Translations under genes and position numbers: made by a program
Virus record (IMG/VR): IMGVR_UViG_2648501839_000008
Source: a virus
Lineage: Duplodnaviria; Heunggongvirae; Uroviricota; Caudoviricetes
Direction: 5' to 3' (one strand)
Length of the DNA stretch: 64,000 bases
Part shown: one piece after another, positions 1-64,000 of the stretch
How positions within the stretch are numbered: the first letter of the stretch is position 1
Layout of the letters: each line of letters begins with the position of its first letter
The notes under the pieces: model-generated
What the model was told of the DNA's origin: nothing
What the model saw: only the letters and a program-made list of their open reading frames with translations
Databases searched by the model: none

Positions 1-19160: not shown

Positions 19161-19183
19161 AAAAAAGGCGACCGAAGTCGCCT
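19161..19183 (-). terminator. Rho-independent terminator (GGCGAC-CGAA-GTCGCC hairpin, T-run on minus strand)
   Basis: aaaaaaggcgaccgaagtcgcct just downstream of 19189..19941 gene end. Confidence 0.5.
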
Positions 19184-19188
19184 AATTG

Positions 19189-19941
19189 TTAATCTTTTAG
19201 ATATAAACCAACTGGGGTTCTTGTTTTGCGGGAGATGATAAGTACGATAAATTTCTCAACGTTAACTTGCACCTTATTTGGAAACCAAGAGCTTAATTCT
19301 GGATCAAGTAACAATCCTCTGTTCCACGGCAAAAAGCCGGTTTCTTTTCCCATCCCATATTCGCCTAACACATCCTCGAACGTCTCAGTTTTTGCGTTGT
19401 AAATTCTTACATCACCTGTTCGCATTAATGGACCGGCCCAGATTTTTGCGCCAGGAATGGTCTGATTGTAATCACAGACAAGATGTTCGTACCAATGAAG
19501 GAGGAAGCGATACGTGAGGTTGCACAGTCCCCTTTGCCTTATTGCTCTTTCTGTCTCAACACCTGCAATCTGATAGCAGTCAATCTCTACCCCATCCTCG
19601 ATGAATGTGTATTCACGCAATGCAATTCTGCCTGCTATCGTGTTTCTGCTCTGATCGAGCATGTCGGAACGCAGAATTGCTTGAATAATGTCCGAATCAG
19701 ACATTCCATCTTCGCCTCTGTCCAGAATGAAGTCCATCAGTTCACCCTGATCTCGTGCTCCAACTTTCTCCATCAGGATATACAGACAGATATCATCATC
19801 AGGCTCGATAATGGTTATTTCGGATATTTTGAAAAGCGATGCTTCGTTGATGAGGTAGCCAAAACGTGAAACGCGAGTTTCCCCACGGTGAGGAAACTCA
19901 TAAAGATTTTTAGAGTATGTGCGTTCTAGTGTAGGTGCCAT
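19189..19941 (-). CDS. Hypothetical protein
   Basis: 250-aa ORF. Confidence 0.45.
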   Translation of the reverse strand: MAPTLERTYSKNLYEFPHRGETRVSRFGYLINEASLFKISEITIIEPDDDICLYILMEKVGARDQGELMDFILDRGEDGMSDSDIIQAILRSDMLDQSRNTIAGRIALREYTFIEDGVEIDCYQIAGVETERAIRQRGLCNLTYRFLLHWYEHLVCDYNQTIPGAKIWAGPLMRTGDVRIYNAKTETFEDVLGEYGMGKETGFLPWNRGLLLDPELSSWFPNKVQVNVEKFIVLIISRKTRTPVGLYLKD

Positions 19942-20309
19942 CTTAGAGCAGTACCATCAGCAGTTGTATTGCTGACAATGCTACCATGAGTATTAAGAAA
20001 GCGGCGAATTGCACTCTCAATAATTTCAGAGAATTGGTCACTAAACCGTGCTAATTCAGGGTATTGTTTTGCTGGCTTCACAATGAAACGAACACGATCG
20101 TTCAGGAAAATCGCTTCAGCCAACGGTTTTACACTGGCACCAGCATTCTCAACATCGTCTTTGAAAGTTACGATGAAGCGAGTGTCTTTTGGCGCAGTCG
20201 CATCGTTGTTAAGTTTACGCACCTCAAGTTTGCGCTTATTCAGCACATGAGTTGCGATAACACTCGTGCAATCGCGAATTGTTTGTATAGAACGTTTTTC
20301 GTTCAGCAT
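19926..20309 (-). CDS. Hypothetical protein
   Basis: 127-aa ORF overlapping downstream gene by 16 nt. Confidence 0.4.
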   Translation of the reverse strand: MLNEKRSIQTIRDCTSVIATHVLNKRKLEVRKLNNDATAPKDTRFIVTFKDDVENAGASVKPLAEAIFLNDRVRFIVKPAKQYPELARFSDQFSEIIESAIRRFLNTHGSIVSNTTADGTALRWHLH

Positions 20310-20486
20310 GTGTCCACCTTAGCCGGTATTAACTTAATGTCATAGCGGCGACCCTTGTCAGGGTTTAGAGGCTACGAGTATGCGTCGCAGCATTAATGCA
20401 AGGGATGATTTACTTGACATCCATGTGCCAAATCTACCTTGTGCTCTAATAATATGCAAATTTTATGTTAGAAAACTCCTCTTCTG

Positions 20487-20717
20487 TTATGGTACTTTTC
20501 TGCCCCATCCACACAATCGCTCCCCTATCATATTGTGAAAAAGTACCTCTCTTTCAGTCTCTTCGGTCATGAGATCATCACGGCTGATGTATAGCGGTGT
20601 AGCCGCATCGCAGAAAAGCACACCAGCGGGTTGAGGCTTAATCACGCAACCACTTATTGTGCAACTCATGATGAACAGTAGAAGCATCCTTGCTCCGTAA
20701 CTCATCAAGTGTTTCAT
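20487..20717 (-). CDS. Putative o-spanin (outer-membrane lipoprotein, Rz1-like), overlapping i-spanin out of frame
   Basis: Lipobox-like LLFIMSCTISGC after internal Met (MKHLMSYG...); start trimmed from ORF-track 20795. Confidence 0.4.
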   Translation of the reverse strand: MKHLMSYGARMLLLFIMSCTISGCVIKPQPAGVLFCDAATPLYISRDDLMTEETEREVLFHNMIGERLCGWGRKVP

Positions 20718-20889
20718 TTTTGACGTCCAATGTGCTTTGAAGTCGTTTCCTGTCTTCCTGTTTTGCCTTCTCTTCCATTGCTCGTCGCGCCGCATTTCCG
20801 CCCATCGTGTAAGCGCCGACCAGAACGAAAAGAACGGCAGCCAGCGTAATCAAAGCAACTTTTAGCTTTGTCATCAGGCTGCCTAGCAT
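20638..20889 (-). CDS. Putative i-spanin (Rz-like: N-terminal TM, periplasmic coiled coil)
   Basis: N-terminal TM LKVALITLAAVLFVLVGAY followed by charged helical region; immediately after endolysin gene. Confidence 0.5.
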   Translation of the reverse strand: MLGSLMTKLKVALITLAAVLFVLVGAYTMGGNAARRAMEEKAKQEDRKRLQSTLDVKNETLDELRSKDASTVHHELHNKWLRD

Positions 20890-20890
20890 A

Positions 20891-21610
20891 TTAGACCATC
20901 CCTTTCTGGTGTCTTCTTACCTGCGACCAGGCAATGAATCCGGCCACAACAATAGTGGCAATGCCGAAGATGATGCGTACTGTATCCCCGCTAGAGATAT
21001 GACCTTGTGCCTTATCCATAGCAGCGGAAACCTGCGGCATAACATCGGCCAGCTGCGCCAGACCAATACCTGCTGTAACAGTTGCGCCTGCAGTTTCTTT
21101 AGTTACAGGAACAGCCTTCACGGTTTTCACCGGCTTAACGACGCCAGCTCGACGCAGACCTTCCTCAATAACTTCTGCCGCATACCAGGTGTTCAGCGTT
21201 TTTAGCGGACCTCGCCCATTCTCATGGCGAATGATTGCCTCAACCAAAGGTCGAAGAATGTCGTAATCATGCAGATCGATGATCATGTCTGCGGTTACAC
21301 CAACGGCTTTAGACACCTCATTAATGTAGGCGTCAGTGTTGTTTTCATTCGGCGGTGCCCAACGTTCAATAACTTCACGAATGGTATCGATACTTGAGCC
21401 GTCTTTTGCGCGACGTTTGTCGTGGTAGGTAATTAGAGTCACCGCCAGCGCACGAATCCCCCAAACAGGGTCTTTAAACGTGCAAAAGCGCGGTTCGTCT
21501 GGATTCGCAATCAGACCTTGCCACGGTGATCCTTTATCAAGATTACCGGGGTTATTATTACGAATGCCTCTCGGAGTCTTCATCCTTGATCTCCTGTTAT
21601 TGCAGTCCAT
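20891..21610 (-). CDS. Putative endolysin / peptidoglycan hydrolase with C-terminal hydrophobic segment
   Basis: Position in lysis cassette; N-terminal NNPGN motif region; C-terminal TM-like IIFGIATIVVAGFIAW. Confidence 0.5.
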   Translation of the reverse strand: MDCNNRRSRMKTPRGIRNNNPGNLDKGSPWQGLIANPDEPRFCTFKDPVWGIRALAVTLITYHDKRRAKDGSSIDTIREVIERWAPPNENNTDAYINEVSKAVGVTADMIIDLHDYDILRPLVEAIIRHENGRGPLKTLNTWYAAEVIEEGLRRAGVVKPVKTVKAVPVTKETAGATVTAGIGLAQLADVMPQVSAAMDKAQGHISSGDTVRIIFGIATIVVAGFIAWSQVRRHQKGMV

Positions 21611-21932
21611 TTTTTACGCCATACGCGGCTAACCCCAAAAGCAGTGCAGTAATAATGAACGACGTTATTTTAGAAACAATGCCGCCAAAGAACCCACTGG
21701 AGATGGAATCTAACCGGTTAAGGAGTTTGTCCAGGTTGGAGTGTTGAATACTATGTTGCGCCGGGGTCATATCACCAAAGTAGGTTTTCAGCTGATCATT
21801 GACCTCCTGGCCAATTTCTTCACGTAGCTCTTTACCTAATTTGCCAACAACCTCCCGAGCAACGATCGCGGCAATACGCTCAACTTGCTCTGTTGTAACG
21901 CCCGCCATCTCGTTCGACATGTTTTCCTCCAT
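21597..21932 (-). CDS. Putative holin / lysis membrane protein
   Basis: 111 aa with C-terminal TM ITSFIITALLLGLAAYGV; directly upstream of endolysin gene. Confidence 0.4.
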   Translation of the reverse strand: MEENMSNEMAGVTTEQVERIAAIVAREVVGKLGKELREEIGQEVNDQLKTYFGDMTPAQHSIQHSNLDKLLNRLDSISSGFFGGIVSKITSFIITALLLGLAAYGVKNGLQ

Positions 21933-22001
21933 GAAAAGTCAAATCGGGATGGCGGATTTATATCACATTTCACCTTCTTGTTGTAGGTGTGTACTTACTT
22001 A

Positions 22002-22232
22002 TCATTCAACATTGCAACGGACTGATGAGAAAGCACCTACTCCAACCCATCGCCAGTTATAGATGCTACCCGCTTTGTATAAGGTATAGTCGTTCACTTT
22101 TTTAACAGCATATATGGGTATGACTGTCTCCTGTCCACCAATGATAGCCTCACCATAACATATGGGTGTCGGCAATTTCTGACAGCCAGTAAGAGAGAGA
22201 ACAACAGCTATTGTTAGAAATAATCTTTTCAT
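22002..22232 (-). CDS. Small lipoprotein (possible superinfection exclusion / receptor-blocking protein)
   Basis: Signal peptide plus lipobox LSLTGC; 76 aa; sits between tail-fibre and lysis genes. Confidence 0.5.
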   Translation of the reverse strand: MKRLFLTIAVVLSLTGCQKLPTPICYGEAIIGGQETVIPIYAVKKVNDYTLYKAGSIYNWRWVGVGAFSSVRCNVE

Positions 22233-22242
22233 CGTTTACTCA

Positions 22243-22851
22243 TCAGTTATACAGATTTCTATTTATTACCGGTACTCTGCCATTTACGCTAAAACTATGG
22301 CCGCCATTAAGTTGGTTTACGAATATGGAACTAACAGTATTTCCATATGCCGCATATCCATAAACCATTGTCATGGCCCCGCCCGGTACTGGAACCGCGA
22401 ACACATTTGCATATGTTGGGATTATCGCTGGCGGGTAATCAAAAACATGCCCTCCAGAACTGTTCCACTCCGTATTATTAAGAAAGGTAAATGAAAGTGG
22501 GATATTTGCCGTATTATAGATCTCCTCTCCTCGCGCATTGAAAAAACTCATGCCCCAAGTTTCTTTTTTGGCTATACCTTTCGAAAATACGTATATCGTG
22601 GCACTAGAGTCGCTACCCTGACCTCCGAAACTGTAAATCACCTGGTTGTTACGCACTATTCTGTTGGCTATTAATGAAACAGCTTTCGAATAGGCAACAA
22701 AAATCATCGGTGAACGATCTGGAGATATTTGGGTGTTAAACTCTGTCCCGCCAGACAAAGAAACAACCTGCTTTCTCTGAAAAACGATAGGAGACAAAGA
22801 AGGAGACATCCAGACCTTCCCGTCAGATCGATATATCTTGCTTCCGTACAT
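22243..22851 (-). CDS. Tail fibre-associated protein (distal fibre or adhesin), tentative
   Basis: 202-aa ORF immediately downstream of tail-fibre genes. Confidence 0.35.
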   Translation of the reverse strand: MYGSKIYRSDGKVWMSPSLSPIVFQRKQVVSLSGGTEFNTQISPDRSPMIFVAYSKAVSLIANRIVRNNQVIYSFGGQGSDSSATIYVFSKGIAKKETWGMSFFNARGEEIYNTANIPLSFTFLNNTEWNSSGGHVFDYPPAIIPTYANVFAVPVPGGAMTMVYGYAAYGNTVSSIFVNQLNGGHSFSVNGRVPVINRNLYN

Positions 22852-23105
22852 TATTTTTGAAAAACCAATATGTTTAAATTGCCACTAGCTCCAGACCATG
22901 AAATGGTATTTCCAGAAACCGTAAGACTTGTGTATTTCCCATTGGTTACGTCCATTATGTAATAGTCGATTCCCAATCCCGCCTCAACCTCATATGTTCT
23001 ACTTCCAGAACCAGAGGGAGTAAAATAATCGAGGTAATAAACAGGGGCCAACGCATCGACCATCTCCTGTCTTGATGGCGACCATACCTGTGCACCATAG
23101 CTCAT
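22851..23105 (-). CDS. Hypothetical tail-associated protein
   Basis: 84-aa ORF abutting 22243..22851. Confidence 0.3.
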   Translation of the reverse strand: MSYGAQVWSPSRQEMVDALAPVYYLDYFTPSGSGSRTYEVEAGLGIDYYIMDVTNGKYTSLTVSGNTISWSGASGNLNILVFQK

Positions 23106-23165
23106 AAATATATCCTTATACTTTTAAGCAGGGGCTGGTTTAGTTCCAGCCCCGATTGAAGTTGT

Positions 23166-24788
23166 TTATTCTTTAGGTGAATTTAACTTCGTTTCAAGCT
23201 CCTCAACCCTTTTGGTCAATTGCTGAATATGATGAATGAGTGGTACAACCAAACGCTCATACATCACTCCTTCAGCGACCATACCATTTGAGGAAATATC
23301 TTCTGGAGAATCATTATTTGTTGGTTCACGCCAATGGACATATTGCGGGGCAATCTCACCAACCTCTTCAGCAATAAGGCCGTAATACCCCCAATCCTTT
23401 CGGTCACCTCGACAAATTGAACGATACCAAACAGGTCTTAATGACAAAAGTTCATCAGCATATCGATCTTGTAATGTTTCAATATCCTTTTTATAGCGCC
23501 TTGAAGATGTTGAACGCCAAACTGTATTGATACCTGGGTTTGGATCAATGTACATATTGGCACCGCTAGTAGTTGTGCCAATATCCCATATAGCAAACCC
23601 TCCACTACCGCCTGATTTGACAACCAGTGTTTCAGCAATAATATCCAGGTTGCCACTATAGCCTGTCAGTGATGATCTGCTTGCATAGGAACTTAGAAGG
23701 TTTGTTACCTCTGTTTTCGTATAAGCATTAAGGTTAGCCGCAGTCAAAGTAATATCGGCAGAGCCATCAAACGCCACACCAGCAATTTTCCTTGCTGTCT
23801 GCAATTTTGTGGCTGTTGCGGCATTACCAGTAGTATTCTGATTACCGGTTGTATTCACACCAGGGATTGAATCCTTAGCAGTATATACCTGCGCCCACGC
23901 TGACCATGCCGCATCTGTGGTATCTCTTCGTGAGCGAATGAAAACTGGCGCATGTGCACCGCTCGTACCACTCCAGCCAATAAGCAACTCGCCCTCACCA
24001 GCAGCACTCGCACCTTTCATGTGCAATACGTTGCCATACGTGGTCGGGTAGCTATTGTTGTACGCCTCGTACATTTGAATGCCAGCAGTGCCTTGAGTAG
24101 AGCCGCTTAATGCCGTAACTCGGCCACGAGATACCAGTGTATTAATGTTGATATCGCCTGAGCCATCAAACTTAACACCATTGATGTTTCTCGCTGTTTG
24201 CAACTTCGTAGCTGTTGAAGCATTACCGTTCAAACTACCATTTACGCCACCAGTCACATTTAGTCCATTACCAATTGATACCGCACCGCTGGTATTATTA
24301 ATTGTAATAGGTCGCAAACCGTTCCATGAACCTAATGTGTCTCCTGATGCTGTTAGCATGAAATATGTGTTCGATCCATCATTACGGATAAAGAACCCAA
24401 AGCTACCGTAAGCAATGCGGAAACCATTTGCATATTTTGAAATGATCTCGCCAGAAGATGTCAAACCTCCAGATAATGTACCACCGGTAAGAGGTAATGC
24501 ACCGACATCAGAGGCTGTTGGTTTGTTTTTCGTGTTATATACTCTTCGCCATCCCGGAGAATAATCTGTGCCATTAAATACATAGATAAACTCCGCATTA
24601 GTGAGAGCACCAGAGACACTCGTCGTTGTGGCCGTTGTTATACGGATCGTATAATTGTTTGAGCTACTACCGTTATTAAATACCTCTATAACAGCTCCTG
24701 CCAATGGAATAACGCCACAACCAGTTTCACTATTTGGTATGGTTGCACTATTGGCATAGGCCCACGCACTTTGTGTTAAATGCTCCAT
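23166..24788 (-). CDS. Tail fibre protein with C-terminal intramolecular chaperone (peptidase S74-like) domain
   Basis: C-terminal WRSTSSRRYKKDIE ... YGLIAEEV typical of auto-cleaving chaperone domains; shares GNAATATKLQTAR repeat modules with upstream fibre. Confidence 0.65.
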   Translation of the reverse strand: MEHLTQSAWAYANSATIPNSETGCGVIPLAGAVIEVFNNGSSSNNYTIRITTATTTSVSGALTNAEFIYVFNGTDYSPGWRRVYNTKNKPTASDVGALPLTGGTLSGGLTSSGEIISKYANGFRIAYGSFGFFIRNDGSNTYFMLTASGDTLGSWNGLRPITINNTSGAVSIGNGLNVTGGVNGSLNGNASTATKLQTARNINGVKFDGSGDININTLVSRGRVTALSGSTQGTAGIQMYEAYNNSYPTTYGNVLHMKGASAAGEGELLIGWSGTSGAHAPVFIRSRRDTTDAAWSAWAQVYTAKDSIPGVNTTGNQNTTGNAATATKLQTARKIAGVAFDGSADITLTAANLNAYTKTEVTNLLSSYASRSSLTGYSGNLDIIAETLVVKSGGSGGFAIWDIGTTTSGANMYIDPNPGINTVWRSTSSRRYKKDIETLQDRYADELLSLRPVWYRSICRGDRKDWGYYGLIAEEVGEIAPQYVHWREPTNNDSPEDISSNGMVAEGVMYERLVVPLIHHIQQLTKRVEELETKLNSPKE

Positions 24789-27306
24789 TATTTTGCAATA
24801 ACGTCACTAACTGTGCTGTTGTTATTGCTCCGCCATTACTTCCTGTAGTTAACCAACCAGTAGGAGATGCCGGGCAACCTATATTTGCTGGCGACAAGGA
24901 AATATTTGCCGAGCCGTCAAACGACACCCCATTGATAGTACGCGCAGTCTGCAACTTCGTTGCAGTAGCCGCGTTGCCCGTTGTATTCTGATTACCAGTC
25001 GTATTAACACCTGGCAAATTAATATTCGCAGTACCATCAAAGCTCACGCCGCCGATAGTTCTTGCCGTCTGAAGTTTTGTAGCAGTTGCAGCATTACCAG
25101 TGGTGTTCTGATTACCCGTAGTATTTACACCTGGAAGGTTGATATTTGCAGAACCGTCGAAACCAACTCCACCGATAGATCTTGCCGTCTGCAATTTCGT
25201 TGCTGTACTTGCATTACCATTTAATGTTCCGGTGATCCCACCAGTAACAGACAACGGACCTGAAACTGTTCCTCCGGTTGTTGGCAGTGCTCCAATATCT
25301 AACGGCGTCGGTTTCTGATGTGTGCTATACATCGTATAAACAACACCATCGGTAACGCTGGAAGGCTTACTCGCTGAATATGTTGGCGATGTATAAATAG
25401 AAACTGTCGCATTTGCAGTACAATCCCAATGGATATTTACACTAGTCGCATAATTGCCAATCTCAACGTAAATATCATATGTATCGCCGGATGTGTTGAT
25501 CCAGGCGAAATTCGTTAATCCGACGGCTGTACGCTTCCACAAAGCACCGGTAATCCCTTTGGGGTTTCCATTGCCTGCTCGTAGAACCAGTTCTGAAATG
25601 CCTGCCTGATGTGGGGAGCCGACGTTGTAACCAGCGCCACCAATCAATGCGATGTAAACGATGGAACTCGCTTGTGGCATGGTAACCGTAGCCAGTTTGA
25701 ACCACCCAGCCCCGCCAGAGAAAGACATCGTTACTGAATTTAAAGTACCAATATCTTTCGGCGTTAATGTGATATCCGCAGTCAGTGCTTTACCGTTAAC
25801 TTTTCGGTTAGATGGCACCCTGCTATTCGCATTGTCATTGGCTGCTTTAACTGCTTTTGGCGTTGCGGCCAGCGATTCACTGGTGCTGTCGACAGCACTG
25901 CTAAGTTTCACAACACCTTTGGTGGTAAGGCTTGCGTCTTCCATCGCAACGGCACCGGCAATCTCTTCAGCACGATCAGCGGCAGCTTCTGCACGGGTCG
26001 CAGCGGATTCAGCAGCAGCTTTGCTCTGAGATGCAGCCGTCGCACTGCCTGCCGCCTCTGTTGCTTTCGTGGATGCCGTTGAAGCACTCCCCTTCGCAGC
26101 TGATGCCTGCTTGGTCGCCTCATCTTTTGAAGCGGATGCCGAGGTGGCTGATGCAGACGCAGAACTTGCAGATTCAGCAGCTGCCTCTTTAGAGGAAGCG
26201 GCATTATCTTCAGAAGCCTTTGCATTTGTTTCAGAGGATTTTGCTGCCGATGCTGAATTTTTAGCGGCTGTAGCCTGATTCGTCGCCTCAGTCGCTTTTG
26301 CGGTAGCTGTTGTCGCTGACGACGACGCGCTTTCCGCAGATTTTCCTGCCGCAGTTGCACTTGATGAAGCACTATCCGCACTTGCTGAGGCTGCGCTTGC
26401 TGACGCTTCTGCCGCAGATTTCGAACTGTTTGCAGACGATGCACTCTGCCCGGCTGCCGTTTCAGATGCTTTTGCGTTTGTCTCTGACGCTTTTGCTGCC
26501 TTAGACGAATTTTCAGCTTCTGTTGCAAATGATGCAGCCGCGTTTGCACTCGATGAAGCGTTAGTCTCTGATGCTTTGGCTGCATCCTTAGATGCAGAGG
26601 CACTGGACGCAGATGTTGCTGCCTCCGATGCTTTGGTCGACGCTACAGACGCTGATTCTGCTGCCGCTAGATATGCTGATTCTGCGTTCGTTTCAGATTT
26701 TTTCGCAGCAGTTGCACTCGCACTTGCGGCACTTTGTGAGGATGCCGCAGCGGATGCACTTTGAGACGCTTGAGAGGCTTTTTCTCCAGCGGTATTGGCG
26801 CTTTCTGCTGCTGCGGCAGCACTGGCCGCCGCCTCACGAGCTTTGTCACCAGCGGCATCAATCGCGTCAGTGTTATTTTTATACCACTCAACGTTTTCGT
26901 TGTGCTCGTTGACGATCTGCATCAGCGGCTTAACGGTCACTTCTGTACCGTCTTCACGCTCGATTGTCACCTCATCCAGAGCAGTCAACCAACTACGCAT
27001 GGACTTGGAATCAGCCGACATACGCGACATTAGCGCGGTAAAGCGCGCGCTAAACTGTGTTAAGTCGCCTTCATAGGTAGTAATGATTCGGCACGGAACT
27101 TCAGACTGAGTTTCACCGGTATAAGGTTCTGAGAGAACAATGTTCGTATCGCTTGTTACGCGCTTGATCTCATACAGCTTATTGTCGGGGCCAATGACGA
27201 TCATCCCCGGCAACACACCATTAGCTGTTACGTTCCAGGCTGTCCCAACCCCAACCAGAGTATTACTACCCTGTGTAAATGTGATAGTACCTTCCCTGTA
27301 CCACAT
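24748..27306 (-). CDS. Side tail fibre protein, lambda Stf-like
   Basis: Ala/Ser-rich KASETNA repeats and segment AAGSATAASQSKAAAESAATRAEAAADRAEEIAGAVAMEDASLTTKGVVKLSSAVDSTSESLAATPKAVK closely resembling lambda Stf as recalled from memory. Confidence 0.8.
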   Translation of the reverse strand: MWYREGTITFTQGSNTLVGVGTAWNVTANGVLPGMIVIGPDNKLYEIKRVTSDTNIVLSEPYTGETQSEVPCRIITTYEGDLTQFSARFTALMSRMSADSKSMRSWLTALDEVTIEREDGTEVTVKPLMQIVNEHNENVEWYKNNTDAIDAAGDKAREAAASAAAAAESANTAGEKASQASQSASAAASSQSAASASATAAKKSETNAESAYLAAAESASVASTKASEAATSASSASASKDAAKASETNASSSANAAASFATEAENSSKAAKASETNAKASETAAGQSASSANSSKSAAEASASAASASADSASSSATAAGKSAESASSSATTATAKATEATNQATAAKNSASAAKSSETNAKASEDNAASSKEAAAESASSASASATSASASKDEATKQASAAKGSASTASTKATEAAGSATAASQSKAAAESAATRAEAAADRAEEIAGAVAMEDASLTTKGVVKLSSAVDSTSESLAATPKAVKAANDNANSRVPSNRKVNGKALTADITLTPKDIGTLNSVTMSFSGGAGWFKLATVTMPQASSIVYIALIGGAGYNVGSPHQAGISELVLRAGNGNPKGITGALWKRTAVGLTNFAWINTSGDTYDIYVEIGNYATSVNIHWDCTANATVSIYTSPTYSASKPSSVTDGVVYTMYSTHQKPTPLDIGALPTTGGTVSGPLSVTGGITGTLNGNASTATKLQTARSIGGVGFDGSANINLPGVNTTGNQNTTGNAATATKLQTARTIGGVSFDGTANINLPGVNTTGNQNTTGNAATATKLQTARTINGVSFDGSANISLSPANIGCPASPTGWLTTGSNGGAITTAQLVTLLQNNGAFNTKCVGLCQ

Positions 27307-27350
27307 GTTGAATATGCTCCTTGATTTGGTGGGCTATCCTTGCCCACCAT

Positions 27351-27370
27351 TAAGTAAGTACATACTTATT
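27351..27370. promoter_or_regulatory. O1 palindromic motif (GTAAGTA-N2-TACTTA) in intergenic gap upstream of Stf-like gene
   Basis: taagtaagtacatacttatt read directly. Confidence 0.4.
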
Positions 27371-27399
27371 TTTACCGATATAAATATTTTTTTCTACCA

Positions 27400-30300
27400 T
27401 CACAGAAGGCCAATTCTTACTCGTAAGACGTTGTTATCGTCATAAACGTCAATCCGCTGACCATTTATAACCAATCGCCCATTGCCGCCGCTATTACCGT
27501 TGATCTCAAGCGTTCCATTTTTGCCGAACCGCCATCCAGATCTACCGCTAACAAAATTGGTAGATTGCAGATCGCCTACTTTTGCATTGGTGATTGTGCC
27601 ATCCTTGATATACGCACCATTCATATAGGCGATACTGTTTTCGATAACAAATGGCGTGGTGATCTTCCCGTTAACAGAGTTGACCAAACCAAATCTGTCC
27701 GCCTGCACCAAAAACTGAGAAAGACCGGTGGTGTCGATACCAAGCGCAATACCGGCAACATACTTCTGCCCTCCGCTCGTTGAAGTCTCCATTTTCAACG
27801 TCCACGCGGTTGAGACTTTTTTGTTGGTATCAGCAATGGCTGTTGCCTGCTGTTGAATTGTCGCGGTATTTCCATCCACCTCTGCTTTCAGAGTATCGAT
27901 TCGCCCACTTAGAGCATTATCTGCCTGCGTTCTCGCTGTCGTTTCAGTTGTGACCGCCGCAGAAATGTTGGCTGCTGTTTGAGACTCTAAGTTTGTGATT
28001 TGAGTCGCCAATGCCGCATCTTGCTCTGTACGCGTTTTCGTTTCGGTTGCTACAGCCGCTTTAATATCCTCTTTGTATTGAGAGGTCAGCTTGGTGATCT
28101 GAGATGACAACGCCGAGTCAGCATCAGTTCGAGCCTGCGTTTCCACTGCAACGGCCGCACTAATATCTTTCGCAGTCTGTGCTTTTAAACTTGAAACCTC
28201 TTTTGTTAAAGCGGTATCGCCATCTGCACGAGCCGTTGTTTCTTTGGCAAGAGACGCCTCGAGATCATTAGCTTTTGCTGTAAGAGATGTAATCTGGCTG
28301 GACAATGCACTATCGGCGTCAGTCCTTGCCTTTGTCTCTACAGCAACGGCTGCGACAATGTCAGTTCCGGTCTGCGCCCGCAGGCTGTTAATTTCTCGTG
28401 AGAGCGCCTCGTCAGCACTTGCTCTAGCCTCCTGCTCCTGAGTGATGGCGGCGGATATATCACCGTCAACCTTTGCTTGAAGCTGGTTTATTTGTTTAGC
28501 TAACGCAGAGTCTCCGCTCGCACGCGCCTCCTGCTCACTGCGTATTGCAGCAGAAATATCATCATCAACTTTTGCCTGAAGTTGGGTGATCTGGCTTGCC
28601 AGAGCCGAATCTTCCGTTGCTCGGGCTTCTTGCTCTTCCTTAATGGCTGCGACAATATCGTTGCTTACTTTCGACTCAAGCTGAGTTATTTGTTTCGTCA
28701 AAGCTTCATCGGCAGATGTACGAGCCTCCTGTTCTGTACTAATCGCCGCGCTGATATCTCCTTCAAACTTAGATTGCAGCTGAGTGACACGCTTTGCCAA
28801 CGCTTCATCGCCATCGGCACGAGCGGTGGACTCTTCCAGAATACTGGCCTTAATGTCTTCGCCAATTTCTACGCGAATTTCCTCAACCTTCGTGGCCATT
28901 GCAGACATATCATCAGCAAAGGTTTTCTGTGTTGTTGCGATCTTCGCGTTATTGACCATCTGCTTGTGCTGGTCTTCATCTTGACGAAGAGCCAGGTCAA
29001 TATTTGTTTTAGCTAACGCCTCAATGTTCGTAGTCAGTTCTGCACTGGCACGATCGACCTCTGCAACCGTCTTTTTCATTTCTTCAACGGCTGCGGAACT
29101 TTCCTCTACCGTCGACTGCAACACTTCCAGTTGTTTAGCGTTTGCGGCATCACCTTCAACACGAGCCTCGCTTTCCTTAGCAATAAGAGCCGCCGCTTCG
29201 TCTCTTGCAGCCTTTATTGCCTCGACTGTATTAGCGAGAGCTTTATCGTGTTCAGATACGGTGTTTTCGATTTCAACAATTGCAGCATCAGTAGCATCAA
29301 TTTTTTCAAACGCTTCATTGACCTTGTCGATCGTTGCCGAAACCTCACCTTTAAGCTCGGTTTGTGCGTTCTCCAAAGCATCGCTACGCTCGTTGAATTT
29401 TATTTCAAAACCCGCGAGGTTATCGCTGAACTGCTTATCTAATTCAGCTATATCTTCCTTAACGTCGTTTACCGCCCCCTCCAAAGATTCGACGCTCTGG
29501 TTGATATGCTCATTTAACTCGTCAACTGCTTCTTGAGAGGCTTTGCTGTTGATGTCCTCAAGCAGAGCCTGACCAAGCTCGGAAGATGTAATTTTGCCAG
29601 CCAGGAACGACAGTACATCGCGAGTTGTCGCCTCTGTACCCAAGTTTGAGTTCGGAGGGCTTAACATACCTCGCTTGTTCGATGCTCGAACCCAGTAATA
29701 CCACGTTTCGCTATCCCCAAGACCAGCATGTGTAAAGGTGGTGCTTGCAGACTCTGCGATCAGTTTCGCCGTATCCAGATTGTTGGTCTGGGATGCGTAA
29801 ACATTAATGTGATCAAGGTCTACCGAATCTGGATTAACCCAATTCAGTATCACATTACGATAGTCTCCAACGGCCGTTAATGACGTTGGTGCATCCGGCG
29901 GTGTCATTGTGCCCAGCACCTGATAAACGGTACTGATAATTTCTGTTTTTTTACCGTTGAATGAAACCGCATACAGTTGGAAGTCGTAGCGTCCATTCTC
30001 CGCGACATTAACGATTTCGTATTGCTCTTCGGTTACACGCGCCGATTGCCAGTTCGATACATTGTTTTCATCAGAACGTCGCCAACTGATCCAATACTCT
30101 GGAGATTTCCCTTCCCATGTTGCAGTCAGTTTTACTGACAGGTTGCCCGGGCTTGAGAGGTAAGTCCCTTCAGTGATTTGCAAATTAGACGGCTTGGAGT
30201 AAGTCGGGTCCAATACCGTCGTATTCTGCGGGATAAGCGTTGCACCATTGTCGATCGCCTCATATTTAGACGGATTGTTTTCAACAGCGGTGATGTCAAA

Positions 30301-32130
30301 GCTACCCGACGTTTCCCCCTGAGCGATGTTAACGATGCGAACGCGCATAGGTTCGAGATCTGGTTCTGTAATTGTCCAGACACCGTTCAAAACAGGCGTT
30401 TCCGCTGACGACAGAGCTTTTGAAAACGTAACCTTTGTTATGTTTTCGCCAGTTTCAAGAACATCGCGCTCAACGATTTTGCCTTCCTGATTCAATATCC
30501 GAATAAAGCTGCCGCTTTTAGCTAACGACACAGGCGCATCGAGAGTGATGCTGTTTTTGGTAAACTCCACAATTCGACCGGAGTTACGTTTACCTGCACG
30601 ATATTTGTTCTGAATCAGAACGGTTTCACCGGGCATCAGAAATGAGGCGTCTAAGCCGGCAGTAAATGTAATTACATCCGACTCCATTCTGGCGGTATAC
30701 AAAAGCCACAAACCAACTCGGTGAGCCTGGCCTCGGCTTGTACATCCAAATGCTACGACTTCTGTTTTACGCTCACCATAACGGCGCATTGCGTCCTGAT
30801 CTTCAACGTACTCGATGTTTTGCTTATAACCGTCCTCCTTGTTGTTGTAGGTTACGAGCGCAACGGATGGGCGATCTTTACGCGCAGAACCTTTATAGGT
30901 AAACAGTCCATCTTTGACGTTGGAGTTGGTAAACATCATTACTGGATCTGATGGGCTATCCTGCATGATGTTAACCATGCCACCAGCCCAAAACACCATG
31001 CCGCGGAATGCACCGGCAATATCCTGAATTAATCGGTATGCGTCTTGTCGACTGGTGATCTGCGTATTGATTGCAAAGCGTTTCTCTTTACCCCCAAAGC
31101 CATCATCGACCTCTTCGTCACAATATCGACCAATCTGGTAGAGCTGGCCGAGGTCAATCATGGATTCCGACACAAATTGCCCAAGACCATACCGAGTATT
31201 GGTAAGCAAATCGTAGAGAATCCACGCAGGGTTTGAAGAAGACAACAGCTTAAAAGTACCGTCCCATACGCCGACATAAGTATTGGTGTATTCGTTGTAG
31301 TTTGACGGCACTCGAATTTTGATACCGCGCACCAAATACGAACGGGAAGGCATTGTGCTACCAAACTGCTCTGAATTGACCTTTAAGCCAACAAGTGCAG
31401 AGTTAGGGTAGTTCATGGGGGTATCTACAATCTCACCGATGGAATCAACCCAAGTATCGTTGTAGAGGTACTGGCTACTGTTATCATCCGTAAGACGAAT
31501 CACCCGAACCTTGTATGCACGGCCAGGTTTAGGCAGTTTCAGCTCATAGCTACGGTAATACACGCCGGTTTTCTTTGCCGTTAGCGTGATATCAACGCTT
31601 TTCTCACCTTCTGCCACTACATCAGAAAATGTTGCGTCTCCGTTGGCGATCTGGAATTTGTACTTCACCGTAGTGCCATTTGTATCGCCAGAGCTTTTAT
31701 CAACGCTACGTAAAGAGGGGAATTTCATGATGACACGAACGCGATCAGCTTCATCGTTATCGATTGAAACCGTAACGTCGTGTGTTTTTTTAAGCTGAAT
31801 ATTTACGGACTTAGGCGTTTCGACAAAATCAAAACCAGCCATTGGCGTCTGGTCTTGTGAGCCGTCACGAAAATCCCATGTAATACCGCTGAAGTTGGAA
31901 GAGCCATCTTCATTCAAGATCGGTAAATCGTCGATGAAGATCGACTTTGCGCCATTTACCAGGCCACCGATAACCCCCTCGCCAAGAAGGTCGAGGATGG
32001 CTGCCATAGCACGAGAATTTACAGTATCATCAGCTTCAACCGGGGTACGGCTGGAGCTTTTACTTTTCTTGCCACCAGCACCGGCAATAAGAAGCGGTAA
32101 TTTTTTCTTCTTGAACTGTTCCATGTCCAA
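27400..32130 (-). CDS. Tail tip / host specificity protein (lambda gpJ-like) with long coiled-coil repeat region
   Basis: N-terminal region with NPAWILYDLLTNTRYGLG characteristic of gpJ family; about 450 aa of periodic DISAAI...EQEARASADEAL repeats; 1576 aa. Confidence 0.85.
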   Translation of the reverse strand: MDMEQFKKKKLPLLIAGAGGKKSKSSSRTPVEADDTVNSRAMAAILDLLGEGVIGGLVNGAKSIFIDDLPILNEDGSSNFSGITWDFRDGSQDQTPMAGFDFVETPKSVNIQLKKTHDVTVSIDNDEADRVRVIMKFPSLRSVDKSSGDTNGTTVKYKFQIANGDATFSDVVAEGEKSVDITLTAKKTGVYYRSYELKLPKPGRAYKVRVIRLTDDNSSQYLYNDTWVDSIGEIVDTPMNYPNSALVGLKVNSEQFGSTMPSRSYLVRGIKIRVPSNYNEYTNTYVGVWDGTFKLLSSSNPAWILYDLLTNTRYGLGQFVSESMIDLGQLYQIGRYCDEEVDDGFGGKEKRFAINTQITSRQDAYRLIQDIAGAFRGMVFWAGGMVNIMQDSPSDPVMMFTNSNVKDGLFTYKGSARKDRPSVALVTYNNKEDGYKQNIEYVEDQDAMRRYGERKTEVVAFGCTSRGQAHRVGLWLLYTARMESDVITFTAGLDASFLMPGETVLIQNKYRAGKRNSGRIVEFTKNSITLDAPVSLAKSGSFIRILNQEGKIVERDVLETGENITKVTFSKALSSAETPVLNGVWTITEPDLEPMRVRIVNIAQGETSGSFDITAVENNPSKYEAIDNGATLIPQNTTVLDPTYSKPSNLQITEGTYLSSPGNLSVKLTATWEGKSPEYWISWRRSDENNVSNWQSARVTEEQYEIVNVAENGRYDFQLYAVSFNGKKTEIISTVYQVLGTMTPPDAPTSLTAVGDYRNVILNWVNPDSVDLDHINVYASQTNNLDTAKLIAESASTTFTHAGLGDSETWYYWVRASNKRGMLSPPNSNLGTEATTRDVLSFLAGKITSSELGQALLEDINSKASQEAVDELNEHINQSVESLEGAVNDVKEDIAELDKQFSDNLAGFEIKFNERSDALENAQTELKGEVSATIDKVNEAFEKIDATDAAIVEIENTVSEHDKALANTVEAIKAARDEAAALIAKESEARVEGDAANAKQLEVLQSTVEESSAAVEEMKKTVAEVDRASAELTTNIEALAKTNIDLALRQDEDQHKQMVNNAKIATTQKTFADDMSAMATKVEEIRVEIGEDIKASILEESTARADGDEALAKRVTQLQSKFEGDISAAISTEQEARTSADEALTKQITQLESKVSNDIVAAIKEEQEARATEDSALASQITQLQAKVDDDISAAIRSEQEARASGDSALAKQINQLQAKVDGDISAAITQEQEARASADEALSREINSLRAQTGTDIVAAVAVETKARTDADSALSSQITSLTAKANDLEASLAKETTARADGDTALTKEVSSLKAQTAKDISAAVAVETQARTDADSALSSQITKLTSQYKEDIKAAVATETKTRTEQDAALATQITNLESQTAANISAAVTTETTARTQADNALSGRIDTLKAEVDGNTATIQQQATAIADTNKKVSTAWTLKMETSTSGGQKYVAGIALGIDTTGLSQFLVQADRFGLVNSVNGKITTPFVIENSIAYMNGAYIKDGTITNAKVGDLQSTNFVSGRSGWRFGKNGTLEINGNSGGNGRLVINGQRIDVYDDNNVLRVRIGLL

Positions 32131-32141
32131 AAAATCCTTGA

Positions 32142-32732
32142 TTACATAAGCTGGTCGATGGTGATAGAAGAACTCACGACCTGTGAGCCAACTAAAATTT
32201 CCTCACCATAGATAAGCTGTACAGGGTTCCCCTGGTTTGTTGTGTTTTGAGGTCCATCGAAGTAATAAGAGTTCGAGTTATCCGCCTGCCTCACACTTTC
32301 GTTAGTGGCTTGCGGAGATATGATTTGCGCTATACCACCCATCATCAGTGACAAACCGAGAGGCGCAAGAGCGGGCACCCATATCGAGGCAACCATTAAT
32401 ACTGCTCCAACAACCGTCTGAAACCACCCAAAAGCAGATCCACCACTTCCTCGCGGAACAGGGGTAATGCGGATTTTGGCAATGTTGTCAGACTGCCCCA
32501 TCATCTGATATTCACTCTCGTCCACAGACCACTTGTGGCCCTGTTTATTGGTGATCTGGATGTGGTATCTGTCATAGGTTTTGATGTTGCGCTTCATCCA
32601 TGCTTTAAACCCAGGCTTGTTGGCCTCAATTAAATCCAGAGCCTGTTTTGTATTGCGCACCTTTAAATGCCAGTGGCGGCCAAAATGTTTGGCCATAGGG
32701 CCGCCAAGCTGCACATGAACTAACTCAGACAC
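32142..32732 (-). CDS. Tail assembly protein, lambda gpI-like
   Basis: Size, position after gpK-like gene, C-terminal hydrophobic segment. Confidence 0.65.
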   Translation of the reverse strand: MSELVHVQLGGPMAKHFGRHWHLKVRNTKQALDLIEANKPGFKAWMKRNIKTYDRYHIQITNKQGHKWSVDESEYQMMGQSDNIAKIRITPVPRGSGGSAFGWFQTVVGAVLMVASIWVPALAPLGLSLMMGGIAQIISPQATNESVRQADNSNSYYFDGPQNTTNQGNPVQLIYGEEILVGSQVVSSSITIDQLM

Positions 32733-33544
32733 GTCTCATCTCCCTTGAGCAAGTCTCTGTGACGCAAGTGATGCGTCGTATGTTTCTGATACATTCCGCC
32801 GTAATAAGCACGACAACTAAGGCGGTCGATCTGGTGATGAAGAATCATTCCATCGCCGATATAAACCGCGCAGTGGTCAGGCATTTTCCCGTATTGGATA
32901 AAGAAGATGTCCCCACGTTGAGGCTCTGTTCCGGGCGCAAGCCGTACCAATCCTTCGTTTCGGTAGTTCTGGTCGAGAATGTCGTTATCGCCGGTGTACC
33001 ACGATGGAATATGCAGGTGTGCGTTCGGGTTTAGTTCGACGTTAAACTCACGCTTCAAATAGTCCCGACACAACATCCAGCAATCGAATACGCCAAATAC
33101 ATACGGTCTGCCCAGGTATGGCATTTCGAAACCATCAGGTGTGATCACATTCATCTCGCTAAAATGGAAAGGGGCATCTCCCTCAACATTCTTGCGAATA
33201 GCCAGAATCATCCACGGAACTTCCGTCGCTTCGCAGCCTGCACGATCGGCATCAGATGCTTCTGCTGATTCATCAGTATGTGAATGCCAGATTGCGATAA
33301 CATCACCCGCATCCTCTGCCGCCATAATGTCGTCAACGTGCATTACAAAAGTGTTCTGCGGGTTCTCCGAAACATTCCGCGCTTCCATAAAGCGATATTT
33401 GTCGCCATTAGTTCTAACCAGAAAGCCACACGCTTCATTAGGGTAGCGATTTATGGCGCAGAGATAGATTTGCTGCATAACGTCAGAGCCAAGCTCAGGG
33501 ATTGCTTTATTACCCATACCGCGTAGCTCCAATAAATCCGCCAA
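32720..33544 (-). CDS. Tail assembly protein, lambda gpK-like (MPN/JAB plus NlpC/P60)
   Basis: JAB-like EACGF...HSH motif N-terminal; NlpC/P60-like Cys/His (FDCWMLCRDY ... HCAVYIG ... MILHH). Confidence 0.8.
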   Translation of the reverse strand: MADLLELRGMGNKAIPELGSDVMQQIYLCAINRYPNEACGFLVRTNGDKYRFMEARNVSENPQNTFVMHVDDIMAAEDAGDVIAIWHSHTDESAEASDADRAGCEATEVPWMILAIRKNVEGDAPFHFSEMNVITPDGFEMPYLGRPYVFGVFDCWMLCRDYLKREFNVELNPNAHLHIPSWYTGDNDILDQNYRNEGLVRLAPGTEPQRGDIFFIQYGKMPDHCAVYIGDGMILHHQIDRLSCRAYYGGMYQKHTTHHLRHRDLLKGDETCLS

Positions 33545-34241
33545 AATGGATCACACCGTCGGCAAAATAATTCCGACGCGCATTACAGGCGTCATAACGT
33601 TTTGTGCAGTAATCCGCACCAGACATAGACGTCTGCTGGTTATTTTTGTCGAAATATGGACCGGTATATCCGCATTCTGGCCCTCGGTATTTCCACGGGC
33701 AGGTGTTTTTAATGATCTGACGATACGGCAGTTGCACCCCCATCAAATCGAACACACTGGACAATTCAAACTCGACAACCTGATGAGTTTCGAGAGTTTT
33801 CTGTTCGATAAACCACATTTCATCAGGGAAATGTTGGTTTGGATCTGCTGTTGGGTTGCCGTCTTTAAAATTAACGGCATCGAGGAAGCGAGCCAGCGTC
33901 ATCTTGCGAATAATGCGGCAGCCAACAAGATCGTCGTTCGCCTGAACTTCCGCAGAGACGGTTCCGGCAAAGTTCGATACCTGAATTTTTGGACGTGGCA
34001 ACGTTCCCTGGCCCGTTTTGTCAAAGCCTGATGCTTTGATTGGCCACGGCTCGTATGTCACCCCTTGCCAGACGACCGGTTGCATCAGTTCGTTTGTTCC
34101 GGCGTGGAAGAATAGCTTCCCCCCTGAAGTTGTGTTCGACATATCCAGTACGAACAACTCAATGAGTGCAGAGGGAGATAAGCTCTGAATATCAGCTTTA
34201 ATTCCCATTGTTTCATCCTTGAAATAAGTAGGCGCTAACAT
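33510..34241 (-). CDS. Minor tail protein, lambda gpL-like
   Basis: 243 aa; C-terminal Cys cluster CPWKYRGPECGYTG; gene order. Confidence 0.7.
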   Translation of the reverse strand: MLAPTYFKDETMGIKADIQSLSPSALIELFVLDMSNTTSGGKLFFHAGTNELMQPVVWQGVTYEPWPIKASGFDKTGQGTLPRPKIQVSNFAGTVSAEVQANDDLVGCRIIRKMTLARFLDAVNFKDGNPTADPNQHFPDEMWFIEQKTLETHQVVEFELSSVFDLMGVQLPYRQIIKNTCPWKYRGPECGYTGPYFDKNNQQTSMSGADYCTKRYDACNARRNYFADGVIHFGGFIGATRYG

Positions 34242-34262
34242 CCTGTCAGCGCCACAATGATA

Positions 34263-34284
34263 GTAAATTAGTACTTACTTATCC
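34263..34284. promoter_or_regulatory. O1 palindromic motif
   Basis: gtaaattagtacttacttatcc between gpL-like and gpM-like genes. Confidence 0.35.
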
Positions 34285-34290
34285 AGATAC

Positions 34291-34626
34291 TTAAGCCTCA
34301 AATACTTGTCTGAATGTAGCAGTTAAGACACAGTGCCCCTGATATCGCTTGACCGTATGACTGTCACATACAACTACAATCTGCTTGCCTCTTGGATTAA
34401 CCCAATAGAACGATTCAACGCCTGATCGCTCAGTCAGGAAGTCATCGATTGCATTAATTTCGTTGTATGATCTGGTAAAGGTTAACGACCATTCTTCTTT
34501 AATACGATTAAGACCTTGAGCCTGTCGCTGCTCGTAGTCATCACCAAAATTAAGTACCGTTACATTCGGTTTTACGCTTTTTTCAGATTCGTAATCTGGA
34601 TACCAATTAAACGTTTGTCTTTCCAT
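34291..34626 (-). CDS. Minor tail protein, lambda gpM-like
   Basis: 111 aa, position between tape measure and gpL-like. Confidence 0.7.
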   Translation of the reverse strand: MERQTFNWYPDYESEKSVKPNVTVLNFGDDYEQRQAQGLNRIKEEWSLTFTRSYNEINAIDDFLTERSGVESFYWVNPRGKQIVVVCDSHTVKRYQGHCVLTATFRQVFEA

Positions 34627-34668
34627 CTCACATCCTTGTGAGACTGCCCCGACCGGGGCAGTCGATAG

Positions 34669-37600
34669 TTAGTTACGTTGAGTGTTTGGGTTGAGTGATC
34701 CGCCAGGGCGTTTCTCTTGAGCGATAGTCTCAAGCGCGATTGCTTTCATCCGTTGAGCGGCATTGTTCCATATGCTTTCTGTATCGCCGGATTCAGTTGT
34801 GCTACCGTCACTATGGACGTTGATCTCAATTGATACCGGAGAAAGAACATTTCCTCCTCCACTCATACCATCGGTACTGAGCGTTACAGGGATTGTTCGA
34901 CCATCAGGCAATGGAACATACGCCTCATTCATATCGCCTTCCCCAAACAACGCCAATTGAGGTGAGTTGGCGATACCGCCTTTCTGGTATGCCCGGAGCG
35001 GGATCACGCCGTCTTTTCCAAATATGCCACCATTTGCAAACTTCGGAATTGCAGGAATACCATTCGTGCCATCGGCAGCAGAACTGGTCAGATTGTTGAA
35101 GCCGGAAGTTGAGCCAGAAGAACCGGACATCAATCCATCGAATCCACCACCAGCCCATACTGAAACCAAACCAGATGCAACTGTCGCGCCGAAATTCAAC
35201 CACTTATTACCAGAGCCGGAAGCATTAGCTCCAAGCATTGCAAACGCGGCTGACAGAGCGCCGGTAACAGAGCTGAGATTCTGCATCGAGAAGATGGAGT
35301 CCTTCACTGCTTTTGTCTCAGCATCTTTGGCTTCGGTGCTATCAAATAGCCCCGATACCCAGCTACCAATCGCATTTGTTGCTGTGCCAATTGCGCTGGT
35401 GGTCTGCTGTGTTGTTTGCCCCAATCCAGTTACCGAACTGGACGTCTCCTTCGTGGCTTCTCCTACCGACTTGTCGCCATTAACAGTGTTGCCCATTCGT
35501 ACACCTTGATTGGCAACGGCAGAAGCAACCCCGGTCAGCAAATTGCCACTCTGTGAACTACCAGCTGCGGTGGTTCCCATCCCCAACATGTTCATTAGAG
35601 GCAGCGTGATTTGCGACTTCACGACCATATTGGTGATATCTTTCAAAATGGACTGAGATAGGCTGGAGAAGCTCATCTTCCCGTTAATAACGAAATCAGT
35701 CAGGACATCAGTTAAGCCACTAAACAAATCAGTCCAGGTGCTTTCAATCTGCTCTGCCAGGTTTTCGTATTCCAGTGCCAACTTCTGCGTCGCAGTCCCC
35801 GTCTCTTTAATAAGCGCGGTATTGCCAGCAGCAATAAGTTGATTGATTTTCTTTGTATAAAGCGCCACGACTTTAGGATCAGACGCCTTATCACGAAGTT
35901 CTATCAACGCTTTGAGATTGCGGTTGTAGGTGTCTTCGAAATCAGCAACTTTCTCTTCACGAGACGGCGTATAGCCAGCACTAATAATGGAATCCGCCTC
36001 CGGTGCCCAAGTGGAGATCATCTGCTCAACATTGCGGCGATTAAACATCTCGCGATATTCAGGTGTCGCATTTTTGAGGTCTTCAAGACGTTTTTTCGCC
36101 TTGTCGATCATCTCTTGAGTGATGAACTCGTTAGGAACCGCATTAGCCAAATCAGTTAGCGATTTCGTTGTATCGCGAAGAGACTGATCAAACGATACCG
36201 TAGCCTTAGAGCTTTCACCCATTTGCCCCATAAGCTGATCGGCTTTATCCAGAGCCTTCTGATATCCGGCCGCCAGTTTCTGTTGCGCTGCCTGTTCTTT
36301 CTTGGCCGCACGCTGCGAGGCATTAGCTGATCGTTGGGCTGCTTTCTCGGCGGCTGCGGCATCCTGTTCACGAGCTTTAGTCAGTGCGGCAATGGCTGCG
36401 GCACGCTCTTCATCGCTCATTTTCTCCAGAGAGCTGGCACTGGATGCTTTCTGCAAATTAAGCTGCGTCTTGAGTTGTTTAGGCCCAATAATCGGCTTAC
36501 CTTCGAAGTCCTTCATCGGAGTGCCATCAGGCAAAGTACGCTGATAAGTCGCAGAATCCATCTGGTTTCGCATATATTGCGCCAGCGCCTTCTGAGCAGC
36601 TTTATCAGTTGTACCTAACCCAAGAACCGTCCCCTGGTTTGACATTACGCCCTTACCAGTTTTGGCCGCGTTATCTCTCTCGAACTCTGCCTGTGTCAGT
36701 TCCTGAGCAACGGCTTCCAAATGCTCCTGATAACCACGAATACTGCCTTGCAGTTTCTGGATTTGCTCGGTATTGCCATCTTTTTTGGCTTTTTCAAGCT
36801 GATCATTAAGAGTCGCTATTTGCTTCTCGGTAGCATTCTTACGAGAAGAAAGTGAATCAACCAGTTTTTGCGCAGGCTCCAGATAGCTTTTGTTTACCGT
36901 TTCACGTAACGGTGCCAATAGCTTGTTCTTTTCGTCATCTGAAAGTGAACCGTCATCATTGATTTTCTGGATCTTATCCAGAGCCTCCTGCCGGGCTTTC
37001 ACGAATGTTGCCGCGAAAATCTGGTTTTCCGCTCGAATTTTCTCAATCTGAGATTCGGCAGCCTCTTTAGCCAAACGCTTTGCTACAGCGCCGTCACCAA
37101 GAGCTATCGTGCCGGTTATCTTTTGATACTCTTCCTGATTTTTTTTCAGGCGTGCTTCGATGTCAGCCTTCGACTCTTTGTGAGTAATAACACCGGCAGA
37201 GTTAGATACGTAATTAACACCCTCACCAGTTTTTAATGCTCGTTGATCAGCAAGAATCTGCTTTTCGAGCTTTTCTGCGCGGTCGGCCATTTGTGCACGT
37301 TTGGCCGCTGTCATCGCTTCTGGTATTTTCCTAATCTCGTCAACGACCTTTGAAGTTTCGCTGCGGAGCATGGTCATGTACGTGATTAGGCCAGCAACAG
37401 CTACAGTGGCAACTGTAAATGCTGCCCCTATAGGGTTTGCTGCAATGAACGCCGTTAATCCTGCAAAAGCGCCTTTCAGCCCCGTAATCGCCCCACGGAT
37501 GGCGAAAATGAGAGAGGGGATCGGAGCCAACCCCATACGTGCCGCACGATTGAATCGAGTTACTGCTGTAGCGCCGAGGTTAAATGGAGTCTGTATGGCG

Positions 37601-39258
37601 GTTGCCATCGTGGCGAAGGTACTAACCATCTGGCCGCCAGCACCAACTACGCCCATAATCCCTGCACGCATCAGTTTGAACGCAACCATCGCGGCCACGA
37701 CCTTACCGAGATTAATTACCAGCTCTTGGTTCTTTGCTAACCATTGAGCAAGCTGACGCAACCCATCGATTGCCGTCGTTAACCCCGAACCTAAAGAATT
37801 AGCAAACGAAATCCCTTCGGCGCTATTCATGATTGAAGCCAGTTCTTTCATCCCCTTCGATAGAGAATCCAGATATCCGGCCTGACCAACCCGATCAGCA
37901 AATAACGTGAATGACGTCTGAAGTTGCGCCAGCGCACCTGTGTAGGTTTGCATCATGTCTTTCGCTGCGTTCTCATTCTCCGCACGCAGACCAACAAACA
38001 TCAGAGACAACGCCTGTTTTGCCTCAACCGTACCGCTGGCAACGGCTTTAGTCAGTTCCCCCATAGTGATGCCTGCGGCGTCTGCCATTGCCTGCATCGC
38101 GTTAGGAACGGCTTCACCTAATTGCTGACGTAGCTCTTCCATTGACACGACGCCCTTACCGGACATCTGCTGAACGGCCACAGCCGCACGTTTCAACAGC
38201 TCACTATCACCACCAAAACGAGCAACGGAGTCCACCAGCGCCTTCAGAGAGCCATCGGTTGGATCTAAGCCAGCAGAACGAAACTTCACGAAGGAATCTG
38301 TTAACGCCTGCATCGCGAACGGCGCATTTTGAGCCATGTCTACGATGTACTTCATGTCATCGGCGGCAGCCTGGCCAGGGTTAGACTTCTCCTTATTCAA
38401 CCCACGAAGCATCACCCGCATACGTTCCATTTCGGCCGCAGCTTCAACAATAGGCTTCTGCCATCCAAACATGATGTCAGTAACCGTTCTGGCTGCATCT
38501 CCGATCTCGCCAAGCAGGAAAATGTTGCCACGAAGGCCAGAGAACATACCTCCTTCGTTACTTTTACCGCTATGGCCAGAGCCGCTACGCCGCCCGCTGC
38601 CACCATCGCCACTGCCAGATGTACGAACGCGTACCGGCTTGCTAATCAGTTGCTGACGTCCGATAACTTCGTCCATCTGCTCACGAACCTTTTTCAGTCC
38701 CTCGGCAGCCTGGCTCGTTGTGACACCCCAATTACTGAGTCGCTTCGTCGTGGTATTAAGGCGCGTATTCATGCCACTCACGGACGCAGAGGCCTCTTTG
38801 ACCTCCGTACCAAAGCGGCTTGCGCTTTTGCTTGCATAGGTCGACCAATCAGAGAAATCATTTAGCTCTGATTGCACTTTACGTAATGACGCGGTGAGTT
38901 TATCTACTGAAGAAGTTGTCGTATCGACGCGCTCAATCAGGGCTTTAAGACCAGAATTGAGGCTGGTGATGTTACCACGCATTTTACGCGTAGCATCTGA
39001 AGCAAGCTCAAAACCGGCAGCTACATCCTGTAGTTTATCTGCCGTAGAATCGAGCTTGCTTTCCAGAACGCGAATGATACGGGCGACCGAACCCAAAGAG
39101 CGTTCAAAGGTTTGGATTTTTTGAGCAGGCTTTGTTACCTGCTCACCAAATCGAGTAAGCAGTTTCCCCGCACGATCGATTGACGCTGTAAACTGTTTGT
39201 CTTCCAGCGACAGGATAAACTCTACGTTTTGTGACATTCCCTTGTCATCCTCTGCCAA
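34669..39258 (-). CDS. Tail tape measure protein
   Basis: 1529 aa, coiled-coil rich with Gly/Ala-rich hydrophobic central segments; downstream of G/T chaperone genes. Confidence 0.9.
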   Translation of the reverse strand: MAEDDKGMSQNVEFILSLEDKQFTASIDRAGKLLTRFGEQVTKPAQKIQTFERSLGSVARIIRVLESKLDSTADKLQDVAAGFELASDATRKMRGNITSLNSGLKALIERVDTTTSSVDKLTASLRKVQSELNDFSDWSTYASKSASRFGTEVKEASASVSGMNTRLNTTTKRLSNWGVTTSQAAEGLKKVREQMDEVIGRQQLISKPVRVRTSGSGDGGSGRRSGSGHSGKSNEGGMFSGLRGNIFLLGEIGDAARTVTDIMFGWQKPIVEAAAEMERMRVMLRGLNKEKSNPGQAAADDMKYIVDMAQNAPFAMQALTDSFVKFRSAGLDPTDGSLKALVDSVARFGGDSELLKRAAVAVQQMSGKGVVSMEELRQQLGEAVPNAMQAMADAAGITMGELTKAVASGTVEAKQALSLMFVGLRAENENAAKDMMQTYTGALAQLQTSFTLFADRVGQAGYLDSLSKGMKELASIMNSAEGISFANSLGSGLTTAIDGLRQLAQWLAKNQELVINLGKVVAAMVAFKLMRAGIMGVVGAGGQMVSTFATMATAIQTPFNLGATAVTRFNRAARMGLAPIPSLIFAIRGAITGLKGAFAGLTAFIAANPIGAAFTVATVAVAGLITYMTMLRSETSKVVDEIRKIPEAMTAAKRAQMADRAEKLEKQILADQRALKTGEGVNYVSNSAGVITHKESKADIEARLKKNQEEYQKITGTIALGDGAVAKRLAKEAAESQIEKIRAENQIFAATFVKARQEALDKIQKINDDGSLSDDEKNKLLAPLRETVNKSYLEPAQKLVDSLSSRKNATEKQIATLNDQLEKAKKDGNTEQIQKLQGSIRGYQEHLEAVAQELTQAEFERDNAAKTGKGVMSNQGTVLGLGTTDKAAQKALAQYMRNQMDSATYQRTLPDGTPMKDFEGKPIIGPKQLKTQLNLQKASSASSLEKMSDEERAAAIAALTKAREQDAAAAEKAAQRSANASQRAAKKEQAAQQKLAAGYQKALDKADQLMGQMGESSKATVSFDQSLRDTTKSLTDLANAVPNEFITQEMIDKAKKRLEDLKNATPEYREMFNRRNVEQMISTWAPEADSIISAGYTPSREEKVADFEDTYNRNLKALIELRDKASDPKVVALYTKKINQLIAAGNTALIKETGTATQKLALEYENLAEQIESTWTDLFSGLTDVLTDFVINGKMSFSSLSQSILKDITNMVVKSQITLPLMNMLGMGTTAAGSSQSGNLLTGVASAVANQGVRMGNTVNGDKSVGEATKETSSSVTGLGQTTQQTTSAIGTATNAIGSWVSGLFDSTEAKDAETKAVKDSIFSMQNLSSVTGALSAAFAMLGANASGSGNKWLNFGATVASGLVSVWAGGGFDGLMSGSSGSTSGFNNLTSSAADGTNGIPAIPKFANGGIFGKDGVIPLRAYQKGGIANSPQLALFGEGDMNEAYVPLPDGRTIPVTLSTDGMSGGGNVLSPVSIEINVHSDGSTTESGDTESIWNNAAQRMKAIALETIAQEKRPGGSLNPNTQRN

Positions 39259-39514
39259 ATATTTGCATCAGTTGCTCTTTGGCGTCAGGGTCTGCCTTAT
39301 CCTGGCTTGGATCGTAGACTTTATCTGTTACGACTGGTCTTCCAATCCTGAGTTGCAAACCCTCCATGAACGCCTTCACAGCCTCGCCATCCGCCTGGGA
39401 CGCACGAGCGACTTGTAAGTTGCGGACATCCTCTTCCGCACGCAGACGGTCTATATTGCGACTGAGCATCCAGAACATCGTGAGAGGAACGTTCAGTAGC
39501 TCTAATGGCGACAC
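39245..39514 (-). CDS. Tail assembly chaperone extension (gpT-like; possible frameshift product with upstream gpG-like)
   Basis: Small ORF between gpG-like gene and tape measure gene, overlapping tape measure start. Confidence 0.4.
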   Translation of the reverse strand: MSPLELLNVPLTMFWMLSRNIDRLRAEEDVRNLQVARASQADGEAVKAFMEGLQLRIGRPVVTDKVYDPSQDKADPDAKEQLMQIFGRG

Positions 39515-39594
39515 GGCGTAGTGAGCAACTACACGACTGAAATAGAATCCGAGATCTATTGAGACGGTCCTTGTCCCGGATTCATCACGGGAAA

Positions 39595-39912
39595 TTACTT
39601 TGCCCCTTCGCCAGCCGCTTTTTCGTTTTCTTCATCAATCACTTCCATAGCGAAGGTGAAGATCTGCTGGAGTTGCGGAACAGTCAGTTTTTCAAGAACT
39701 TCATCAGGCACTGAAGGGATAACCTTACGAACCAGATCTGCATAAGCTGTCACTTGCTCAACAGGAGACATGTTCATGAGATCTTTGCCTTCCATCTGCT
39801 TGATGGAAACGAACAAACCTACCGTCATTTCAACGATGGGATATTCCTGACCGCCAAATTTGATGCTTTTCTTCGGAGGCAGAATGGAATCGAGATCGAG
39901 TAATTTGGTCAT
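39595..39912 (-). CDS. Tail assembly chaperone, gpG-like
   Basis: 105 aa acidic protein immediately downstream of major tail gene. Confidence 0.55.
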   Translation of the reverse strand: MTKLLDLDSILPPKKSIKFGGQEYPIVEMTVGLFVSIKQMEGKDLMNMSPVEQVTAYADLVRKVIPSVPDEVLEKLTVPQLQQIFTFAMEVIDEENEKAAGEGAK

Positions 39913-39967
39913 TGGTTAAAATCCTTTTAAAAGAGAGGCTCATCCTGAGCCTCTGCTTAATTACTGA

Positions 39968-40750
39968 TTAACCTGCGGAGTTAATCGTTACTGACTTAGT
40001 AGCCTTCTTAGAACCGCTATTGCTGGTGAAGGAGATGTTTGCAGTACCCTGCGCCACACCGCGCACAAGACCCGTTTGATCTACCGTGGCCTTTTCCTGG
40101 TCTTCGGATTCCCAAACACCGGTTTTGTCTGCGGCATCAGCTGGAGTGATTTCGGCTGTCAGTTGCACAGTTTCTCCAGCTTTTACGGTTGGAGATTCCG
40201 GTGCGATCGACACAGTTTTTACCGGTTTAGGGCCGCTCATTCTTCCCAGAACGCCTTCGTCATCAGGGTATGCGCTGAACTGAACAGAGAACACACGAAC
40301 ATCATCAGACTGGTAGGTCATAGTGAAGTTGCCCGCGGTTGCCGCTTTCGGGATGGTCAACACATAGTCGGTGGTGTCCTGCGGAGTCAGAACCAGCTCC
40401 TTCGCCACATCAATCAGGTTAACGCCCTGTGCAGATGTGATCGTGACAGAGTTGTCATCTTCGCTCAGAGTAGAACCAGGCATCAGGTCAACCATGTTTT
40501 GGAGTACAGACTCAGCCAGAGGCGCGGTGATGGTAATGTTGCGCCCCTGAACTAATTCGGAAATTACGGTCTGCCCCAACTGATCGACGGTGACTTTCAG
40601 CGTTTCAGTGGCTACTTCAACCTGAACACCACCTTTGGTGTAACCCAAATCCACACCACCAAACGACACCTTACAGGCACCAAGTTTGATGTTTTTTACA
40701 TGGGTATTAGACATTGATGGAAAACTCCTTTTTCCGTTAATTCTACGCAT
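39968..40750 (-). CDS. Major tail protein (gpV-like) with C-terminal Big_2 Ig-like domain
   Basis: Position; C-terminal Ig-like segment VKAGETVQLTAEITPADAADKTGVWESEDQEKATVDQTGLVRGVAQGTANISF. Confidence 0.75.
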   Translation of the reverse strand: MRRINGKRSFPSMSNTHVKNIKLGACKVSFGGVDLGYTKGGVQVEVATETLKVTVDQLGQTVISELVQGRNITITAPLAESVLQNMVDLMPGSTLSEDDNSVTITSAQGVNLIDVAKELVLTPQDTTDYVLTIPKAATAGNFTMTYQSDDVRVFSVQFSAYPDDEGVLGRMSGPKPVKTVSIAPESPTVKAGETVQLTAEITPADAADKTGVWESEDQEKATVDQTGLVRGVAQGTANISFTSNSGSKKATKSVTINSAG

Positions 40751-40764
40751 TCATTGCGCTAATA

Positions 40765-40786
40765 GTAAGTATATACTTACTAATTG
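40765..40786. promoter_or_regulatory. O1 palindromic motif (perfect 16-bp palindrome GTAAGTATATACTTAC)
   Basis: Read directly in gap upstream of major tail gene. Confidence 0.45.
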
Positions 40787-40788
40787 AG

Positions 40789-41295
40789 TTAATTCAATAA
40801 ATAGCCAGCAAATTCAACAGGAATGCCTGCTTCTATTAATGCCCCATCATTTTTGGGATAAATGATTGGCATCGCCATCGGTCGTACAAGTCGAAAATAA
40901 ACACCACCAGATTCCGTTTCCTCTACTGGAAACATCTCAATGATTTTATTGGCTTTCTCAACCGTCGTAGTAATTGACGAACCACGCACAATGATTGTGA
41001 ATGATTCGAGATAAAAGCCCTGTAGCTCATGATCGATGCTGATACCGGTATTTGGGTTAATAAGCAGGACGCCAGATTTCACATTGGCAGGCAAGTAGTG
41101 ACAGAAAATGTCAGTCCCGACCGTGCCAATCTTTGCCTTCTGCATCAAACTTGCAAACGCTTCAATAAACACATTAACCTCTCGTAAATCCGGCTTTTCT
41201 GGCAGCCTCAAGAATCGCTTCTGAGAACTGCTTCTCGCTAATTTCCACCGCTCTTTCCAGAAAGTGTGGCCCAACACGGGGTTTAACACCGGCAA
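40789..41295 (-). CDS. Tail terminator (gpU-like), start uncertain
   Basis: Position upstream of major tail gene; overlaps upstream ORF so true start is probably an internal Met. Confidence 0.4.
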   Translation of the reverse strand: MPVLNPVLGHTFWKERWKLARSSSQKRFLRLPEKPDLREVNVFIEAFASLMQKAKIGTVGTDIFCHYLPANVKSGVLLINPNTGISIDHELQGFYLESFTIIVRGSSITTTVEKANKIIEMFPVEETESGGVYFRLVRPMAMPIIYPKNDGALIEAGIPVEFAGYLLN

Positions 41296-41647
41296 TTGGT
41301 GGGTTTGTCACGTTCTTCATTCGAGAAAGATAACCGAGTCGGTATTTACCCAGCTCCATGTACTTAGCATAGTCACCTACTTCTACGCCCGGATGCCCCT
41401 GACGTGGTTTTGCTCCAGACACAGAAAGCTCAATACGCAGCCCTGAATAACCTTCTTTAATCACCCTGGCAAAGATGGCTGTCTCCAGAGATCCGGTTTC
41501 CAGCGGGGCCATTGCACGGCTGAGACGCTCAACCAAACGCGCCAGCTTTTCCATGTCCCGAATAAGATATCGCTTAAATGCTTTCTGGCTGTTGTTGAGT
41601 CTATTCCCCGCACGTTTGAACTGATGCGCATCGTATTTCAGACCCAT
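41174..41647 (-). CDS. Tail completion / head-tail joining protein (gpZ-like)
   Basis: 157 aa, gene order. Confidence 0.4.
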   Translation of the reverse strand: MGLKYDAHQFKRAGNRLNNSQKAFKRYLIRDMEKLARLVERLSRAMAPLETGSLETAIFARVIKEGYSGLRIELSVSGAKPRQGHPGVEVGDYAKYMELGKYRLGYLSRMKNVTNPPIAGVKPRVGPHFLERAVEISEKQFSEAILEAARKAGFTRG

Positions 41648-42078
41648 ATATTCGCCCCTACTTCAAGATGCCCAGGTCTTCCTCGTAGCCCCCAGCGGCG
41701 ATGAACACTGGACACCTTTAATTTTTGACCTTCAAGGATCAGTACATCATCAAGTTGTACAGCCGCTTCCAAAGGGACAACTAACACAGCATCAAACAGC
41801 TCCAGACTCGCCTTACCACGACTACCAGAGCTATCAGCACGAACTGACGATTTCTCATTACTCTGTTCGAACTTAACCACGCCGACATTCGTCTTCCTGA
41901 CGAATTGTAATTGCGCCTCACCGTAAACGTTCTTTGCGCCAAAGCGGTAGATCGCAATTTCTGTTTGCCATGAAATATTCATGCTCTCTCCCTGTTGTTG
42001 TCGGTCGCTCTCATTACTGGCCAAAAACCCTTTAGACCAAAAGTAAATAATGCGACTGGCGTTACGCACGGCGAACAA
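41638..42078 (-). CDS. Head-tail connector protein (gpFII-like), tentative
   Basis: Gene order; start probably internal Met. Confidence 0.35.
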   Translation of the reverse strand: MFAVRNASRIIYFWSKGFLASNESDRQQQGESMNISWQTEIAIYRFGAKNVYGEAQLQFVRKTNVGVVKFEQSNEKSSVRADSSGSRGKASLELFDAVLVVPLEAAVQLDDVLILEGQKLKVSSVHRRWGLRGRPGHLEVGANIWV

Positions 42079-42895
42079 TCATACGGTTGTTGATGTAACT
42101 GACCAGCAAGCGCCAGGTACTACGAGCCACATGCACGTTTGCAGCTTTACCGGTACGGTACATGTTGGTTGTTTCACCGATGGACTCTGACAAAATGCCA
42201 TCCTCTCGTGCTGCGGCTACATCATTGCCATTTGCGATCTCACACGCTTCGTTGACAACGGCAAGCATCAACGCTTCTTTGAAGTAGTCAGGGAACTCTT
42301 CAAACTTCTCCTGCGTCATCTTTTCCCAATCGACTAAATCATGCCGGTACGCTCCATCTGCTCCCCACGGAATGTCATACACATTCAGCATATTTTGAGG
42401 GCGATCGTATCGGTCAAAGTCGATACGTAGAATTTTGCGGATTGAGAACGGTAAAGTTTTAATTCGTCTGGTAGCCTCAATGAGACGCTTGCGCATTAAG
42501 CCTTCACCATCCGACAGCAAAGTGTCCCCATTCAGCATATCGATCGCCTGCATTTGAGCATCAGCGACAGTTGCAAACGACTGTTCTGGTATCGACAGTT
42601 CAAAACTATTCAGCAGAACATACATTTGCCGCTCTTCATGCGTCAGACCCGATGCAACAGCCTTCACAATGACGTACCGCAGATCTCGCTCTTTCACAGA
42701 GAGCTGGTTATATTCAGCCGACACGACAACCGGAATCGACATTTGACCGCTGGTAATTTCTAGCGGCTCGCCATCAACGAGAATAGCCCCGGTGCTGTCC
42801 TTTACTGTGTAGGTGGCAGATTCGATATCCAGCACGTTGAAGGCAAATGAAAGAGAAACAGCTTCACCGCTACGATACGAGTCGATCTGCGCCAT
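42062..42895 (-). CDS. Hypothetical head/connector-associated protein
   Basis: 277-aa ORF in head-tail joining region. Confidence 0.4.
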   Translation of the reverse strand: MAQIDSYRSGEAVSLSFAFNVLDIESATYTVKDSTGAILVDGEPLEITSGQMSIPVVVSAEYNQLSVKERDLRYVIVKAVASGLTHEERQMYVLLNSFELSIPEQSFATVADAQMQAIDMLNGDTLLSDGEGLMRKRLIEATRRIKTLPFSIRKILRIDFDRYDRPQNMLNVYDIPWGADGAYRHDLVDWEKMTQEKFEEFPDYFKEALMLAVVNEACEIANGNDVAAAREDGILSESIGETTNMYRTGKAANVHVARSTWRLLVSYINNRMIVRRA

Positions 42896-43329
42896 TACTC
42901 ACCGCCTTGTGCTTTCAGGATGCCGTCAATCATTTCGACAATTCCTTTCGCTTTGACACCAACCTGATTACCAATAACTCGTAGACCGGCAATACCTTCG
43001 TTGTCTGCAATTGACTCCAGCTCTTCTCGTGTGAAAGTCTGGATCTGTTTGGCCGGTTCATCTGGTGTCCCACGTTTCATTGGCACAATGTCAGGCGCTG
43101 CTGGCTCGGTAATCAGGTCTGCTGTCAATTCACCACGATCACTGTATGCGGCAGACGGAGAAACATTTTTGCCCTCTACTGTTGACGCTCGCATTGAAGC
43201 ACAAATCCTCTGCTGATCGATAAAAGGCAACTCCGCTACGGATACCCCGTTCTCGAACTGAACGCCACACAGCATTCCCGAATAACCGGAAAATTGCGGT
43301 TCTAATAAAACAATTTTTGCTGGTTTCAT
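42895..43329 (-). CDS. Hypothetical head-associated protein
   Basis: 144-aa ORF; start overlaps stop of upstream gene. Confidence 0.4.
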   Translation of the reverse strand: MKPAKIVLLEPQFSGYSGMLCGVQFENGVSVAELPFIDQQRICASMRASTVEGKNVSPSAAYSDRGELTADLITEPAAPDIVPMKRGTPDEPAKQIQTFTREELESIADNEGIAGLRVIGNQVGVKAKGIVEMIDGILKAQGGE

Positions 43330-43373
43330 AACGCTTTCTCTCCACTTGGGCGGCGAAAGCCGCCCAATATCGG

Positions 43374-44294
43374 TTATTCCTGTGCGGCAGTAACTTCTAC
43401 AGTTGCTGTCGCTTTGTGGCTACCATCTTGGGTAGTAACCTCGATTGTGGCAGTACCAGCCGCAACACCAGTTACAACACCGGTTTCGCTGTCAACCGTT
43501 GCAAACTCGGTATTTTTGGATTCCCAAGTAACGGTTTTATTTGTGGCTCCTGCCGGCTCGACATTTGCTGTCAGCTGAACAGTTTTGTTTGCCTCAACGG
43601 TTGTGCTATTTGGGTCGATTTCGACGCCGGTAACAGCCACAACAGGCGCAGTTACTTCCACCGTTGCAGTTGCCTTTTTGCTGCCATCTTGGGAAACGAT
43701 CTCAATCGTCGCAGTGCCAACTTCTACACCAGTAACGTTCCCGCTCTGGTCTACCGTTGCCTTATCTTCATTTTTGGAAGACCAGGTAACAGCCTTATTC
43801 GTCGCATTTGACGGCTGAACATTCGCTTTCAGACTGACTGATTTCCCTTTCTCAACAGACGTTGATTCTGGCGTTACCGTTACGGATTGAACGGCTACCG
43901 GATTTACGGTGACTTCCACTGAAGCGGAAAGCTGGGTTTCCTGATCAGTTGCAGTAATTTTTACTTTGCCTGGTGCTACGCCAGTTACTAATCCAGTGCC
44001 GTTAACGGTTGCAATTTGGTCATTGGCTGACTTCCAGGTGAATGAACTGGCACTCTTACCCATACTAATACCTGCACTAAGTTGAACAGTTTTCCCAACC
44101 AAAACTGACGGTGAAGCCGGGGTTATGTTTACGGATTGGGAGAGGGGAACCGCCTGCAAACAAGCAGATAGCTGACTTTGTTGCCGCTCGGTTAAAGGTT
44201 CATCGGAGATAGAATTGGTAAATCCGGCACGGCACATATGCCCCGTAAAATCCGAAAATGCCTCTTCCGTAATCTTCATCTTTTGTTCTGGCAT
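43374..44294 (-). CDS. Ig-like (three tandem Big_2 domains) virion surface/decoration protein
   Basis: Three tandem repeats of about 85 aa (…VTGVAPGKVKITATDQ…, …VTGVEVGTATIEIVSQDGSKKATATVEVTA, …VTGVAAGTATIEVTTQDGSHKATATVEVTA); immediately downstream of major capsid gene. Confidence 0.7.
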   Translation of the reverse strand: MPEQKMKITEEAFSDFTGHMCRAGFTNSISDEPLTERQQSQLSACLQAVPLSQSVNITPASPSVLVGKTVQLSAGISMGKSASSFTWKSANDQIATVNGTGLVTGVAPGKVKITATDQETQLSASVEVTVNPVAVQSVTVTPESTSVEKGKSVSLKANVQPSNATNKAVTWSSKNEDKATVDQSGNVTGVEVGTATIEIVSQDGSKKATATVEVTAPVVAVTGVEIDPNSTTVEANKTVQLTANVEPAGATNKTVTWESKNTEFATVDSETGVVTGVAAGTATIEVTTQDGSHKATATVEVTAAQE

Positions 44295-44367
44295 TTCTCG
44301 CTCCTACAAAAAGGGTGGGCGTATAGCCCACCCTTTAACATAGATAACTACTTATCTACTGCACTGA

Positions 44368-45243
44368 TTAAATTTTTACATTGGTCAGTGCAGCGATAGC
44401 CTTATCGTGCTTATTCGCCAGAGAGCAGTACCACTTCACACGGGTACGTACTGCGTCTTTGTTCTGTACAGTACCAATGTTTTCAACAACGATACCTGCG
44501 TTATCGCCGCCATACAGACCAGTAACGCCGTTCTCTTCTGACAGATGCAAGCAGTAGATGCTTGCTTTGCCAGAATCAGTCGGGATGAAGTCGTTGATGA
44601 TGAACGGAACGCCGTTATGACACAGCATCGGACGACCGAAGTTCTCCATCATGATTTCAGACGGACCTACGTTTACTGTACGCAGCAGCGCACGGTAAGC
44701 ACGAAGGTGCTCTGAACGCATCATGATGCAGTCAGCACCAAGATCTTTCACCGCATCGACCAGTTCGTCGAACATAGAGAAAGTCATAGATGCACCGGCG
44801 ATATCGATCTTCTGATCTGCGTGCATCAGGCGTGGAATGCCGTCAAACGCTTTGTTGTTGGTGCTGGAGTCACCCAAAATCAGATTGCGACGGAACGCAC
44901 GAGCCAGACCTTTAACTTTCTGACGAACCTGAATAGCCAACTGGTTATTGGTGTCGGCCATAGTGGTTGCCAGGAATTTATCAACGTCTACGTCACCAGC
45001 CAGAATACGCAGTTTCGCAACGCATTCTTCGAAGGTTGCTGCACCTTCCGGGATGGTGTCGTTAACGTCGATGAAGGTAGCTTCACTCAGCGTTTTTTCA
45101 CGGTTGTACAGATATGCCTTTGAAGTAATTTTCATAAAAGGCAGGATGGCAAACAGGTCATCGCGATCGATGATGGTTTCAATCACGCCCTGTTCAAGTT
45201 CGTTGTTAGACAGCTTTTCAGCTTCTTCACGCAGTAATGGCAT
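44368..45243 (-). CDS. Major capsid protein (by position and size)
   Basis: 291 aa; follows scaffold and portal genes in canonical order. Confidence 0.6.
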   Translation of the reverse strand: MPLLREEAEKLSNNELEQGVIETIIDRDDLFAILPFMKITSKAYLYNREKTLSEATFIDVNDTIPEGAATFEECVAKLRILAGDVDVDKFLATTMADTNNQLAIQVRQKVKGLARAFRRNLILGDSSTNNKAFDGIPRLMHADQKIDIAGASMTFSMFDELVDAVKDLGADCIMMRSEHLRAYRALLRTVNVGPSEIMMENFGRPMLCHNGVPFIINDFIPTDSGKASIYCLHLSEENGVTGLYGGDNAGIVVENIGTVQNKDAVRTRVKWYCSLANKHDKAIAALTNVKI

Positions 45244-45268
45244 CTATCAATTCCCTTTGATTTAGATG

Positions 45269-46156
45269 TTACTTAAGTCCAATTTTCCCCAGACCGGAGG
45301 CCAACTTATCCATAGTCGACTTGTTCTTCGGTTGGGATATTGTGTAGGTCGATTTGGAATGTGAGCCTACACCCTGCTTGGCTTCGCTACGCATCAATGC
45401 GTCAGCTTCCGGATCTGCCCGCACAATGCGTTCAATCGCGGATTCAAACGGCAACGGCTTACCTTCACCGTCAACCAGAACAGCTCGTTCTTTATGACCT
45501 GCCGGTTTGTCATAACCCACTACGCTACCGTCTTCACCCACTTCAAAATGAGAACCGTAGATCACGCGGGCTTTTGCCGGAGTCATCAGAACTTTGTCAC
45601 GTAGGAAGAGAGAGTTACTGAAGGAAGCGCCCACGGTCATCTCGACTAATTGAGATTTCAGTGATGCGTTTTCACTTTCCAGTGCTGCATAACGTTCGTC
45701 ACGCTGTGCCAGCTCTGCCTGGTGTGCTTCGATCATCTGTTTTTTAACAGCATCGAACTCACCACGACGCTCCAGTTCAGCTTGCTCCGCCTCACGACGT
45801 GCGTTTTCTGCGGCCTGTTCAGCTTCTAAAAGCTGGCGAGCACGCGCCGGGTCGATTTCACCGTACTGAGCAAGCTGATCGGCCAATGTGCGCTCTTTCT
45901 CTTTGCGCTTCATGTTCTCTTTCAGCAGTTCAGCACCAGCTTTCTTGGTTTTGCGAAGTTCGGCCAGTAACTCTTCATGAGTCATGCCAGCGTATTCGTC
46001 ATCACCCTTCGGCTGCTCTTTTTGTTCACCCTGCTTGTCAGGATCTTGTGTACTCTGCTCATTATCAGCAGCTACACCGCCAGCGCCCCCACGCTCATGC
46101 GCTTCAGCAACATCCATCAGACCACGACGGGCCAAAAGCATTTGCCACAGTTTCAT
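45269..46156 (-). CDS. Scaffolding protein
   Basis: Highly charged coiled-coil sequence (ELLAELRKTKKAGAELLKENMKRKEKERTLADQLAQ...) between portal and capsid genes. Confidence 0.55.
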   Translation of the reverse strand: MKLWQMLLARRGLMDVAEAHERGGAGGVAADNEQSTQDPDKQGEQKEQPKGDDEYAGMTHEELLAELRKTKKAGAELLKENMKRKEKERTLADQLAQYGEIDPARARQLLEAEQAAENARREAEQAELERRGEFDAVKKQMIEAHQAELAQRDERYAALESENASLKSQLVEMTVGASFSNSLFLRDKVLMTPAKARVIYGSHFEVGEDGSVVGYDKPAGHKERAVLVDGEGKPLPFESAIERIVRADPEADALMRSEAKQGVGSHSKSTYTISQPKNKSTMDKLASGLGKIGLK

Positions 46157-46177
46157 AAAAATTCCCTTTGTTACTTA

Positions 46178-47752
46178 TCACTCGTTCTCTTGAGTAGATG
46201 AGTCCCCATTCCCTCGGGGTTGATCTTGCCCGCTTTCTTGGGCTGCACCACGATCATAAGTAAGTACTGACTTATTTTCAAGGGTATTTAGATCATTTTT
46301 TGGCGGAAAATTCAAGAGATCTTTATCAAATTCCTTTTTCATCGCCTCAGTAATGTTCGGGAAAATCTTCTCAATAAGCATTTCCATCTGGTGACGACGT
46401 ACAGAGTCCGGTGCCTGAAGTAATGACAGTTTCTCGGCAACAGAAAATTCATCTGTAAGGCCACGAATATCGAAACTTTCTGGATACGCAATTAAAGAGT
46501 GGTCTTCGTCCAGATCTACCCCCATCCATTTCGCAACCAGTAGCATGATTTGGCGTTCAGCCCTTTCCAGACGCTCTGCTTTTGTGACAAGCAAGCTATT
46601 TACACGCTGGAAGTCATACATTTTTGCGGCACCAGATGAGTTATCAATTCCCTGTGCGTTGTCCTGCTTCGTTCGCTCACCAGCGACACCAACTGAATGG
46701 TAGATTTCGTTAATCACCGTCTTAATCGTAGTGATGATCATCTGAGCTTGTTTCGGGTCTGGTGACAAATAAAACGGCTGGTTTCCACCTTCAGAATCGT
46801 AGGTGAAGACTCGCTTTGTGCCCATTTCAAGCACTTTAGTGTGGTTTTCATCACCAGGTAAAAGCGACTGTACCGGTATAGCCAACTGGCTAAATGTCTG
46901 ATCCTGAATAATGGCATCAAGGTTTGACAGATAGTTTGCAACCGCACGATCAAGATAAGCGATATCATCGATCAACGATGGGCTGAAATACGGTGATTCA
47001 CTTTCTCCAATACAATCAACAGGAAACACAGGAACTACGCCGAGATTATGCTCACCGCTATCCTCTAAAATAACTTTTGCCTGACGGCGACCTGCTCCAC
47101 CAGCGCCCTTCTTCACTTCCTCACGGAACAGATACCACTCGTTTTGTGTCCACAGACGATAACGTTGGTATTCCTGACCTGTAGAAGTAAAAGGATCTGC
47201 GTCATCACGAGCGACTTCCACAATTAACGCCCACAACATATTCCCGTCGTCGTCCCATGCCACATCCAGCATTTGCTGAGGTGAAATCCAGTAGGCGTAG
47301 GCGCGAGCATCTTTCTTTTTCTCGTCAGCTACTGACTCAACATCACCACTCATCGTGCTATCGACAACAACCCATATGCGACCGTAAATAGACGACTGCA
47401 AATCAATAGCGGCCATAAATGAGTCAATAGAGGCATTCTGGCGAGTCGCACGTTTCCAGAAATTGCGGATCTGCTCTGGTGCCTCTTCGATATTTCTATG
47501 AATGTCTTCTTTAAAGAGATATTTGTTGATGAGGTTTACCACCTCACGAGTGTGGTTGAAGCGATAAGCACGCTCAACTCGCTCCTTAAACTCCTGATCT
47601 CCCTCTTTAAAGTAACGAAAGATATTGTCTGTAAACCAACCACGCCCGCCAGCGTAAGTGCTGGCGAGGAAGTCCCAATGTTCTTTTTTCTTTTCGTATT
47701 CCGGGTGGCGTCGCGCCACCAGATCCTTAATTTGTTTGTCGTTCAATTCCAT
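46178..47752 (-). CDS. Portal protein
   Basis: 524 aa, directly downstream of large terminase. Confidence 0.7.
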   Translation of the reverse strand: MELNDKQIKDLVARRHPEYEKKKEHWDFLASTYAGGRGWFTDNIFRYFKEGDQEFKERVERAYRFNHTREVVNLINKYLFKEDIHRNIEEAPEQIRNFWKRATRQNASIDSFMAAIDLQSSIYGRIWVVVDSTMSGDVESVADEKKKDARAYAYWISPQQMLDVAWDDDGNMLWALIVEVARDDADPFTSTGQEYQRYRLWTQNEWYLFREEVKKGAGGAGRRQAKVILEDSGEHNLGVVPVFPVDCIGESESPYFSPSLIDDIAYLDRAVANYLSNLDAIIQDQTFSQLAIPVQSLLPGDENHTKVLEMGTKRVFTYDSEGGNQPFYLSPDPKQAQMIITTIKTVINEIYHSVGVAGERTKQDNAQGIDNSSGAAKMYDFQRVNSLLVTKAERLERAERQIMLLVAKWMGVDLDEDHSLIAYPESFDIRGLTDEFSVAEKLSLLQAPDSVRRHQMEMLIEKIFPNITEAMKKEFDKDLLNFPPKNDLNTLENKSVLTYDRGAAQESGQDQPRGNGDSSTQENE

Positions 47753-47778
47753 TTGAATAACCTTAGATAATTACTTAC

Positions 47779-49035
47779 CTATCTAGAACCACCAAGAATA
47801 ACACGGTTTTTGACTGGATACCTACGATGTACTGGATAGCCCAATGCGTCTGCACTATGCTCAATGCCACCTGTCTTATCCATATCTCGTGTTCCAGGCT
47901 TGTAGATGACTTTTTCCAGTGAATCAATCAAATGCTTGCACTTCGGATCGATATACAACCGGATATCTCCAGATGCGGTCATCAGCATTCGGTTAACAGC
48001 ATTAACACGATCCGCAATTGGCGGGTGCTTTTTCGAATAATCGACACGTAAGAATCCCTTCTCTTTGAATATGTCGACGTCAGACTCCCCGCGAGCATGT
48101 TGGCGATAAGCACCTGCCGGATCTGGAAATACCGTTATCTGTGATTTCCAGCGCCAGAAGCGTCTCTCAAGCTCATCACAAACCTCTGCCGTGTTAGAGG
48201 AAAAGAGCACCAATTCATCAATTGCCCATAGCTCACCATTTGGCTGAGGTTGCAAAATTACTGAAGACATCGGGTCAATGTTGAAGTCCTGCCCTACCCA
48301 TATAGGCAACCGAGGGTTGAACTGAAGCGGTTTTACATGCACGTTACGATCGAACGGGTAGTAAACGCGCCCGGACATGTTCTCAAAGCTCGCCAGGTAC
48401 TCCTGAGCGAACGATTTCGGGTCCATATCGTTCTTAGCAGCTTCAATTTCCGCCGTAGGCACAAACGGAGAATCGGCAGTTACAAACTGCCAGCTCTTCC
48501 ACTGTCCCTTTCTTTGCAGCTCTACGTTCTGGCCTATAGTCCACAGTTTGTGAAATTCCGAGAAACCTTTTGGCGTACCAATGATAAGTGCACCGCCGCG
48601 TGTCGATGAAAGAGTAGGTCGTAACACCTTGTACCAGGTGTCAGCCTTCATATCCTGAAATTCATCAAGCACTACAAAATGCAACGCTACGCCGCGCAGA
48701 GTGTCAGGCTTATCAGCACCTTTGAGGGCGATCTCCGAACCGTTCTTCAACACGATTGTCATCGTGGTGTCGTTCTTTTTCCTAACCCACTTACGAGGCA
48801 GAACTTCCTGTAGATCGTCCCACAAAATCTGGCGAGCCATCTGGTAAGTAGGAGCGACATACCAGACCCTTTGCTTTTTTTCCTTTGCCGCCGCACGAAT
48901 AATAGTGGAGATCGACAACCGGGATTTTCCCCAGCGTCGACCAGCACAAACAACTTTAAATCGATGCGGAGACTGGAAGACTTTCATCTGTCCAGAATGC
49001 AGTTGCACAAGACTGAGCGAGGACGGGATTGCCAT
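47779..49035 (-). CDS. Terminase large subunit
   Basis: Walker A VVCAGRRWGKS near N-terminus; 418 aa; position. Confidence 0.85.
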   Translation of the reverse strand: MAIPSSLSLVQLHSGQMKVFQSPHRFKVVCAGRRWGKSRLSISTIIRAAAKEKKQRVWYVAPTYQMARQILWDDLQEVLPRKWVRKKNDTTMTIVLKNGSEIALKGADKPDTLRGVALHFVVLDEFQDMKADTWYKVLRPTLSSTRGGALIIGTPKGFSEFHKLWTIGQNVELQRKGQWKSWQFVTADSPFVPTAEIEAAKNDMDPKSFAQEYLASFENMSGRVYYPFDRNVHVKPLQFNPRLPIWVGQDFNIDPMSSVILQPQPNGELWAIDELVLFSSNTAEVCDELERRFWRWKSQITVFPDPAGAYRQHARGESDVDIFKEKGFLRVDYSKKHPPIADRVNAVNRMLMTASGDIRLYIDPKCKHLIDSLEKVIYKPGTRDMDKTGGIEHSADALGYPVHRRYPVKNRVILGGSR

Positions 49036-49667
49036 TATTCGTCCTCCCCTTCACTTCCATCATCTGTCGCATCAAATTCGCTTAGAGCTTCTTCTTCCAA
49101 CGTCTCAAGCAATTCGTCATCGATGATTTCAGGCTCGTCGTCTTCCTGACGTAATTTCGCCACCTGGGAAGGCGTAAGCTCACCAAATACCAGGTTCGGA
49201 ATTTCTTCCTCGTCATTTTCCGCATGATCCATGCCCAATGCTTTGGACGAAACTTCAAAGCATTTTGCAAGGGTATTACTGGCTCTCTGTAAGCTCTTGA
49301 GAGAATCCTCAATCGCCCCTAAAGGCTTACCCTCACGTTTGGCCGTAGTGACTTCGACCATCACCATCTGCCCCAACGCATACGCCCAGCCGTCATAACG
49401 TGTACGACGTTCTTCTATCTTTTCCGCACGGGCTTTAGCGCGAAGCTCTGCGTCAGATTTAAGAGACTCACGAACCATCTTCCCAACAGAGTCCGCGCCT
49501 TTCTCTAATCCTCGCTTTTTGAAATGTCTGGAGAGTGTTTCACGACGAATGCCGTACTCTTCCTCCAGCTTTGAGAGTGTATATTCGCCTGACGTCCATT
49601 TGGCTTCAGCTTCGGCCCACTCCGCTGGTGTCAGGCGAGTTTTTACCTCGTCTTTTTCGACCGTCAT
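49035..49667 (-). CDS. Terminase small subunit (HTH N-terminus, acidic C-terminus)
   Basis: 210 aa; start/stop overlap with large terminase; acidic tail. Confidence 0.6.
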   Translation of the reverse strand: MTVEKDEVKTRLTPAEWAEAEAKWTSGEYTLSKLEEEYGIRRETLSRHFKKRGLEKGADSVGKMVRESLKSDAELRAKARAEKIEERRTRYDGWAYALGQMVMVEVTTAKREGKPLGAIEDSLKSLQRASNTLAKCFEVSSKALGMDHAENDEEEIPNLVFGELTPSQVAKLRQEDDEPEIIDDELLETLEEEALSEFDATDDGSEGEDE

Positions 49668-49704
49668 AGATCCCTCTAAAACACACAGAGCGCGTCCATG
49701 CGCT

Positions 49705-49746
49705 CTAAAACAACTTGTTTACTGCATTTTCTAACCAACTTGTTTT
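49705..49746. promoter_or_regulatory. Two O2 palindromic operators upstream of terminase operon
   Basis: aaaacaacttgtttac (49705-49720) and aaccaacttgttttct (49731-49746). Confidence 0.45.
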
Positions 49747-49781
49747 CTGGGTTGTTTAATTAGGTCTGGGCATGTCTTATT

Positions 49782-49839
49782 AAGCCTGCTTCCGTATATA
49801 TTTAATAAGTTACTTATTATTTATATATACAGAAGCAGG
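49782..49839. repeat. 58-bp nested-palindrome element, copy 2
   Basis: gcctgcttccgtatatatttaataagttacttattatttatatatacagaagcaggtc; near-identical to 16172-16230. Confidence 0.6.
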
Positions 49840-49863
49840 TCTTTAAATAAGCTCCCAGACCGA

Positions 49864-50130
49864 TTACATCACCAGTAACTTCGCTTTGGCTCGACCTAAA
49901 GTGGTTAACCCAAGAGTTCGGCGGTGATAGCGATTGTCACTGCGTTGGCGCGTATGCCCTTTCTCCACAAGCCCCTTTTTTATCAGAGCGCGAATTGAGA
50001 ACTGGATACTTTGCTTGGTTGTCTTGTACGGCAAAACTTCAAGCAATTCGTCCAGATCAAGTAGATGACCTCGCTCATAACCGAGATTGAGCGTTTTGAT
50101 GATGTCCTTTTGTTTATCGGTTAACGTCAT
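49864..50130 (-). CDS. Small winged-helix-type DNA-binding protein, tentative
   Basis: 88 aa basic protein. Confidence 0.4.
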   Translation of the reverse strand: MTLTDKQKDIIKTLNLGYERGHLLDLDELLEVLPYKTTKQSIQFSIRALIKKGLVEKGHTRQRSDNRYHRRTLGLTTLGRAKAKLLVM

Positions 50131-50139
50131 GGCAAATCC

Positions 50140-51030
50140 TTATGCCGGTAAAGCAATTTCTAACGGTTTATCCAAAGGTTGTTTGTCGAATGCCAGCAGT
50201 GGCAGCGTGTCAGGCAGTCGACGACCAAAGTCAGGGTTTCGATACACCCCATACAACGGAGACGTAAAGCTCAGGTTGTGAATGTCCTTGAGCAACTTCA
50301 CAATGCTGGCCTCGTCCACCAGACTGTCGGCAATGTCCTGAATCGTCGTGCCACGATTCCGCCCAGCTTTTGCCAGGGAACTGTTCTTGTGGTAGTCCGC
50401 CACCAGATCACGCAGTGCACGGCGACGACGAGACTCGCTCATTGCGAACAACTCTTTGACGATCGCCTCGTTATCACCCGGGTCGGAACGGAAATGGCGC
50501 TGGAATACACGCAGTGCACTTTCATAGCTCTTCGGTCGCTCAGGGCGGATGAACTTAAACCCTGCTTTCATGGCGAAGGGATTGTATTTACTCATCGAGG
50601 ACTGGATCTCAATGATTGGCCGGTCATGCATCCTGCTAACCAGGTTAATCATTCGATAAGAGACGCCTACGCCACGATACTGAGTATCCACAACTGAGCG
50701 ACTGATCACCGCAAAGTTGTTATTCACGTACCGACCCCAGTACTGGTTAGCCACGGTGGTATTAGTGGTTGGTTTCAACTTAGGAAACATGCGGTGGCGA
50801 GGTGCCAACAGTAGTTTCGGGTAAGCCATAACCACGACGCCCACCAGACGGTCATCAAGTTCGCAGCGATAGTAAGTTGGCGCGAAAGGTTTGCCGTCTG
50901 TTTTGTAGTGAAGCGACTTAAGAGCGTGCCAGTCCTCTACAGTTCCCTTTGTAACAGTCATTCGCTCCAGAAAGTCCAGATGACGCGGAAACTCTTCAGG
51001 GCGGTAGCGTTTAATGATGATGTCCGTCAT
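50140..51030 (-). CDS. GNAT-like acetyltransferase-fold protein with C-terminal extension, tentative
   Basis: VVDTQYRGVGVSYRMIN resembles GNAT acetyl-CoA-binding motif A; 4-nt overlap with upstream ATPase gene. Confidence 0.4.
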   Translation of the reverse strand: MTDIIIKRYRPEEFPRHLDFLERMTVTKGTVEDWHALKSLHYKTDGKPFAPTYYRCELDDRLVGVVVMAYPKLLLAPRHRMFPKLKPTTNTTVANQYWGRYVNNNFAVISRSVVDTQYRGVGVSYRMINLVSRMHDRPIIEIQSSMSKYNPFAMKAGFKFIRPERPKSYESALRVFQRHFRSDPGDNEAIVKELFAMSESRRRRALRDLVADYHKNSSLAKAGRNRGTTIQDIADSLVDEASIVKLLKDIHNLSFTSPLYGVYRNPDFGRRLPDTLPLLAFDKQPLDKPLEIALPA

Positions 51031-51692
51031 GAATGGACCTCATCGTGACTACCATTGTGATATTCCACCTTCACGCGTTCTTTGTAGTGCTTGGTGATCT
51101 GCATATCCGGGCGCAGCGCGTTCTTCAGGTCTTCGTGAGTCGTCGCCACCATTACCGTCGCACCAACCTTTCGAGCGGCACGCTGGAGGTTAGACGCCAC
51201 AACCTGAGCGGTTACACGGTCGAGAACAGCGCCGAACTCGTCAGCAGCCCACACTTTAGCGCCTGACTCAATCAGTTTGGCAATCTTGAGACGATATTTC
51301 TGGCCGTCTGACATTTCAGAAGGCTTGCGAACAAACAGATATGCATCGTTCAGACCAGCCATAGATAACAACCCAAGCGCATCACTGGTCGTTTTGCCCA
51401 ACTGATCGATGACGTTAACCTCATTATCGAAGGTAAAATCATCGATGGAGGCTACAGACAGCCCTTCATCCTTCATCTGTCGTTGCAACTCGCGCAGCAC
51501 AACGGATTTGCCGGAACCGGATTGGCCGGTGATGTACACCACATCGCCCTGCTTCACTTCCAGCTCCAGATTGTCGTAAAGCGTCCACTCTTTTTCGTCC
51601 AGGCCAAGCCCGAACGACTCAGCGATTTCCAACGTGCGCGTGGTTTTATTTACGCGTGTCTGAAACGATACGTTGATGATGTATTTGCTCAT
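51027..51692 (-). CDS. Compact ABC/SMC-type ATPase
   Basis: Walker A ITGQSGSGKS; signature-like SDGQKYR; Walker B VWAADEFGAVLD; H-loop-like TTHE; 221 aa. Confidence 0.6.
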   Translation of the reverse strand: MSKYIINVSFQTRVNKTTRTLEIAESFGLGLDEKEWTLYDNLELEVKQGDVVYITGQSGSGKSVVLRELQRQMKDEGLSVASIDDFTFDNEVNVIDQLGKTTSDALGLLSMAGLNDAYLFVRKPSEMSDGQKYRLKIAKLIESGAKVWAADEFGAVLDRVTAQVVASNLQRAARKVGATVMVATTHEDLKNALRPDMQITKHYKERVKVEYHNGSHDEVHS

Positions 51693-52390
51693 GCAGCCAT
51701 CTCCCCGGAAGAGATCTTCTCCGCATATGCCACAAATGCGTCTACCCCGCTTTCTCCCGTCATTTCTTCCATGTGGGCAAGCAAATCACCAACAACAATG
51801 GCAGAGCCAGCAGGGAGCGTTTTAAAGCCCAATACGTCGACAACACGTACTTCTTCCGCTGCAACTTCACGACTGATCTCGGTGTGTTCATCCTTCTGTC
51901 GTTTAGTTTCTTCGCCAAGATCGATAACTAGCGAGTCGGTGTCCATTTCTTCTGTCATACTGCCAACGAGAACATTCAACTCACGCTCTTCAAAGCCGAA
52001 AACCTCGATATCGTCCAGAACAAGCGACTCAAGCTCTTTCTGTAGCTTAATTGCATCGTAATCAATGCTGGCAAGTCGGTTATCTTCAAGGCGCTTCGCA
52101 CGAACCTCGTCATCACTGAGATCATCGCGAACAATAACCGGTACGCGCTCAAGTCCAGCAAAAATTGCAGCCTCACGGCGGCCGTGGCCAGTAATAATTA
52201 CGTCGTTCTTATCGACCGTAATTGGCTGGTCAAATCCGCGCTTTTTAATGGCTGCGGCTAGATCTCGGATCTGCTGTTCATCATGCTTTTTGGCATTCAT
52301 CTCATAGGGAATAAGATCTGCCGGGTCGCGATATACGATTTCAAACTTTTTGGTCATTACATACGCTCCTTGTAGTAGTCGACCAGCCAC
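51689..52390 (-). CDS. ParB/Sulfiredoxin-fold domain protein (second copy)
   Basis: ParB N-terminal-domain-like motif VIITGHGRREAA; acidic C-terminus. Confidence 0.6.
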   Translation of the reverse strand: MAGRLLQGAYVMTKKFEIVYRDPADLIPYEMNAKKHDEQQIRDLAAAIKKRGFDQPITVDKNDVIITGHGRREAAIFAGLERVPVIVRDDLSDDEVRAKRLEDNRLASIDYDAIKLQKELESLVLDDIEVFGFEERELNVLVGSMTEEMDTDSLVIDLGEETKRQKDEHTEISREVAAEEVRVVDVLGFKTLPAGSAIVVGDLLAHMEEMTGESGVDAFVAYAEKISSGEMAA

Positions 52391-53037
52391 ACCAGAGCCT
52401 CACCAGCGTTCTCCATTTCATTACCGGTGTTAATAGCCTGCTCTTTGATGATGTTTTTTATGGTTTCTGCAACACGATCTGACGCATCGAAAGTTACTTT
52501 GAAGCGCATGGTCTGATGTTCCGCACCCACACGTTCGGTTTTCTCTCGTTTGTCGGTATCGACAGGCTCATCACTACCACGAGACAACGCCTCCAGTGCT
52601 TCAAGGTCGATTGCCGCCTCTTTTGCTAAAACCATCGAGATTTCGTCGTCATACGGGGCGATTTCAGACAGTTGATAGTCAAGTTCTGACTGAATTTCTT
52701 CAATGAAGCGTTGCAATGCGATTTGGTCGTCTTCACCGTATCGCTCGTTGTCCACCAGTGACATCTGTTTAGCTACGACATCGCTAATTTTGCCCACAGA
52801 AAGCACCGGAACCGTTGAAATTCCTTGCTCAATAGCAGCACGCCAGCGATGTTCGCCGCCGAGGATTTCAAAAAATCCATCTTCAAGTTCACGAGCCAAA
52901 ATTGGCTTAAAAAAGCCCAATTTTTCGATAGAACCTTTCAGTTTTTCAAAATTCTGCGCACCAACCGAATTGGTGTTCCAGGTATTCGGGCGAAGGTTGG
53001 CAACATCAACCTGCAAAATCGTGATTTTTACATCCAT
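52357..53037 (-). CDS. ParB/Sulfiredoxin-fold domain protein
   Basis: ParB N-terminal-domain motif FFEILGGEHRWRAA. Confidence 0.65.
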   Translation of the reverse strand: MDVKITILQVDVANLRPNTWNTNSVGAQNFEKLKGSIEKLGFFKPILARELEDGFFEILGGEHRWRAAIEQGISTVPVLSVGKISDVVAKQMSLVDNERYGEDDQIALQRFIEEIQSELDYQLSEIAPYDDEISMVLAKEAAIDLEALEALSRGSDEPVDTDKREKTERVGAEHQTMRFKVTFDASDRVAETIKNIIKEQAINTGNEMENAGEALVWLVDYYKERM

Positions 53038-53054
53038 TTTATTGCTACAATCTA

Positions 53055-53076
53055 CTAGGTATTCACTTACTTATTA
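53055..53076. promoter_or_regulatory. O1 palindromic motif in divergent promoter region
   Basis: ctaggtattcacttacttatta between ParB-like gene start and helicase gene start. Confidence 0.35.
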
Positions 53077-53119
53077 TAATAGCCAAATAACATACAAAAG
53101 GCACTAAGGAAAGAGGTTT

Positions 53120-54679
53120 ATGACTGTTCGGATTGTATCTAACGCAGTAAATGCGCTTATTTCTGGCGCAGATGACAAGGTAAAGCAACTGGTGCAGCAA
53201 ATGTTGAGCTACGAAGTCGAGACTGGCGACTGGAAGGGCACAAGCACGATGTTCAACTGGAGTAAAAACTCGTTCCCTGCTGGCTTTGCCAAGCCTGTAG
53301 CGGCGAACTTGAACAAGGCGGGCATCAAATGTGTTCATATCCGCAAAGACAAAGCCCCGGCGCTTGGTAAACCAAATCCGGCGGTTAACCCATTCCCATA
53401 CAATCCTGATTATGCGTATCAGGATCAGACTGTGGAAACACTGGTTCGAGAGGGAATGATGATTGCGCAGATCGCTACTGGTGGCGGGAAATCTAACGTT
53501 GCCTGCAAAGCAGCTGCACGTATCGGTCGAATGACATTATTTTTAACAACCCGCTCTGTTCTGATGTTTCAAATGGCCGAAAACTTCCAGAGATCCATCG
53601 ACTACCGCGCCGAAAATGGCGAACCGTGGTTAAAAGACCAAAAGGTTGGAGTCATTGGCTCGGGTGAGTTCCAGGTATCACGACATATCAACGTCGCTAC
53701 AGTTCAAACTCTTGCAAGTTTCCTCGAAGAACCACCACGCGATGCAACACCAGATAAGAAAAGCTACCACCTCAAACGTCGGGAGTTGGTGAAACGCTTC
53801 CTTTCAAGTGTCTCTCTTCTTATTCTGGAAGAGGCGCATGAGTCTTCAGGCTCAAATTTCTATGACATCGCCAGATTATGTGTGAACGCGGACTATCGTC
53901 TGGCGCTTACAGCCACGCCGTTCATGAAGGATTCGACGGAAGCCAACATGCGCCTGATGGCGGTGGCCGGGCGAATTGAAATTAAAGTCACAGAAAAGTA
54001 CCTGATTGATCGAGGCATTCTGGCAAAGCCGTACTTCCTTTATCATAAAGTTGCCTACAAGCCAGACGAGGCCAGAATCAAGGCCGAACTTGCCAACAAA
54101 CACCTCAATTTTAGAGTTGGTATGAGCACCGCCTACCAAAAGGCTTATCAGTTGGGGATCGTGTATAATTTGGGACGTAACGAGGCCATTGTTCGCGAAG
54201 CATTGCTCTATAAGCAACATTCTCTCAATTGTATGACTCTGGTTCGTCTTAAACGCCACGGGCAAATCCTGATGGAAATGATGAAAGAGTCCGGCCTTAG
54301 AGTTGACTTCATCTATGGGGAATCTAACCAGGCGACAAGGCAAGCAAAGCTGAACAGTTTAGCGTCTGGAGAAATAGATGTTTTAATAGGCTCGACTATT
54401 CTGGATGTCGGTGTTGATGTGCCAAGCGTTGGTGCGGTCATTCTTGCTGGTGGTGGGAAAGCAGAAGTTGAAATGAGGCAGCGTGTCGGTCGTGGCTTAC
54501 GAGCCAAAAAAAATCAGGCAAACGTGTGTTTTATCACTGATTTCATTGACATTAGCAACAAATACCTGTTGTCTCACTCTTATGAGCGAAAACACATCAT
54601 CGACACCACACCTGGCTTTGCAGAAGGTGTATTGCCTATTGATGGAGCATTCGATTTTGGAGTTCTGAAACGAGATTAG
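53120..54679 (+). CDS. Superfamily 2 DNA/RNA helicase (DEAH-like)
   Basis: Walker A ATGGGKS, motif II LILEEAHES (DEAH-like), C-terminal helicase-domain-like region with arginine motif QRVGRGLR. Confidence 0.75.
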   Translation: MTVRIVSNAVNALISGADDKVKQLVQQMLSYEVETGDWKGTSTMFNWSKNSFPAGFAKPVAANLNKAGIKCVHIRKDKAPALGKPNPAVNPFPYNPDYAYQDQTVETLVREGMMIAQIATGGGKSNVACKAAARIGRMTLFLTTRSVLMFQMAENFQRSIDYRAENGEPWLKDQKVGVIGSGEFQVSRHINVATVQTLASFLEEPPRDATPDKKSYHLKRRELVKRFLSSVSLLILEEAHESSGSNFYDIARLCVNADYRLALTATPFMKDSTEANMRLMAVAGRIEIKVTEKYLIDRGILAKPYFLYHKVAYKPDEARIKAELANKHLNFRVGMSTAYQKAYQLGIVYNLGRNEAIVREALLYKQHSLNCMTLVRLKRHGQILMEMMKESGLRVDFIYGESNQATRQAKLNSLASGEIDVLIGSTILDVGVDVPSVGAVILAGGGKAEVEMRQRVGRGLRAKKNQANVCFITDFIDISNKYLLSHSYERKHIIDTTPGFAEGVLPIDGAFDFGVLKRD

Positions 54680-54681
54680 TT

Positions 54682-54960
54682 ATGAGCGAAAAGAAAACAA
54701 CTTATTGTCAGGTAGCATTGTCTGATAAGGCCAATGACAAACTTGGAAAGTTTCAAGTGAAACTAAAAGAAAAAAATATCAAAATGTCTAAGGCTGAAGT
54801 CATAAATACCATTCTGGAACAATTGACAATGGCCGACTTTGACAAGGTTATATCTTCTGTCGGGGCTTCCGCTAAGACTCGTGAGAAAATCATGCGTATC
54901 TATGAGAACTCTAATATGACAAAGGAAGATCTCGAAACGCTATTAAGCAGATTAAAATAA
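54682..54960 (+). CDS. Hypothetical small protein (possible ribbon-helix-helix DNA binding)
   Basis: 92-aa ORF immediately after helicase. Confidence 0.35.
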   Translation: MSEKKTTYCQVALSDKANDKLGKFQVKLKEKNIKMSKAEVINTILEQLTMADFDKVISSVGASAKTREKIMRIYENSNMTKEDLETLLSRLK

Positions 54961-54986
54961 TCACGCTATCAATTAGGGAGACAAAG

Positions 54987-55451
54987 ATGAAGTCTCCCAT
55001 ACTGTTCACTTTCTGTTCTAAAACTATCATGAAATACTCGCTTCTCCCTCTACTAACGTTACCAGTGTTGATGCTTACCGCGTGCCAATCACGCCCAATA
55101 TCAATCCATGACGCCAAACCAGCACCGCAGGCCAAAGTGTTCAAGTATCAAAGCGCAGCGCCAGCTACGTTGGTGGTAATGAGAGACACAGGTTTTGTAG
55201 GAGCTGGATGTGATGCTTCCATTTTCATCAACGGCGAAACTGTCGCAAAACTGGCTACAGGCGAAAAAGCGACTTTCCATTTAAATGCCGGAGAATTAAT
55301 TGTGGGTGCATCTCTTGAAGGTGCAGGTTTATGTGCTCTAAACCCCGCTCGTCAAGAGCGAGAAACGACTCTGAAGAATGGAGACACAAAAGCGTTCAGG
55401 GTGTTCACCAGCAATTCTGGTGACATCGACATTCTGCCAACAACTCTGTGA
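54987..55451 (+). CDS. Lipoprotein
   Basis: Signal peptide with lipobox LMLTAC; start may be internal Met (MKYSLL...). Confidence 0.5.
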   Translation: MKSPILFTFCSKTIMKYSLLPLLTLPVLMLTACQSRPISIHDAKPAPQAKVFKYQSAAPATLVVMRDTGFVGAGCDASIFINGETVAKLATGEKATFHLNAGELIVGASLEGAGLCALNPARQERETTLKNGDTKAFRVFTSNSGDIDILPTTL

Positions 55452-55455
55452 TGAC

Positions 55456-55980
55456 ATGACAACCAAAGATATTACCTACGGTATCCAAGCTGAACTCTGG
55501 CCGCGAGATTACACTAACGTTGAAAAACTACTGATGTTCTGGCGCAGAGAACAAATTCCTGTAAGGGTCACTCTCGAAGATGGCCAGGCGTTTTGCATGT
55601 ACGTTTATGGCCTCATGCCATCTCGTAACAAAGTTGACCTTTGCCCAGCCCCTTTTGACAAAGAAAATCGTATAAGGCTCCCACTTGAACGCATTAGTAC
55701 AATTGAATCAGGTGTGGTTGACAGTATCGCTCACGATTTCAAAGGTCGACTAACAGTTCACCCTGATTATGTCGATAATCGGCCATCACGCCGCGATTTT
55801 TTTGCAATTTGCAACCAAGCCTACAAAGCAAACAAATCTATAAGGGTGTACATGGCGGATGGCCGTGAAATTGAGGGGGTGTCAGCAGGCGCAGATGCTT
55901 GTCAGGTTACACTACGTGTCGAGAACGGTAGAAAAATAGTTGTTTTGTTCGATTGGGTTGAACGAATTTTGCCTTTTTGA
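55456..55980 (+). CDS. Hypothetical protein
   Basis: ORF-track 55378..55980 trimmed to internal ATG (MTTKDITYG...) right after lipoprotein stop. Confidence 0.4.
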   Translation: MTTKDITYGIQAELWPRDYTNVEKLLMFWRREQIPVRVTLEDGQAFCMYVYGLMPSRNKVDLCPAPFDKENRIRLPLERISTIESGVVDSIAHDFKGRLTVHPDYVDNRPSRRDFFAICNQAYKANKSIRVYMADGREIEGVSAGADACQVTLRVENGRKIVVLFDWVERILPF

Positions 55981-55983
55981 GTT

Positions 55984-56292
55984 ATGAAATCGATATTGTT
56001 ACCACCATTATTTTTACTTTGCTCAGTTGCGGCAAATGCAATGGACTATAAGCCTGTCATTCAGTCGCTGATGAATGACGTGTGCTCAACGTCTCAGAAT
56101 GTATCAGTTTGCATGTATCAATTTTCGGCAGCCGTAAAAGCAGGAAAAGCGATAGGTGAGAATGTGGAACTGTGTAAGAAAGTGGCAAATGAAGAAAGGG
56201 CAATGTTGGATTGCGAATCTAGCGAGTCATCGGCACAGTTCGTTGATGCGCTATTTGACACCAATCGTAAGGCTGTAGAGTCTGTTCAATAA
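55984..56292 (+). CDS. Small secreted protein
   Basis: Signal peptide MKSILLPPLFLLCSVAANA; 102 aa. Confidence 0.45.
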   Translation: MKSILLPPLFLLCSVAANAMDYKPVIQSLMNDVCSTSQNVSVCMYQFSAAVKAGKAIGENVELCKKVANEERAMLDCESSESSAQFVDALFDTNRKAVESVQ

Positions 56293-56304
56293 ATCTATAA
56301 GGTT

Positions 56305-56334
56305 AATAACCGGCTAAGTCCGGTTATTATTTTT
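56305..56334 (+). terminator. Rho-independent terminator
   Basis: taaccggctaagtccggtta hairpin followed by ttatttttc. Confidence 0.55.
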
Positions 56335-56576
56335 CACATCACTTCTTTATATCTACAAATCAAATAACCTAAATATATATAAGGTCTAAAGCCGCAATCG
56401 ATTATTTATTTAGGGAACACCTTCGACGATCTCGCTTTTATTTCTAGGACTTTCATCCCTGCAAAAAATTTTAAAAAAAACACTTGCAATCTTTTTTCGC
56501 GTATCGATAATTGAACTCGTCGAAAGCGAAGACGCTAACGACAATAAATTTTAAATTTACATAAGGAAAAATTATC

Positions 56577-57227
56577 ATGGCTAACATTATCATTTCTAAA
56601 AAATCCATCATTGAAGCTGCTTCCATTGTATCCGATGAACTGCGCGAAAAAGCAGATCTGGCAACTCAAACATATAACGAACATTATAAAAATGGTACGC
56701 ACACTAAAGCAGACAAAGCAAATATGCAAGCTGCGACCACTAAACTTGCTTACTTCATCAACAACGTCGTAAACGCAGTAGAAGACGAAAAATTATGCTC
56801 TGTTTTCTACTATGCGATTAAAGCAAGCAAACAAGCGCCAGAAGTATTTTTCCGTGATGCAATGACTAATAGTTATTCTCTGGAAAAACTGGTTTATCTG
56901 GTTAAATCAATTAAATCTGGTAAATGCGTTTATTCCATCGCTGATATGTCAGGATCTCGTGTATTCGCTTTAATCGATATGATTAACGACGAGATCGACA
57001 CGTTCACCAATGGCGCTGTTTTCGATTTAATGAATGAAGCTAAAAAAGCGTGTGAAATTAAATTGGACGCTGGCTATACTCAAGCCAACCAGTTGATCAA
57101 TCTTTGCGAACGTCTTGGACTTGTTGAAAAAGTCAAAGGAGCTGGGAGCGCGAAAGCTGGTACTCAGCAATATCGCTTCATTAAAAATGATTTCTACAAT
57201 TATTTAGCTGATGCTTTCAAAGCGTAA
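56577..57227 (+). CDS. Hypothetical protein
   Basis: 216-aa ORF preceded by AT-rich promoter-like region. Confidence 0.5.
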   Translation: MANIIISKKSIIEAASIVSDELREKADLATQTYNEHYKNGTHTKADKANMQAATTKLAYFINNVVNAVEDEKLCSVFYYAIKASKQAPEVFFRDAMTNSYSLEKLVYLVKSIKSGKCVYSIADMSGSRVFALIDMINDEIDTFTNGAVFDLMNEAKKACEIKLDAGYTQANQLINLCERLGLVEKVKGAGSAKAGTQQYRFIKNDFYNYLADAFKA

Positions 57228-57275
57228 TAAATGGAATCAAGCGCCCATAGTGGGCGCTTTAAAGGAGCTTTAAAG

Positions 57276-57479
57276 ATGGTCAGCTATGACAAGATCCGCG
57301 CGGAATATCGCGCAAAGTATCGCGCTTATAAACTGGAATTAATCGATGATTTGATCGCGCAACGCGACCAATTAAATTTTACGTTTTCTGATTTGCTTAA
57401 CAGCAAGCGAGATTGCAAGCGCAAACGTGAATACTTACGTTTAAGCGCATTAATCGGAAAACTTCAAAATTCTATTTAA
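57276..57479 (+). CDS. Hypothetical small basic protein
   Basis: Start placed at internal ATG after AAAGGAG RBS; ORF-track start 57231 overlaps an intergenic hairpin. Confidence 0.35.
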   Translation: MVSYDKIRAEYRAKYRAYKLELIDDLIAQRDQLNFTFSDLLNSKRDCKRKREYLRLSALIGKLQNSI

Positions 57480-57498
57480 TTTTTTAAGGAGCTTAATC

Positions 57499-57729
57499 AT
57501 GTTTGTTCTTATCGCTGGCGTTAACGTCCATAATGAATATTATGTTAATCGCATCGCTGGGATCGCTGGTTACGCTGGGCGCGCAGTCGAGCTTATAGAT
57601 GAAACGACGCGCAAAATTGACTTATTGAGCGACCAGGAGCGAAAAAAAGCAGACGTGAACGACGCTGATATATTTTTAATGTTAAAAGCGTTTGTAGAAA
57701 TGGGATTTAAAATCAGTTTACACAAATAA
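57499..57729 (+). CDS. Hypothetical small protein
   Basis: 76-aa ORF with AAGGAG RBS. Confidence 0.4.
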   Translation: MFVLIAGVNVHNEYYVNRIAGIAGYAGRAVELIDETTRKIDLLSDQERKKADVNDADIFLMLKAFVEMGFKISLHK

Positions 57730-57735
57730 AATCGA

Positions 57736-57758
57736 GCGCCCACTATGGGCGCTTTTTT
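57736..57758 (+). terminator. Rho-independent terminator (GCGCCCA-CTA-TGGGCGC plus T6)
   Basis: gcgcccactatgggcgctttttt; a near-identical hairpin without T-run lies at 57240-57256. Confidence 0.6.
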
Positions 57759-58047
57759 CGTTTCCAATACTCCCACCATAACGCGCCATCATTAGCGCGT
57801 TTTTTATTGTCTTTAACTCACTCCAACAACATAAAAATAAGCGCCAAAATAACGCCATAGACGCGCTTTTATATCCTTACCAGTACATACCCATTACTTA
57901 ACACATTAACGCGCTTAAAACGCGTTATATTGCGCTATAGAGTATGGTTAATCATTGGCTTTTAGTCTTGCTTTATGATCCGCGTTTATTTGTCGGCGCG
58001 GATCGGCATTTTGTTTTGTTCCGTATCCGCTCGCGTATTATGTGCGC

Positions 58048-58093
58048 GTGATTTTTCACATAATCACACCACTTAATCACGTATGTGATTATG
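58048..58093. promoter_or_regulatory. DnaA-box-like sequences and inverted repeat (TTTTTCACA; CATAATCACA...TGTGATTATG) in AT-rich region
   Basis: tttttcaca matches DnaA-box consensus TTWTNCACA; read directly. Confidence 0.3.
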
Positions 58094-58217
58094 CTACGAA
58101 AGAAATCTGGATGTCTCAGGCGACGAAAGTCATCATAATTTTCGCCGCTCACCTGTCCGACAACCGCTGGTTGGATTCCACCAGCTTCCCGATGTTTTTT
58201 CTACATAAAGGCGAATG

Positions 58218-58333
58218 CAGCCGTTTCCCGAAAAAATCCTGGCCGTTTCCCGTCGGCTCATGAATGCTTTCCTCGCCGTTTCTGAAAATTTCCCTGCGGC
58301 AGCTGGTGGCTATAGATAAAGGGCCGTTTCTGG
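58218..58333. repeat. Iteron-like direct repeats, cluster 1 (4 copies of GCCGTTTCCC/GCCGTTTCTG)
   Basis: Copies at about 58221, 58244, 58276 and 58323. Confidence 0.45.
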
Positions 58334-58345
58334 CCCTCTTCTCAG

Positions 58346-58828
58346 TTACACGCCATCAAGGATGTGGATGCGGTTGCTTGCGTATACATTCAGCATAAAG
58401 TTAGCGCAAAACAGTTTCCATGTGTCAACGCCAGCGGTATACGTAATGTTTTTGCATTTAATCGCATTGTTGGCGATCCGCATCCCCTGCGATACTGCTT
58501 CATCGTCGGAAAATTTGAACGACGATTGAGTTTTAATCCAGAAAGAAATCTGCGTAGCGAACTCAATCAGCTTGGACTGGCAGAATCGCCCGGAGCGCAC
58601 CGGAAAGACGAACGTTCCGAATCCAGAATTTACCACATACGCTTTCTCAAATACCCGCGAGTAACGACGATTGCCAATGATGTCGCGTGCAATAATGCAT
58701 TTTTCTTGTGCTGACAGTTCTACCGTCTCATTGTCGCGCCATGCACCAAGTACTCGTTTTTCAATGTCAGAGAACGTTACAGCGATATTGCCATGTGCGG
58801 GTGCGTTTACAGTAGCGATAAAATTCAT
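58346..58828 (-). CDS. Hypothetical protein
   Basis: 160-aa ORF; O2 operator and conserved TTAATTATCG box upstream. Confidence 0.45.
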   Translation of the reverse strand: MNFIATVNAPAHGNIAVTFSDIEKRVLGAWRDNETVELSAQEKCIIARDIIGNRRYSRVFEKAYVVNSGFGTFVFPVRSGRFCQSKLIEFATQISFWIKTQSSFKFSDDEAVSQGMRIANNAIKCKNITYTAGVDTWKLFCANFMLNVYASNRIHILDGV

Positions 58829-58847
58829 GATTAATTCCTTATCGTAA

Positions 58848-58867
58848 ATAACAAATTGTTTTCTTGT
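58848..58867. promoter_or_regulatory. O2 palindromic operator
   Basis: aataacaaattgttttcttg. Confidence 0.45.
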
Positions 58868-59032
58868 TTGTGTTAATTATCGTTGTACGAATAAGGCGTC
58901 AAAGTGGAAAGTTGCGGTAGCCGGACGGGAACAGGTGGGTTTGTCGGTTGCCTGGAGGTAAGAGGTTGGTGTTTTTAGCCTGAGGGAAGCAGGATGGTCA
59001 TTTAAGGCCACCAGCATTGGTGACCTTATTCT

Positions 59033-59320
59033 TCAGTGGAGCAGACCGATGTCGATGGTATCCCCTGAATCATCCACACGGATCATCAGCATGGCAAAGG
59101 CGTTTAGTGGATAGCTTGCGTGCCATTCAGGGAAGCGGTCATCTCGCATGAAGTCGGCAATGTCGTAAACGCATCCCTCAAAGTGGAAGAATCGCGTGCT
59201 TACCTGCTCATCATAATCCACATGATCCATTTCTTGCTGTTCTGTTTCCGGCAAGTCCAGCCATGATTCGAGGAATACATTTTGTGCTTTGGTGGTAATG
59301 GTGAAATCAGTCATGAGCAT
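59033..59320 (-). CDS. Hypothetical acidic small protein
   Basis: 95-aa ORF; paralogous upstream region. Confidence 0.45.
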   Translation of the reverse strand: MLMTDFTITTKAQNVFLESWLDLPETEQQEMDHVDYDEQVSTRFFHFEGCVYDIADFMRDDRFPEWHASYPLNAFAMLMIRVDDSGDTIDIGLLH

Positions 59321-59331
59321 ATCCTCACTGC

Positions 59332-59351
59332 GTAAACATGTTGTTTTCTTG
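59332..59351. promoter_or_regulatory. O2 palindromic operator
   Basis: gtaaacatgttgttttcttg. Confidence 0.45.
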
Positions 59352-59442
59352 TTGTTGTAATTATCGCAGCGAGATAAAGGCAGAAAACAAATTGTTATCG
59401 GGCATAAGAAAATGGCGCGGTTTACGCGCCATTCAAAGAGGA

Positions 59443-59838
59443 TTAAGCGAATACGCTTTCAGGGATTAAGGTGCCGGCAGGAATGCCAGAGGTAATGCGC
59501 AGACCGTACTGGCCAATCCAGGTGGTGCTGGTGTTCAGGCTGGAGGCGAATACGGTGTTAACCATATTCATCATGGTTTCAAACACCTCTTCATCAACCT
59601 GGCGGAAGTAGTTCTCGATTTTCAGCAGCAGCGGGTCAGTTGCATCGAGAATGGACTGGTATTGAGTCGCGTACTCGCCGCCGGAGGCATCACCTTTACG
59701 CACGATCGTACTGGCCTGGACTTCGGCACCAGTTTCGGTGTTGTACGTAACAACGGTGATTTTTGCCACATTCTTACCTTCGGCGGTTTCAGAGGCATAG
59801 TAAACATCAACTGTCAGTTTTTCGCGTTTAACGGTCAT
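59443..59838 (-). CDS. Hypothetical protein
   Basis: Start placed at internal Met (MTVKREKL...) with GGAGAG RBS; ORF-track start 59904 would include the O1 motif. Confidence 0.45.
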   Translation of the reverse strand: MTVKREKLTVDVYYASETAEGKNVAKITVVTYNTETGAEVQASTIVRKGDASGGEYATQYQSILDATDPLLLKIENYFRQVDEEVFETMMNMVNTVFASSLNTSTTWIGQYGLRITSGIPAGTLIPESVFA

Positions 59839-59964
59839 TTCACTCTCCGTAGTGTATTGGTTATTTTTATATTCTATGATCGTAAGTATGTACTTACAAT
59901 ACAAAAAAGCCCCGTAAGGATGGCGGGGCTGTCGTACTGTCGACTAATTACCACTTGCACATTA

Positions 59965-60276
59965 TCAGGCTATTGCCATCACTGATGCTCTCTGAATTTC
60001 TTGCTGGGCCACGCGGTTAACTTCCATCAAGGCCAGTTCGAGCTGATGTTCCGGCCACATTCTTTGAAATGCCACCCATCCTTTTCCACGCTGGCGACGA
60101 ACATTCATTACATAACGAGTAAAGGTGTTTTTATCGAAAGACACCGCTGTTTCACGGAACAGACGAATAGAAGTTCCATTGGCAACGATGTCTAGCAAAG
60201 TTAATTGAGCAACCAGTGCAGGCTTCTCTTTTCTCTTCTGGTCTTTGTCCAGACCAAGAACCAATGATTTTTTCAT
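59965..60276 (-). CDS. Hypothetical small basic protein
   Basis: Start at MKKSLVLG with GGAG RBS; O2 operator just upstream. Confidence 0.4.
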   Translation of the reverse strand: MKKSLVLGLDKDQKRKEKPALVAQLTLLDIVANGTSIRLFRETAVSFDKNTFTRYVMNVRRQRGKGWVAFQRMWPEHQLELALMEVNRVAQQEIQRASVMAIA

Positions 60277-60285
60277 CACAACTCC

Positions 60286-60304
60286 GTAAACAACTTGTTT
60301 TCTC
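60286..60304. promoter_or_regulatory. O2 palindromic operator
   Basis: gtaaacaacttgttttctc. Confidence 0.45.
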
Positions 60305-60429
60305 AATGGCGTAAATAATACCAGTAAGAAAACGGCTACAAAGCATAATGATCAGGTGCATGATCGATATGCAGGTTCCTCCCAGCGGCTATAGAGAAAT
60401 TAAGCCAGCAATGCTGGCTTTGGTTGGGA

Positions 60430-60780
60430 TTACGCGAATACCTCAAGAAACTCCTGAACGTCCCAATGCTGGACGAGGTGAAGATAGACCTTAGAAATCA
60501 CGTCATTTTCGCTATCGCATGTGAAGTAGTACTTCTGGCTGCGGTTGTATGTGTCCACACAAAATTCGCTCATATCCATAAAGTCAGCATCTTCACCCAT
60601 GTCGCAAATCATCAAAGCAGGTGCGTCATCACGAGTCATCAGCTCAAGCACCCACCGCGAATTGATCAGAGTGGAAGACCAACCTTCTAACTCATAAAAC
60701 TGATCAAACTCTTTTTGAGTTAATTTCTTGATTTGGTTGATGTCGATATTTGCAAACATAAAGCAATCCTTAAACAACAT
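60430..60780 (-). CDS. Hypothetical acidic small protein
   Basis: 116-aa ORF, strongly acidic. Confidence 0.45.
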   Translation of the reverse strand: MLFKDCFMFANIDINQIKKLTQKEFDQFYELEGWSSTLINSRWVLELMTRDDAPALMICDMGEDADFMDMSEFCVDTYNRSQKYYFTCDSENDVISKVYLHLVQHWDVQEFLEVFA

Positions 60781-60789
60781 GTTTTCTTG
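60770..60789. promoter_or_regulatory. O2 palindromic operator
   Basis: ttaaacaacatgttttcttg. Confidence 0.45.
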
Positions 60790-61109
60790 ATGGTGTTATT
60801 ATCGCAATAACGCACAGGCGAAAAAGGATTTTATTCCGGTGAATGTGGTTTTGGCAGTGAGTTTTCAGGTTCAGTACCGAGTACACTTTTTACATTATTC
60901 TGATTTAGTGGCTGGTGGGCAGAATAATCCTCTCCCCGAAAACCTACTGAAATCGATTGTGACCCGTTGGCTGTCTGGCACAATTACGCTGTAGCTGGGC
61001 ATTCAGAGGGAATCCAGCGGTAAGCAAGTCCGCCTACGTGAGCGCCTCTCTTCTTCCCGCACATTACAGGTGGGTAGCCGCAACTCTCCCTCTCGCTATA
61101 CCGGTACGC

Positions 61110-61246
61110 CACCTTTCCTGAACCGGCATCGAGCCTTCTCCCGAAATCCACACAGGCAACTCGACCGTTTCCCTGAAAACCTCCAGCCGTTCCCCGAAGG
61201 CAACCCAGCCGTTTCTGTAGCGGGATGCAGCCTTTTCCCTGTATGG
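61110..61246. repeat. Iteron-like direct repeats, cluster 2 (about 6 copies of AGCCGTTTCCC-GAA-type unit at 22-25 bp spacing)
   Basis: cacctttcctgaacc, agccttctcccgaaatcc, cgaccgtttccctgaaaacc, cagccgttccccgaagg, cagccgtttctgtagcg, cagccttttccctgtatgg. Confidence 0.45.
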
Positions 61247-61379
61247 ACCGAAGGCTGACCGTAGGGGTGTTACGGGGGATAAAATCAGGAGTTGAATAAA
61301 TACGAAAAAGGAGGCGACACCCCTCCTTCCCTCCCCACTTATACATACCTGGCTTCTTCGCTATGCATGTTGTGTTTTA

Positions 61380-62300
61380 TCTGTCTCAACCTCTCTATAG
61401 GCGTTAATGCTCACTCCTTCCAGAATGTTCTATACGGCGACTATTTCTGTTGGTGAATTGGGTGTGTTGTTTTCTCTGTCGGTGTATGTGGTTTCGTTCG
61501 TTTTGCGGTGGTTCTTCTATGGGGTGTTCTCGTCGTTTTGGTGATTGTTCTTCTCCATGTATGGAGTAATGGCAGGTGGGCGAATCCTTTCGTTATTGTG
61601 TTTGAGTTGTTTGTCTGGAGTGTGTGAAGGGCTTTTGTAGTTATTCGTGTATTGGGTAATGGCGTTTCCCGTGATTGTTATGTTTCGTGTCTTTTGGGAT
61701 TGAGAGAATCCTTGCGGTTACAGGCTTCGTTGGGTTTTCAGTGATTCTGGTGTTTCTTCGCTGTTTGGGGAATGGCGTGTCGTGGGTATCGCGCGTATGA
61801 ATGTTTTCGGATTGCCTGTGAAAGTTAGGTTGGCTGTCCGGTAGCCTGGGGAGAAGAGGTGGGTCTTTTCGGTAGCCTGCCATAAAGAGGTTGGTTGTTT
61901 TGGGGAATGGCATGTGTGTTATTTAGTTGTTTTGTTATAGCTGAAAATAAGTTGTTTATATAGTTATGTAACGCAATGGGAGTGATTTTGAGCGTGTGTT
62001 TTTTCTTGGTAGTGTGTTGGGTCGTCTGTGGTGAAAATTGGACGCTGTGGCGCTGTCTGCTGCGTAGAATTACGGGTATAAGAAGTGATGTGTGAATACG
62101 TCAATTTTTTAGACCAAATCGGGTGAAAGCGTTGACGTTTCGTTGATCTGTTATTTAGTTGTTTTCTTATTGGTATAAACAACGTTAACCTATTGATATT
62201 TAAAGGTGTGATTGCAGGTATGGAAGAAGAGTAGTGGCGATCAACGGATTCTTATAGAAAAGAATCAAATTGTGACCGCCATTATCAACTGATTGATTAA
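61380..62300. other. ORF-free, strongly GT-skewed region with imperfect repeats
   Basis: No ORF of 60 aa or more on either strand; repeated GGGTAATGGCG-like and GGTAGCCTGGGGAGAAGAGGTGGG-like units. Confidence 0.4.
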
Positions 62301-62311
62301 GCTAATTACAC

Positions 62312-63541
62312 TCAAACATCCCCGTTCTTAATCCACTGCCTGACTTGCTCGTCTTGTGCGACTTCTTTCTCATGTTTGGCAATATACAAGTCTGGCAATA
62401 GGGGTGGAGCGAATTCAGGCTCTGTCGCACGCCACTTTTCATATGCGTCACGCATGGATTTCTCAACATTCCAATGCTCCAACTCTTGGTATTCAATCGG
62501 CCAGTTATCCTGCAATCTCTTCACTGCATTAGCCAGGTCGTATCGGAAGTAAGGATTAAGACCAATGAAATTACCAGCCAGCATGTCATCAACCTCCTTC
62601 ACTCTGGCAATCTTAGAAAACTTACCAATAGCAATGTTGAGGTCCCAATCTGACACGAACAACAAAAGTGCTGCAAATGCCAGAAACTTAGCTTCCCCGT
62701 ATGCTCTGTCGCTAACCGTTTTTGTCTGAAACTCAATGTAATTGCCCATCACAAAACTAGTAAGCTTACAGGTATTACTTATCTCGTCCTCCAAATGCGA
62801 TGGATCGAGAATTGTGCGGTCACGATTATTGTTTATGTGTTCTAAGATTACAGCAATGTCTCTATGTGAGACTGAAATTTCACGCAATTGCTGGAGAGTC
62901 TTGATGTGAACTCTTAGCACCTCTTTGTCAATCGCACGCTTCCAAGAAAAACCAGGCACAGTAACCTGAATGGGCGCGAAAGGTAGAATATCAGGAGTTG
63001 TCCATGCTAGATATGCATCACGTAACCCACTAATATAATAAAGCCAGTCTAAATGCTCGCTTTCTAACCATATTTCAAATGTGGAATCCTTTCGCTTATT
63101 GAAGAACCATTCCCTCATCTGCCACATTTTTTCTTGAGTAAATATCCCTTCCTGTATGCCGGCACAGACCAGCTTTCGTATTACCTGCGAATACTTTGTT
63201 CGATCTTTTGTGAATGAGACAAGGTGCTGCTTCACCTCAGATGTTAGTCTATCTCCATAGAAATCACATGATGGATGATGGCCTTGACCATCTTCACCGG
63301 TAAATCTGAAATGCGCCTTCTTGTGATAGCCACCATTCCTAGTGGCTCTAACGAACGAACCACCTCCAACTTTGCAAATGGGGCAGATGATATCGTCACG
63401 GGCAATAGCATGAACCGAGCTGTCATCTAAATTCTTTAGCGCCAAGTACTGCTCAGGATCGACTTCTTTTTGTAACGATTTTGAAAAAGCGGTATCAGTC
63501 ATTCCAAGCTCCGAGCAAGGGGTTATTTGTTCAATTATCAT
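62312..63541 (-). CDS. Hypothetical protein with Cys/His zinc-binding-like motif
   Basis: 409-aa ORF; CPICKVGGGSF...HKKAHFRF...HHPSCDFY. Confidence 0.5.
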   Translation of the reverse strand: MIIEQITPCSELGMTDTAFSKSLQKEVDPEQYLALKNLDDSSVHAIARDDIICPICKVGGGSFVRATRNGGYHKKAHFRFTGEDGQGHHPSCDFYGDRLTSEVKQHLVSFTKDRTKYSQVIRKLVCAGIQEGIFTQEKMWQMREWFFNKRKDSTFEIWLESEHLDWLYYISGLRDAYLAWTTPDILPFAPIQVTVPGFSWKRAIDKEVLRVHIKTLQQLREISVSHRDIAVILEHINNNRDRTILDPSHLEDEISNTCKLTSFVMGNYIEFQTKTVSDRAYGEAKFLAFAALLLFVSDWDLNIAIGKFSKIARVKEVDDMLAGNFIGLNPYFRYDLANAVKRLQDNWPIEYQELEHWNVEKSMRDAYEKWRATEPEFAPPLLPDLYIAKHEKEVAQDEQVRQWIKNGDV

Positions 63542-63672
63542 TCGGAATTATTTACTGTCTCGCCCAGTTTCACGTCATTTTATTCCCTAGTCTAGCTTTT
63601 CTAGGGTATACAGCTTATTACAAGCTCCTCATTATTAACTGTTTCCGTAACTCATTGATCCGCTTATACACT

Positions 63673-63981
63673 CTACCAACACCAGCACTCAAGCCCTTCA
63701 ACGATCGGCGCACCACAATCAAAATGTACAGAGTCAAAGCCTACATCAAGTACTTTCTGAATGTTAGCAATCGCGCCTTCGGATATACCATATCGACGCA
63801 AGTCGTCTTTCCAGACATCATCCTGTAACCCGGCGTGGACAATACAACCGCCATCAATTTGTGAAACCCAATCCAGCTCATTGCTTGCGATCATGAATCG
63901 GCGAGCATCTTCCTCTGATGTATGAGATGAACTGATCAATGCCACCTGGTAGGCTTGGGTAATGTTCAACATTTCAACCAC
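63673..63981 (-). CDS. Hypothetical protein
   Basis: 102-aa ORF; O2 operator at 63985-64000 upstream. Confidence 0.4.
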   Translation of the reverse strand: MVEMLNITQAYQVALISSSHTSEEDARRFMIASNELDWVSQIDGGCIVHAGLQDDVWKDDLRRYGISEGAIANIQKVLDVGFDSVHFDCGAPIVEGLECWCW

Positions 63982-64000
63982 TCCGAAACAATTTGTTTTC

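Follow-up and report, generated by a model that had tools for sequence, protein, structure and literature searches.

The window analyzed in this study is the whole 64,000-nucleotide stretch of DNA presented above, and it belongs to an SSU5-like phage-plasmid of E. coli. Its genes match those of the Salmonella phage-plasmid SSU5 and the E. coli phages Cyrano, CMS-2020a, and PhiR41_1, and the genes matched to SSU5-type relatives include those for a DnaB-like helicase, ParA, the lysis proteins, a J-type tip protein, and the side fiber. The E. coli matches are all located on plasmids of about 100–115 kb, and none on chromosomes. The gene under study, cor, lies within a series of minus-strand genes arranged in the order J, side fiber, an 84-aa gene, a 202-aa gene, cor, holin, endolysin, and Rz/Rz1. 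The cor region is 99.8% identical in DNA to that of the E. coli plasmid pAVS0968-B, in which PGAP also names the gene cor and its protein has the accession WP_033803601.1.

The J gene (27400..32130, minus strand) encodes a J-type central tail-tip protein of 1576 aa, which shares an amino acid identity of 31% with N15 gp21 over ~940 aa and of 32% in its last ~200 aa. The N15 protein is 1061 aa in length, and the extra length of the window protein consists of ~33-residue coiled-coil-like repeats (DISAAI..E.EAR..AD.AL..QI..L) at about residues 840–1430, before the conserved C-terminal tip. The side tail-fiber gene (23166..27306, minus strand) carries the Pfam domains Gp34_trimer and Peptidase_S74 and matches PHROG 3299 at positions 849–1385. 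It is split into an 852-aa ORF (24748..27306) and a 540-aa ORF (23166..24788) with a 41-nt overlap, because 17 bp near 24767 are missing in comparison with pAVS0968-B, in which the gene is intact (1385 aa) and otherwise 99.4% identical. The split side fiber may be an inactivated gene or an assembly error. Two further genes of the window were recorded. A 567-aa KAP-family P-loop NTPase (16239..17942, minus strand) lies in a low-GC island (29%, against ~47% in the flanks) and matches the PADLOC candidate defense system PDC-S49 (E = 2.8e-22) and PHROG 4740; its site is a variable hotspot adjoining parA, which is occupied by a GIY-YIG LEM-3-like gene in pAVS0968-B and by a KacT toxin-antitoxin pair in Cyrano. 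A second lipoprotein of 140 aa with the lipobox LTAC is encoded on the plus strand (55029..55451) and matches PHROG 890, ‘lipoprotein’ (E = 9e-52).

The cor gene (22002..22232, minus strand) is an ATG-to-stop ORF that encodes a 76-aa prolipoprotein of the Cor superinfection-exclusion family (MKRLFLTIAVVLSLTGCQKLPTPICYGEAIIGGQETVIPIYAVKKVNDYTLYKAGSIYNWRWVGVGAFSSVRCNVE, also written as MKRLFLTIAVVLSLTGC|QKLPTPICYGEAIIGGQETVIPIYAVKKVNDYTLYKAGSIYNWRWVGVGAFSSVRCNVE). The sequence-only reading had described a 76-aa ORF with a signal peptide and the lipobox LTGC at this location, which is confirmed here, and the minus strand, absent from that description, is added. It had also placed the gene immediately downstream of the receptor-binding fiber genes; cor is indeed downstream of the fiber gene, but the two small genes of 84 aa and 202 aa intervene. 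The signal peptide (residues 1–16, MKRLFLTIAVVLSLTG; 22185..22232, minus strand) comprises a basic n-region, K2/R3, and a hydrophobic core with a maximum KD10 of 2.74, and the match of Pfam LPAM_1 to it is weak (17.3 bits, below the 20-bit cutoff). The lipobox L14-T15-G16-C17 (22182..22193, minus strand) can be read straight from the sequence, and Cys17 is predicted to be the lipidated first residue of mature Cor. The segment MKRLFLTIAVVLS-LTGC-Q provides a signal peptide, a lipobox cysteine, and a +2 residue other than Asp, like other Cor proteins, and Gln at this +2 position predicts sorting to the outer membrane. The protein also obeys the PROSITE PS51257-type lipoprotein rule, which was coded for this analysis. 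In a PS51257-style scan, four distinct lipobox-bearing ATG-ORFs were found in the window, versus ~1.2 in shuffled windows. The lipobox alone is thus not beyond chance, and the lipoprotein call is decided by the family HMM matches together with purifying selection on cor (dN/dS of 0–0.3 versus close relatives).

The family matches cover nearly the whole protein. The NCBIfam equivalog NF047972, “phage exclusion lipoprotein Cor,” was matched at 80.5 bits (curated cutoff of 31), with residues 1–74 of Cor aligned to model positions 1–77 of 78, and PHROG 1119, “Cor superinfection exclusion protein,” was matched over residues 1–74 (E = 3.6e-30). The RefSeq protein WP_033803601.1, “phage exclusion lipoprotein Cor,” is 100% identical to the window protein. 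A tblastn search with Cor returned 194 phage records, all with at least 80% query coverage and most annotated as Cor, including N15 gene 24, HK/mEp lambdoids, ES18, T1-like phages, and Dhillonvirus phages. The amino acid identity of the window Cor is 59% to SSU5 Cor, 43% to the Cor proteins of phi80 and N15, 28% to that of T1, and at most 47% to lambdoid or characterized Cor proteins. In a collection of 5.8 billion proteins, a single-sequence search yielded three near-identical fragments, and a profile search was needed to recover 57 homologs. In PADLOC, no model matched cor or its 84-aa and 202-aa partners.

Conservation among the homologs bears on how the mature protein may be built. The lipobox pattern was matched by 60 of the 62 distinct Cor homologs collected, and in all of these 60 the +2 residue is A, S, Q, or T and never Asp, and exactly two cysteines follow the lipobox Cys. 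These two align with Cys25 (22158..22160, minus strand) and Cys73 (22014..22016, minus strand), the two invariant cysteines of the mature domain (alignments A1 and A3). Such a pattern would be expected of a lipoprotein in the outer membrane that has a single intramolecular disulfide, and Cys25 and Cys73 are the predicted disulfide partners; an intramolecular disulfide is common to Llp and Cor (PMC9586334). Besides both cysteines, A54, G55, V63, and F68 show little or no variation (alignments A1, A3, and A5), and the conserved A-G...F/Y-x-W/F-x-W/Y-V core is present.

A single-sequence AlphaFold2 model of Cor was unreliable (pLDDT 60.6), its Foldseek matches were generic small beta-barrels, and it was discarded. 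A confident model was obtained from a 58-sequence alignment to which the 57 homologs had been added, with a mean pLDDT of 83.5, five beta strands, and pLDDT >93 at residues 21–70. Among all PDB representatives, T5 Llp is the closest fold to the predicted Cor, although Foldseek with the Cor model was less discriminating and placed Llp at rank 33 (E = 0.42, TM 0.54). In phmmer and hmmsearch comparisons with PDB sequences, the sole Llp match was 8a60_B (E = 0.0021), obtained with a Cor profile that includes the signal peptide; with a mature-only profile this match to Llp vanished, showing that it had been driven by the signal peptide. The modeling therefore supports a fold shared by Cor and T5 Llp, and hence a structural basis for a protein that works like Llp, but the lack of a mature-sequence match does not extend this to the Llp sequence family. 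Neither mature-domain similarity nor a pb5-type neighbor gene supports membership of Cor in that family. Cor and Llp have been described as one structural family and as models of one architecture (bioRxiv 10.64898/2026.03.26.714494; PMC9586334). The receptor-masking role of the Cor/Llp type that the sequence-only reading had proposed gains support from NF047972, PHROG 1119, the RefSeq identity, and the Llp-like predicted fold.

The two genes between the side fiber and cor encode its cassette partners. The 202-aa protein (22243..22851, minus strand) belongs to the N15 gp23/T1 gp31/phi80 gp23 family (PHROG 425, E = 5.5e-49) and shares 23% identity with N15 gp23 (E = 4e-5), while the 84-aa protein (22851..23105, minus strand) belongs to the N15 gp22/T1 gp32/phi80 gp22 family (PHROG 557, E = 1.3e-24) and shares 28% identity with N15 gp22 (E = 3e-5). 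Both genes are under purifying selection (dN/dS of 0–0.14). Neither the 202-aa protein (maximum KD19 of 1.24) nor, by hydropathy, the 84-aa protein contains a signal peptide or a transmembrane segment, as would be expected of virion proteins assembled in the cytoplasm more than of envelope proteins. The two proteins start with a similar M-x-YG motif. In RefSeq and in the SSU5 GenBank record, the 202-aa gene is annotated as 188 aa with the start MSPSL. The N-terminus of the 202-aa version, MYGSKIYRSDGKVW, aligns with the N-termini of N15 gp23 and T1 gp31, and its start overlaps the 84-aa gene by ATGA; the N-terminal alignment favors the 202-aa start, and the public 188-aa start is probably too short.

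The same trio is found as genes 22-23-24 of N15, as gp22-23-cor of phi80, and in the T1 locus. A Cor alignment was used to retrieve 80 IMG/VR loci. Of these, 78 were not truncated and hence assessable, and in every one of the 78 the small, big, and cor genes follow each other in this order on one strand. The homology between the window and the cassette-free Cyrano and PhiR41_1 stops at 22003, within the cor stop codon, and the colinearity with SSU5 stops at 23105, the start codon of the 84-aa gene. These sharp boundaries define the cassette as discrete, and the 84-aa gene, the 202-aa gene, and cor are a module that travels as a unit between phages. In the Stx-type podophages (Sepvirinae), the genes for the closest Cor relatives (58% identity) follow a tail-fiber adhesin, and the gp22/gp23-like pair is located ~3 kb downstream of cor, next to lom. 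In phage vB_EcoP_phi367, Cor is encoded at 4986–5213, and the gp22/gp23-like region is at 8454–9355. The Sepvirinae arrangement indicates that the trio is not always contiguous, nor is it confined to siphoviruses with a J tip.

Downstream of cor, a complete lysis module spans 20487..21932 on the minus strand and consists of a holin (21597..21932, PHROG 5093), an endolysin (20891..21610, PHROG 873), Rz (20638..20889, PHROG 1026), and the overlapping Rz1 lipoprotein (within 20487..20717, PHROG 1275), which has the lipobox ISGC. The counterparts in SSU5 and Cyrano are annotated as holin, endolysin, Rz, and Rz1. The holin ORF is listed from the ATG at 21932, and an internal ATG at 21920 (MSNEMAG...) is preceded by GGAGG; the latter start is consistent with both the length of 107 aa annotated in relatives and the PHROG 5093 coverage of residues 5–111, and the holin probably starts at 21920. 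The cor gene starts 10 nt after the stop of the 202-aa gene, and 69 nt separate it from the holin ORF downstream. A scan of 21400–25000 gave six promoter-like and three terminator-like sites, against 8.6 and 2.7 expected, so neither signal rose above chance. The short gap before cor, the 69 nt to the holin with no terminator detected, and the lack of promoter enrichment suggest that cor is co-transcribed with the late tail and lysis genes, that is, expressed late in the lytic cycle. Unless an internal promoter exists, such late expression would make Cor act like a “lytic conversion” protein that shields progeny from debris.

Taken together, the gene is best read as cor on an SSU5-like phage-plasmid, encoding a Cor-type exclusion lipoprotein that most likely acts on FhuA, a reading to which we assign a probability of about 0.78. 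In the proposed mechanism, Cor would form a small five-stranded beta domain stapled by the Cys25–Cys73 disulfide, and would most likely bind the periplasmic face of the TonB-dependent transporter FhuA, as its studied homologs and T5 Llp do. Through such binding, FhuA would be held in a state in which its surface loops refuse phage receptor-binding proteins. FhuA-dependent phages could then no longer infect cells making Cor, and progeny virions would cease to be trapped by FhuA on the debris of lysed cells. For Cor of the SSU5 clade we infer FhuA as the target from the homologs and from the synteny of the linked cassette, and periplasmic allosteric binding and outer-membrane localization are likewise expected of this protein. 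The experimentally studied homologs are those of phi80, N15, HK022, mEp167, and T1. It is reported that Cor of phi80, N15, and mEp167 functionally inactivates FhuA (bioRxiv 10.64898/2026.03.26.714494), and both exclusion of FhuA-dependent phages and inactivation of FhuA transport are documented in the literature for the Cor proteins of phi80, N15, mEp167, and T1. An AF3 model places a T1-like Cor at the same FhuA site (PMC13164509). In the searchable literature, no experiments on SSU5-clade Cor were found.

Several other explanations of the locus were weighed. Cor is a small lipoprotein of the outer-membrane type, its gene shares a strand with the holin ORF only 69 nt away, and no terminator was detected in the interval; on these grounds it could be imagined as a lysis-module lipoprotein, either an o-spanin or a lysis regulator. 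However, a complete Rz/Rz1 pair with a lipobox of its own is already present at 20487..20889 (PHROGs 1026 and 1275), cor matches no spanin family and lies 1.1 kb from Rz, and Cyrano carries the lysis module at 94% nucleotide identity without cor. The sequence-only reading had itself named a part in the lysis machinery as the finding that would overturn it; the full holin/endolysin/Rz/Rz1 set downstream is complete without cor, and the lysis-gene reading, which we consider extremely improbable, was rejected. A different question is whether Cor of the SSU5 clade masks an outer-membrane protein other than FhuA, for example, the TonB-dependent transporters BtuB or FepA. The window protein belongs to a separate branch, to judge from the identities of 59% to SSU5 Cor and at most 47% to lambdoid Cor. 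Moreover, the partner identities to N15 gp22 and gp23 of just 23–28% fall below the 30% threshold by which a recent preprint defines receptor-specific families, and the literature describes Cor/Llp-like lipoproteins in BtuB-targeting phages and the unrelated lipoprotein Rtp45 for LptD. Against this, every characterized phage with the full three-gene cassette depends on FhuA, including T1, HK022, N15, ES18, phi80, and the FhuA-targeting BASEL phages (PMC13164509), and the full-length matches of all three window proteins are still to the same PHROG and NCBIfam families. A target other than FhuA appears improbable to us, though clearly less so than a role in lysis.

The distribution of the cassette raises the further question of whose receptor is masked. 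The lysis module of the phage-plasmid was found in 238 of 5426 complete E. coli genomes, and the cassette in only 68 of these 238 (~29%, equal to ~1.3% of the 5426). The last 600 nt of J are present at ≥95% nucleotide identity in 168 E. coli genomes, and at least ~97 genomes or plasmids have the same J tip without the cassette. The cassette is missing from Cyrano, the record of which is a complete phage genome, and the last 266 aa of its J protein are 99% identical; cassette-free relatives with such a J tip are thus viable phages. PhiR41_1 has unrelated genes at the same site. Since the J tip is near-identical with and without the cassette, Cor may not mask a receptor that this phage strictly needs. 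It is thus possible, though in our view doubtful, that Cor serves as a defense against foreign FhuA-dependent phages and not as a mask of the phage’s own receptor, with entry mainly through the side fibers and the LPS core and with the cassette optional; a statement in PMC10972627, made there with reference to Kim 2014, that SSU5 is LPS-core-specific agrees with this. On the other hand, the cassette partners, having neither signal peptide nor transmembrane segment, fit a receptor-binding add-on of the virion, which would make FhuA the phage’s own receptor. Phages that use as their terminal receptor an outer-membrane protein covered by O-antigen also typically show a rough-specific phenotype. 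Furthermore, in the BASEL study and the 2026 preprint the locus is regarded as the one for receptor binding, accompanied by the exclusion protein that belongs to it. Most economically, the cassette would be an optional addition that provides for the use of FhuA and masks it at the same time. More speculatively, and with a lower likelihood than the foreign-phage defense, the 84-aa gene, the 202-aa gene, and cor might constitute a self-contained plug-in that adds a receptor specificity, presumably for FhuA, together with a matching mask to an unchanged J tip, or alternatively a receptor other than FhuA might be the one that is masked.

A common E. coli phage-plasmid carries the window gene, a cor allele that was known and annotated before. 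As RefSeq and PGAP already name this protein Cor, the finding is correct but already known, and it matters little in itself, cor being a long-known lysogenic/lytic-conversion gene. What interest remains concerns the three-gene module, as a facultative one, and the identity of the receptor. Whether gp22/gp23-like proteins bind the receptor or act as accessory factors in exclusion is disputed, and the presence/absence polymorphism of the cassette, with the J tip constant, provides an inexpensive natural experiment for the role of the partner proteins. In addition, the cassette-bearing strains (68 of the 5426 E. coli genomes) are predicted to be resistant to FhuA-dependent phages of the T1-, T5-, and phi80-like types, which bears on host-range prediction for phage therapy, and may possibly resist the FhuA-dependent antimicrobials albomycin, colicin M, and microcin J25.

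Compared with known systems, the window Cor belongs to the same family as T1 Cor and the lambdoid/N15-type Cor proteins of phi80, N15, HK022, and mEp167. These are about 75–78 aa in length, have the same lipobox, the two conserved cysteines, and the AG-x-x-[FY]-x-[WF]-x-[WY]-V motif, and their cor is likewise the last gene of a gp22-gp23-cor cassette beside tail genes. The window Cor differs in lacking the three-residue ‘EKQ’ insertion of the lambdoid clade, and its cassette follows the side-fiber gene, whereas those of the lambdoid/N15/T1 type directly follow J. The gap before cor is 10 nt in the window versus ~110 nt in N15 and phi80, T1 cor is on the opposite strand, and the carrier is a phage-plasmid of about 100–115 kb, unlike the carriers of lambdoid/N15/T1 cor. 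The ‘Cor-like protein’ SSU5_025 shares both the type of element and the locus (SSU5_023, 024, and 025, then holin, endolysin, and Rz/Rz1), and SSU5 is colinear with the window over 20274–23105 at 74% nucleotide identity; it differs in the sequence of Cor (59% amino acid identity), in its Salmonella host, and in its upstream fiber genes. T5 Llp, the lytic conversion lipoprotein (PDB 8A60 chain B and 7QJF), has no detectable sequence similarity to Cor in the mature domain. Its gene is expressed early, adjoins the pb5 receptor-binding gene, and has no gp22/gp23-like partners, whereas the neighbors of cor are the PHROG 425 and 557 proteins and the holin, not pb5. Rtp45, the superinfection-exclusion lipoprotein of phage Rtp, targets LptDE (PDB 9RPS) and is likewise a small lipoprotein of the periplasmic face. 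Its gene closes the receptor-binding locus downstream of J, and the protein blocks the phage receptor by inducing a conformational change.

Follow-up and report, generated by a model that had tools for sequence, protein, structure and literature searches.

Does the minus strand between positions 23166 and 27306 of the window, the 64,000-nt stretch of phage DNA analyzed here, encode two tail fibers, or one? Two long open reading frames (ORFs) overlap there. We conclude, with a probability of about 0.87, that the region is a single side tail-fiber gene of an SSU5/pHCM2-like E. coli phage-plasmid whose reading frame was broken by a 17-nt deletion. The features on which this reading rests are as follows.

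23166..27306, minus strand: whole side tail-fiber gene as read here, now 4141 nt and frame-broken, ancestrally 4158 nt (1385 aa)
24748..27306, minus strand: ORF1, 852 aa
23166..24788, minus strand: ORF2, 540 aa, in the +1 frame relative to ORF1
24768..24770, minus strand: site of the 17-nt deletion (about 24769), from MAFFT alignment with loci L003-L005 and blastn against phage Cyrano and plasmid pLH09-a-C
26710..27306, minus strand: conserved N-terminal region, the presumed virion-attachment part
25941..26856, minus strand: Ala/Ser-rich low-complexity shaft (39% Ala, 24% Ser)
25801..25956, minus strand: motif shared with the Mu S N-terminus (KGVVKLSSAVDSTSESLAATPKAVKAANDNAN; PDB 8ju3/5yvq), restored residues 451-502
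24474..24939, minus strand: Mu S'-homologous domain (8ju3_A), restored residues 790-950, spanning the deletion site
24300..24608, minus strand: T4 gp34 C-terminal trimerization-type domain (PF21446; PDB 4uxe/5nxf)
23508..23683, minus strand: distal tip segment, preceding the predicted cleavage site and opening a swapped C-terminal cassette
23169..23507, minus strand: Peptidase_S74 intramolecular chaperone domain, ORF2 residues 428-540

Origin of the two reading frames

In every relative examined, the locus is one open frame of 1341-1432 aa (12 relatives: Cyrano, seven E. coli plasmid loci, and four draft-genome contigs; L001, L003, L006-L011, and L015-L018). The Cyrano fiber is one 1341-aa coding sequence (CDS), and the three closest plasmids, pAVS0968-B, pLH09-a-C, and pRM13322, each carry one CDS of 4158 nt, 17 nt more than the gene span in the window. 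Over 4.1 kb, these plasmids and the window are separated by three private substitutions and one 17-nt gap, which lies at the ORF overlap. Across full-length plasmid and E. coli matches, the record span exceeds the aligned query by up to 17 nt, and by exactly 17 nt in the three closest. The deleted coding-strand sequence, GTCATGGATTGCTCGAT, is flanked by GT/GT microhomology, and its loss both deletes the SWIARC codons and changes the frame. These six residues fall in a conserved stretch, where Mu S' has YWMCKG in the alignment.

The products of the two ORFs follow this lesion residue by residue. ORF1, preceded by a Shine-Dalgarno sequence (AAGGAG, 27317-27322), consists of ancestral residues 1-846, six out-of-frame residues (CVGLCQ), and a stop, while ORF2 residues 8-540 are ancestral residues 853-1385 and its first seven residues are out-of-frame ORF1 sequence. 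Inspection of the sequence upstream of the ORF2 ATG revealed no Shine-Dalgarno sequence; this ATG is a fortuitous out-of-frame codon. The overlap noticed in the original prediction does exist between two long minus-strand ORFs, at 41 nt with the stop codon rather than 40 nt, and it is the footprint of the frameshifting deletion. Of the 1385 positions of the PHROG 3299 profile, ORF1 matches 1-847 and ORF2 849-1385; the DNA thus belongs to this family, and in the disrupted gene no one polypeptide covers the whole profile. The Mu S' structure aligns continuously across the break (restored residues 846-853), which lies inside a conserved folded domain and not at a domain boundary. These properties, together with 12 intact single-ORF orthologues and a gap exactly at the overlap, are those of a frameshift-disrupted gene (pseudogene).

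An error of sequencing or assembly in an intact molecule would produce the same picture. None of the listed complete plasmids and genomes has the gap, and the three readable contigs with the split allele match the window without a difference over 6.5-9.6 kb, so that all gap-bearing contigs might trace back to one strain. Against an error, the 852+540 ORF pair was found on 12 contigs, which may not represent independent isolates, including the NCBI assembly JHRQ01000015.1 and a separate Logan assembly of SRR19671076. (The protein-cluster listing does not contain the exact ORF1 sequence; we used the contig search because the contig DNA confirms the allele.) Furthermore, the 17 nt are complex sequence, unlike a homopolymer-type error, the microhomology at the gap ends fits a real deletion, and all remaining indels in the ~29-kb structural block relative to pLH09-a-C are in frame. 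We regard an artifact as improbable and the split allele as real.

Could the two ORFs instead be separate, co-translated genes for proximal and distal half-fibers, as in T4 gp34/gp37, that overlap by design? The original prediction took this view, and both ORFs are long, are annotated as separate proteins by gene callers, and include one present in NCBI (ORF2, WP_248842562.1). However, none of the 12 intact relatives has two genes here, the split is a gap relative to near-identical alleles, the break interrupts a single folded domain, and ORF2 has neither a ribosome-binding site nor an in-frame beginning, all of which makes a two-gene design very improbable. We give no more credence to programmed +1 ribosomal frameshifting or coupled re-initiation restoring a functional full-length or two-piece fiber, and reject it: the ORF2 frame is open for ~55 nt ahead of the ORF1 stop, so that shifting within this stretch would yield a protein of nearly full length, minus six residues, but direct reading of 24748-24803 revealed no recognizable +1 shift site or stimulatory Shine-Dalgarno sequence, the lesion is very recent, the two-ORF arrangement is conserved in no relative examined, and the missing residues belong to a conserved stretch.

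A recurrent split elsewhere in the gene was suggested by entries of 695, 689, and 691 aa, named "chaperone of endosialidase," in the 90% cluster of ORF2, one of which sits on about 200 contigs. In all four contigs with such short entries that we checked, the full 1385-aa frame is open. Gene callers truncated these entries at the start codon, probably because long spurious ORFs run through the Ala/Ser-rich region in other frames; this also accounts for the shorter PGAP CDSs in L008-L011. As a separate observation, the tail genes of SSU5-like phage-plasmids are repeatedly struck by deletions and IS elements, with recurrent IS insertions in the fiber and J genes of relatives.

Repeat modules and cassette exchange

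The original prediction also described a ~22-aa module shared by both ORFs and encoded by near-identical DNA. The module is real, but ~28 aa long (GNA(A/S)TATKLQTAR-I-GV-FDGS-(N/D)I), and is often preceded by PGVNTTGNQNTT, in which case the period is 40 aa (120 nt). It occurs five times, three times in ORF1 (M5 to M3) and twice in ORF2 (M2 and M1), given below in a 126-nt register together with the exchangeable segment between the last two copies.

25129..25254, minus strand: module M5 (LSVTGGITGTLNGNASTATKLQTARSIGGVGFDGSANINLPG)
25009..25134, minus strand: module M4
24889..25014, minus strand: module M3
24138..24263, minus strand: module M2
23739..23864, minus strand: module M1
23865..24137, minus strand: exchangeable M2-M1 cassette (LVSRGRVTALSG...WSAWAQVYTAKDSI)

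The back-translated TATKLQTAR pattern has these five matches and no others in the 64 kb (0 matches in 100 shuffles). The claim of near-identical repeat DNA did not survive alignment: the 77-nt module cores share 70-78% identity with the reference copy, identity in the 126-nt register is 54-75% (31-50% at third codon positions), and the longest exact run between copies is 8-14 nt. What is conserved in the repeat is the protein sequence and not the DNA, and no long near-identical DNA tracts connect the module copies. Because exact shared runs do not exceed 14 nt, recombination between copies within the gene should be inefficient. Pfam searches with E values up to 1 gave no model for the modules, and ORF1 alone had no Pfam match. 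A search of solved structures gave only a marginal match below significance, the C-terminal stalk of phage L Dec (6e3c, E = 0.085), whose sequence, NAETADKLSTARTI...SFDGSANV, is suggestive; the modules are probably units of a trimeric beta-helix.

Across phages, the modules act as joints for the exchange of fiber cassettes. Divergence starts right at a TATKLQTAR core in Cyrano (just past that of M2), in plasmids L008 and L009, and in a chromosomal Rac-like prophage, the mosaic junctions of L008, L009, and chromosomal prophages lying directly after the M4 core (about 25059). In place of the M2-M1 cassette, Cyrano carries an unrelated one (AFARRAT...YKNGGL). Cyrano, L006, and L007 have had the C-terminal cassette replaced in one piece, with homology ending at about 23683-23684, and the shaft segment 26170-26706 exists as two alleles among the relatives that are 56-80% identical to each other. 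All eight aligned relatives keep the N-terminal region at 93-100% identity, while downstream segments vary. Lambda stf DNA matches part of the shaft at 71% identity, and a chromosomal relative with a different C-terminus has tfaR. The earlier proposal that the repeats favor recombinational switching therefore holds for exchange of cassettes at modules, but not for recombination between copies within the gene. Phage-plasmids and chromosomal lambdoid prophages have swapped fiber cassettes at the TATKLQTAR module, and the comparison is a clean natural example of this.

The C-terminal chaperone and likely consequences of the split

The original prediction of a self-cleaving, chaperone-type C-terminus is supported by profile, sequence conservation, and fold. 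ORF2 residues 428-484 match Pfam PF13884 over profile positions 1-57 of 58 (28.9 bits, gathering cutoff 22), and the restored protein scores 27.2 bits. S428/S429, Y432, and K433 (alignment S63, S64, Y67, and K68) and the motif GLIAEE are invariant in 41 homologues. The Ser/Lys pair of endosialidases has a +5 spacing, and S428/K433 is the candidate catalytic pair here. In an AF2 model of a 175-aa segment (ORF2 366-540), pLDDT is mostly >90 for residues 70-170 (ORF2 435-535), with block means of 92-97 for residues 71-170. The top 11 Foldseek matches to this model are all intramolecular chaperone (ICA) entries, including 7dc3 (E = 1e-5), 3gw6, and 3gud; their TM-scores are moderate (0.4-0.6) because a monomer model was compared with intertwined trimers. 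The fold search was needed because phmmer with the C-terminal 175 aa against PDB gave one marginal match, a T5-like L-shaped fiber (E = 0.02). Next to the chaperone, the distal tip, which may bind the receptor, was modeled by AF2 at low confidence. Farther upstream, the trimerization-type domain matches PF21446 at E = 1.8e-29 (ORF2 residues 61-163).

In the intact 1385-aa protein, an N-terminal part that may serve virion attachment would be followed by the Ala/Ser-rich shaft, a beta-structured modular shaft (the five modules interspersed with the Mu S'-like domain, the gp34-type trimerization domain, and the M2-M1 cassette), the distal tip, and the S74 chaperone, which would drive trimer folding and then cleave itself off at Ser1273 (ORF2 S428). 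In the window, the S74 domain is cut off from the N-terminal 846 residues. The deletion inside the Mu S'-like domain ends ORF1 in six junk residues and puts the distal 533 residues into the +1 frame, where the ATG ahead of them occurs by chance and has no ribosome-binding site. Without the C-terminal chaperone and tip, the ORF1 product is likely unable to form a working fiber, and the ORF2 product, if made at all, likely has no virion anchor; some low-level translation of ORF2, starting at its ATG or internally, is conceivable. Virions would then likely be without functional side fibers and reliant on the central J fiber, while plasmid maintenance is likely unaffected.

There is a slim chance that the split is more than decay, in that side-fiber loss was selected or that ORF2 is a free, self-trimerizing receptor-binding protein with a role of its own. 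Work on lambda suggests that fast adsorption is costly in some settings. If these ideas were true, side-fiber loss would be favored in lineages living mainly as plasmids or in dense communities, and free ORF2 might block receptors against superinfection. Both ideas are compatible with the finding of the allele on 12 contigs and with the repeated IS insertions in the fiber and J genes of relatives.

If the locus is one broken gene, as we prefer, the main value of the analysis is a correction: gene callers and reading by eye both make two "fibers" out of it, and RefSeq already lists ORF2 as a protein of its own. In host-range prediction and phage engineering, the element should be treated as side-fiber-defective; a working fiber sequence is available from the intact, 99.9%-identical relatives.

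Comparison with known fiber systems

Every part of the gene can be assigned to already known kinds. Cassette swapping at modules and damage to tail genes by deletions and IS elements are likewise known, and the locus opens no new question. The gene is an ordinary, mosaic side tail-fiber gene. Its closest counterparts are the side fibers of SSU5-like phage-plasmids (PHROG 3299), which occupy the same locus between a J-type tip fiber gene and lysis genes, such as WP_370469519.1 of pAVS0968-B (a "tail fiber domain-containing protein" in RefSeq) and CYRAN_21 of Cyrano. In three such plasmids the gene is about 99.9% identical in nucleotide sequence to the window outside the gap; domain order and the five modules are the same, and the 17-nt frameshifting deletion is the window's. 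Cyrano differs in its M2-M1 cassette and in a C-terminus that is not of the S74 type.

The solved S74-type or auto-cleavage domains (K1F endosialidase 3gw6, GA-1 neck appendage 3gud, T5-like L-shaped fiber 8hqz, and MyRF ICA 7dc3) share with the window's domain the C-terminal position on a trimeric fiber, the Ser/Lys pair, the GLIAEE motif, and the fold, although sequence identity is low (12-21%) and cleavage is only predicted for the window's domain.

Swapping of cassettes at conserved motifs is classically described for the fibers of Mu (S/S'), P1 (S), P2 (H), and T4 (gp34/gp37). The window's fiber shares domains with Mu S/S' (E = 1e-37) and the trimerization domain with T4 gp34 (E = 1e-29), and little beyond the modules with P1 S, 9g, JenK1, and HdSG1. 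In contrast to the mosaic fibers of Mu, P1, P2, and T4, it has no invertible segment and no separate assembly chaperone, and it differs in its N-terminus and in its virion context, that of a siphovirus phage-plasmid. Modular fibers contain mobile domains (bioRxiv 10.1101/2024.10.28.620165).

Downstream of the fiber gene lie genes for an 84-aa PHROG 557 protein, a 202-aa PHROG 425 protein, and Cor; no tfa-type assembly gene of the kind that goes with lambda Stf, Mu S, or P1 S fibers follows in the window, and NCBIfam gave no matches for the restored fiber or for the 84-aa and 202-aa proteins. The split itself resembles the stf frameshift of laboratory lambda, which, according to PMC12617516 (citing Hendrix and Duda 1992), prevents side-fiber synthesis. 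In lambda PaPa, as compared with Ur-lambda, a siphovirus side-fiber gene is likewise split into two ORFs by a frameshift, and the virions rely on J alone. Lambda uses a separate Tfa protein, whereas the window's fiber uses an intramolecular S74 chaperone, and here 17 nt were deleted in a plasmid-prophage lineage that occurs in nature, in which the side fibers would likely have been lost in the same way.

The interrupted fibre gene

The window is DNA of an E. coli phage-plasmid that resembles SSU5 and pHCM2, with Escherichia phage Cyrano as its best phage match (~90% identity) and with structural genes collinear with those of plasmid pLH09-a-C (~98.5% identity).

Features of the window
27400-32130, minus strand: J-type gene (central tail-tip fibre), upstream of the fibre, 1576 aa; the protein's C-terminus is a long extension of repeated coiled-coil-like units (…DISAAI..EQEARA..D.AL...I.QLQ.KV…)
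27328-27348, minus strand: hairpin with a perfect 7-bp stem (GGTGGGC-aaggata-GCCCACC) in the 93-nt gap between J and the fibre, directly upstream of the fibre ribosome-binding site
27306..24748, minus strand: ORF1, 852 aa
24788..23166, minus strand: ORF2, 540 aa, in the +1 frame relative to ORF1
25908-26603, also, for example, 25661-26029 and 26592-26912, other frames and opposite strand: long spurious open frames, the largest 231 aa, within the Ala/Ser-rich stretch of the fibre gene
22002-23105: genes for an 84-aa protein (PHROG 557), a 202-aa protein (PHROG 425; given as 188 aa by RefSeq in relatives) and Cor, downstream of the fibre and followed by holin, endolysin and spanin genes
6575-7228, minus strand: four-tRNA cluster (Ser-TGA, Thr-TGT, Tyr-GTA, Asn-GTT), the same four being annotated in pLH09-a-C

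The original prediction read ORF1 and ORF2, which overlap by 41 nt, as two tail fibres. Comparison with relatives, which have a single frame at this position, indicates instead that the two ORFs are one fibre gene. Cyrano is annotated here with one 1341-aa fibre, and each of the three closest records (pAVS0968-B, pLH09-a-C and pRM13322) with one 4158-nt CDS, to which the window is 99.4% identical with the gap counted. The distance from the ORF1 start to the ORF2 stop is 4141 nt, which equals 4158 minus 17. In a four-way alignment with these plasmids, the window has only 3 private substitutions and one 17-nt gap, located directly after window base 24770 and exactly within the ORF1/ORF2 overlap; the missing nucleotides are GTCATGGATTGCTCGAT on the coding strand, with GT/GT on the flanks. 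In each of 12 relatives scanned (L001, L003, L006-L011 and L015-L018), a single frame of 1341-1432 aa stays open from MWYREGT to the end.

PHROG 3299 (1385 positions) is matched by ORF1 over positions 1-847 and by ORF2 over positions 849-1385. Relative to the ancestral 1385-aa side tail fibre obtained by filling in the deletion (the restored protein), ORF1 agrees to residue 846 and then adds six out-of-frame residues (CVGLCQ), ORF2 begins to agree only at its residue 8 (restored 853), and residues SWIARC are lost through the deletion. Restored residues 790-950 align with the solved Mu S' fibre (8ju3) as one unbroken stretch, which puts the deletion inside a folded domain and not between domains. 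An AAGGAG sequence lies 10 nt upstream of the ORF1 ATG; no purine-rich element was found upstream of the ORF2 ATG (aaaataATGgag), which arises from reading ...QNNGAF... out of frame.

Twelve contigs encode both the exact 852-aa product and the exact 540-aa product, among them NCBI JHRQ01000015.1 (110 kb) and the Logan assembly of SRR19671076; fetched stretches of carrier contigs are identical to the window, and ORF2 is present in RefSeq (WP_248842562.1). No other frame-breaking indel relative to pLH09-a-C was found in the ~29-kb structural block, where the only other length differences affect the tape-measure gene: 18 nt, in frame, and a deletion of 3 nt. The former (35077-35121) is a net difference that appears as a cluster of small gaps, the latter lies at 38581, and the tape-measure placement of both is taken from the pLH09-a-C annotation. 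The window assembly is not noisy. Given the same gap in NCBI and Logan assemblies and the clean structural block, we treat the deletion as a real allele of one lineage, of which the 12 carriers are possibly non-independent isolates.

Tail genes are often damaged among related phage-plasmids. In pAVS0968-B (L003 7818-11318), J carries an interrupting IS66-family element, and in pTW10722_119 (L008 5459-6459) only a partial J is annotated. Insertion elements lie under or beside the match to the fibre in four plasmids of 100.5 kb (IS2) and in CP091407 (IS66). Annotation is affected as well: the spurious frames of the Ala/Ser-rich region seem to make gene callers add a minus-strand ORF and start the fibre late, which results in 695-aa 'chaperone of endosialidase' entries on ~200 contigs, where the full 1385-aa frame is nonetheless open.

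Module repeats and cassette exchange

The back-translated TATKLQTAR core has exactly five sites, all within the fibre gene (in coding order, M5, M4 and M3 in ORF1, and M2 and M1 in ORF2), and 0 hits in 100 shuffles; the module is real, far beyond chance. Three of the modules form a tandem array that repeats every 120 nt (TRF score 315, 75% matches). The repeat DNA, expected to be near-identical, is only 54-75% identical between modules in a 126-nt register, with 31-50% identity at third codon positions and longest shared exact runs of 8-14 nt. Amino-acid identity between modules reaches up to 88%. These values suggest that the modules are old duplications, the likeness of which is maintained by selection on the protein. 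Because RecA-dependent exchange generally requires longer exact matches, recombination between modules within the fibre gene should be rare. The module motif also occurs in Dec, the decoration protein of phage L, in its C-terminal stalk (PDB 6e3c chain C residues 89-131; NAETADKLSTARTI…SFDGSANV), a marginal match to the module consensus (E 0.085) which hints that the module may be a three-stranded beta-helix unit used outside tail fibres.

Modular exchange fared better: the modules appear to mark exchange points of fibre cassettes, with divergence beginning at TATKLQTAR cores in Cyrano, L008/L009 and L021. A 60-nt sliding comparison with relatives revealed a patchwork along the fibre gene: a conserved N-terminus, an Ala/Ser shaft that comes in two allelic forms, a substituted M2-M1 cassette in Cyrano, and a substituted M4-to-junction region in L008/L009, both of them longer by 141 nt. 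Followed base by base, Cyrano parts from the window just past the M2 core, and homology resumes at the M1 linker PGVNTTGNQ. L008/L009 diverge just past the M4 core into an AFARRAT...YKNGGL...YRSSRDGYGFE cassette, and a cassette of the AFARRAT...YKNGGL type is found after M2 in Cyrano. In L021, a chromosomal Rac-like prophage adjoining tfaR and pinR, homology (88% identity over residues 205-764) ends at the same M4 core and is followed by an AFARRAT-type cassette and a separate Tfa chaperone. The fibre of another chromosomal prophage, L022, lacks the entire gp34-domain/M2/cassette/M1 block.

In Cyrano, L006 and pWP4-S18-ESBL-07_2 (L007), the last 172 codons, including the Peptidase_S74 (S74) intramolecular chaperone domain, are replaced by a non-S74 end (...GQWLKFAGTVGATSN); the swap point (~23683) is 18 codons past M1, outside the module. 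None of the 84-aa, 202-aa and cor genes occurs in Cyrano or pWP4-S18-ESBL-07_2, both of which have the non-S74 end, yet L006, with the same kind of end, retains the 84-aa and 202-aa genes.

Such mosaicism is well known from the fibres of Mu, P1, P2, lambda and T4. The fibres of P1 (S), 9g, JenK1 and HdSG1 have little in common with the window fibre beyond the modules. A preprint (bioRxiv 10.1101/2024.10.28.620165) describes mobile domains of modular fibres as well as C-terminal swaps between S74 and lectin.

The C-terminal chaperone and the fate of the fibre

At the ORF2 C-terminus, the Pfam Peptidase_S74 score exceeds the cut-off, and an alignment of 41 homologues shows no or almost no variation in the motifs STSS-x-x-YK and GLIAEE. 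Because of the conservation of STSS-x-x-YK, we place a candidate catalytic pair at S428 and K433 of ORF2 (restored 1273 and 1278). The AlphaFold model is confident across the domain, with the MyRF ICA domain, the endosialidase intramolecular chaperone and the GA-1 chaperone as top structural matches. Pfam, motifs and fold thus support a chaperone-type domain, for which self-cleavage is predicted ahead of restored S1273 and would leave a fibre with ...VWRSTS as its end. Overall, the S74 domain and the modular exchange of the original prediction stand, whereas neither its two fibres nor its near-identical repeat DNA stands up.

The closest S74 homologues, in E. coli phages orkinos, BEBK14, PeterMerian and Jahat_MG145 (~48-51-kb contigs), carry annotations as free-standing proteins 168-231 aa long; one (from the set P0036, P0041, P0048 and P0051) is named 'putative lateral tail fiber chaperone'. 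They are either genuine separate genes or truncated calls.

All components are of known kinds, and RefSeq already includes the gene in intact form. Beyond the directly observed domain content and order, lesion and mosaic junctions, we infer that an intact fibre would attach by its N-terminus, with trimerisation starting at the C-terminal chaperone and proceeding backwards, after which the last 113 residues would be shed. In the window allele, the ORF1 product would be without chaperone or tip, and ORF2 would be without a ribosome-binding site and an anchor; particles would carry no side fibres and would rely on J. This putative side-fibre-less, J-dependent state matches that of laboratory lambda, in which, as stated in PMC12617516 (citing Hendrix and Duda 1992), an stf frameshift abolishes the side fibres.

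Follow-up and report, generated by a model that had tools for sequence, protein, structure and literature searches.

The window analysed here is a 64,000-nucleotide stretch of viral DNA, and the locus of interest within it is a single minus-strand gene encoding a 1576-residue protein, referred to below as the J-like protein (Table 1). Its hub part carries the Pfam domains FNIII-A_GpJ (aa 103-237), Phage-tail_3 (aa 359-522) and fn3 (aa 746-825), with E values of 1e-29, 7.5e-34 and 2e-5 respectively, and is matched by lambda J, T1 gp33 and the F2 pyocin fibre in phmmer searches (E ~1e-127 to 1e-156). The genes upstream are L-, K- and I-like (Phage_tail_L; Prok-JAB plus NlpC/P60 for the K-like gene), and the annotated gene order in Escherichia phage Cyrano is M-L-K-I-J. 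At the nucleotide level the gene is 94% identical to CYRAN_20 of Cyrano, which is annotated as ‘tail host specificity protein J’. Judged by domain content and operon position, the product is a lambda-like tail-tip or central fibre protein, and the 94% identity to Cyrano identifies the element carrying it as a siphovirus, an SSU5-like phage-plasmid of E. coli. The gpJ-like identity proposed in a first-pass annotation is borne out by the three hub domains, the distal Phage_Tail_Tip domain and the L-, K- and I-like genes upstream. The protein is nevertheless not equivalent to lambda J, as the NCBIfam model lambda_TipJ gives 534 bits (cutoff 1950) and its match is limited to aa 22-903. Side fibres are encoded just downstream of J, the gene adjoining it being a fibre gene. 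On the plus strand the region also has two antisense ORFs, 28582..29016 and 29024..29536, which were set aside as by-products of a stop-poor coding strand.

Table 1. Features of the J-like gene and its product, with window coordinates.
Feature	Protein residues	Coordinates	Strand	Basis
J-like central tail fibre / tail-tip gene (stop codon 27400-27402)	1-1576	27400..32130	minus	ORF call; Pfam and PHROG matches
Conserved hub and fibronectin part	1-848	29587..32130	minus	Pfam; phmmer to lambda J, T1 gp33 and F2 pyocin fibre
Non-periodic shaft segment, predicted helical (243 aa)	849-1091	28858..29586	minus	AlphaFold2 helix; hydrophobicity peak at 3.55 residues; no proline
Isolated degenerate unit copy	982-1009	29104..29187	minus	Unit profile, 14.7 bits
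Most conserved block of the non-periodic shaft, TNIDLALRQDEDQHKQMVNNAKIATTQK...	1040-1083	28882..29013	minus	Conservation profile
Array of ten tandem 33-residue units (one of 32 residues)	1092-1420	27871..28857	minus	Unit profile
Units 3-5, the most alike neighbours (up to 76% aa and 64% nt identity)		28363..28659	minus	Identity matrices
Distal beta-rich tip domain, Phage_Tail_Tip / DUF1983	1421-1576	27403..27870	minus	Pfam, E=1.2e-41

The strings DISAAI, EQEARASADEAL and QITQLQAKV, originally quoted for the region, are all present in this ORF. The range originally flagged, 27900-29500, encodes aa 877-1411, and about 450 residues of near-regular repeats had been claimed for it. Formal detection upholds the periodicity and shortens the repeat. 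Compared with shuffles, BLOSUM62 autocorrelation at lag 33 reaches z=23 in aa 1092-1421 and z=17 over the whole flagged range; the period is absent from aa 850-1091 (z=0.2). A profile derived from the unit finds exactly ten tandem copies of 46-60 bits apiece; because these span only aa 1092-1420, the regular part amounts to 329 residues, and the first ~215 residues of the flagged range are helical-looking and non-repetitive. The consensus is DIsAAIxxExxARxxxDxALxxQIxxLxAkv. Mean identity between units is 49% for amino acids and 52% for nucleotides, and seven columns (A4, E9, R13, D17, A19, L20, L27) are invariant in all ten. Cyrano, PhiR41_1 and SSU5 share the isolated degenerate copy upstream. 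When the array and the helix preceding it were scanned against Pfam at E<=10, all matches were sub-threshold look-alikes of coiled-coil type, among them Mitofilin, apolipoproteins and filament proteins, and were judged compositional. The same unit occurs in more than 2000 protein clusters.

Of 5426 complete E. coli genomes, 176 (~3%) have the C-terminal half of the J-like protein on a plasmid. Across relatives, a nearly identical tip domain is carried on 1, 5, 6, 9, 10 or 11 whole units; the more distant alleles have from one to nine, and complete single-unit alleles of 1228-1229 aa exist in E. coli. The shaft had been called unusually long, which holds in comparison with lambda, T1 and the F-type pyocins and fails for the wider family, where arrays in J-like proteins reach about 22 units.

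Structure prediction describes the region as a long helical shaft. Two AlphaFold2 monomer runs were made, with alignments of 33 and 58 sequences. Helix is predicted almost unbroken over aa 849-1056 and 1061-1408, and in the model built from 58 sequences the last five units have pLDDT of 87-93; both models place the boundary between helix and strand inside unit 10. Proline is absent across 570 residues of the helical region. In the hydrophobicity spectrum of the array, the harmonics at 3.65 residues (33/9, hendecad-like) and 2.06 residues (33/16, a strand-like alternation) are strongest. The segment preceding the tip domain therefore has the predicted helix, the amphipathic period of 3.55-3.65 residues and the lack of proline expected of a coiled coil. 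The alignment with lambda J pairs its residues 3-837 with aa 22-862 and its residues 839-971 with aa 1420-1548, so the helical region is a true insert relative to that protein. This is in keeping with the coiled-coil insert initially proposed between a gpJ-like N-terminal region and a receptor-binding C-terminal part, except for the label given to the latter: the protein ends with Phage_Tail_Tip and lacks, according to Pfam, the additional C-terminal receptor-binding domain of lambda J. The sole predicted helix break, aa 1057-1060, has low pLDDT and falls within the conserved block of the non-periodic segment. By analogy with the kinked docking region for side fibres in the F2 pyocin shaft (preprint 10.64898/2026.02.24.707460), this block is a candidate hinge or side-fibre docking site.

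In both monomer models the tip domain opens with three long strands (aa 1411-1418, 1421-1433 and 1439-1450; pLDDT about 80-88). Foldseek matches of the shorter model are confined to this domain and include the lambda central fibre (8xcj, 8xci) and the SU10 tip fibre (7z4b). A search with a 733-residue model was swamped by the long helix and was uninformative.

The array also carries the signature reported for fold-switching pyocin fibres. That signature is described as SxSxxMxxLxS in alternating orientation, with an Arg four residues from the acidic M position (PMC12874032). Every one of the ten units has the reverse motif SxLxxMxxSxS over its positions 4-14 and the forward motif SxSxxMxxLxS over 19-29, giving 20 in-register matches out of 20. 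The array holds 27 motif matches in total, compared with 5.8 +/- 2.4 in 2000 shuffles (maximum 18). E9 is the acidic M position and is followed four residues later by Arg in every unit, E9-R13-D17 being invariant. Two cautions apply: the motif allows broad residue classes in an array where Ala, Ser and Thr abound, and the 20 in-register matches are not independent events because the ten units are copies of each other. Even the degenerate upstream copy contains the pair, reverse at aa 981 and forward at aa 996. The F2 pyocin segment has the same 15-residue reverse-to-forward spacing, recurring every 32 residues, and T1 gp33 has the forward motif every 33 residues.

Homology points in the same direction. 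The F2 pyocin fibre matches the J-like protein over its full length (phmmer E=7.7e-156), with aa 1276-1548 aligning to F2 residues 927-1193 (E~1e-25), and the units match T1 gp33 residues 888-1167 (E~7e-30). These alignments make the shaft a homologue of the F-type pyocin and T1 central fibres, and the protein shows, against the F2 fibre, the relationship expected of a fold-switching central fibre. The coiled-coil reading also gains from this homology, residues 907-1084 of the F2 fibre having been resolved by cryo-EM as a trimeric coiled coil (preprint 10.64898/2026.02.24.707460). In the F-pyocin segment, Gln substitutions at the small positions abolish killing and leave assembly unaffected (PMC12874032). 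The F7 switching segment is 163 residues long (PMC12874032), close to five 33-residue units. It was further proposed that the non-switching distal region of F7 opens with three beta-prism strands, the ‘seed’ (PMC12874032). The three predicted strands at aa 1411-1450 match this proposed seed, prism geometry itself being beyond the reach of monomer models. For lambda- and T1-type fibres, the evidence for fold switching is predictive only according to the preprint's authors (PMC12874032). Its supplementary tables list 24 phage fibres.

The explanation we lean towards, and consider somewhat better than an even prospect, is that the region forms a metastable trimeric coiled-coil central-fibre shaft of an SSU5-like siphovirus phage-plasmid, which refolds unit by unit on cell contact. 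From the repeat and its conservation, the homology, the motif match, the predicted helix and the copy-number series, all directly in evidence, we infer the trimer geometry, the fibre lengths, and the fold switch and its role as follows. The N-terminal 850 residues of three copies would form the tail-tip cone. Beyond it, a parallel trimeric alpha-helical coiled coil of ~560 residues would extend to roughly 80 nm at full length, its far end capped by the small beta-rich tip domain. The distal 329 residues are the ten units; each would make three 11-residue (hendecad) turns of the coil, and each has a conserved polar E9-R13-D17 ladder together with fixed positions for small residues. Once the fibre touches the cell surface, every unit would convert to a single beta-hairpin, making 20 strands per chain; starting at the strands already formed in the tip domain, the three chains would close up into a short, triangular beta-prism. 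The array would thereby shorten from ~49 nm to ~10 nm, pulling the tail tip to the outer membrane and opening it. Unit number, which changes in whole units only, would set both reach and stroke. It is the homology to F-type pyocin central fibres that makes a metastable array, with one hairpin for each unit, probable.

Some considerations weigh against this model. The fold switch itself is taken from one 2026 pyocin preprint (PMC12874032). In the F2 pyocin fibre, the coiled coil is described as having a heptad register with a local stutter rather than hendecads (preprint 10.64898/2026.02.24.707460). Both of our monomer models show helix only for the array and no beta-prism; the published fold-switch prediction used trimers, and the helix result is not counted against a beta-prism because monomer runs cannot test a trimeric one.

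A simpler possibility is that the shaft never refolds: a trimeric coiled coil would merely space the tail-tip cone from the tip domain and offer a docking surface for side fibres, with repeat number tuning reach through O-antigen or capsule. The only confident prediction is indeed helix, and the F2 pyocin shaft serves as a side-fibre binding platform (preprint 10.64898/2026.02.24.707460), a role that the conserved block with its helix break could share. The occurrence of one to eleven units with nearly identical tip domains suggests that length is freely tunable. Complete single-unit alleles, whose tip domain is almost the same, imply that a J protein can work without a long switching array; a tunable spacer explains them no less well than a power stroke does. 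However, a plain spacer accounts neither for the six positions in each unit where small residues are invariant nor for the in-register pairing of both motif orientations in every unit, and it leaves the strand-like 2.06-residue harmonic unexplained. It also sits poorly with homology to the F-pyocin segment, where Gln at the small positions kills activity while assembly remains intact (PMC12874032). We regard a static shaft as possible, though on balance doubtful.

The first-pass annotation also suggested that the shaft is encoded by tandem DNA repeats prone to length variation. On such a reading, frequent slippage or unequal recombination of near-identical 99-nt units would vary fibre length rapidly and reversibly. 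A 99-nt period is detectable (lag-99 identity of 51%, versus 29 +/- 2.6% at other multiples of 3), but high-identity head-to-tail units are absent. The longest exact word shared between DNA units is 12 nt, Tandem Repeats Finder does not report the array even at a score of 30, and a repeat-family search of the DNA recovered only short families (19-43 nt, 60-89% identity) and no usable array. Synonymous codons are randomised, the same codon being used at just 34.5% of identical residues between units. The array, whose 33-residue period is strong in the protein, is an old protein repeat rather than a slippage-prone DNA repeat, and the combination of 49% amino acid identity, 52% nucleotide identity and randomised codons indicates that selection acts on the protein.

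Length polymorphism does exist, from one to eleven units, though ten is the count in nearly all of ~165 E. coli plasmids. Rare exact 99-nt changes distinguish near-identical alleles: P0006, CT01 and 2013C-4991 have nine units, and CUPF06 has eleven, with an identical duplicated unit. Every one-unit gain or loss observed maps to units 3-5, the most similar neighbours. In the sample of full-length E. coli plasmid copies, however, only 3 of 56 differ, each by a single unit, so that ~95% share the same length. The reading of the array as a contingency-type DNA repeat is largely refuted and very unlikely; the proneness to length variation was overstated, and what survives of it is the rare exact gain or loss.

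Megablast similarity to PhiR41_1 and Klebsiella phages ends at ~aa 884, at the start of the helical region. In addition, the N-terminal half is 90-95% identical in 141 E. coli plasmid records and the C-terminal half 95-99% identical in 166, a mismatch which points to independent histories of the two halves. While both observations would suit a permissive junction for swapping distal modules between phage-plasmids, in which the repeat has no specific mechanical role, this is the least probable reading and can be given hardly any credence, as it explains neither the seven invariant columns over ten units despite saturated synonymous sites nor the unit's presence in so many protein clusters, and the mosaic breakpoint lies upstream of the array rather than inside it.

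Returning to the metastable coiled-coil shaft, a further idea can be advanced tentatively, as rather unlikely: the 33-residue unit may be the elementary ‘hairpin quantum’ of a fold-switching spring, with copy number setting stroke length and stored energy, for example to match O-antigen or capsule thickness, and the published motif would then represent two halves of a widespread, uncurated repeat family. If true, SSU5-like phage-plasmids would provide a natural series in which a near-identical tip domain is mounted on 1, 5, 6, 9, 10 or 11 quanta. As these natural alleles differ only in unit number, they constitute a ready-made test set for spring versus spacer and for length versus host range. 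The J-like gene is already annotated and widespread, and is therefore not a new kind of element. Its value lies in showing the pyocin-type architecture, cleanly and with high regularity, in a true temperate phage-plasmid that is very common. It bears on the question of how non-contractile phage tails, which have no energy source, pass the outer membrane; the sole mechanistic proposal for coiled-coil central fibres is the 2026 pyocin preprint (PMC12874032).

Among known systems, the architecture resembles the F-type pyocin central fibre (F7 CFP; F2 PA0641, PDB 25vf/25vj/26ci) in its J-like hub, followed by a coiled coil and then a beta-prism or tip domain opening with strands. The F2 pyocin shares the SxSxxMxxLxS motif pair, its 15-residue spacing and the 32-33-residue period. 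The pyocin coil is shorter, at 163-178 residues or about five degenerate units, only one of which exceeds 25 bits with the unit profile from the window, whereas the J-like protein has ten well-conserved units plus 243 further helical residues. Pyocins also lack the capsid and genome of a phage-plasmid. No homologue of the cap protein PA0642 was seen next to the J-like gene, where the neighbour is a fibre gene.

Likewise, phage T1 gp33 (PDB 9l9p; PMC11945409) is a lambda-like tip protein with 33-residue helical repeats ahead of a homologous tip domain. It has just ~3-4 units in its 350-residue C-terminal part, which cryo-EM did not resolve and which AlphaFold3 models as a fibre of ~37 nm (PMC11945409); T1 is a lytic member of the Drexlerviridae, not a phage-plasmid. 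Lambda J (PDB 8iyk, 8xcj) aligns in its hub, FNIII and Phage_Tail_Tip domains and shares the gene order M-L-K-I-J, but its residues 837 and 839 are not separated by a coiled coil, and it carries a C-terminal LamB-binding domain that the J-like protein lacks. Gp56 of Pseudomonas phage DEV (PDB 9ze4; PMC12892993) contains weaker unit copies (8-14 bits) followed by a similar C-terminal end, as detected by phmmer. This protein, which binds LptD (PMC12892993), is the short 429-aa receptor-binding fibre of an N4-like podovirus, without a J hub. The closest counterparts are the J proteins of other SSU5-like phage-plasmids (Salmonella phage SSU5 gp20; Escherichia phages Cyrano CYRAN_20, CMS-2020a and PhiR41_1), which represent the same protein and architecture. 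The J genes of Cyrano and CMS-2020a (94% nucleotide identity to the gene in the window) encode ten units, while that of SSU5 encodes five in 1385 aa and that of PhiR41_1 nine in 1535 aa.

The J-like protein of this common SSU5-like phage-plasmid carries a genuine protein repeat, which makes up the distal stretch of its long, coiled-coil central fibre shaft. The protein is assigned to ‘central tail fiber J’ in PHROGs, and I-, K- and L-like genes lie upstream of its gene. When the whole protein was scanned against Pfam, aa 850-1420 had no match, and the 33-residue unit described here is covered by no Pfam family. Escherichia phages Cyrano (pLF82) and CMS-2020a, both SSU5-like phage-plasmids, share 94% DNA identity across the full gene. 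For PhiR41_1 and several Klebsiella phages, the DNA match is limited to the portion encoding aa 1 to ~884.

Features of the J-like gene and the neighbouring side fibre genes
Feature	Protein position (aa)	Window position	Strand	Remarks
J-like ORF		27400..32130	minus	1576 aa; contains the whole range flagged in the first-pass annotation
FNIII-A_GpJ	103-237 of J			Pfam
Phage-tail_3	359-522 of J			Pfam
fn3	746-825 of J			Pfam
Isolated degenerate unit	982-1009 of J			Unit-profile match
Ten tandem 33-aa units (array)	1092-1420 of J	27871-28857	minus	In-register layout; 329 residues
Phage_Tail_Tip/DUF1983	1424-1558 of J			Pfam
Split side tail fibre		23166-27306	minus	Junction ~24748-24788
Ala/Ser/Thr/Glu/Asn-rich quasi-repetitive stretch	~150-480 of 852-aa fibre	~25867-26859	minus	
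540-aa ORF		23166-24788	minus	T4 Gp34-type trimerisation domain and C-terminal Peptidase_S74 intramolecular chaperone domain

The first-pass annotation had described about 450 residues of near-regular repeats in the range 27900-29500 (aa 877-1411), a description that was right in kind but too generous in extent. Lag-33 BLOSUM autocorrelation against shuffles detected a very strong 33-residue period in aa 1092-1421 (z=23) and none in aa 850-1091 (z=0.2). The repeat is therefore real at the protein level, but spans 329 residues; the remainder of the flagged range is non-repetitive. Each of the ten units, one of which has 32 aa, scores 46-60 bits against the unit profile. Seven columns never vary (A4, E9, R13, D17, A19, L20, L27), and three others (D1, I2, A12) hardly do.

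The further claim, that the shaft is encoded by tandem DNA repeats prone to length variation, does not hold. Tandem Repeats Finder detected no array at the J repeat, and a repeat-family search of the DNA returned short, poor families only. The lag-99 signal is weak (51% identity vs 29% background). DNA units average 52% identity, and the longest word they have in common is 12 nt; where two units have the same amino acid, the codon is identical in just 34.5% of cases. The repeat is old and has been kept up at the protein level.

Length is stable in the common allele. Of 5426 complete E. coli genomes, 176 contain the C-terminal half of the gene (27400-29600; 166 copies 95-99% identical), always on plasmids of ~76-200 kb, mostly ~105-120 kb. 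Span length was compared with the query for the 40 best of these matches and for a ranked sample of 60, and only four records differed. CUPF06 is 99 nt longer and by translation has 11 units, one exactly duplicated; CT01 and 2013C-4991 are 99 nt shorter, with 9 units each; the fourth record contains an IS1203 insertion. A draft-genome protein (P0006) has 9 units through the same kind of deletion. All gains and losses fall within units 3-5, which resemble each other more closely than any other neighbouring units do. Among more distant alleles, PhiR41_1 and P0028 carry 9 units, proteins from Salmonella, Cronobacter and Yersinia pestis carry 6, and SSU5 and several E. coli proteins carry 5. One-unit alleles occur in E. 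coli proteins of 1228-1229 aa on contigs of ~110 kb, with a nearly identical tip domain. Unit number thus varies by whole units across the group yet is stable within the common allele; the array does not act like a slippage-prone repeat. IS3-family (IS1203-like) insertions within the J gene were observed in plasmids NZ_CP085184.1 (H95), NZ_CP028433.1 (H123) and NZ_CP151018.1 (H125); phage-plasmids interrupted in this way may be defective as phages.

The N- and C-terminal halves of the gene have separate histories and meet close to where the helical region begins. Among complete E. coli genomes, 225 contain the N-terminal half, and its identities are bimodally distributed (at least 95% in 61 records, 90-95% in 141). 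In NZ_CP103659.1, it is 91.1% identical while the C-terminal half is 98.4% identical. Many plasmids have this pattern, with values of only ~91% and 97-98%. Separately, many J copies from draft genomes (P0079-P0118; 98-100% identity) are N-terminal fragments ending at aa 950-1090, within the non-periodic helix and outside the array. Short-read assemblies seem to break frequently in this part of the gene.

Structure prediction describes the shaft as helical. An AlphaFold2 monomer model of aa 844-1576 (33 sequences, mean pLDDT 66) contains a single helix over aa 849-1408, broken solely at aa 1057-1060. A second monomer model, of aa 1257-1576 (58 sequences, mean pLDDT 85; units 87-93), gives the same helix; after it come three long strands (aa 1411-1450) and a tip domain rich in beta structure. 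Foldseek likened this domain to the lambda central fibre (8xcj, 8xci) and the SU10 tip fibre (7z4b). Prolines are absent from aa 850-1420. The two strongest hydrophobicity harmonics of the array are at 3.65 (33/9) and 2.06 (33/16) residues, and the upstream helix (aa 849-1091) peaks at 3.55 residues. At 11/3 residues per turn, I2/R13/I24, I6/D17/L27 and E9/L20/V31 would form one face. The unit would then comprise three hendecads, the central one of which holds the polar ladder E9-R13-D17. The most likely role of the whole region is that of a trimeric shaft holding the tip domain and side fibres in position.

The side fibre genes differ from those of Cyrano, in which a single gene encodes 1341 aa; the window has 852-aa and 540-aa ORFs in different frames. 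Pairwise alignment placed a 17-nt deletion, in the window as compared with Cyrano, at the junction, and the split could represent a frameshifted or truncated fibre, or a two-piece arrangement. The 852-aa fibre, which has zero Pfam matches, contains quasi-repeats such as …ASETNAKASE… and …SASAAASS…. The domain pair of the 540-aa ORF is typical for self-cleaving fibre tips. Virions attributed to Cyrano have tails of 259 +/- 12 nm, longer than the ~230 nm that the tape measure protein would predict, in a paper that does not mention fibres (PMC9928086).

A precedent for the array is provided by the F7 pyocin central fibre, in which a 163-residue coiled coil converts upon cell contact to a triangular beta-prism, with one chain's sheet per face, leading to tip opening (PMC12874032, a 2026 preprint in which the word ‘repeat’ is absent). 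The switch is tied to the motif SxSxxMxxLxS, whose direction alternates between successive strands. S is a small residue buried at prism corners, L a hydrophobic residue buried in both states, and M is buried in the coil only and often acidic, with an Arg partner four residues away. Gln at the small positions abolished killing and left assembly unaffected (PMC12874032). All ten units of the array carry the reverse motif at positions 4-14 and the forward motif at 19-29 (20/20 in register), with E9 as the acidic M position and R13 four residues later. The array has 27 motif matches vs 5.8 +/- 2.4 in shuffles, a figure to be read with permissive residue classes, richness in Ala, Ser and Thr, and non-independent units in mind. 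The upstream helix is not enriched (6 matches vs 3.0 +/- 1.7 in shuffles). The F2 pyocin segment has the same 15-residue reverse-to-forward spacing, recurring every 32 residues; in T1, the forward motif recurs every 33 residues; and the F7 segment equals about five 33-residue units. Given these spacings and the motif pair in each unit, our reading is that one unit may correspond to one beta-hairpin. As a coil with 0.148 nm per residue, the 329 residues of the array would span ~49 nm; with two strands per unit and 0.48 nm per strand, they would contract to ~10 nm. Homology and motif together make it probable that the coiled coil of the shaft is metastable and refolds to a beta-prism during infection; both AlphaFold2 runs, being of monomers, gave helix only and did not predict the prism.

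Searching the ten-unit profile against 1.84 billion representative proteins matched 2066 at E<=1e-3 and 986 at E<=1e-10, the best having 20-31 matched stretches. A J-like N-terminus is present in 29 of the 150 best hits, P0121 (2138 aa; 22 units at 33-residue spacing) being one of them, and many others are without a J hub. The unit occurs in more than 2000 protein clusters (P0121-P0265 among the family), many lacking a J-like hub; the LptD-binding fibre gp56 of N4-like phage DEV (PDB 9ze4) is another carrier.

In phmmer comparisons with PDB sequences, the first 850 residues align to the F2 pyocin fibre, T1 gp33, lambda J and the J-like gp24. Lambda J matches in two pieces, its residues 3-837 to aa 22-862 and its residues 839-971 to aa 1420-1548; compared with lambda J, the window protein has an insertion of ~557 residues and lacks the extra C-terminal receptor-binding domain. 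The helix-plus-tip portion matches T1 gp33 (9l9p, E=6.7e-30), the F2 pyocin fibre (25vf, E=1.1e-25), DEV gp56 and gp24 (23gd). The corresponding T1 part was too flexible for resolution and is a fibre ~37 nm long in an AlphaFold3 model (PMC11945409). For the F2 pyocin, residues 907-1084 have been resolved as a trimeric coiled coil, to which the side fibres attach (preprint 10.64898/2026.02.24.707460). This kind of shaft is already known from F-pyocins and T1; the reading of one unit as one hairpin and the natural series of copy numbers are a modest addition. Ten units exceed the studied examples (lambda 0, T1 ~3-4, F-pyocins ~5) and are mid-range for the family.

Follow-up and report, generated by a model that had tools for sequence, protein, structure and literature searches.

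Organization of the operon

The window analysed here, a stretch of 64,000 nucleotides, derives from an SSU5-like Escherichia coli phage-plasmid, and carries on its minus strand a five-gene operon (49864-53037). In order, this encodes two ParB-like proteins (ParB1 and ParB2), an ABC nucleotide-binding domain (NBD), a GNAT-fold protein and a small winged-helix protein (Table 1). A preliminary description of this DNA had proposed that the first four genes form a single translationally coupled operon. All four reading frames are present, and their overlaps bear out the coupling. Overlaps of 34, 4 and 4 nt had been given; the two 4-nt ATGA overlaps are correct, but that between ParB1 and ParB2 is 1 nt (TAATG), the larger figure arising because the ParB2 start had been taken at a GTG extension. 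The start is instead the ATG at 52357, which is preceded by a Shine-Dalgarno sequence (AGGAG), and the annotations of phages Cyrano and SSU5 also place it at the corresponding ATG. The fifth gene had been overlooked; it begins 9 nt past the GNAT stop, has its own Shine-Dalgarno sequence (TAAGGA), and is part of the operon.

Table 1. Features of the operon, of its surroundings and of the separate partition locus.
Feature	Position	Strand	Description
Small partner of ParA-like protein	17985-18344		Partition system
ParA-like gene	18344-19012		Walker A KGGPGKST
Terminase large subunit (TerL)	47779-49035	-	Terminase_6N/6C
TerS-like DNA-binding protein	49035-49667	-	PHROG 867
Imperfect inverted repeat	49763-49861		39-nt arms, central palindrome AATAAGT-A-ACTTATT, between operon end and terS
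Fifth operon gene	49864-50130	-	88 aa, probable winged-helix DNA-binding protein, PHROG 900
GNAT-fold acyl-CoA transferase (predicted)	50140-51030	-	296 aa
ABC ATPase	51027-51692	-	221 aa, stand-alone ABC nucleotide-binding domain
ParB2	51689-52357	-	Second ParB/Srx N-domain protein, GHGRREAA
ParB1	52357-53037	-	226 aa, ParB/Srx N-terminal NTP-binding domain
SF2 DEAD/ResIII helicase	53120-54679	+	Pfam ResIII, DEAD, Helicase_C

The operon genes are real and under strong purifying selection. Relative to SSU5, the synonymous/non-synonymous codon differences are 92/4 for GNAT, 55/3 for ABC, 87/27 for ParB1 and 88/23 for ParB2, the ABC and GNAT genes being the most constrained of the operon. The block had previously been catalogued, without a function, as PHROGs 723, 930, 293 and 886, and a COG-style name, 'ABC-type ATPase fused to a predicted acetyltransferase domain', also exists.

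The placement between packaging genes and a divergent helicase, pointed out previously, recurs in related phages: the helicase divergently adjoins ParB1 in all loci where ABC and GNAT are separate genes (split-type), and TerS and TerL are colinear in all related phages. The inverted repeat between the operon and terS may serve as a terminator, as a terminus or as a site of protein binding. The linear records of SSU5 and Cyrano end within it, at window position ~49802/3, and phage RHEph10 possesses an analogous inverted repeat, with 34-nt arms, at the same place. The record of phage Nican01 is labelled 'DTR (long)' but has been rotated to begin at TerL, and is uninformative on physical ends.

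Two ParB-like proteins, distinct from a partition system

Both ParB1 and ParB2 match the ParB_N family (PF02195; Pfam E 3.2e-13 and 1.3e-8, respectively). The motifs previously identified in them, GGEHRWRAA and GHGRREAA, are found, as are the hallmarks of the ParB/Srx superfamily, namely the N-terminal fold, GxxRxxA (box II) and an ENxxR-like box III. The two are paralogous, as had been suggested, with 33% identity across 116 aa (E 2e-7). In ParB1, the ParB/Srx domain (residues 1-100) is followed by three helices, an acidic disordered linker (residues 154-172) and a ribbon-helix-helix-like C-terminal domain, consisting of a strand and two helices with a near-invariant MRFKV motif. It matches Spo0J, Noc, PadC and KorB. 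As a query, the window ParB1 returned only near-identical Klebsiella variants, and the search for homologues was therefore run with a divergent orthologue.

ParB2 matches PHROG 930 (E 1e-112), the N-terminus of PHROG 498 'DNA methyltransferase' (E 1.7e-31) and that of the PADLOC model MTase_II (PDLC03229, E 2.9e-17), and shows 44.6% identity, in a 112-aa alignment, with the ParB-N protein encoded by Streptococcus prophage 315.4. It is of the type found with ABC-GNAT proteins in other phages (see below), and resembles the N-terminus of ParB-methyltransferase fusions. HTH_ParB (PF17762) is absent from both proteins, in a scan of their C-terminal parts up to E 10, and the C-terminal domains have zero Pfam matches even at that threshold; matches in the PDB end at ~residue 100. 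Separate, longer ParBs (416-461 aa) encoded at two related loci, L038 and L048, do carry HTH_ParB.

The preliminary description considered this an unlikely partition locus, pointing to a separate partition system at 17985-19012. That system is indeed present, with a ParA-like gene and a small partner, and its ParA lies 31 kb away, outside the operon in which a canonical system would encode it. I rejected a partition locus on the basis of this separate ParA, the missing HTH_ParB and the conserved synteny in phages of four other genera, which are not known phage-plasmids. A wider proposal, in which the ParB paralogues would serve plasmid partition or KorB-like transcriptional control with ABC and GNAT as passengers, is very improbable. 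It could draw on the near-canonical GERRWRAA-like box of ParB1, on the fold match to KorB and PadC, and on an 11-bp palindrome, AACAAnTTGTT, found 7 times in the window at promoter-like sites, among them the regions ahead of parA and terS. However, the synteny is identical in the phages of the other genera and in archaeal viral contigs, the palindrome is not kept in those relatives, and ABC and GNAT, as the most constrained genes, are no passengers. The palindrome, although enriched in the window, was rejected as a module-conserved parS-like site, since distant relatives lack it, and is a regulatory site of the SSU5 group rather than part of the module.

The ABC, GNAT and winged-helix proteins

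The ABC ATPase is recognised by Pfam ABC_tran (E 5.8e-13, 50.1 bits against a cut-off of 25), and its matches in the PDB (181 ABC chains) and NCBIfam are solely to ABC NBDs. The motif set is complete, with Walker A GQSGSGKS, signature SDGQ, Walker B VWAADE, D-loop LD and H-loop TTHE, and on its motifs the domain is catalytically complete. Between distant phages the protein is 53-58% identical, the same level as TerL. It had been described as ABC/SMC-like, of which the ABC part holds and the SMC part does not: the best matches are transporter-type NBDs, SMC_N reaches only E 0.004, and an SMC/Rad50-like ATPase was ruled out, the coiled coil being absent. No membrane protein is encoded within or next to the operon in the window, nor at 80 related loci. 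The annotated identity as an ABC transporter or auxiliary metabolic gene was also rejected: a permease is lacking, and fusion or coupling joins the ABC domain to GNAT, ParB and polymerases. Product names that read 'ABC transporter' have been carried over in annotation.

For the GNAT protein, sequence searches of Pfam, NCBIfam and the PDB gave nothing usable, and structure and profile searches alone were informative. Its GNAT fold (residues ~20-165) precedes a helical C-terminal domain (165-296). Both superfamily motifs, A (R/Q-x-x-G-x-G/A, here RGVGVSYR) and B (NPFAMKAGF), are present, in agreement with the earlier GNAT-like label, and the CoA-binding motifs are intact. The top viral structural match is Mom, but this match is no better than that to many other GNATs. 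The winged-helix protein matches PHROG 900 (E 2e-45) and, weakly, Sta1/Lrs14 and LexA_DNA_bind, and its gene occupies the same place in the operon at 22 IMG/VR loci, as it does in phages of Stenotrophomonas and Xanthomonas.

Profile searches of each protein, as proposed in the preliminary description, matched no characterised packaging, partition or defence complex. ParB1, ParB2, ABC and GNAT have no homology to terminases beyond trivial P-loop similarity. PADLOC returned only generic P-loop and ParB-N-of-methyltransferase matches, and none for the GNAT protein; a known anti-phage defence system was rejected, as the components fit no defined PADLOC system. No description of the ParB-ABC-GNAT combination was found in the literature searched, which agrees with the earlier impression that it is not a described system.

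Distribution and the ABC-GNAT fusion family

The synteny helicase (divergent)/ParB-ParB-ABC-GNAT-wHTH-TerS-TerL-portal recurs as a whole, with proteins ~40% identical, in phages of Pseudomonas, Rhizobium, Stenotrophomonas and Xanthomonas as well as in at least 30 IMG/VR contigs. Of the outcomes named in the preliminary description as refuting it, neither was observed: the genes are strongly co-conserved, and no characterised complex was matched. Split or fused, the module is present in hundreds of bacterial and archaeal viruses, with carriers including 780 PLSDB plasmids (from Klebsiella, Escherichia, Enterobacter, Yersinia and Salmonella), at least 538 IMG/VR contigs and archaeal viral contigs.

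A profile search identified 867 relatives, the distant ones being ABC-GNAT fusions; the GNAT profile aligns to residues ~200-480 of ~480-aa proteins with an ABC_tran N-terminus. The window ABC protein is orthologous to the N-terminal half of these fusions and shares its motifs with their A3 consensus, and a single fused protein (P0162) spans both window genes with 35% identity (E 1e-60). The window ABC and GNAT are thus the split form of the fusion family, with the domain order kept, and, since the distant relatives are fusions, the two probably constitute one functional unit. A reversed-order GNAT-ABC fusion is present in archaea and Thermus.

Further fusions and couplings connect this unit to other proteins. 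ParB, ABC and GNAT form one 666-aa protein at locus L048, a PolB-ABC-GNAT fusion, present in ENA, JGI and Logan contigs, is part of a phage replication module, and at L033 ABC-GNAT is stop/start-coupled to UDG-PolA. ABC-GNAT also immediately follows TerL, overlapping it by 4 nt in L103 and nearly abutting it in L026, and TerL is the commonest neighbour family (8-11/23 non-redundant fused loci, 14/16 split clusters). ParB adjacency was observed for 31/42 split and 13/38 fused IMG/VR loci, and in the unrelated lineages of Streptococcus, Leptospira, Gordonia and Rhodococcus phages; ParB is not obligatory, because 25/38 fused genes have none within 5 kb. In phiE255 and Porphyromonas phages, ABC-GNAT occupies a Mom-like position after the tail fibres.

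Several enzyme genes recur beside ABC-GNAT. Formyl_trans_N adjoins it in three unrelated phage lineages, and aspartate decarboxylase with CoA-transferase, a route to beta-alanyl-CoA, in phage Jace and L100. An ASCH domain is adjacent in 5/10 cellular loci and several viral loci, and the ASCH/GNAT-ABC gene pair is conserved in Thermus, Archaeoglobi and DPANN. There is no donor-synthesis or ASCH gene beside the operon in the window.

A possible DNA acyl modification system

Nucleic-acid modification, packaging and defence or anti-defence had all been offered as functions; of these, the evidence now favours the first most, the connection to packaging genes being clear, and there is no defence match. 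I tentatively propose, as a reading with a little less than an even chance of being right, that the product of the operon is an acyl-CoA transferase, dependent on ATP and assisted by ParB, which modifies the phage's DNA after its replication and before its packaging. ABC and GNAT would form a heteromeric enzyme, in which ATP-driven dimerisation of the ABC domains may engage DNA and expose a base. GNAT would then move the acyl group from acyl-CoA to an exocyclic amine, N4 of cytosine being the most specific guess. The two ParB-like proteins may load or hold the enzyme on double-stranded DNA, as in the phage ParB-TET/JBP and DpdB-DpdA systems, and the winged-helix protein may provide sequence specificity or regulation. 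The outcome would be modified virion DNA, resisting host nucleases or marked for packaging.

This reading is put forward because the enzyme is elsewhere fused to ParB and DNA polymerase B and tightly linked to terminase, because accessory enzymes typical of modification pathways adjoin it, because ASCH proteins, associated with N4-acylcytosine hydrolysis, recur beside it, and because of the strong purifying selection and TerL-level conservation. PF00551 formyltransferase has been predicted to act in DNA hypermodification, both ParB-methyltransferase and ParB-acetyltransferase fusions exist (PMC12704722), and the GNAT enzyme Mom is the top viral structural match. Points against it are that the fold is no closer to Mom than to many other GNATs, that ParB is not obligatory (25/38 fused), and that the operon in the window has no donor-synthesis or ASCH gene beside it; moreover, acetylation by GNATs is much commoner on proteins and small molecules than on nucleic acids. 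The TerL-level conservation of ABC and GNAT is at least as compatible with an essential part in morphogenesis as with an accessory against restriction.

A rival reading is a packaging accessory complex, in which the ParBs, ABC and GNAT work with TerS/TerL in recognising or processing the genome terminus or in regulating terminase (for example by acetylation), and no base is modified. I consider this unlikely, despite the frequency of TerL as a neighbour, its translational coupling to ABC-GNAT in L103 and near-abutment in L026, its matching conservation, and the end of the operon 200 nt before terS, at the inverted repeat that contains the ends of the SSU5 and Cyrano records. ABC-GNAT is also found at a distance from terminase (in replication modules, the PolB fusion, the PolA coupling, and phiE255 and Porphyromonas phages), terminase is missing beside its cellular homologues in Thermus and archaea, and the donor-synthesis enzymes and formyltransferases that adjoin it have no evident part in packaging. 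In addition, clustering with terminase is already known for DNA-modification genes (PMC13229309).

The ASCH link bears on the choice of substrate. ASCH proteins are N4-acylcytosine amidohydrolases (PMC6972931). The activities published for them are on nucleosides and tRNA, with reports that they erase tRNA ac4C, and the ABC-GNAT family could on this account be RNA-directed, which counts against the DNA reading. The phage enzyme might then be a tRNA/rRNA cytidine acetyltransferase like TmcA/NAT10 that tunes translation, with ASCH proteins as erasers. The ATPase-plus-GNAT logic fits TmcA, the ASCH/GNAT-ABC pair recurs in Thermus, Archaeoglobi and DPANN, and SSU5-like and nickie-like phages possess tRNA genes, as Cyrano does a MetRS. 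Nevertheless I regard this as quite improbable: the fusions and couplings involve ParB, DNA polymerases and terminase rather than RNA enzymes, and linkage to tRNA genes was not found, these being in the fetched flanks of only 3/80 viral loci and 43 kb away in the window. It may apply to the cellular reversed-order family without applying to the phage module.

An equally doubtful alternative is a DNA-tethered protein acetyltransferase, a ParB-borne complex acylating DNA-bound host or phage proteins in the manner of a histone acetyltransferase complex. Targets proposed for it are host nucleoid or defence proteins, and phage replication or packaging proteins. No candidate protein substrate is co-conserved with the module, and the beta-alanyl-CoA-type donor genes, formyltransferases and ASCH partners point to nucleobase or small-amine chemistry and away from lysine acetylation.

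Extending the DNA-modification reading, ABC-GNAT proteins might represent a new class of ATP-dependent nucleic-acid acyltransferases that, in tailed viruses of both bacteria and archaea, place an N-acyl mark directly on genomic dsDNA, most likely N4-acetyl- or N4-aminoacyl-deoxycytidine. ParB-like NTPases would load the enzyme, and ASCH proteins would erase or read the mark; in this complete form I hold the proposal to be rather unlikely. Variants of the mark could be elaborated by formyltransferase or fed by beta-alanyl-CoA. No enzymatic system of DNA acylation in viruses would have been described before it, and its carriers would include common clinical Enterobacterales phage-plasmids (the pHCM2/pMT1/SSU5 group).

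If the DNA-modification reading is correct, the enzyme class would be new among phage DNA modifications, as would probably its chemistry, acylation. It would extend the role, demonstrated recently, of ParB-like proteins as partners of DNA-modifying enzymes, and would assign a function to genes that hundreds of plasmids and phages now carry under the wrong labels 'ABC transporter' or 'partition protein'. Escape from restriction and CRISPR, sequencing or base-calling of these elements, and the host range of phage-plasmids carrying resistance genes would all be affected by modified DNA. The analysis also ties the uncharacterised cellular COG2401 proteins of thermophiles to ASCH domains, from which a writer/eraser hypothesis follows. 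The E. coli and Salmonella phages Cyrano and SSU5, growable and mutable, are convenient models.

Comparison with known systems

ParB/Srx N-terminal NTP-binding folds are shared with type I ParABS systems and KorB, but the operon has no ParA, ParB HTH domain or identified parS, and lies beside terminase. The COG2401-type (MK0520-like) proteins contain the same two domains as ABC-GNAT, with homology detectable in both; they differ in their order (N-terminal region, GNAT, ABC), are 585-680 aa long, occur without ParB or terminase, and are likewise uncharacterised. In TmcA/NAT10, an ATPase and a GNAT carry out RNA cytidine N4-acetylation. The coupling of NTPase to GNAT is similar here, and the ASCH link suggests the same base-acetylation chemistry; however, the window ATPase is of the ABC rather than the helicase type, there is no tRNA-binding domain, and the genomic links are to DNA enzymes. 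Phage Mu Mom, a GNAT-fold DNA adenine methylcarbamoylase, has no ATPase or ParB partner; its sequence similarity to the window protein is undetectable, placing the latter outside the Mom family, and the likeness in fold is generic for GNATs.

The closest parallels to the proposed arrangement pair a ParB-like protein with a base-modifying enzyme. ParB2 aligns with the N-terminal ~150 residues of ParB-N/DNA methyltransferase fusions (PHROG 498, PDLC03229), in which a ParB-N domain and a catalytic module for DNA modification are joined; a methyltransferase domain is lacking in the window, and the catalytic partner would act in trans and belongs to another superfamily. DpdA, which acts in complex with DpdB (PMC10516641), described as a ParB-like ATPase (PMC12839542), similarly combines a base-modifying enzyme with a ParB-like protein, in post-replicative 7-deazaguanine DNA modification. 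No sequence relationship to DpdA was found, its reaction is transglycosylation rather than the predicted acyl transfer, and ATP use is here assigned to a separate ABC domain. Lastly, a phage ParB is required for the action on dsDNA of a T-dioxygenase (5mYOX-ParB, TET/JBP-type) and is found together with terminases (O'Toole et al., PNAS 2026, PMC13229309). That protein is also a short ParB-like protein with an NTP-binding N-domain and a C-terminal dimerisation domain, without a classical HTH, encoded beside a DNA-modifying enzyme and often near terminase. The partner in the window is an ABC ATPase and a GNAT instead of an Fe/2OG dioxygenase, and two ParB paralogues are present.

Operon architecture and source element

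Escherichia phage Cyrano shares 99.3% identity with the window region and Salmonella phage SSU5 85%, and the region matches 780 plasmids in PLSDB (719 of them at ≥80% query coverage), chiefly from Klebsiella, Escherichia, Enterobacter, Yersinia and Salmonella. Judging from these matches, the window is part of an SSU5-group phage-plasmid of E. coli.

The four minus-strand reading frames of the preliminary description (ParB1, ParB2, ABC and GNAT) were confirmed in place, as were the 4-nt overlaps at the ParB2/ABC and ABC/GNAT junctions, both of which read ATGA. The 34-nt overlap proposed between ParB1 and ParB2 needs correction: the junction reads TAATG, and in the Cyrano and SSU5 annotations the gene begins at the ATG at 52357, which has AGGAG ahead of it; the overlap is therefore 1 nt. 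A fifth gene continues the operon, and its product belongs to PHROG 900, with weak winged-helix matches. Synonymous to non-synonymous codon differences from SSU5 number 92:4 for GNAT, 55:3 for ABC, and 87:27 and 88:23 for the two ParBs, a comparison indicating that the operon genes are under strong purifying selection.

Coordinates of the features described in the text (window positions unless a locus is named; L-numbers are retrieved loci)
Feature	Locus	Position	Strand	Remarks
Fifth gene of the operon	window	49864-50130	minus	88 aa; starts 9 nt past GNAT stop; own Shine-Dalgarno
AACAAnTTGTT, 11-bp palindrome	window	15293, 19049, 49709, 58850, 59386, 60289, 63987		7 copies; degenerate copy at 49734
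Inverted repeat	window	49763-49861		39-nt arms, central palindrome; in 196-nt gap between operon and terS
Terminator-like hairpin	window	49686-49707		~20 nt before terS ATG
GTTACTTATTAT	window	49809-49820, 53066-53077, 16196-16207
567-aa ORF	window	16239-17942	minus	P-loop GDWGVGKTH; adjoins par locus; in lowest-G+C stretch
tRNA genes	window	6575-7228	minus	Ser-tga, Thr-tgt, Tyr-gta, Asn-gtt
ABC/GNAT-junction insertions	L002	1235-1489		SSU5_128
	L003	5646-5981
	L004	5393-5895
	L055/L060			185-aa ORF
ParB-ABC-GNAT single protein	L048	6389-8389		666 aa
PolB-ABC-GNAT fusion	L015-L017	8001-11783		1260 aa; inside replication module; recurs in ENA, JGI and Logan contigs from many samples
ABC-GNAT coupled stop/start to UDG-PolA fusion	L033	6974-10827		beside BT1/MFS folate-biopterin-type transporter
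Gordonia phage Axumite gene 3	L008	1805-2452		annotated 'tRNA-methyltransferase'; Formyl_trans_N PF00551, E 1e-8
ASCH/GNAT-ABC pairs	L110, L115 (Thermus); L116, L117 (Archaeoglobi); L118 (DPANN)			divergent or convergent-overlapping

Repeats and base composition

The most frequent 5-n-5 palindrome of the window is AACAAnTTGTT, with 19 matches at ≤1 mismatch against 2.1 expected. Its sites are intergenic and promoter-like, including those just upstream of parA and of terS, and are usually followed by TTCT, with a TAATTAT-like sequence about 12 nt on. It probably serves a regulator of the SSU5 group as operator or promoter element, and is not conserved in the Pseudomonas phage nickie, the Rhizobium phage RHEph10 or Stenotrophomonas phages.

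In GenBank, the linear SSU5 and Cyrano records stop within the 39-nt-arm repeat, at window ~49802/3, and RHEph10 has a comparable repeat with 34-nt arms in the same place. This repeat could mark the genome terminus or pac/cos region; it could also be a terminator that works in both directions, or serve for binding. At its centre lies GTTACTTATTAT, which recurs with 1 mismatch in the divergent ParB1/helicase promoter region, overlapping a perfect TATAAT (53073-53078). Three matches were found against 0.31 expected, a number also reached in 1 of 100 shuffles; the sequence may be an autoregulatory site flanking the operon, or may have arisen by chance. The G+C minimum of the window falls at 16001-18000 (0.318, vs ~0.46), and the 567-aa ORF located there has the appearance of an accessory gene gained by horizontal transfer, perhaps one for a KAP-type NTPase or for defence.

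The individual proteins

As described previously, ParB1 and ParB2 are ParB N-terminal-domain proteins (Pfam ParB_N, E 3.2e-13 and 1.3e-8). They match chromosomal ParB, Spo0J and Noc solely across the N-terminal NTP-binding domain, and HTH_ParB is absent from both. This absence, together with the separate locus at 17985-19012, where the ParA-like gene and its small partner are both real, and with conservation of the module in phages from other genera, none of them a known phage-plasmid, disfavours a role in partition or KorB-like regulation, and agrees with the initial view that this is unlikely to be the partition locus. ParB2 is similar to the N-terminal part of phage ParB-methyltransferase fusions (PHROG 498, E 1.7e-31; PADLOC MTase_II, 2.9e-17). 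It is also 44.6% identical to the Streptococcus ParB-N partner of ABC-GNAT, which makes ParB2 the type that generally accompanies this enzyme, with ParB1 added in one lineage.

The ATPase, previously called ABC/SMC-like, matches ABC_tran (E 5.8e-13) and possesses the complete ABC motif set (GQSGSGKS, SDGQ, VWAADE, D-loop, TTHE), but is nearer to transporter-type nucleotide-binding domains than to SMC proteins; no permease gene is found nearby. The fourth protein shows only a sub-threshold Pfam GNAT match (E 0.037). The SSU5 group has another small 'ABC transporter ATP-binding protein' (214 aa), encoded outside the window (Cyrano OV696614 74621-75265) amid the nucleotide-metabolism genes for ThyX, polynucleotide kinase and DHFR.

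ABC and GNAT as probably one enzyme

Searching 1.84 billion representatives with a profile yielded 867 relatives of the GNAT protein. Outside its close family, the GNAT domain sits C-terminal to ABC_tran, in proteins of roughly 370-500 aa; one of these aligns over both window genes (35% identity, E 1e-60), and the window motifs of both halves are common to the fused consensus. An ABC-GNAT-TFIIB protein is a further variant, and the opposite domain order (COG2401/MK0520 type) occurs in archaea (Pyrodictiaceae, Desulfurococcales, Archaeoglobi, DPANN) and Thermus. The existence of two independent fusion orders argues strongly that ABC and GNAT cooperate obligatorily. One fused homologue, P0164, carries a LAGLIDADG intein within its ABC domain.

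Conservation of the block

Relatives of the GNAT protein at ~41% identity are found in Pseudomonas (nickie group), Rhizobium (RHEph10 group), Stenotrophomonas and Xanthomonas phages of 105-120 kb, all with the order divergent helicase, ParB, ParB, ABC, GNAT, (small gene), TerS-like, TerL, portal. Co-conservation was borne out by tblastn, every gene having an orthologue in register. In the intact orthologues of nickie, RHEph10 and BUCTxx99 (the JGB6 genes being fragmented), identities are 56-58% for TerL, 53-58% for ABC, about 40-52% for the helicase, 41-43% for GNAT, 38-43% for ParB2, 31-38% for ParB1 and 27-32% for TerS. The same synteny is present in at least 30 IMG/VR contigs and one Chitinibacter genome. 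These in-register orthologues and the shared synteny show that the block belongs to the core of a broad lineage of phages and was not simply added on for plasmid maintenance.

At the ABC/GNAT junction, a hot spot of insertion, the window has direct ATGA coupling, but relatives carry unrelated small ORFs of 84, 111, 116, 132 or 185 aa (DUF2829 in RHEph10).

Genomic links of ABC-GNAT

Neighbourhoods were inspected in 80 IMG/VR loci, using a simple ORF caller and custom-built HMMs, and in annotated phages. A ParB-N protein of ~180-200 aa precedes or follows the fused ABC-GNAT in Streptococcus prophages, Leptospira LE4 and Gordonia Axumite-type phages, and one also adjoins it in Rhodococcus phage Jace and several metagenomic loci. 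ParB lies within 5 kb in 31 of the 42 loci with separate ABC and GNAT genes, and in 13 of the 38 fused loci; direct fusions to ParB and links to polymerases are listed in the table.

The commonest neighbour family is TerL. ABC-GNAT directly follows it, in some cases with overlapping stop and start, in one contig class, probably archaeal viral, that includes Bathyarchaeota and Thaumarchaeota MAG contigs. This linkage to terminase, together with the conservation of ABC and GNAT to the degree of TerL, makes a packaging-accessory role the strongest alternative to DNA modification; it leaves unexplained the polymerase fusions, the Mom-like placement in Burkholderia phage phiE255, the donor-synthesis genes and the cellular homologues.

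A PF00551 formyltransferase, the family of the predicted dPreQ1 formylase, follows ABC-GNAT in Gordonia phages, phiE255 (gp30) and Porphyromonas phages; the Gordonia 'tRNA methyltransferase' label is, from the Pfam match, evidently a mis-annotation. In Jace and in locus L100, aspartate decarboxylase and family III CoA-transferase genes follow instead, a pair plausibly able to produce beta-alanyl-CoA, which a GNAT could use as acyl donor. Acetylation of proteins by a DNA-tethered complex, though protein acetylation is the commonest GNAT activity, is at odds with such accessory enzymes and seems improbable.

ASCH is, tied with ParB_N, the second most frequent neighbour family of the fused viral genes (3/23 non-redundant loci), and is found near the module in Streptococcus prophage 315.4. 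In cells, an ASCH gene lies directly beside the reversed-order GNAT-ABC gene (COG2401 type, 585-680 aa) in half of 10 loci (5, from Archaeoglobi, DPANN and Thermus), and each ASCH match exceeds the Pfam threshold; the two form a conserved gene pair that has apparently not been described. ASCH proteins hydrolyse N4-acylcytosine, and tRNA ac4C erasure has also been reported (PMC6972931; 2026 preprint); the cellular pairing suggests a writer/eraser relationship for N4-acylcytosine. This literature matches an RNA target, which may well apply to the cellular family; for the viral genes, which tRNA genes accompany in only 3/80 loci and which lie 43 kb from them in the window, it is an unlikely reading. 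Cyrano is annotated with just three tRNAs in the region matching the four of the window.

Proposed function and comparison with known systems

Examples of GNAT domains that modify nucleobases are those of Mom, TmcA/NAT10 and Elp3; in TmcA the reaction is coupled to ATP hydrolysis. The links of ABC-GNAT are all of two kinds, to DNA transactions (ParB, replicative polymerases, terminase) or to the formation and removal of acyl groups (CoA-transferase, decarboxylase, formyltransferase, ASCH). Combining these with published logic, I propose that the module may encode a ParB-assisted, ATP-dependent acyl-CoA:DNA acyltransferase, in which ABC and GNAT domains, both competent and tied to DNA machinery, would acylate bases in the interval from replication to packaging. 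N4-acylcytosine would be the most specific guess at its product, and also the least certain one.

The genes are already catalogued (PHROGs 723, 930, 293, 886 and 900), usually under wrong names; the JGI and Cyrano label is 'ABC-type ATPase with predicted acetyltransferase domain'. A full-text literature search found no account of the module or of ABC-GNAT function, in keeping with the earlier impression that the combination is not a described system.

Several parts of it have precedents. To act on dsDNA, TET/JBP thymine dioxygenases need HTH-less phage ParB-like proteins as activators, and these ParB-like proteins co-occur with terminases (PMC13229309). DpdA, in complex with DpdB, described as a ParB-like ATPase (PMC12839542), inserts preQ0 into DNA (PMC10516641), and fusions of the ParB fold with methyltransferases and with an acetyltransferase exist (PMC12704722). 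A phage ParB that works with a DNA-modifying enzyme and is encoded next to terminase is already a known theme, from the 5mYOX/TET-JBP type; if the proposal is right, the module would be a variation on it, with a new enzyme class and possibly new chemistry.

Follow-up and report, generated by a model that had tools for sequence, protein, structure and literature searches.

The CGCG-rich segment examined here is a core piece of the SSU5/pHCM2/pMT1 phage-plasmid family, not a foreign island. The window, by which we mean the whole 64-kb stretch of DNA analysed, is an E. coli SSU5-like phage-plasmid; it matches pUTAK-6-1, a plasmid of E. coli, at 99.5% identity and has relatives in the phages SSU5 and Cyrano and in pHCM2 and pMT1. 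Across about 800 plasmids in PLSDB, including pMT1 and pHCM2, the per-genus tally of the module at 56300-58350 equals that of the portal and TerL genes (module versus portal/terminase: Enterobacter 91/91, Yersinia 62/62, Salmonella 49/49, Citrobacter 25/25, Cronobacter 10/10), and 240 of 5426 complete E. coli genomes carry it, in every case on a plasmid. Because these counts agree, the separate origin suggested for the CGCG-rich part in the first-pass annotation is unsupported, at least as a recent event. We lean, if only slightly, toward the view that 56300-58345 forms a transcription unit under its own regulation, belonging to the core of the SSU5-supergroup phage-plasmids, with a termination and boundary zone behind it. 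The features on which the argument draws are these:

53120-54679, plus strand: SF2 helicase (Pfam ResIII, DEAD and Helicase_C, E about 1e-14; phrog_16)
54682-54960, plus strand: 92-aa gene
54987-55451, plus strand: lipoprotein (phrog_890; lipobox LTAC in the translation)
55456-55980, plus strand: FljA-like "repressor of phase-1 flagellin" (PF03614, E=1.5e-84)
55984-56292, plus strand: predicted secreted 102-aa protein with a signal-peptide-like N-terminus
56304-56334, plus strand: predicted intrinsic terminator closing the helicase block (hairpin with a 10-bp stem at 56304-56329, then T5)
56400-56576, plus strand: control region of the silent operon, from a promoter scan and an alignment of nine relatives (GC 0.31)
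56577-57227, plus strand: 216-aa ORFan protein (phrog_1513; predicted N-terminal helical bundle and C-terminal winged helix)
57239-57259, unstranded: hairpin copy 1, AAGCGCCCA-TAG-TGGGCGCTT, without a T-run; the RBS of the following gene, TTTAAAGGAG, comes after it
57276-57479, plus strand: cassette gene A, 67 aa (phrog_6145; basic, predicted helical)
57499-57729, plus strand: cassette gene B, 76 aa (phrog_1585; IAGIAGYAG repeat)
57734-57760, unstranded: hairpin copy 2, the predicted operon terminator, GAGCGCCCA-CTA-TGGGCGCTT, then T6
57780-57807, plus strand: hairpin B, predicted second tandem terminator (AACGCGC...GCGCGTT, then T6)
57835-58055, unstranded: further GC-clamped terminator-like hairpins in AT-rich DNA, at 57840-57856 (minus), 57907-57927, 57976-58005 (plus) and 58032-48 (plus)
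58057-58120, unstranded: semi-conserved block, inverted repeat CATAATCACA / TGTGATTATG, then GAAAGAAATCTGGATG
58200-58336, plus strand: element E1, TTTCTACATAAAGGCGA, then four GCCGTTTC repeats at 58220, 58242, 58275 and 58323
58346-58828, minus strand: convergent 160-aa gene (phrog_1641), last of five small minus-strand genes
61100-61330, plus strand: element E2, (G/A)CCGTT(T/C)C(C)C repeats (family D3), then a minus-strand terminator-like hairpin

The helicase, which in relatives is annotated as UvsW or as a DEAD/DEAH helicase, is the first gene of a plus-strand block expressed in lysogeny. The first reading of this block, as an SF2 helicase followed by small secreted or lipoprotein genes with each gene set ending in a terminator, holds on all three points: the ResIII, DEAD and Helicase_C domains lie at 53120-54679, the phrog_890 lipoprotein and the 102-aa protein with its signal-peptide-like N-terminus follow, and terminator-like hairpins are found at 56304-56329 (T5) and 57734-57754 (T6). 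What truly varies among relatives is the gene content at 54682-56292, where some genes between the 92-aa gene and the FljA-like gene differ, together with the number of cassettes (0-2) in the operon downstream. The terminator that closes the helicase block is near-invariant, with two single-base changes across nine aligned relatives.

The control region behind it contains repeated TTATTT(A/C)(T)AGG words, an A/T tract (56461-56480), a predicted sigma-70 promoter at 56484-56511 (-35 TTGCAA at 56484-56489, -10 GATAAT at 56506-56511, 16-nt spacer) and a conserved 5' UTR; promoter and control region are kept in the nine relatives, with long invariant blocks in the alignment. The 216-aa protein encoded next has no relatives outside the phage-plasmid family and no family membership in Pfam, NCBIfam or PDB sequences, and its N-terminal 140-residue helical domain gave no significant structural match; its modelled fold predicts that it binds DNA. 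Expression of this region can be read from the homologues in phage Cyrano, CYRAN_113 for the 216-aa gene and CYRAN_112 for gene B. In overnight LB cultures these two genes gave 2.3-2.8 log2(5+fpkm), where the floor is 2.32, and the same samples gave 5.0-5.9 for the helicase and 6.3-7.2 for the 92-aa gene (PMC9928086 S1 Table). Both LB cultures and macrophages show expression of the helicase homologue CYRAN_118, and the 92-aa homologue CYRAN_117 has the highest lysogeny values among the nine arm genes CYRAN_110-118 (PMC9928086). Regulation different from that of the helicase block is seen in Cyrano lysogeny, with the 216-aa and 76-aa homologues at the detection floor and the helicase and 92-aa genes expressed. 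One observation that counts against the silent-operon model is that CYRAN_113 rises modestly, to about 5.6, in macrophages at 6 h (PMC9928086). On its sequence, the segment is supported as a separate transcription unit with its own predicted promoter and terminators. Just two observations, silence in lysogeny and the quality of the promoter, point to early lytic timing, and we infer from them that the operon would be activated in the lytic programme.

The small-gene cassettes are bracketed by a hairpin, AGCGCCCA(CTA/TAG)TGGGCGCT (that is, GCGCCCA-N3-TGGGCGC), found just twice in the 111-kb reference plasmid. The CGCG palindromes that had first drawn attention are present, as GCGCCCATAGTGGGCGC at 57241-57257 and its reverse complement GCGCCCACTATGGGCGC at 57736-57752, with a chance expectation of 0.06 matches. 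In copy 2, 23 columns are invariant in nine diverged relatives; in these nine elements, 23 consecutive hairpin columns and 15 E1 columns are invariant versus 28% of third codon positions in the adjacent gene, so that hairpin and E1 repeats are conserved far beyond synonymous sites. Copies of the hairpin family, with A- or B-type stems and either loop (CTA or TAG) at either position, number 2-4 in each of 55 distinct relatives, and the exact 19-mer occurs in 94 viral-contig stretches, most of them loci that also carry the E1 15-mer (GCCGTTTCCCGAAAA, invariant in all relatives). Cassette number varies from 0 to 2 among relatives, gene A being present or absent, and hairpin spacing is quantized: one hairpin means no cassette, 247 nt corresponds to A, about 271 nt to B and about 496 nt to A+B, and some relatives have three hairpins at 270/271 nt. 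No compensatory change was found in the stem in more than 55 relatives, and its complete invariance exceeds the need of a plain terminator, which hints at sequence-specific recognition outside the proposed model. The equivalent hairpin of L014, a distant relative, lacks a T-run on both sides. Neither RNA covariation nor an Rfam family match was found for the hairpin and repeats, and our search of the literature returned no published description of them.

In the transcription unit that we favor, the sigma-70 promoter and its upstream A/T tract, set in DNA of about 30% GC with conserved repeated words, would drive the 216-aa winged-helix protein, presumably DNA-binding, with zero to two small-gene cassettes on the same transcript. 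The operon would be kept off in the plasmid (lysogenic) state and switched on in the lytic programme. The same palindromic hairpin stands at every cassette boundary and at the operon end; the copy without a T-run would likely serve as an internal attenuator or 3'-end stabilizer, or mark a cassette boundary, hairpin B and the T-run copy would together make up a tandem terminator, and the further both-strand hairpins would keep the unit insulated against the convergent genes of the minus strand. The quantized gain and loss of cassettes could be due to recombination between copies of the hairpin and RBS repeat, and the GCCGTTTC arrays of E1 and E2, behind the terminators, are putative DNA-level protein-binding sites.

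The E1 repeats have start-to-start spacings of 22, 33 and 48 nt, the last repeat lying inside a hairpin (58321-58336) predicted to terminate the minus-strand 160-aa gene. E2, on the same strand, is found about 2.9 kb downstream, at one edge of an ORF-free region of 1.5 kb (60781-62311), and in many relatives a second related array lies about 2.9-3.4 kb from E1, also on the same strand. E1 probably acts as DNA, because 58 distinct copies gave no consensus RNA structure. This absence of RNA structure would also suit an alternative that we consider unlikely, namely a cis-acting phage DNA site made up either of the intergenic region or of E1, E2 and the ORF-free region, and serving as a lytic origin with iterons bound by the winged-helix protein, as a packaging site or as a partition site. 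The four direct repeats are invariant across the family, a related second array exists and an AT-rich stretch adjoins, but repeat spacing is irregular, no DnaA-box match was seen by eye, and the 616-nt intergenic region contains two GATC (by eye) versus about 2.4 expected. The neighboring gene encodes a predicted winged-helix protein, the fold of Rep, ORC and TubR proteins, and the RepB replicon of the plasmid itself is some 70 kb distant, as a distinct lytic origin would allow; however, the DnaB-like helicase and other replication genes are 40 kb away, beside another AT-rich region. For packaging, TerL belongs to the T4/P74-26 type and the putative TerS lacks a Nu1-like domain, leaving the likeness of CGTTTCC to lambda cosB R sites unsupported, and among the phage records of the collection none starts or ends here. 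Finally, pMT1 keeps E1 though the 1.5-kb region was not found in Yersinia.

Between the operon and E1, hairpin B has a conserved stem and a variable loop, and terminator-like sites number 11 versus 2.3 +/- 1.7 in shuffles (9 versus 1.6 in the pMT1 version). Alignment shows the part at 57835-58055 to be a mosaic, with segments replaced between lineages. Within the semi-conserved block, minus-strand TGTGATTAT resembles an extended -10 element; of 60 distinct relatives, 35 have ATAATCACA and 37 have ATCTGGATG. The 160-aa gene that bounds the intergenic region is syntenic in all relatives. It seems quite improbable that the hairpin-rich part (about 57835-58090) encodes a minus-strand small RNA, starting from TGTGATTAT (58060s) or a CATAAT promoter-like site (58117 to 58088) and ending at the terminator-like hairpin 57856-57840 or the bidirectional hairpin 57753-57735. 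Minus-strand promoter-like and terminator-like sites are present in the window, and pMT1 also has minus-strand terminator-like hairpins at the corresponding place, yet no more than 35 of 60 relatives have the candidate -10 word and the region is mosaically replaced between lineages. Folding is far stronger than in shuffles (z -5.6 and -4.8), but any palindrome-rich DNA is expected to fold strongly on both strands, and the RNAalifold covariation term across nine relatives is about zero. While the region lies between convergent gene ends, where an mRNA promoter is unneeded, no hit was obtained in Rfam even at E <= 5, the RefSeq annotation of 240 E. coli genomes has no ncRNA at this place, and the two pMT1 sRNAs from Y. 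pestis RNA-seq map elsewhere.

A scan of oligonucleotide composition upheld the claim that the segment is distinct. In 57230-58100 there are 17 CGCG versus a mean of 2.4 (sd 2.1) and 21 GCGC versus 3.1 (sd 2.5) in sliding 870-nt windows, and the CpG observed/expected ratio is 2.0 versus 1.06 (sd 0.18), all three being maxima of the 64-kb window; CGCGC/GCGCG words number 14 in 57001-58000 and 0-6 in every other kb. Measured against the whole window, 56301-58100 likewise has the highest Karlin dinucleotide distance, 210 (mean 68, sd 30), and GC in the segment is 0.38 versus 0.45 for the window. The proposed end of the anomaly near 58100 stands, whereas its start must be moved from 57230 to near 56300, taking in the promoter and the 216-aa gene. 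The CGCG excess is a by-product of GCGC/CGCG GC-clamp stems in AT-rich DNA and of the CGC (Arg) and GCN (Ala) codons used by short genes with internal repeats: CpG is in excess in cassette genes A and B at all codon positions, Arg is encoded almost only by CGC/CGT, the YRAKYRAY repeat of gene A is written in CGC-GCN codon pairs, and most non-coding CGCG is located in the lineage-specific mosaic part. The low GC and raised CpG persist in pMT1 and pHCM2 and in relatives from Klebsiella, Enterobacter and Cronobacter, which, with the genus counts, speaks against accessory-island status for the CGCG-rich part. Horizontal acquisition from an AT-rich, CpG-rich donor whose signature is retained is very unlikely, for although the dinucleotide distance is in the range usual between unrelated genomes, GC is lowered and the 216-aa ORFan has no relatives beyond the family, the module is syntenic and present in enterobacterial relatives wherever portal and terminase genes are, shows neither mobility genes nor a tRNA or target duplications where it borders its surroundings, carries its non-coding CGCG within functional-looking stems, and keeps low GC and raised CpG in lineages at about 75% DNA identity, which points to maintenance by selection and not to unameliorated import. 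An acquisition may have predated the diversification of the family.

Several known systems resemble parts of this core unit. From MarR/ArsR/TubR-type winged-helix proteins the 216-aa protein differs in lying outside their sequence families and in its unmatched N-terminal helical domain. The R sites of lambda cosB are gpNu1-binding repeats containing CGTTTCC, and E1 shares this core in several copies in non-coding DNA; the site here is duplicated and lies 8.5 kb from the terminase genes, and given the TerL type and a TerS without a Nu1 domain the likeness is treated as coincidental. Iteron arrays of plasmid and phage replicons, such as P1 incC/incA and Rep_3-type origins, are likewise clustered short direct repeats in non-coding DNA with a second array a few kb away, and a predicted winged-helix protein gene adjoins E1; here, however, no recognized Rep gene is adjacent, spacing is irregular, no DnaA box was seen and the RepB replicon is located elsewhere. 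As in tandem or bidirectional intrinsic (Rho-independent) terminators, GC-rich stems with T-runs follow closely on stop codons (57734-57760, 57780-57807), and hairpins readable on both strands lie between convergently transcribed units, but here the stem is invariant family-wide and reused as an intra-operon repeat, with one copy lacking a T-run, and five to seven hairpins in about 320 nt go beyond the need of simple termination. PeSL (promoter-early stem-loop) cassettes of T4-type phages and the terminator-flanked "morons" of lambdoid phages are devices of modular shuffling, in which, as here, small ORFs of unknown function lie between copies of a repeated stem-loop and vary in number and identity among close relatives, with quantized spacing. 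The present arrangement differs in that its repeat is a hairpin plus RBS (TTTAAAGGAGCTT, repeat family D7) without a promoter, and in that its cassettes, drawn from only two protein families, would be co-transcribed from one upstream promoter.

The interval 53000-58200 is 99.5% identical to E. coli plasmid pUTAK-6-1, shares 94-98% identity with Escherichia phage CMS-2020a and phage Cyrano and ~80% with Salmonella phage SSU5, and has related stretches in ~800 plasmids of Klebsiella, Escherichia, Enterobacter, Yersinia (pMT1), Salmonella (pHCM2), Citrobacter and Cronobacter; the window therefore belongs to a phage-plasmid of the SSU5 supergroup. Minus-strand structural genes, terminase and two ParB-like genes extend to 53037 and are followed by a plus-strand block and then by small minus-strand genes. 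In the plus-strand block (53120-58100), domain matches bear out the SF2 helicase named in the first-pass annotation, and the lipoprotein and signal-peptide protein listed there were both found, as were terminator-like hairpins (56304-56329 and 57734-57754) answering to its intrinsic terminators. Gene content between the 92-aa gene and the FljA-like gene of this block differs among relatives. Behind the helicase block lies the module considered here (56300-58350), with a gene for a 216-aa protein, two small genes and a cluster of hairpins, facing a convergent minus-strand gene for a 160-aa protein. Its features, and those of a related downstream array, are as follows.

56304-56334, plus strand: predicted terminator closing the helicase block (terminator scan), a stem-loop at 56304-56329 followed by T5; almost invariant in relatives
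Between 56334 and the 216-aa gene: control region, 31% GC, with long blocks invariant in nine relatives
56484-56511, plus strand: promoter TTGCAA-16-GATAAT (promoter scan), conserved, with an A/T tract and a conserved leader beside it
Following the 216-aa gene: two small genes, of 67 and 76 aa
57734-57754: hairpin A, then T6, at the operon end
57780-57801: hairpin B, then T6, at the operon end
To ~58050, either strand: several more GC-clamped hairpins
In the 616-nt convergent intergenic region: semi-conserved inverted repeat CATAATCACA / TGTGATTATG
In the same 616-nt region: array E1, GCCGTTTC repeated four times, with the final copy in the hairpin predicted to terminate the 160-aa gene
61100-61260, same strand as E1: array E2, a related second cluster

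The combination of a GC-rich stem-loop and a T tract that characterizes intrinsic terminators occurs at 56304-56329 (T5), 57734-57754 (T6) and 57780-57801 (T6), and terminator-like sites number 11, against 2.3 ± 1.7 in shuffled sequence (9 against 1.6 in the pMT1 version). Termination at these hairpins is predicted from their sequence. A further hairpin copy at 57239-57259, immediately after the 216-aa gene, has no T tract, its tail being TTTAAAGG; here the run of T found after the terminal copy is replaced by the ribosome-binding site of the next gene (TTTAAAGGAG), which is also the only shared part of the repeat beyond the hairpin itself. The repeated element, AGCGCCCA and TGGGCGCT separated by a CTA or TAG loop, has only two copies in the entire 111-kb reference plasmid. 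Every one of 55 distinct relatives carries it in 2-4 copies, with either loop orientation at either position (the four-copy maximum counts B-type stems as well, A-type copies alone numbering 1-3 per array), and the exact 19-mer was found in 94 IMG/VR stretches, most of these loci also bearing E1. Among ~65 distinct arrays, carrying 0-2 ORFs, the spacing between copies is quantised.

Layouts of the hairpin array among relatives
Single hairpin: no small gene; 9 arrays
Spacing 247 nt: one 67-aa gene; 19 arrays
Spacing ~271 nt: one 76-aa gene; ~10 arrays
Spacing ~496 nt: both genes, as in the window; ~12 arrays
Three hairpins: spacings of 270/271 nt, or of 247 plus 47 nt

The small genes are therefore cassettes delimited by the hairpin repeat. 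In the records examined they are mostly annotated "hypothetical protein", with a putative CorA transporter listed in the SSU5 match, and the 67-aa family is labelled 'MIT family metal ion transporter' (CorA) in PHROG and in the SSU5 record. A transporter of this type is ruled out for the product of 57276-57479 by its 67 residues and its basic, helical, soluble-looking, non-membrane character; the label is probably a mis-annotation propagated from the SSU5 record. Constraint on the repeat is evident at the DNA level: of the third codon positions of the 216-aa gene, just 28% are the same in all nine diverged elements compared, and despite this those elements retain 23 consecutive invariant columns in hairpin A and 15 in E1, which demonstrates purifying selection on the nucleotide sequence itself. 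The unit is not immune to rearrangement, the intergenic region having been partly replaced in mosaic fashion between lineages. In one Serratia-like relative (L014, locus 3440-5100) the 216-aa gene and its promoter are inverted in place relative to both flanks, while E1 (one repeat) and the ATCTGGATG (ATCCAG) block stay beside the homologue of the 160-aa gene (158 aa); the hairpin after the inverted gene, GAGCGCCAGAAATGGCGCTC, has no T-run on either strand.

The E1 15-mer, GCCGTTTCCCGAAAA, is identical in all relatives examined, even where identity of the 216-aa protein is only 53-63%, and several viral contigs of 100-110 kb carry two exact copies of it, 2.9-3.4 kb apart. On the minus-strand reading, E1 and E2 each lie directly downstream of a terminator hairpin. 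Alignment of 58 distinct copies of E1 gave essentially no consensus RNA structure (alifold energy -8.8), which points to E1 and E2 as putative protein-binding arrays acting at the level of DNA. Clustered repeats of this kind could mark an origin or a packaging site, yet beyond the clustering itself no defining feature of either is present. In E1 the four repeats start 22, 33 and 48 nt apart; an iteron origin has three or more regularly spaced direct repeats, each of 17-22 bp. No Rep domain is encoded by the neighbouring genes, and the RepB-family initiator of the element lies ~70 kb off, at record position 12833-14047. Inspection by eye revealed no good DnaA box, and GATC occurs at about chance frequency. 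The CGTTTCC repeats resemble the R sites of lambda cosB, an analogy that was rejected because of the type and location of the terminase: the large subunit, TerL, is matched by Terminase_6N and by the structures of P74-26 and T4 gp17, no Pfam family covers the putative TerS, which is not of Nu1 type, and the terminase genes are 8.5 kb from E1. E1 was likewise rejected as a Rho-utilisation (rut) site, being neither C-rich nor G-poor (C 0.27, G 0.22) and retaining an invariant 15-mer that a rut site does not need. Viral matches of the 15-mer outside the SSU5 group were uninformative, one (L046) falling within coding sequence and another (L034) being an unrelated intergenic palindrome.

A minus-strand small RNA in the hairpin zone is also possible, the window containing promoter-like and terminator-like sites on that strand which are found in pMT1 too. 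Its -10 word, however, is present in 35 of 60 relatives rather than universally, no RefSeq annotation corresponds to it, and Rfam searches of 56000-58700 and 58000-62500 at permissive thresholds returned nothing significant and no match at gathering score (best E = 0.066, to an unrelated Drosophila lncRNA model). Nor does the 616-nt intergenic region show covariation (RNAalifold term +0.35 kcal/mol over a 714-column alignment), in which hairpins A and B never vary. Known pMT1 sRNAs offered no match, since sR082 and sR083 from Y. pestis sRNA-seq map elsewhere, near ymt and IS elements.

The composition that drew attention to this region is indeed extreme, and windowed statistics strongly confirmed the distinctness claimed for 57230-58100, every value there being the maximum of the window. 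This segment contains 17 CGCG and 21 GCGC, against 2.4 ± 2.1 and 3.1 ± 2.5 per 870 nt in the window scan, with a CpG observed/expected ratio of 2.0 against 1.06 ± 0.18; CGCGC/GCGCG occurs 14 times in the kilobase of this zone and 0-6 times in each other kilobase. The CGCG palindrome quoted as typical was located at 57241-57257, within the first hairpin. As to extent, the end near 58100 stands, but the anomalous zone opens earlier, near 56300. Nearly all non-coding CGCG and GCGC fall within hairpin stems with A/T flanks, and in the 67-aa and 76-aa genes CGCG arises from Arg CGC followed by Ala GCN (as in YRAKYRAY), with CpG excess at all three codon phases in both; the 216-aa gene deviates more mildly, encoding an Ala-, Lys- and Asn-rich protein with codon choices GCT, AAA and CGT/CGC. 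The odd signature is therefore accounted for by GC-clamped stems and codon choice in AT-rich DNA.

For this end of what it called an accessory island, the first-pass annotation had suggested a separate origin or a regulatory function, and a composition atypical of the replicon (symmetrised dinucleotide distance between 56301-58100 and the window as a whole 210, again the maximum, against 68 ± 30; CpG observed/expected 1.8-2.0 in the anomalous zone) is what a horizontal island might display; presence, however, is not patchy. The module occurs in 812 PLSDB plasmids, and its counts equal those of portal and terminase genes in Enterobacter (91/91), Yersinia (62/62), Salmonella (49/49), Citrobacter (25/25) and Cronobacter (10/10), differing by no more than 14 in Klebsiella, Escherichia and Shigella; in complete E. 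coli genomes it is found in 240 of 5426 (4.4%), plasmid-borne in every case. Synteny is kept in pMT1, pHCM2 and the Klebsiella, Enterobacter and Cronobacter elements, and there the coding part is likewise low in GC (0.39-0.42) and elevated in CpG. A recent foreign source is therefore disfavoured, and the CGCG-rich module is core rather than accessory. No integrase, transposase or tRNA gene was found within 53000-58400, and the sole flanking repeat of that block is the internal hairpin. Overall, the anomalous zone is a compositional extreme with an ordinary physical cause, and flags a regulatory unit that is conserved and, in lysogeny, silent.

This silence is apparent from the Cyrano lysogen of E. 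coli LF82 (RNA-seq values as log2(5+fpkm), floor 2.32; S1 Table of PMC9928086). The homologue of the 216-aa gene, CYRAN_113, stood at 2.78 and 2.32 in overnight LB and at no more than 3.9 otherwise, except for ~5.6 in macrophages at 6 h, and the 76-aa homologue, CYRAN_112, at 2.32 and 2.32 (PMC9928086). In the same samples the helicase CYRAN_118 ranged from 5.0 to 8.4, and the 92-aa homologue CYRAN_117 from 6.3 to 9.9, the highest of the nine genes read from this arm (CYRAN_110-118) and 12x above background according to the authors; homologues of the FljA-like, lipoprotein and convergent 160-aa genes were clearly expressed (PMC9928086). These values place the helicase block on in the plasmid state, and the AT-rich, CGCG-rich operon off, despite its good sigma-70 promoter. 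Repression in lysogeny would be exerted by a phage repressor or by H-NS acting on the 30% GC control region, and the operon would then be expressed in the lytic programme.

The modelled fold of the 216-aa protein is consistent with a winged helix-turn-helix. Neither Pfam nor NCBIfam has a family that matches this protein, and against PDB sequences nothing scored better than E = 0.75, the PDB search with the 160-aa protein finding nothing as well; comparison of all genes with PADLOC and NCBIfam yielded only generic helicase matches, and Foldseek against viral structures returned generic small winged-helix proteins only, none at E <= 0.001. We regard it as an undescribed, family-specific ORFan and candidate DNA-binding protein. 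It is tempting to view the invariant 19-nt palindrome and the two GCCGTTTC arrays as its cognate sites, jointly forming an undescribed control element common to all enterobacterial SSU5-supergroup phage-plasmids, including Y. pestis pMT1 and S. Typhi pHCM2, that could serve as a licensing switch for lytic development, or as a lytic origin or packaging-control site bracketing the five-gene minus-strand block; we consider this improbable, and offer it as speculation.

Several neighbouring regions merit description per se. The stretch 60781-62311, 1.5 kb with no credible ORF and E2 at its left edge, is strongly G/T-skewed (plus-strand A 0.19, C 0.14, G 0.29, T 0.39) and carries four GGGRAATGGC-type repeats near 61565, 61655, 61770 and 61905. 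It is conserved in 840 plasmids of Klebsiella, Escherichia, Enterobacter and Salmonella, most matches lying where no protein gene is listed, with no match to a Yersinia record or to Rfam; an origin, a long non-coding RNA and a binding platform are all conceivable roles. Between 58842 and 60801, a repeat of ~37-60 nt precedes four of the five small minus-strand genes (starts 58828, 59320, 60306 and 60780), the exception being the 153-aa gene (start 59904), where none was found. Read on the minus strand, the repeat combines a TGnGATAAT-like -10 element with an AACAAnTTGTT palindrome in the leader, and looks like a set of co-regulated promoters/operators or a translational operator. Beyond these, a 409-aa minus-strand ORF (62312-63541) with Cys/His-rich motifs and no Pfam or NCBIfam match occupies a variable spot, other genes standing at the equivalent position in pUTAK-6-1, the closest plasmid.

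Within the helicase block, 55456-55980 encodes a full-length FljA-type 'repressor of phase-1 flagellin' (PF03614, E=1.5e-84; weak Hfq-like match), which may modulate translation of host flagellin. The 92-aa gene directly after the helicase (54682-54960; phrog_1466) has a sequence suggestive of a ribbon-helix-helix regulator and is a candidate for a repressor with a nearby target. The helicase itself has partial similarity to PbeA and a Dnd-associated restriction enzyme (E 1e-16 to 1e-23, well short of the curated cut-offs). Divergent from it and beside the terminase genes are genes for 88-aa and 296-aa proteins, an ABC-type ATPase and two proteins with ParB N-terminal domains; with the helicase (49864-54679 in all) they make up a gene content resembling DNA-phosphorothioation-type modules. 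Farther away are four minus-strand tRNA genes (Ser, Thr, Tyr, Asn; 6575-7228) and low-GC patches at 5001-6000 (0.31) and 16001-18000 (0.30-0.34), the latter a possible alternative lytic-origin site because of its GC skew of -0.30 and the adjacent DnaB-like helicase gene.

SSU5-like phage-plasmids are common and medically relevant, the family including Y. pestis pMT1 and S. Typhi pHCM2 and, according to the literature, some other members that carry resistance genes; publications on their switching from plasmid to lytic state are few. A full-text search of work on SSU5, pHCM2, pMT1 and phage-plasmids, covering genomic surveys and the LF82 study, found no description of the operon, the hairpin or the repeat arrays. 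A core, lysogeny-silent unit is now delimited, with a defined promoter and a family-specific DNA-binding candidate, and three non-coding classes within it (the invariant hairpin, the control region and the GCCGTTTC arrays) are constrained beyond synonymous sites. More generally, in AT-rich DNA the stems of terminators and the choice of codons can together produce a foreign-looking composition, which need not imply horizontal transfer.

Among known systems, lambda-type cos sites are accompanied by a GpA-type TerL and an adjacent Nu1-type TerS, and the window has neither. The 216-aa protein shares its predicted fold, though not family-profile membership, with MarR/ArsR-like transcription factors. 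The cassette array resembles PeSL and moron arrays in its small ORFs, bracketed by a repeated stem-loop and variable in content among relatives, but differs in that its repeat bears no promoter of its own, no promoter-like site being present in 57227-57500. The strongly constrained non-coding elements and the ORFan predicted to bind DNA are undescribed; the unit they belong to combines clustered terminators, an array of cassettes bounded by hairpins, and a predicted regulator of winged-helix type accompanied by repeat arrays, all of known kinds.

Follow-up and report, generated by a model that had tools for sequence, protein, structure and literature searches.

Phage-plasmids of the SSU5/pHCM2 type are common across E. 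coli, Klebsiella, Salmonella Typhi, Shigella and Y. pestis; they carry resistance genes, and their regulation has hardly been studied. Operators reused over a whole element are described for phage P1, whose C1 operator is about 17 bp long, asymmetric and dispersed over the P1 genome, and for IncP plasmids, in which KorA and KorB form global regulons with a reused palindromic operator. The locus analyzed here, which belongs to a phage-plasmid of the SSU5/pHCM2 type, is a conserved array of accessory genes. It lies in a window of 64,000 nt (the whole stretch of DNA that was analyzed), which comes from an E. coli SSU5/pHCM2-like element showing 97-98% identity with plasmids of about 108 kb and with phage Cyrano.

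The array consists of five minus-strand genes, A to E. A previous description made from the letters only (the sequence-only reading) had already reported five short open reading frames here; they are present at the stated coordinates on the minus strand, except that the starts of B, C and E are better placed further in. The genes, with their likelier sizes, are the following:

58346..58828, minus strand: gene A, 160 aa, pI 9.2 (basic), phrog_1641; part of the conserved core of the array
59033..59314, minus strand: gene B, 93 aa, pI 4.1, net charge -15, phrog_1845; kept in most SSU5-like elements
59443..59838, minus strand: gene C, 131 aa, acidic (pI 4.6), phrog_2473; own promoter, without operator
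59965..60276, minus strand: gene D, 103 aa, pI 10.5 (basic), phrog_5125; also part of the conserved core
60430..60759, minus strand: gene E, 109 aa, pI 4.2, net charge -13, phrog_7645; in a variable slot, restricted to E. coli-type elements

For B, the start at 59314 is preferred to that at 59320 because the alignment to the PHROG profile begins at residue 3 and the RefSeq gene is 282 nt long; for C, the ATG at 59838 (131 aa) is a better start than the TTG at 59904; for E, the ATG at 60759 replaces the ATG at 60780, since the latter falls inside the operator. All five genes are under purifying selection, with dN/dS values of 0.04-0.48 against their orthologues, and all have full-length PHROG matches; these findings together identify A-E as real genes. 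Each is a separate transcription unit, with its own promoter and Shine-Dalgarno sequence upstream and a terminator hairpin downstream:

58321..58336, minus strand: hairpin terminator downstream of A
59004-59027: hairpin after B, with no clear T-run
59412-59432: hairpin after C
59903-59930: hairpin after D
60402-60420: hairpin after E

The claim that nearly the same promoter/operator cassette precedes every gene is right for four genes, A, B, D and E, and wrong for C. The shared cassette is formed by a -35-like TTgnnGCC, a 15-nt spacer, GATAAT or TATTAT, 11-12 nt and then the palindrome GAAAACA-N3-TGTTTAC (O2), which ends it 7-19 nt ahead of the start codon; between B and E, the cassettes are 71% identical over 62 nt. 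These promoters have weak -35 boxes, set 15 nt from the GATAAT, and none of the four was called by a simple promoter scanner. Their components, together with the promoter of C, are located as follows:

58847..58863, minus strand: O2 operator of A, 19 nt ahead of the start codon; -10-like GATAAT at 58876-58881
59332..59348, minus strand: proximal O2 operator of B; -10-like GATAAT at 59360-59365
59383..59399, no strand assigned: distal O2 operator of B, 51 bp from the proximal site, overlapping the -35-like box
60286..60302, minus strand: O2 operator of D, 10 nt ahead of the ATG; -10-like TATTAT at 60315-60320
60770..60786, minus strand: O2 operator of E, 11 nt ahead of the ATG at 60759; -10-like GATAAT at 60798-60803
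59871..59899, minus strand: sigma-70-like promoter of C (TTGTAA-17-TAGAAT), without operator; C sits after the terminator of D

Pairs of O2 sites 51 bp apart were also found in several related elements.

The operator is distributed over the whole element. The window contains the palindrome pattern 15 times, where 1.45 occurrences would be expected, and none of 100 shuffles reached this number; 10 of 14 window sites are 7-39 nt ahead of a start codon on the minus strand. The complete relative NZ_CP117002 contains about 19 sites of at least 14 bits (0-2 in shuffles), which head about 15 units at separate promoters across the element, including cobT, dnaB, parA, terS, nrdB, a TerB-like gene, DUF1380 and genes A, B, D and E. 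The same operator is kept in Klebsiella, SSU5, pHCM2, Enterobacter and a distant Klebsiella element. The regulatory part of the sequence-only reading, independent cassettes under a shared operator, was borne out, and its support now goes further than first proposed because the operator is element-wide. Its occurrence at dnaB-like, parA, cobT-like, nrdB, terS/structural and other small units marks it as the dispersed operator of one DNA-binding regulator, and the putative binder is most likely a dimeric repressor. Candidates for this role are a 128-aa HTH protein (3005-3391), D, and an FljA-like protein encoded near the array:

55378-55980: FljA-like protein, full-length homologue (PF03614, E = 2.5e-84)

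No operator was found adjoining the HTH repressor gene.

Alternatively, the palindrome might work at the RNA level, as a translational operator in the 5′-UTR bound by the adjacent FljA-like protein. FljA reportedly binds the fliC leader in Salmonella, and the palindrome is always found downstream of the -10 element and ahead of the Shine-Dalgarno sequence, at 7-39 nt from the start codon. Moreover, CAAGTTGT and GATAAGGAA are common to the Salmonella fliC leader and the region upstream of A, and the homologue is conserved beside the array also in Klebsiella and Y. pestis elements; these two bacteria are not known to make flagella. However, the fliC leader scores 0.2 bits on the operator matrix, versus 12-27 bits for true sites, and the 5-bp A-U stem of the palindrome would be a very weak RNA hairpin. 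In the distant element the FljA-like protein is 33% identical, while the operator there is unchanged. The second operator copies, 51 bp upstream and over the -35 box, fall outside the transcript, which suggests DNA looping. Taken together, an RNA-level operator appears very improbable.

The explanation preferred here, to which, as a whole, middling confidence is attached, is that A-E are prophage-repressed early accessory genes whose function is probably host interaction. A, B, D and E would each have a weak sigma-70-type promoter followed, 11-12 bp on, by the 17-bp inverted repeat GAAAACA-N3-TGTTT(A/T)C, with the operator at about +3 to +20 of the transcript and, for B, a second copy 51 bp upstream that would cover the -35 box. 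In the plasmid (lysogenic) state the regulator would hold these four genes near background; upon infection or induction they would be released along with the replication and nucleotide-metabolism operons, as early genes. C would be a separately promoted, moron-like gene. The products, which are orphan proteins, would most likely serve interaction with the host at an early stage of infection, be it takeover or counter-defence: the acidic proteins B, C and E would bind other proteins as inhibitors or decoys, and A and D, both basic, would be partners that bind nucleic acids or regulate.

Expression values published for the lysogen Cyrano/LF82 are consistent with such repression. In overnight LB they were 25.5 for A, 6.7 for B, 17.0 for C, 12.2 for D and 12.8 for E, with a background of 9.8; in the same culture RepA reached 133 and the putative repressor 96, and the dnaB, cobT, terS and nrdB units were also close to background (PMC9928086 S1 Table). 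A-E were accordingly at about 0.7-2.6 times background. While most O2-headed units stay near background, the O2-headed parA is clearly expressed in the Cyrano lysogen, and A is found at a low, RepA-like level under some lysogen growth conditions; for these reasons, repression would not be absolute.

The same expression data bear on the proposal that A-E are morons, that is, plasmid-state fitness factors benefiting the host or the maintenance of the element, and not early lytic genes. A promoter and a terminator for each gene are what is expected of morons, C lacks the operator, and homologues of C have moved into N15-like phages, as exemplified by Gp62 of phiKO2; in LF82, furthermore, the levels of A, E and C were 4- to 10-fold higher in medium or macrophage conditions, and lytic genes were not induced. 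Against this, the near-background levels in overnight LB do not match the expression expected from a resident prophage, none of the five genes passing the authors' moron cut-off (49) in LF82, and the operator of four of them also heads lytic replication and packaging operons. A moron role for the whole set is therefore regarded as quite unlikely.

As for the proteins, A-E gave no significant match in Pfam, NCBIfam or PADLOC and none in the PDB by phmmer or hmmsearch (for D, profile search also returned no PDB relative), no function from the PHROG categories and no detectable similarity to known anti-defence or host-takeover proteins; the eight proteins found in the alternative slots likewise had no functional match in Pfam or PHROGs. 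Predicted structures were confident for A (pLDDT 89) and moderate for B, and neither model has a structural neighbour, nor does either resemble the fold of a solved DNA mimic. Two apparent relationships were rejected. Weak matches of C to CARF/cyclic-oligonucleotide-binding proteins (Cas_APE2256, TIGR02619 and Csm6; E = 0.02-0.05, three libraries) were attributed to chance, because they are seen in one of 18 family members and the family profile finds nothing in the PDB. A paralogy of A and D, suggested by recurrent BLAST identities of 29-36% over about 50 aa, was dropped, as hhalign gave it a probability of 0.85%.

Comparison of the elements revealed a syntenic core, D-C-(B)-A, interspersed with variable slots. 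The array diverges faster than the backbone, since its proteins are 53-78% identical to those of SSU5 versus a backbone median of 87%; E has no SSU5 counterpart. C is the fastest-evolving core gene, with a family of 30 representative clusters by exhaustive HMMER search. D, on the other side, still has 52% identity in the most distant element and, with a neighbouring 216-aa protein, is the best conserved across the deepest split (50-52%). The E family has only 10 protein clusters, all at least 74% identical, and E is absent in Klebsiella, Salmonella and Enterobacter relatives, where two acidic proteins of about 72 aa fill the slot. Y. pestis pFra has kept both A and B, together with one of the flanking repeat clusters (cluster 1, see below). 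As conserved backbone genes, A-D fit maintenance or replication as well as, or better than, an arms race.

The sequence-only reading had singled out two strongly acidic proteins, and this was confirmed: B (pI 4.11, net charge -15) and E (pI 4.2, net charge -13) are the two most acidic among the 74 crude genes of the window and the only ones with a pI of 4.3 or below, Asp and Glu making up 21% and 19% of their residues, respectively. B and E, perhaps with C, might be DNA-mimic anti-restriction proteins of the Ocr/ArdA type, made first after DNA entry and directed against type I restriction-modification or other defence proteins that bind DNA. The charge density of B and E seems to fall within the range of known mimics; both proteins are small, separately promoted and operator-gated, the replacement of E by other small acidic proteins in other genera and the fast divergence of the array would suit such a function, and yet acidity by itself is common among small phage proteins. 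Neither B nor E resembles any anti-restriction family or PDB entry in sequence or profile, and in B the best-conserved residues are aromatic and basic and lie in the C-terminal half, with no periodic acidic pattern. B is also a conserved backbone gene, kept even in pFra, unlike what is expected of a variable counter-defence gene. In a DefenseFinder screen (bioRxiv 10.1101/2025.09.12.675607), just Rad was found, in some Escherichia/Shigella elements of the SSU5 group, and nothing in the Salmonella ones. Beyond negative charge, a DNA-mimic role of B or E is unsupported, and it is judged distinctly improbable.

The array is flanked by direct repeats, and a second repeat family is present within it:

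58220..58284, minus strand: repeat cluster 1, core GGGAAACGGC, copies at 58220, 58242 and 58275; directly downstream of A
61133..61239, minus strand: repeat cluster 2, core GGGAAACGGC, copies at 61133, 61164, 61186, 61208 and 61230; upstream of E
58912..58971, no strand assigned: second repeat family, a pair of 30-nt units GGTAGCC..GAGGTGGGT in the interval from A to B; also at 61836-61896

The spacing is in helical register, being exactly 22 bp at 61164/61186/61208/61230 and at 58220/58242. Cluster 1 is kept at the same position in Klebsiella, SSU5, pHCM2, Enterobacter and pFra, and cluster 2 is conserved in relatives, so that the GGGAAACGGC repeats are conserved across genera; in the complete relative, of which about 105 kb (about 97%) were scanned, GGGAAACGGC arrays are confined to the two flanks. 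The sequence-only reading had described two iteron clusters: the direct repeats are real and flank the array, but the iterons of the plasmid replicon are different ones. In the complete relative, RepA (at the origin of the record) is flanked by its own 19-bp iteron, TATGCTGTCAGCGGT, in more than 15 copies, and a DnaA box and a GATC cluster complete the replicon; the GGGAAACGGC motif was not found in this region. The RepA of Cyrano, CYRAN_63, lies about 35 kb from the array (PMC9928086 S1 Table). The flanking GGGAAACGGC repeats are conserved, putative protein-binding arrays, not plasmid RepA iterons.

The idea that A is the plasmid initiator was prompted by a paper on IncpKPHS1 plasmids, which describes a domain-less "repA" followed by iterons; it was ruled out, the RepA of Cyrano being another gene, the RepA of the complete relative having its own iterons, and the model of A having no Rep-like neighbour. 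The primers for Cyrano RepA match neither the window nor the other loci that were examined. No Rep-family match was found among A-E in Pfam, and an Rfam search of the ORF-free and iteron regions returned nothing at E < 0.2, with no CsrB-like match.

The alternative that some of the proteins are replication control factors is weakened for the plasmid replicon, which has a different iteron and a RepA about 35 kb away; the array may play a part at a lytic origin. In its wider form, the array and its repeats would be a replication or segregation module (lytic origin, copy-control or centromere-like), with A and/or D binding GGGAAACGGC. In its favor are the 22-bp register, corresponding to two helical turns, the restriction of GGGAAACGGC to the two flanks and its conservation as far as the distant Klebsiella element, as well as the AT-rich, hairpin-rich region adjoining cluster 1. 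A and D are basic core proteins, D and the 216-aa neighbour being those best conserved across the deepest split; pFra retains A, B and cluster 1, and the RepA-like expression of A in some lysogen conditions points in the same direction. However, the complete plasmid replicon is elsewhere, the confident model of A has no winged-helix or other known DNA-binding neighbour, DnaA boxes are not enriched (5 found versus about 7 expected), and mostly acidic proteins with variable slots would be unusual at an origin. Such a module is unlikely.

With repressed early accessory genes still as the preferred reading, a bolder version can be formulated, which is rather doubtful: an early-gene island gated by a repressor and carried by more than 800 clinical Enterobacterales phage-plasmids, in which the acidic orphans B, C and E and the alternative-slot proteins would be new counter-defence or takeover inhibitors, A (a new fold) or D would bind the GGGAAACGGC arrays, a cis-acting control or origin element of a new kind, and the operator would be P1-C1-like but palindromic. 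The operator and the list of units that it heads offer a concrete handle on lysis-lysogeny and plasmid-state control in this family, and the array provides a compact set of conserved orphan proteins, one of which, A, has a confidently predicted fold with no known relative. Should A-E prove to be ordinary early genes without a known function, the benefit would be confined to better annotation, namely the removal of a spurious "ABC transporter" name and the correction of gene starts.

Among known systems, the early accessory, moron and counter-defence clusters of phages resemble the array in having small, mostly acidic orphans, each with its own promoter and terminator, variable slots between conserved neighbours, and a divergence faster than that of the backbone; unlike them, A, B, C and D are conserved throughout the SSU5 supergroup, and no member of the array matches a known function or anti-defence family. 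Ocr (T7 gp0.3) and ArdA are similar to B and E in size and strongly negative charge; no similarity of sequence or profile was found, nor any of fold for the model of B. The iteron replicons of the P1/F type (oriR - repA - incA) also have direct repeats in helical register flanking a gene block; here, by contrast, no initiator-like protein lies between the GGGAAACGGC clusters, and the true replicon of the family, which is of exactly that type, is elsewhere and uses a different 19-bp iteron. The IncP KorA/KorB regulons share with this element a palindromic operator reused at many promoters, including those of partition, replication and accessory operons, although there is no homology and the element here is a phage-plasmid. 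As to the P1 C1 network, the two operators have no sequence relation, that of P1 being asymmetric whereas the present one is an inverted repeat, GAAAACA-N3-TGTTTTC. The organization is nevertheless alike: in both, an operator of about 17 bp recurs at many places in a phage-plasmid and lies at the promoters of numerous units or directly downstream of these promoters; in P1 the units are silent in the plasmid state, as is inferred here; a DnaB-type helicase operon is among these units, and some of them carry paired ("bivalent") operators.

Across its whole extent, the region at 57.8-62.3 kb shares 97-98.6% identity with about 176 non-mobilizable E. coli plasmids of about 108 kb; identity is 96.5% to Cyrano, a phage-plasmid carried by E. 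coli strain LF82, and 94% to phage PhiR41_1. These identities, together with the SSU5/pHCM2 gene set of an annotated complete relative, identify the window as an SSU5-type phage-plasmid. Members of that gene set are DnaE, a DnaB-like helicase, primase, ligase, NrdAB, ThyX, an integrase, structural genes of siphovirus type, ParA and a pair of ParB-like proteins. The region contains five small genes, here called A to E:

58346..58828, minus strand: A, basic; CYRAN_111 in Cyrano
59033..59314, minus strand: B, 93 aa, start 59314, strongly acidic; CYRAN_110
59443..59838, minus strand: C, 131 aa, ATG start 59838, mildly acidic; CYRAN_107
59965..60276, minus strand: D, basic; CYRAN_106
60430..60759, minus strand: E, 109 aa, ATG start 60759, strongly acidic; CYRAN_105

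All five are real, separately transcribed protein genes, each preceded by a Shine-Dalgarno sequence and followed by a hairpin, and with dN/dS values of 0.04-0.48 against orthologues from Klebsiella, SSU5, pHCM2, Enterobacter, pFra and PhiR41_1. The sequence-only reading had located the five ORFs correctly, except that three starts (B, C and E) belong further in, as PHROG alignments and RefSeq calls indicate; the ATG at 60780, upstream of E, falls within an operator. Its remark that two of the products are strongly acidic holds for B (pI 4.11, net charge -15) and E (pI 4.2, net charge -13), which alone among the 74 crude genes of the window have a pI of 4.3 or lower. RefSeq/NCBI names the B product (59033-59314; WP_164876432 and relatives) "ABC transporter", a name backed by none of the family searches.

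A, B, D and E are headed by a cassette in which a -35-like TTgnnGCC box is followed by a 15-nt spacer, GATAAT (TATTAT in D), 11-12 nt and the palindrome GAAAACA-N3-TGTTTAC, ending 7-19 nt 5′ of the start codon; across 62 nt, those of B and E are 71% identical. Nearly the same cassette had been proposed for every gene, which is true of four of the five, C being placed after the terminator of D with a different, sigma-70-like promoter of its own. None of the four cassette promoters was picked up by a simple promoter scanner; they were assigned by inspection and by their conservation.

This 17-bp palindrome is an operator used across the whole element. It matches 15 times in the window, with 1.45 expected, and at 10 of 14 sites a minus-strand start codon follows 7-39 nt downstream. 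The genes concerned are the cobT-like gene, that for the dnaB-like helicase, parA and terS, then A, B, D and E, a gene of DUF5983 type and a doubtful 90-aa ORF inside the ORF-free region. Positions of the palindrome in the window include 2460, 15290, 19046, 49706/49731, 54693 and 63984. When NZ_CP117002, a complete relative, was scanned with a matrix built from the palindrome sites, about 19 sites reached at least 14 bits, versus 0-2 in shuffles, with extra sites ahead of nrdB and of genes of TerB-like and DUF1380 type. The operator keeps its sequence in Klebsiella, SSU5, pHCM2 and Enterobacter, and also in a distant Klebsiella element whose protein A is only 33% identical. Its anatomy fits an operator that lies shortly after the transcription start and is bound by a dimeric repressor. 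Several units bear a second copy exactly 51 bp upstream, which in B overlaps the -35 box, and such paired sites would permit looping. No palindrome copy adjoins the gene for a 128-aa HTH "putative repressor".

Expression data come from an LF82 lysogen of Cyrano in overnight LB culture, where normalised values were 25.5 for A, 6.7 for B, 17.0 for C, 12.2 for D and 12.8 for E, compared with 9.8 for the prophage background, 133 for RepA and 96 for the putative repressor (PMC9928086 S1 Table). None of the five reached the authors' moron cut-off (PMC9928086); the operator-headed dnaB, cobT, terS and nrdB, parA excepted, were also near background, and A, C and E rose 4- to 10-fold under medium or macrophage conditions (PMC9928086 S1 Table). 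This pattern fits repression in the plasmid state, leaky for some units: an operator-binding regulator would hold the genes off in that state and would release them early, together with the replication operons.

FljA is the Salmonella repressor of phase-1 flagellin, and the window has a full-length homologue (55378-55980, plus strand; PF03614, E = 2.5e-84), which SSU5, pHCM2, Y. pestis pFra and elements from Klebsiella all keep next to the array. Klebsiella and Y. pestis are not known to make flagella, so its target is probably not host flagellin. The Salmonella fliC leader has one 8-mer and one 9-mer in common with the region upstream of A, and reaches only 0.2 bits when scored against the operator matrix, versus 12-27 bits for true sites; the FljA-like protein is an unproven candidate for the operator binder.

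Across nine elements, the order is repeats, a variable slot, occasional extra genes, D, C, an optional insertion, B, A, repeats. A, C and D occur in every examined intact array, and B in most, including pFra, which keeps only B and A. The slot holds E in E. coli-type elements, to which E is limited (10 protein clusters, with identities of 74% or more), and elsewhere two acidic proteins of about 72 aa. The A and B families were found in SSU5-like elements only. C, with about 30 representative clusters, is a mobile accessory gene common to different phage-plasmid groups, having homologues, 35-64% identical among themselves, in N15-like linear phage-plasmids of Klebsiella (phiKO2 Gp62, next to a holin-like gene, 6004-6444 of the phiKO2 locus) and in a phage of Proteus. 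Identity to SSU5 is 70% for A, 78% for B, 53% for C and 62% for D, E being absent there, so that the array proteins are further diverged than the median backbone protein (87%). The array tolerates insertions: between C and B, an additional gene of 124-136 aa is present in Cyrano, PhiR41_1 and Klebsiella p11219-CTXM, and the two E. coli phages have a 47-aa gene there as well (CYRAN_108/109, 6705-7261 of the Cyrano locus). Expression of the 47-aa CYRAN_109 in the lysogen is 6 times background. In pFra, IS1541 replaces everything upstream of B (4856-5314 of the pFra locus).

A-E are orphan proteins, all in PHROGs without assigned function and with no significant match in Pfam, NCBIfam, PADLOC or PDB, by single sequence or profile; the eight alternative-slot proteins gave no functional match in Pfam or PHROGs. 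Weak matches of C to CARF-type proteins were judged chance, and A and D have no detectable relationship. That the acidic products are DNA mimics counteracting restriction, an idea suggested by their charge, appears improbable. We favor array products that would act in host interaction.

The array is flanked by repeats and by further features:

57730-58130: AT-rich intergenic region between convergent genes, adjoining repeat cluster 1 and containing at least five GC-stem hairpins
58220, 58242, 58275: GGGAAACGGC repeats, cluster 1
58912-58971: pair of 30-nt direct repeats (GGTAGCC..GAGGTGGGT) between A and B, a second family
61133, 61164, 61186, 61208, 61230: GGGAAACGGC repeats, cluster 2, four in exact 22-bp register
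61350-62311: ORF-free tract of about 960 bp with several repeat families; strongly strand-asymmetric (minus strand A 39%, C 29%, G 13%, T 19%), no Rfam match
61836-61896: another pair of the 30-nt family, inside this tract
62312-63541, minus strand: 409-aa protein (phrog_12525, function not assigned), directly upstream of the tract, 56% identical to SSU5_107

SSU5 has a comparably long gene-poor gap before the array, where the annotated ORFs are short and doubtful; some E. coli relatives (NZ_CP117002, Cyrano) carry other genes in place of the 409-aa protein. The hairpin region could represent stacked terminators or an origin-like element.

In every examined relative with an intact array, a GGGAAACGGC cluster stands on each side, the two being about 3-3.6 kb from each other, and in the about 105 kb (about 97%) scanned of the complete relative the repeats are restricted to these flanks; pFra retains only the cluster downstream of A, the upstream part being replaced by the IS element. 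The array had been described as lying between two iteron clusters: the repeats are real, but they are not the plasmid RepA iterons. Nor are they the plasmid replicon: in Cyrano, RepA (CYRAN_63) is about 35 kb away. In NZ_CP117002 this replicon, at the record origin and outside the window, comprises a DnaA box and GATC cluster, iterons, repA (about 364 aa) and more than 10 further copies of TATGCTGTCAGCGGT, a repeat different from GGGAAACGGC, for over 15 around the gene, a layout like oriR-repA-incA of P1. The GGGAAACGGC arrays may be a lytic origin, or an element with a boundary or control function, and a replication- or origin-related role of array and repeats, unlikely as we judge it, is a serious rival.

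The array is thus conserved, with variable slots, and bounded by conserved non-RepA repeats. We regard the locus as operator-gated phage accessory genes, of a familiar kind and not characterised before in this instance, and as moderately interesting because the SSU5-type family is widespread. Phage P1 has a dispersed network of C1 operators, which the dispersed palindrome of this element resembles.
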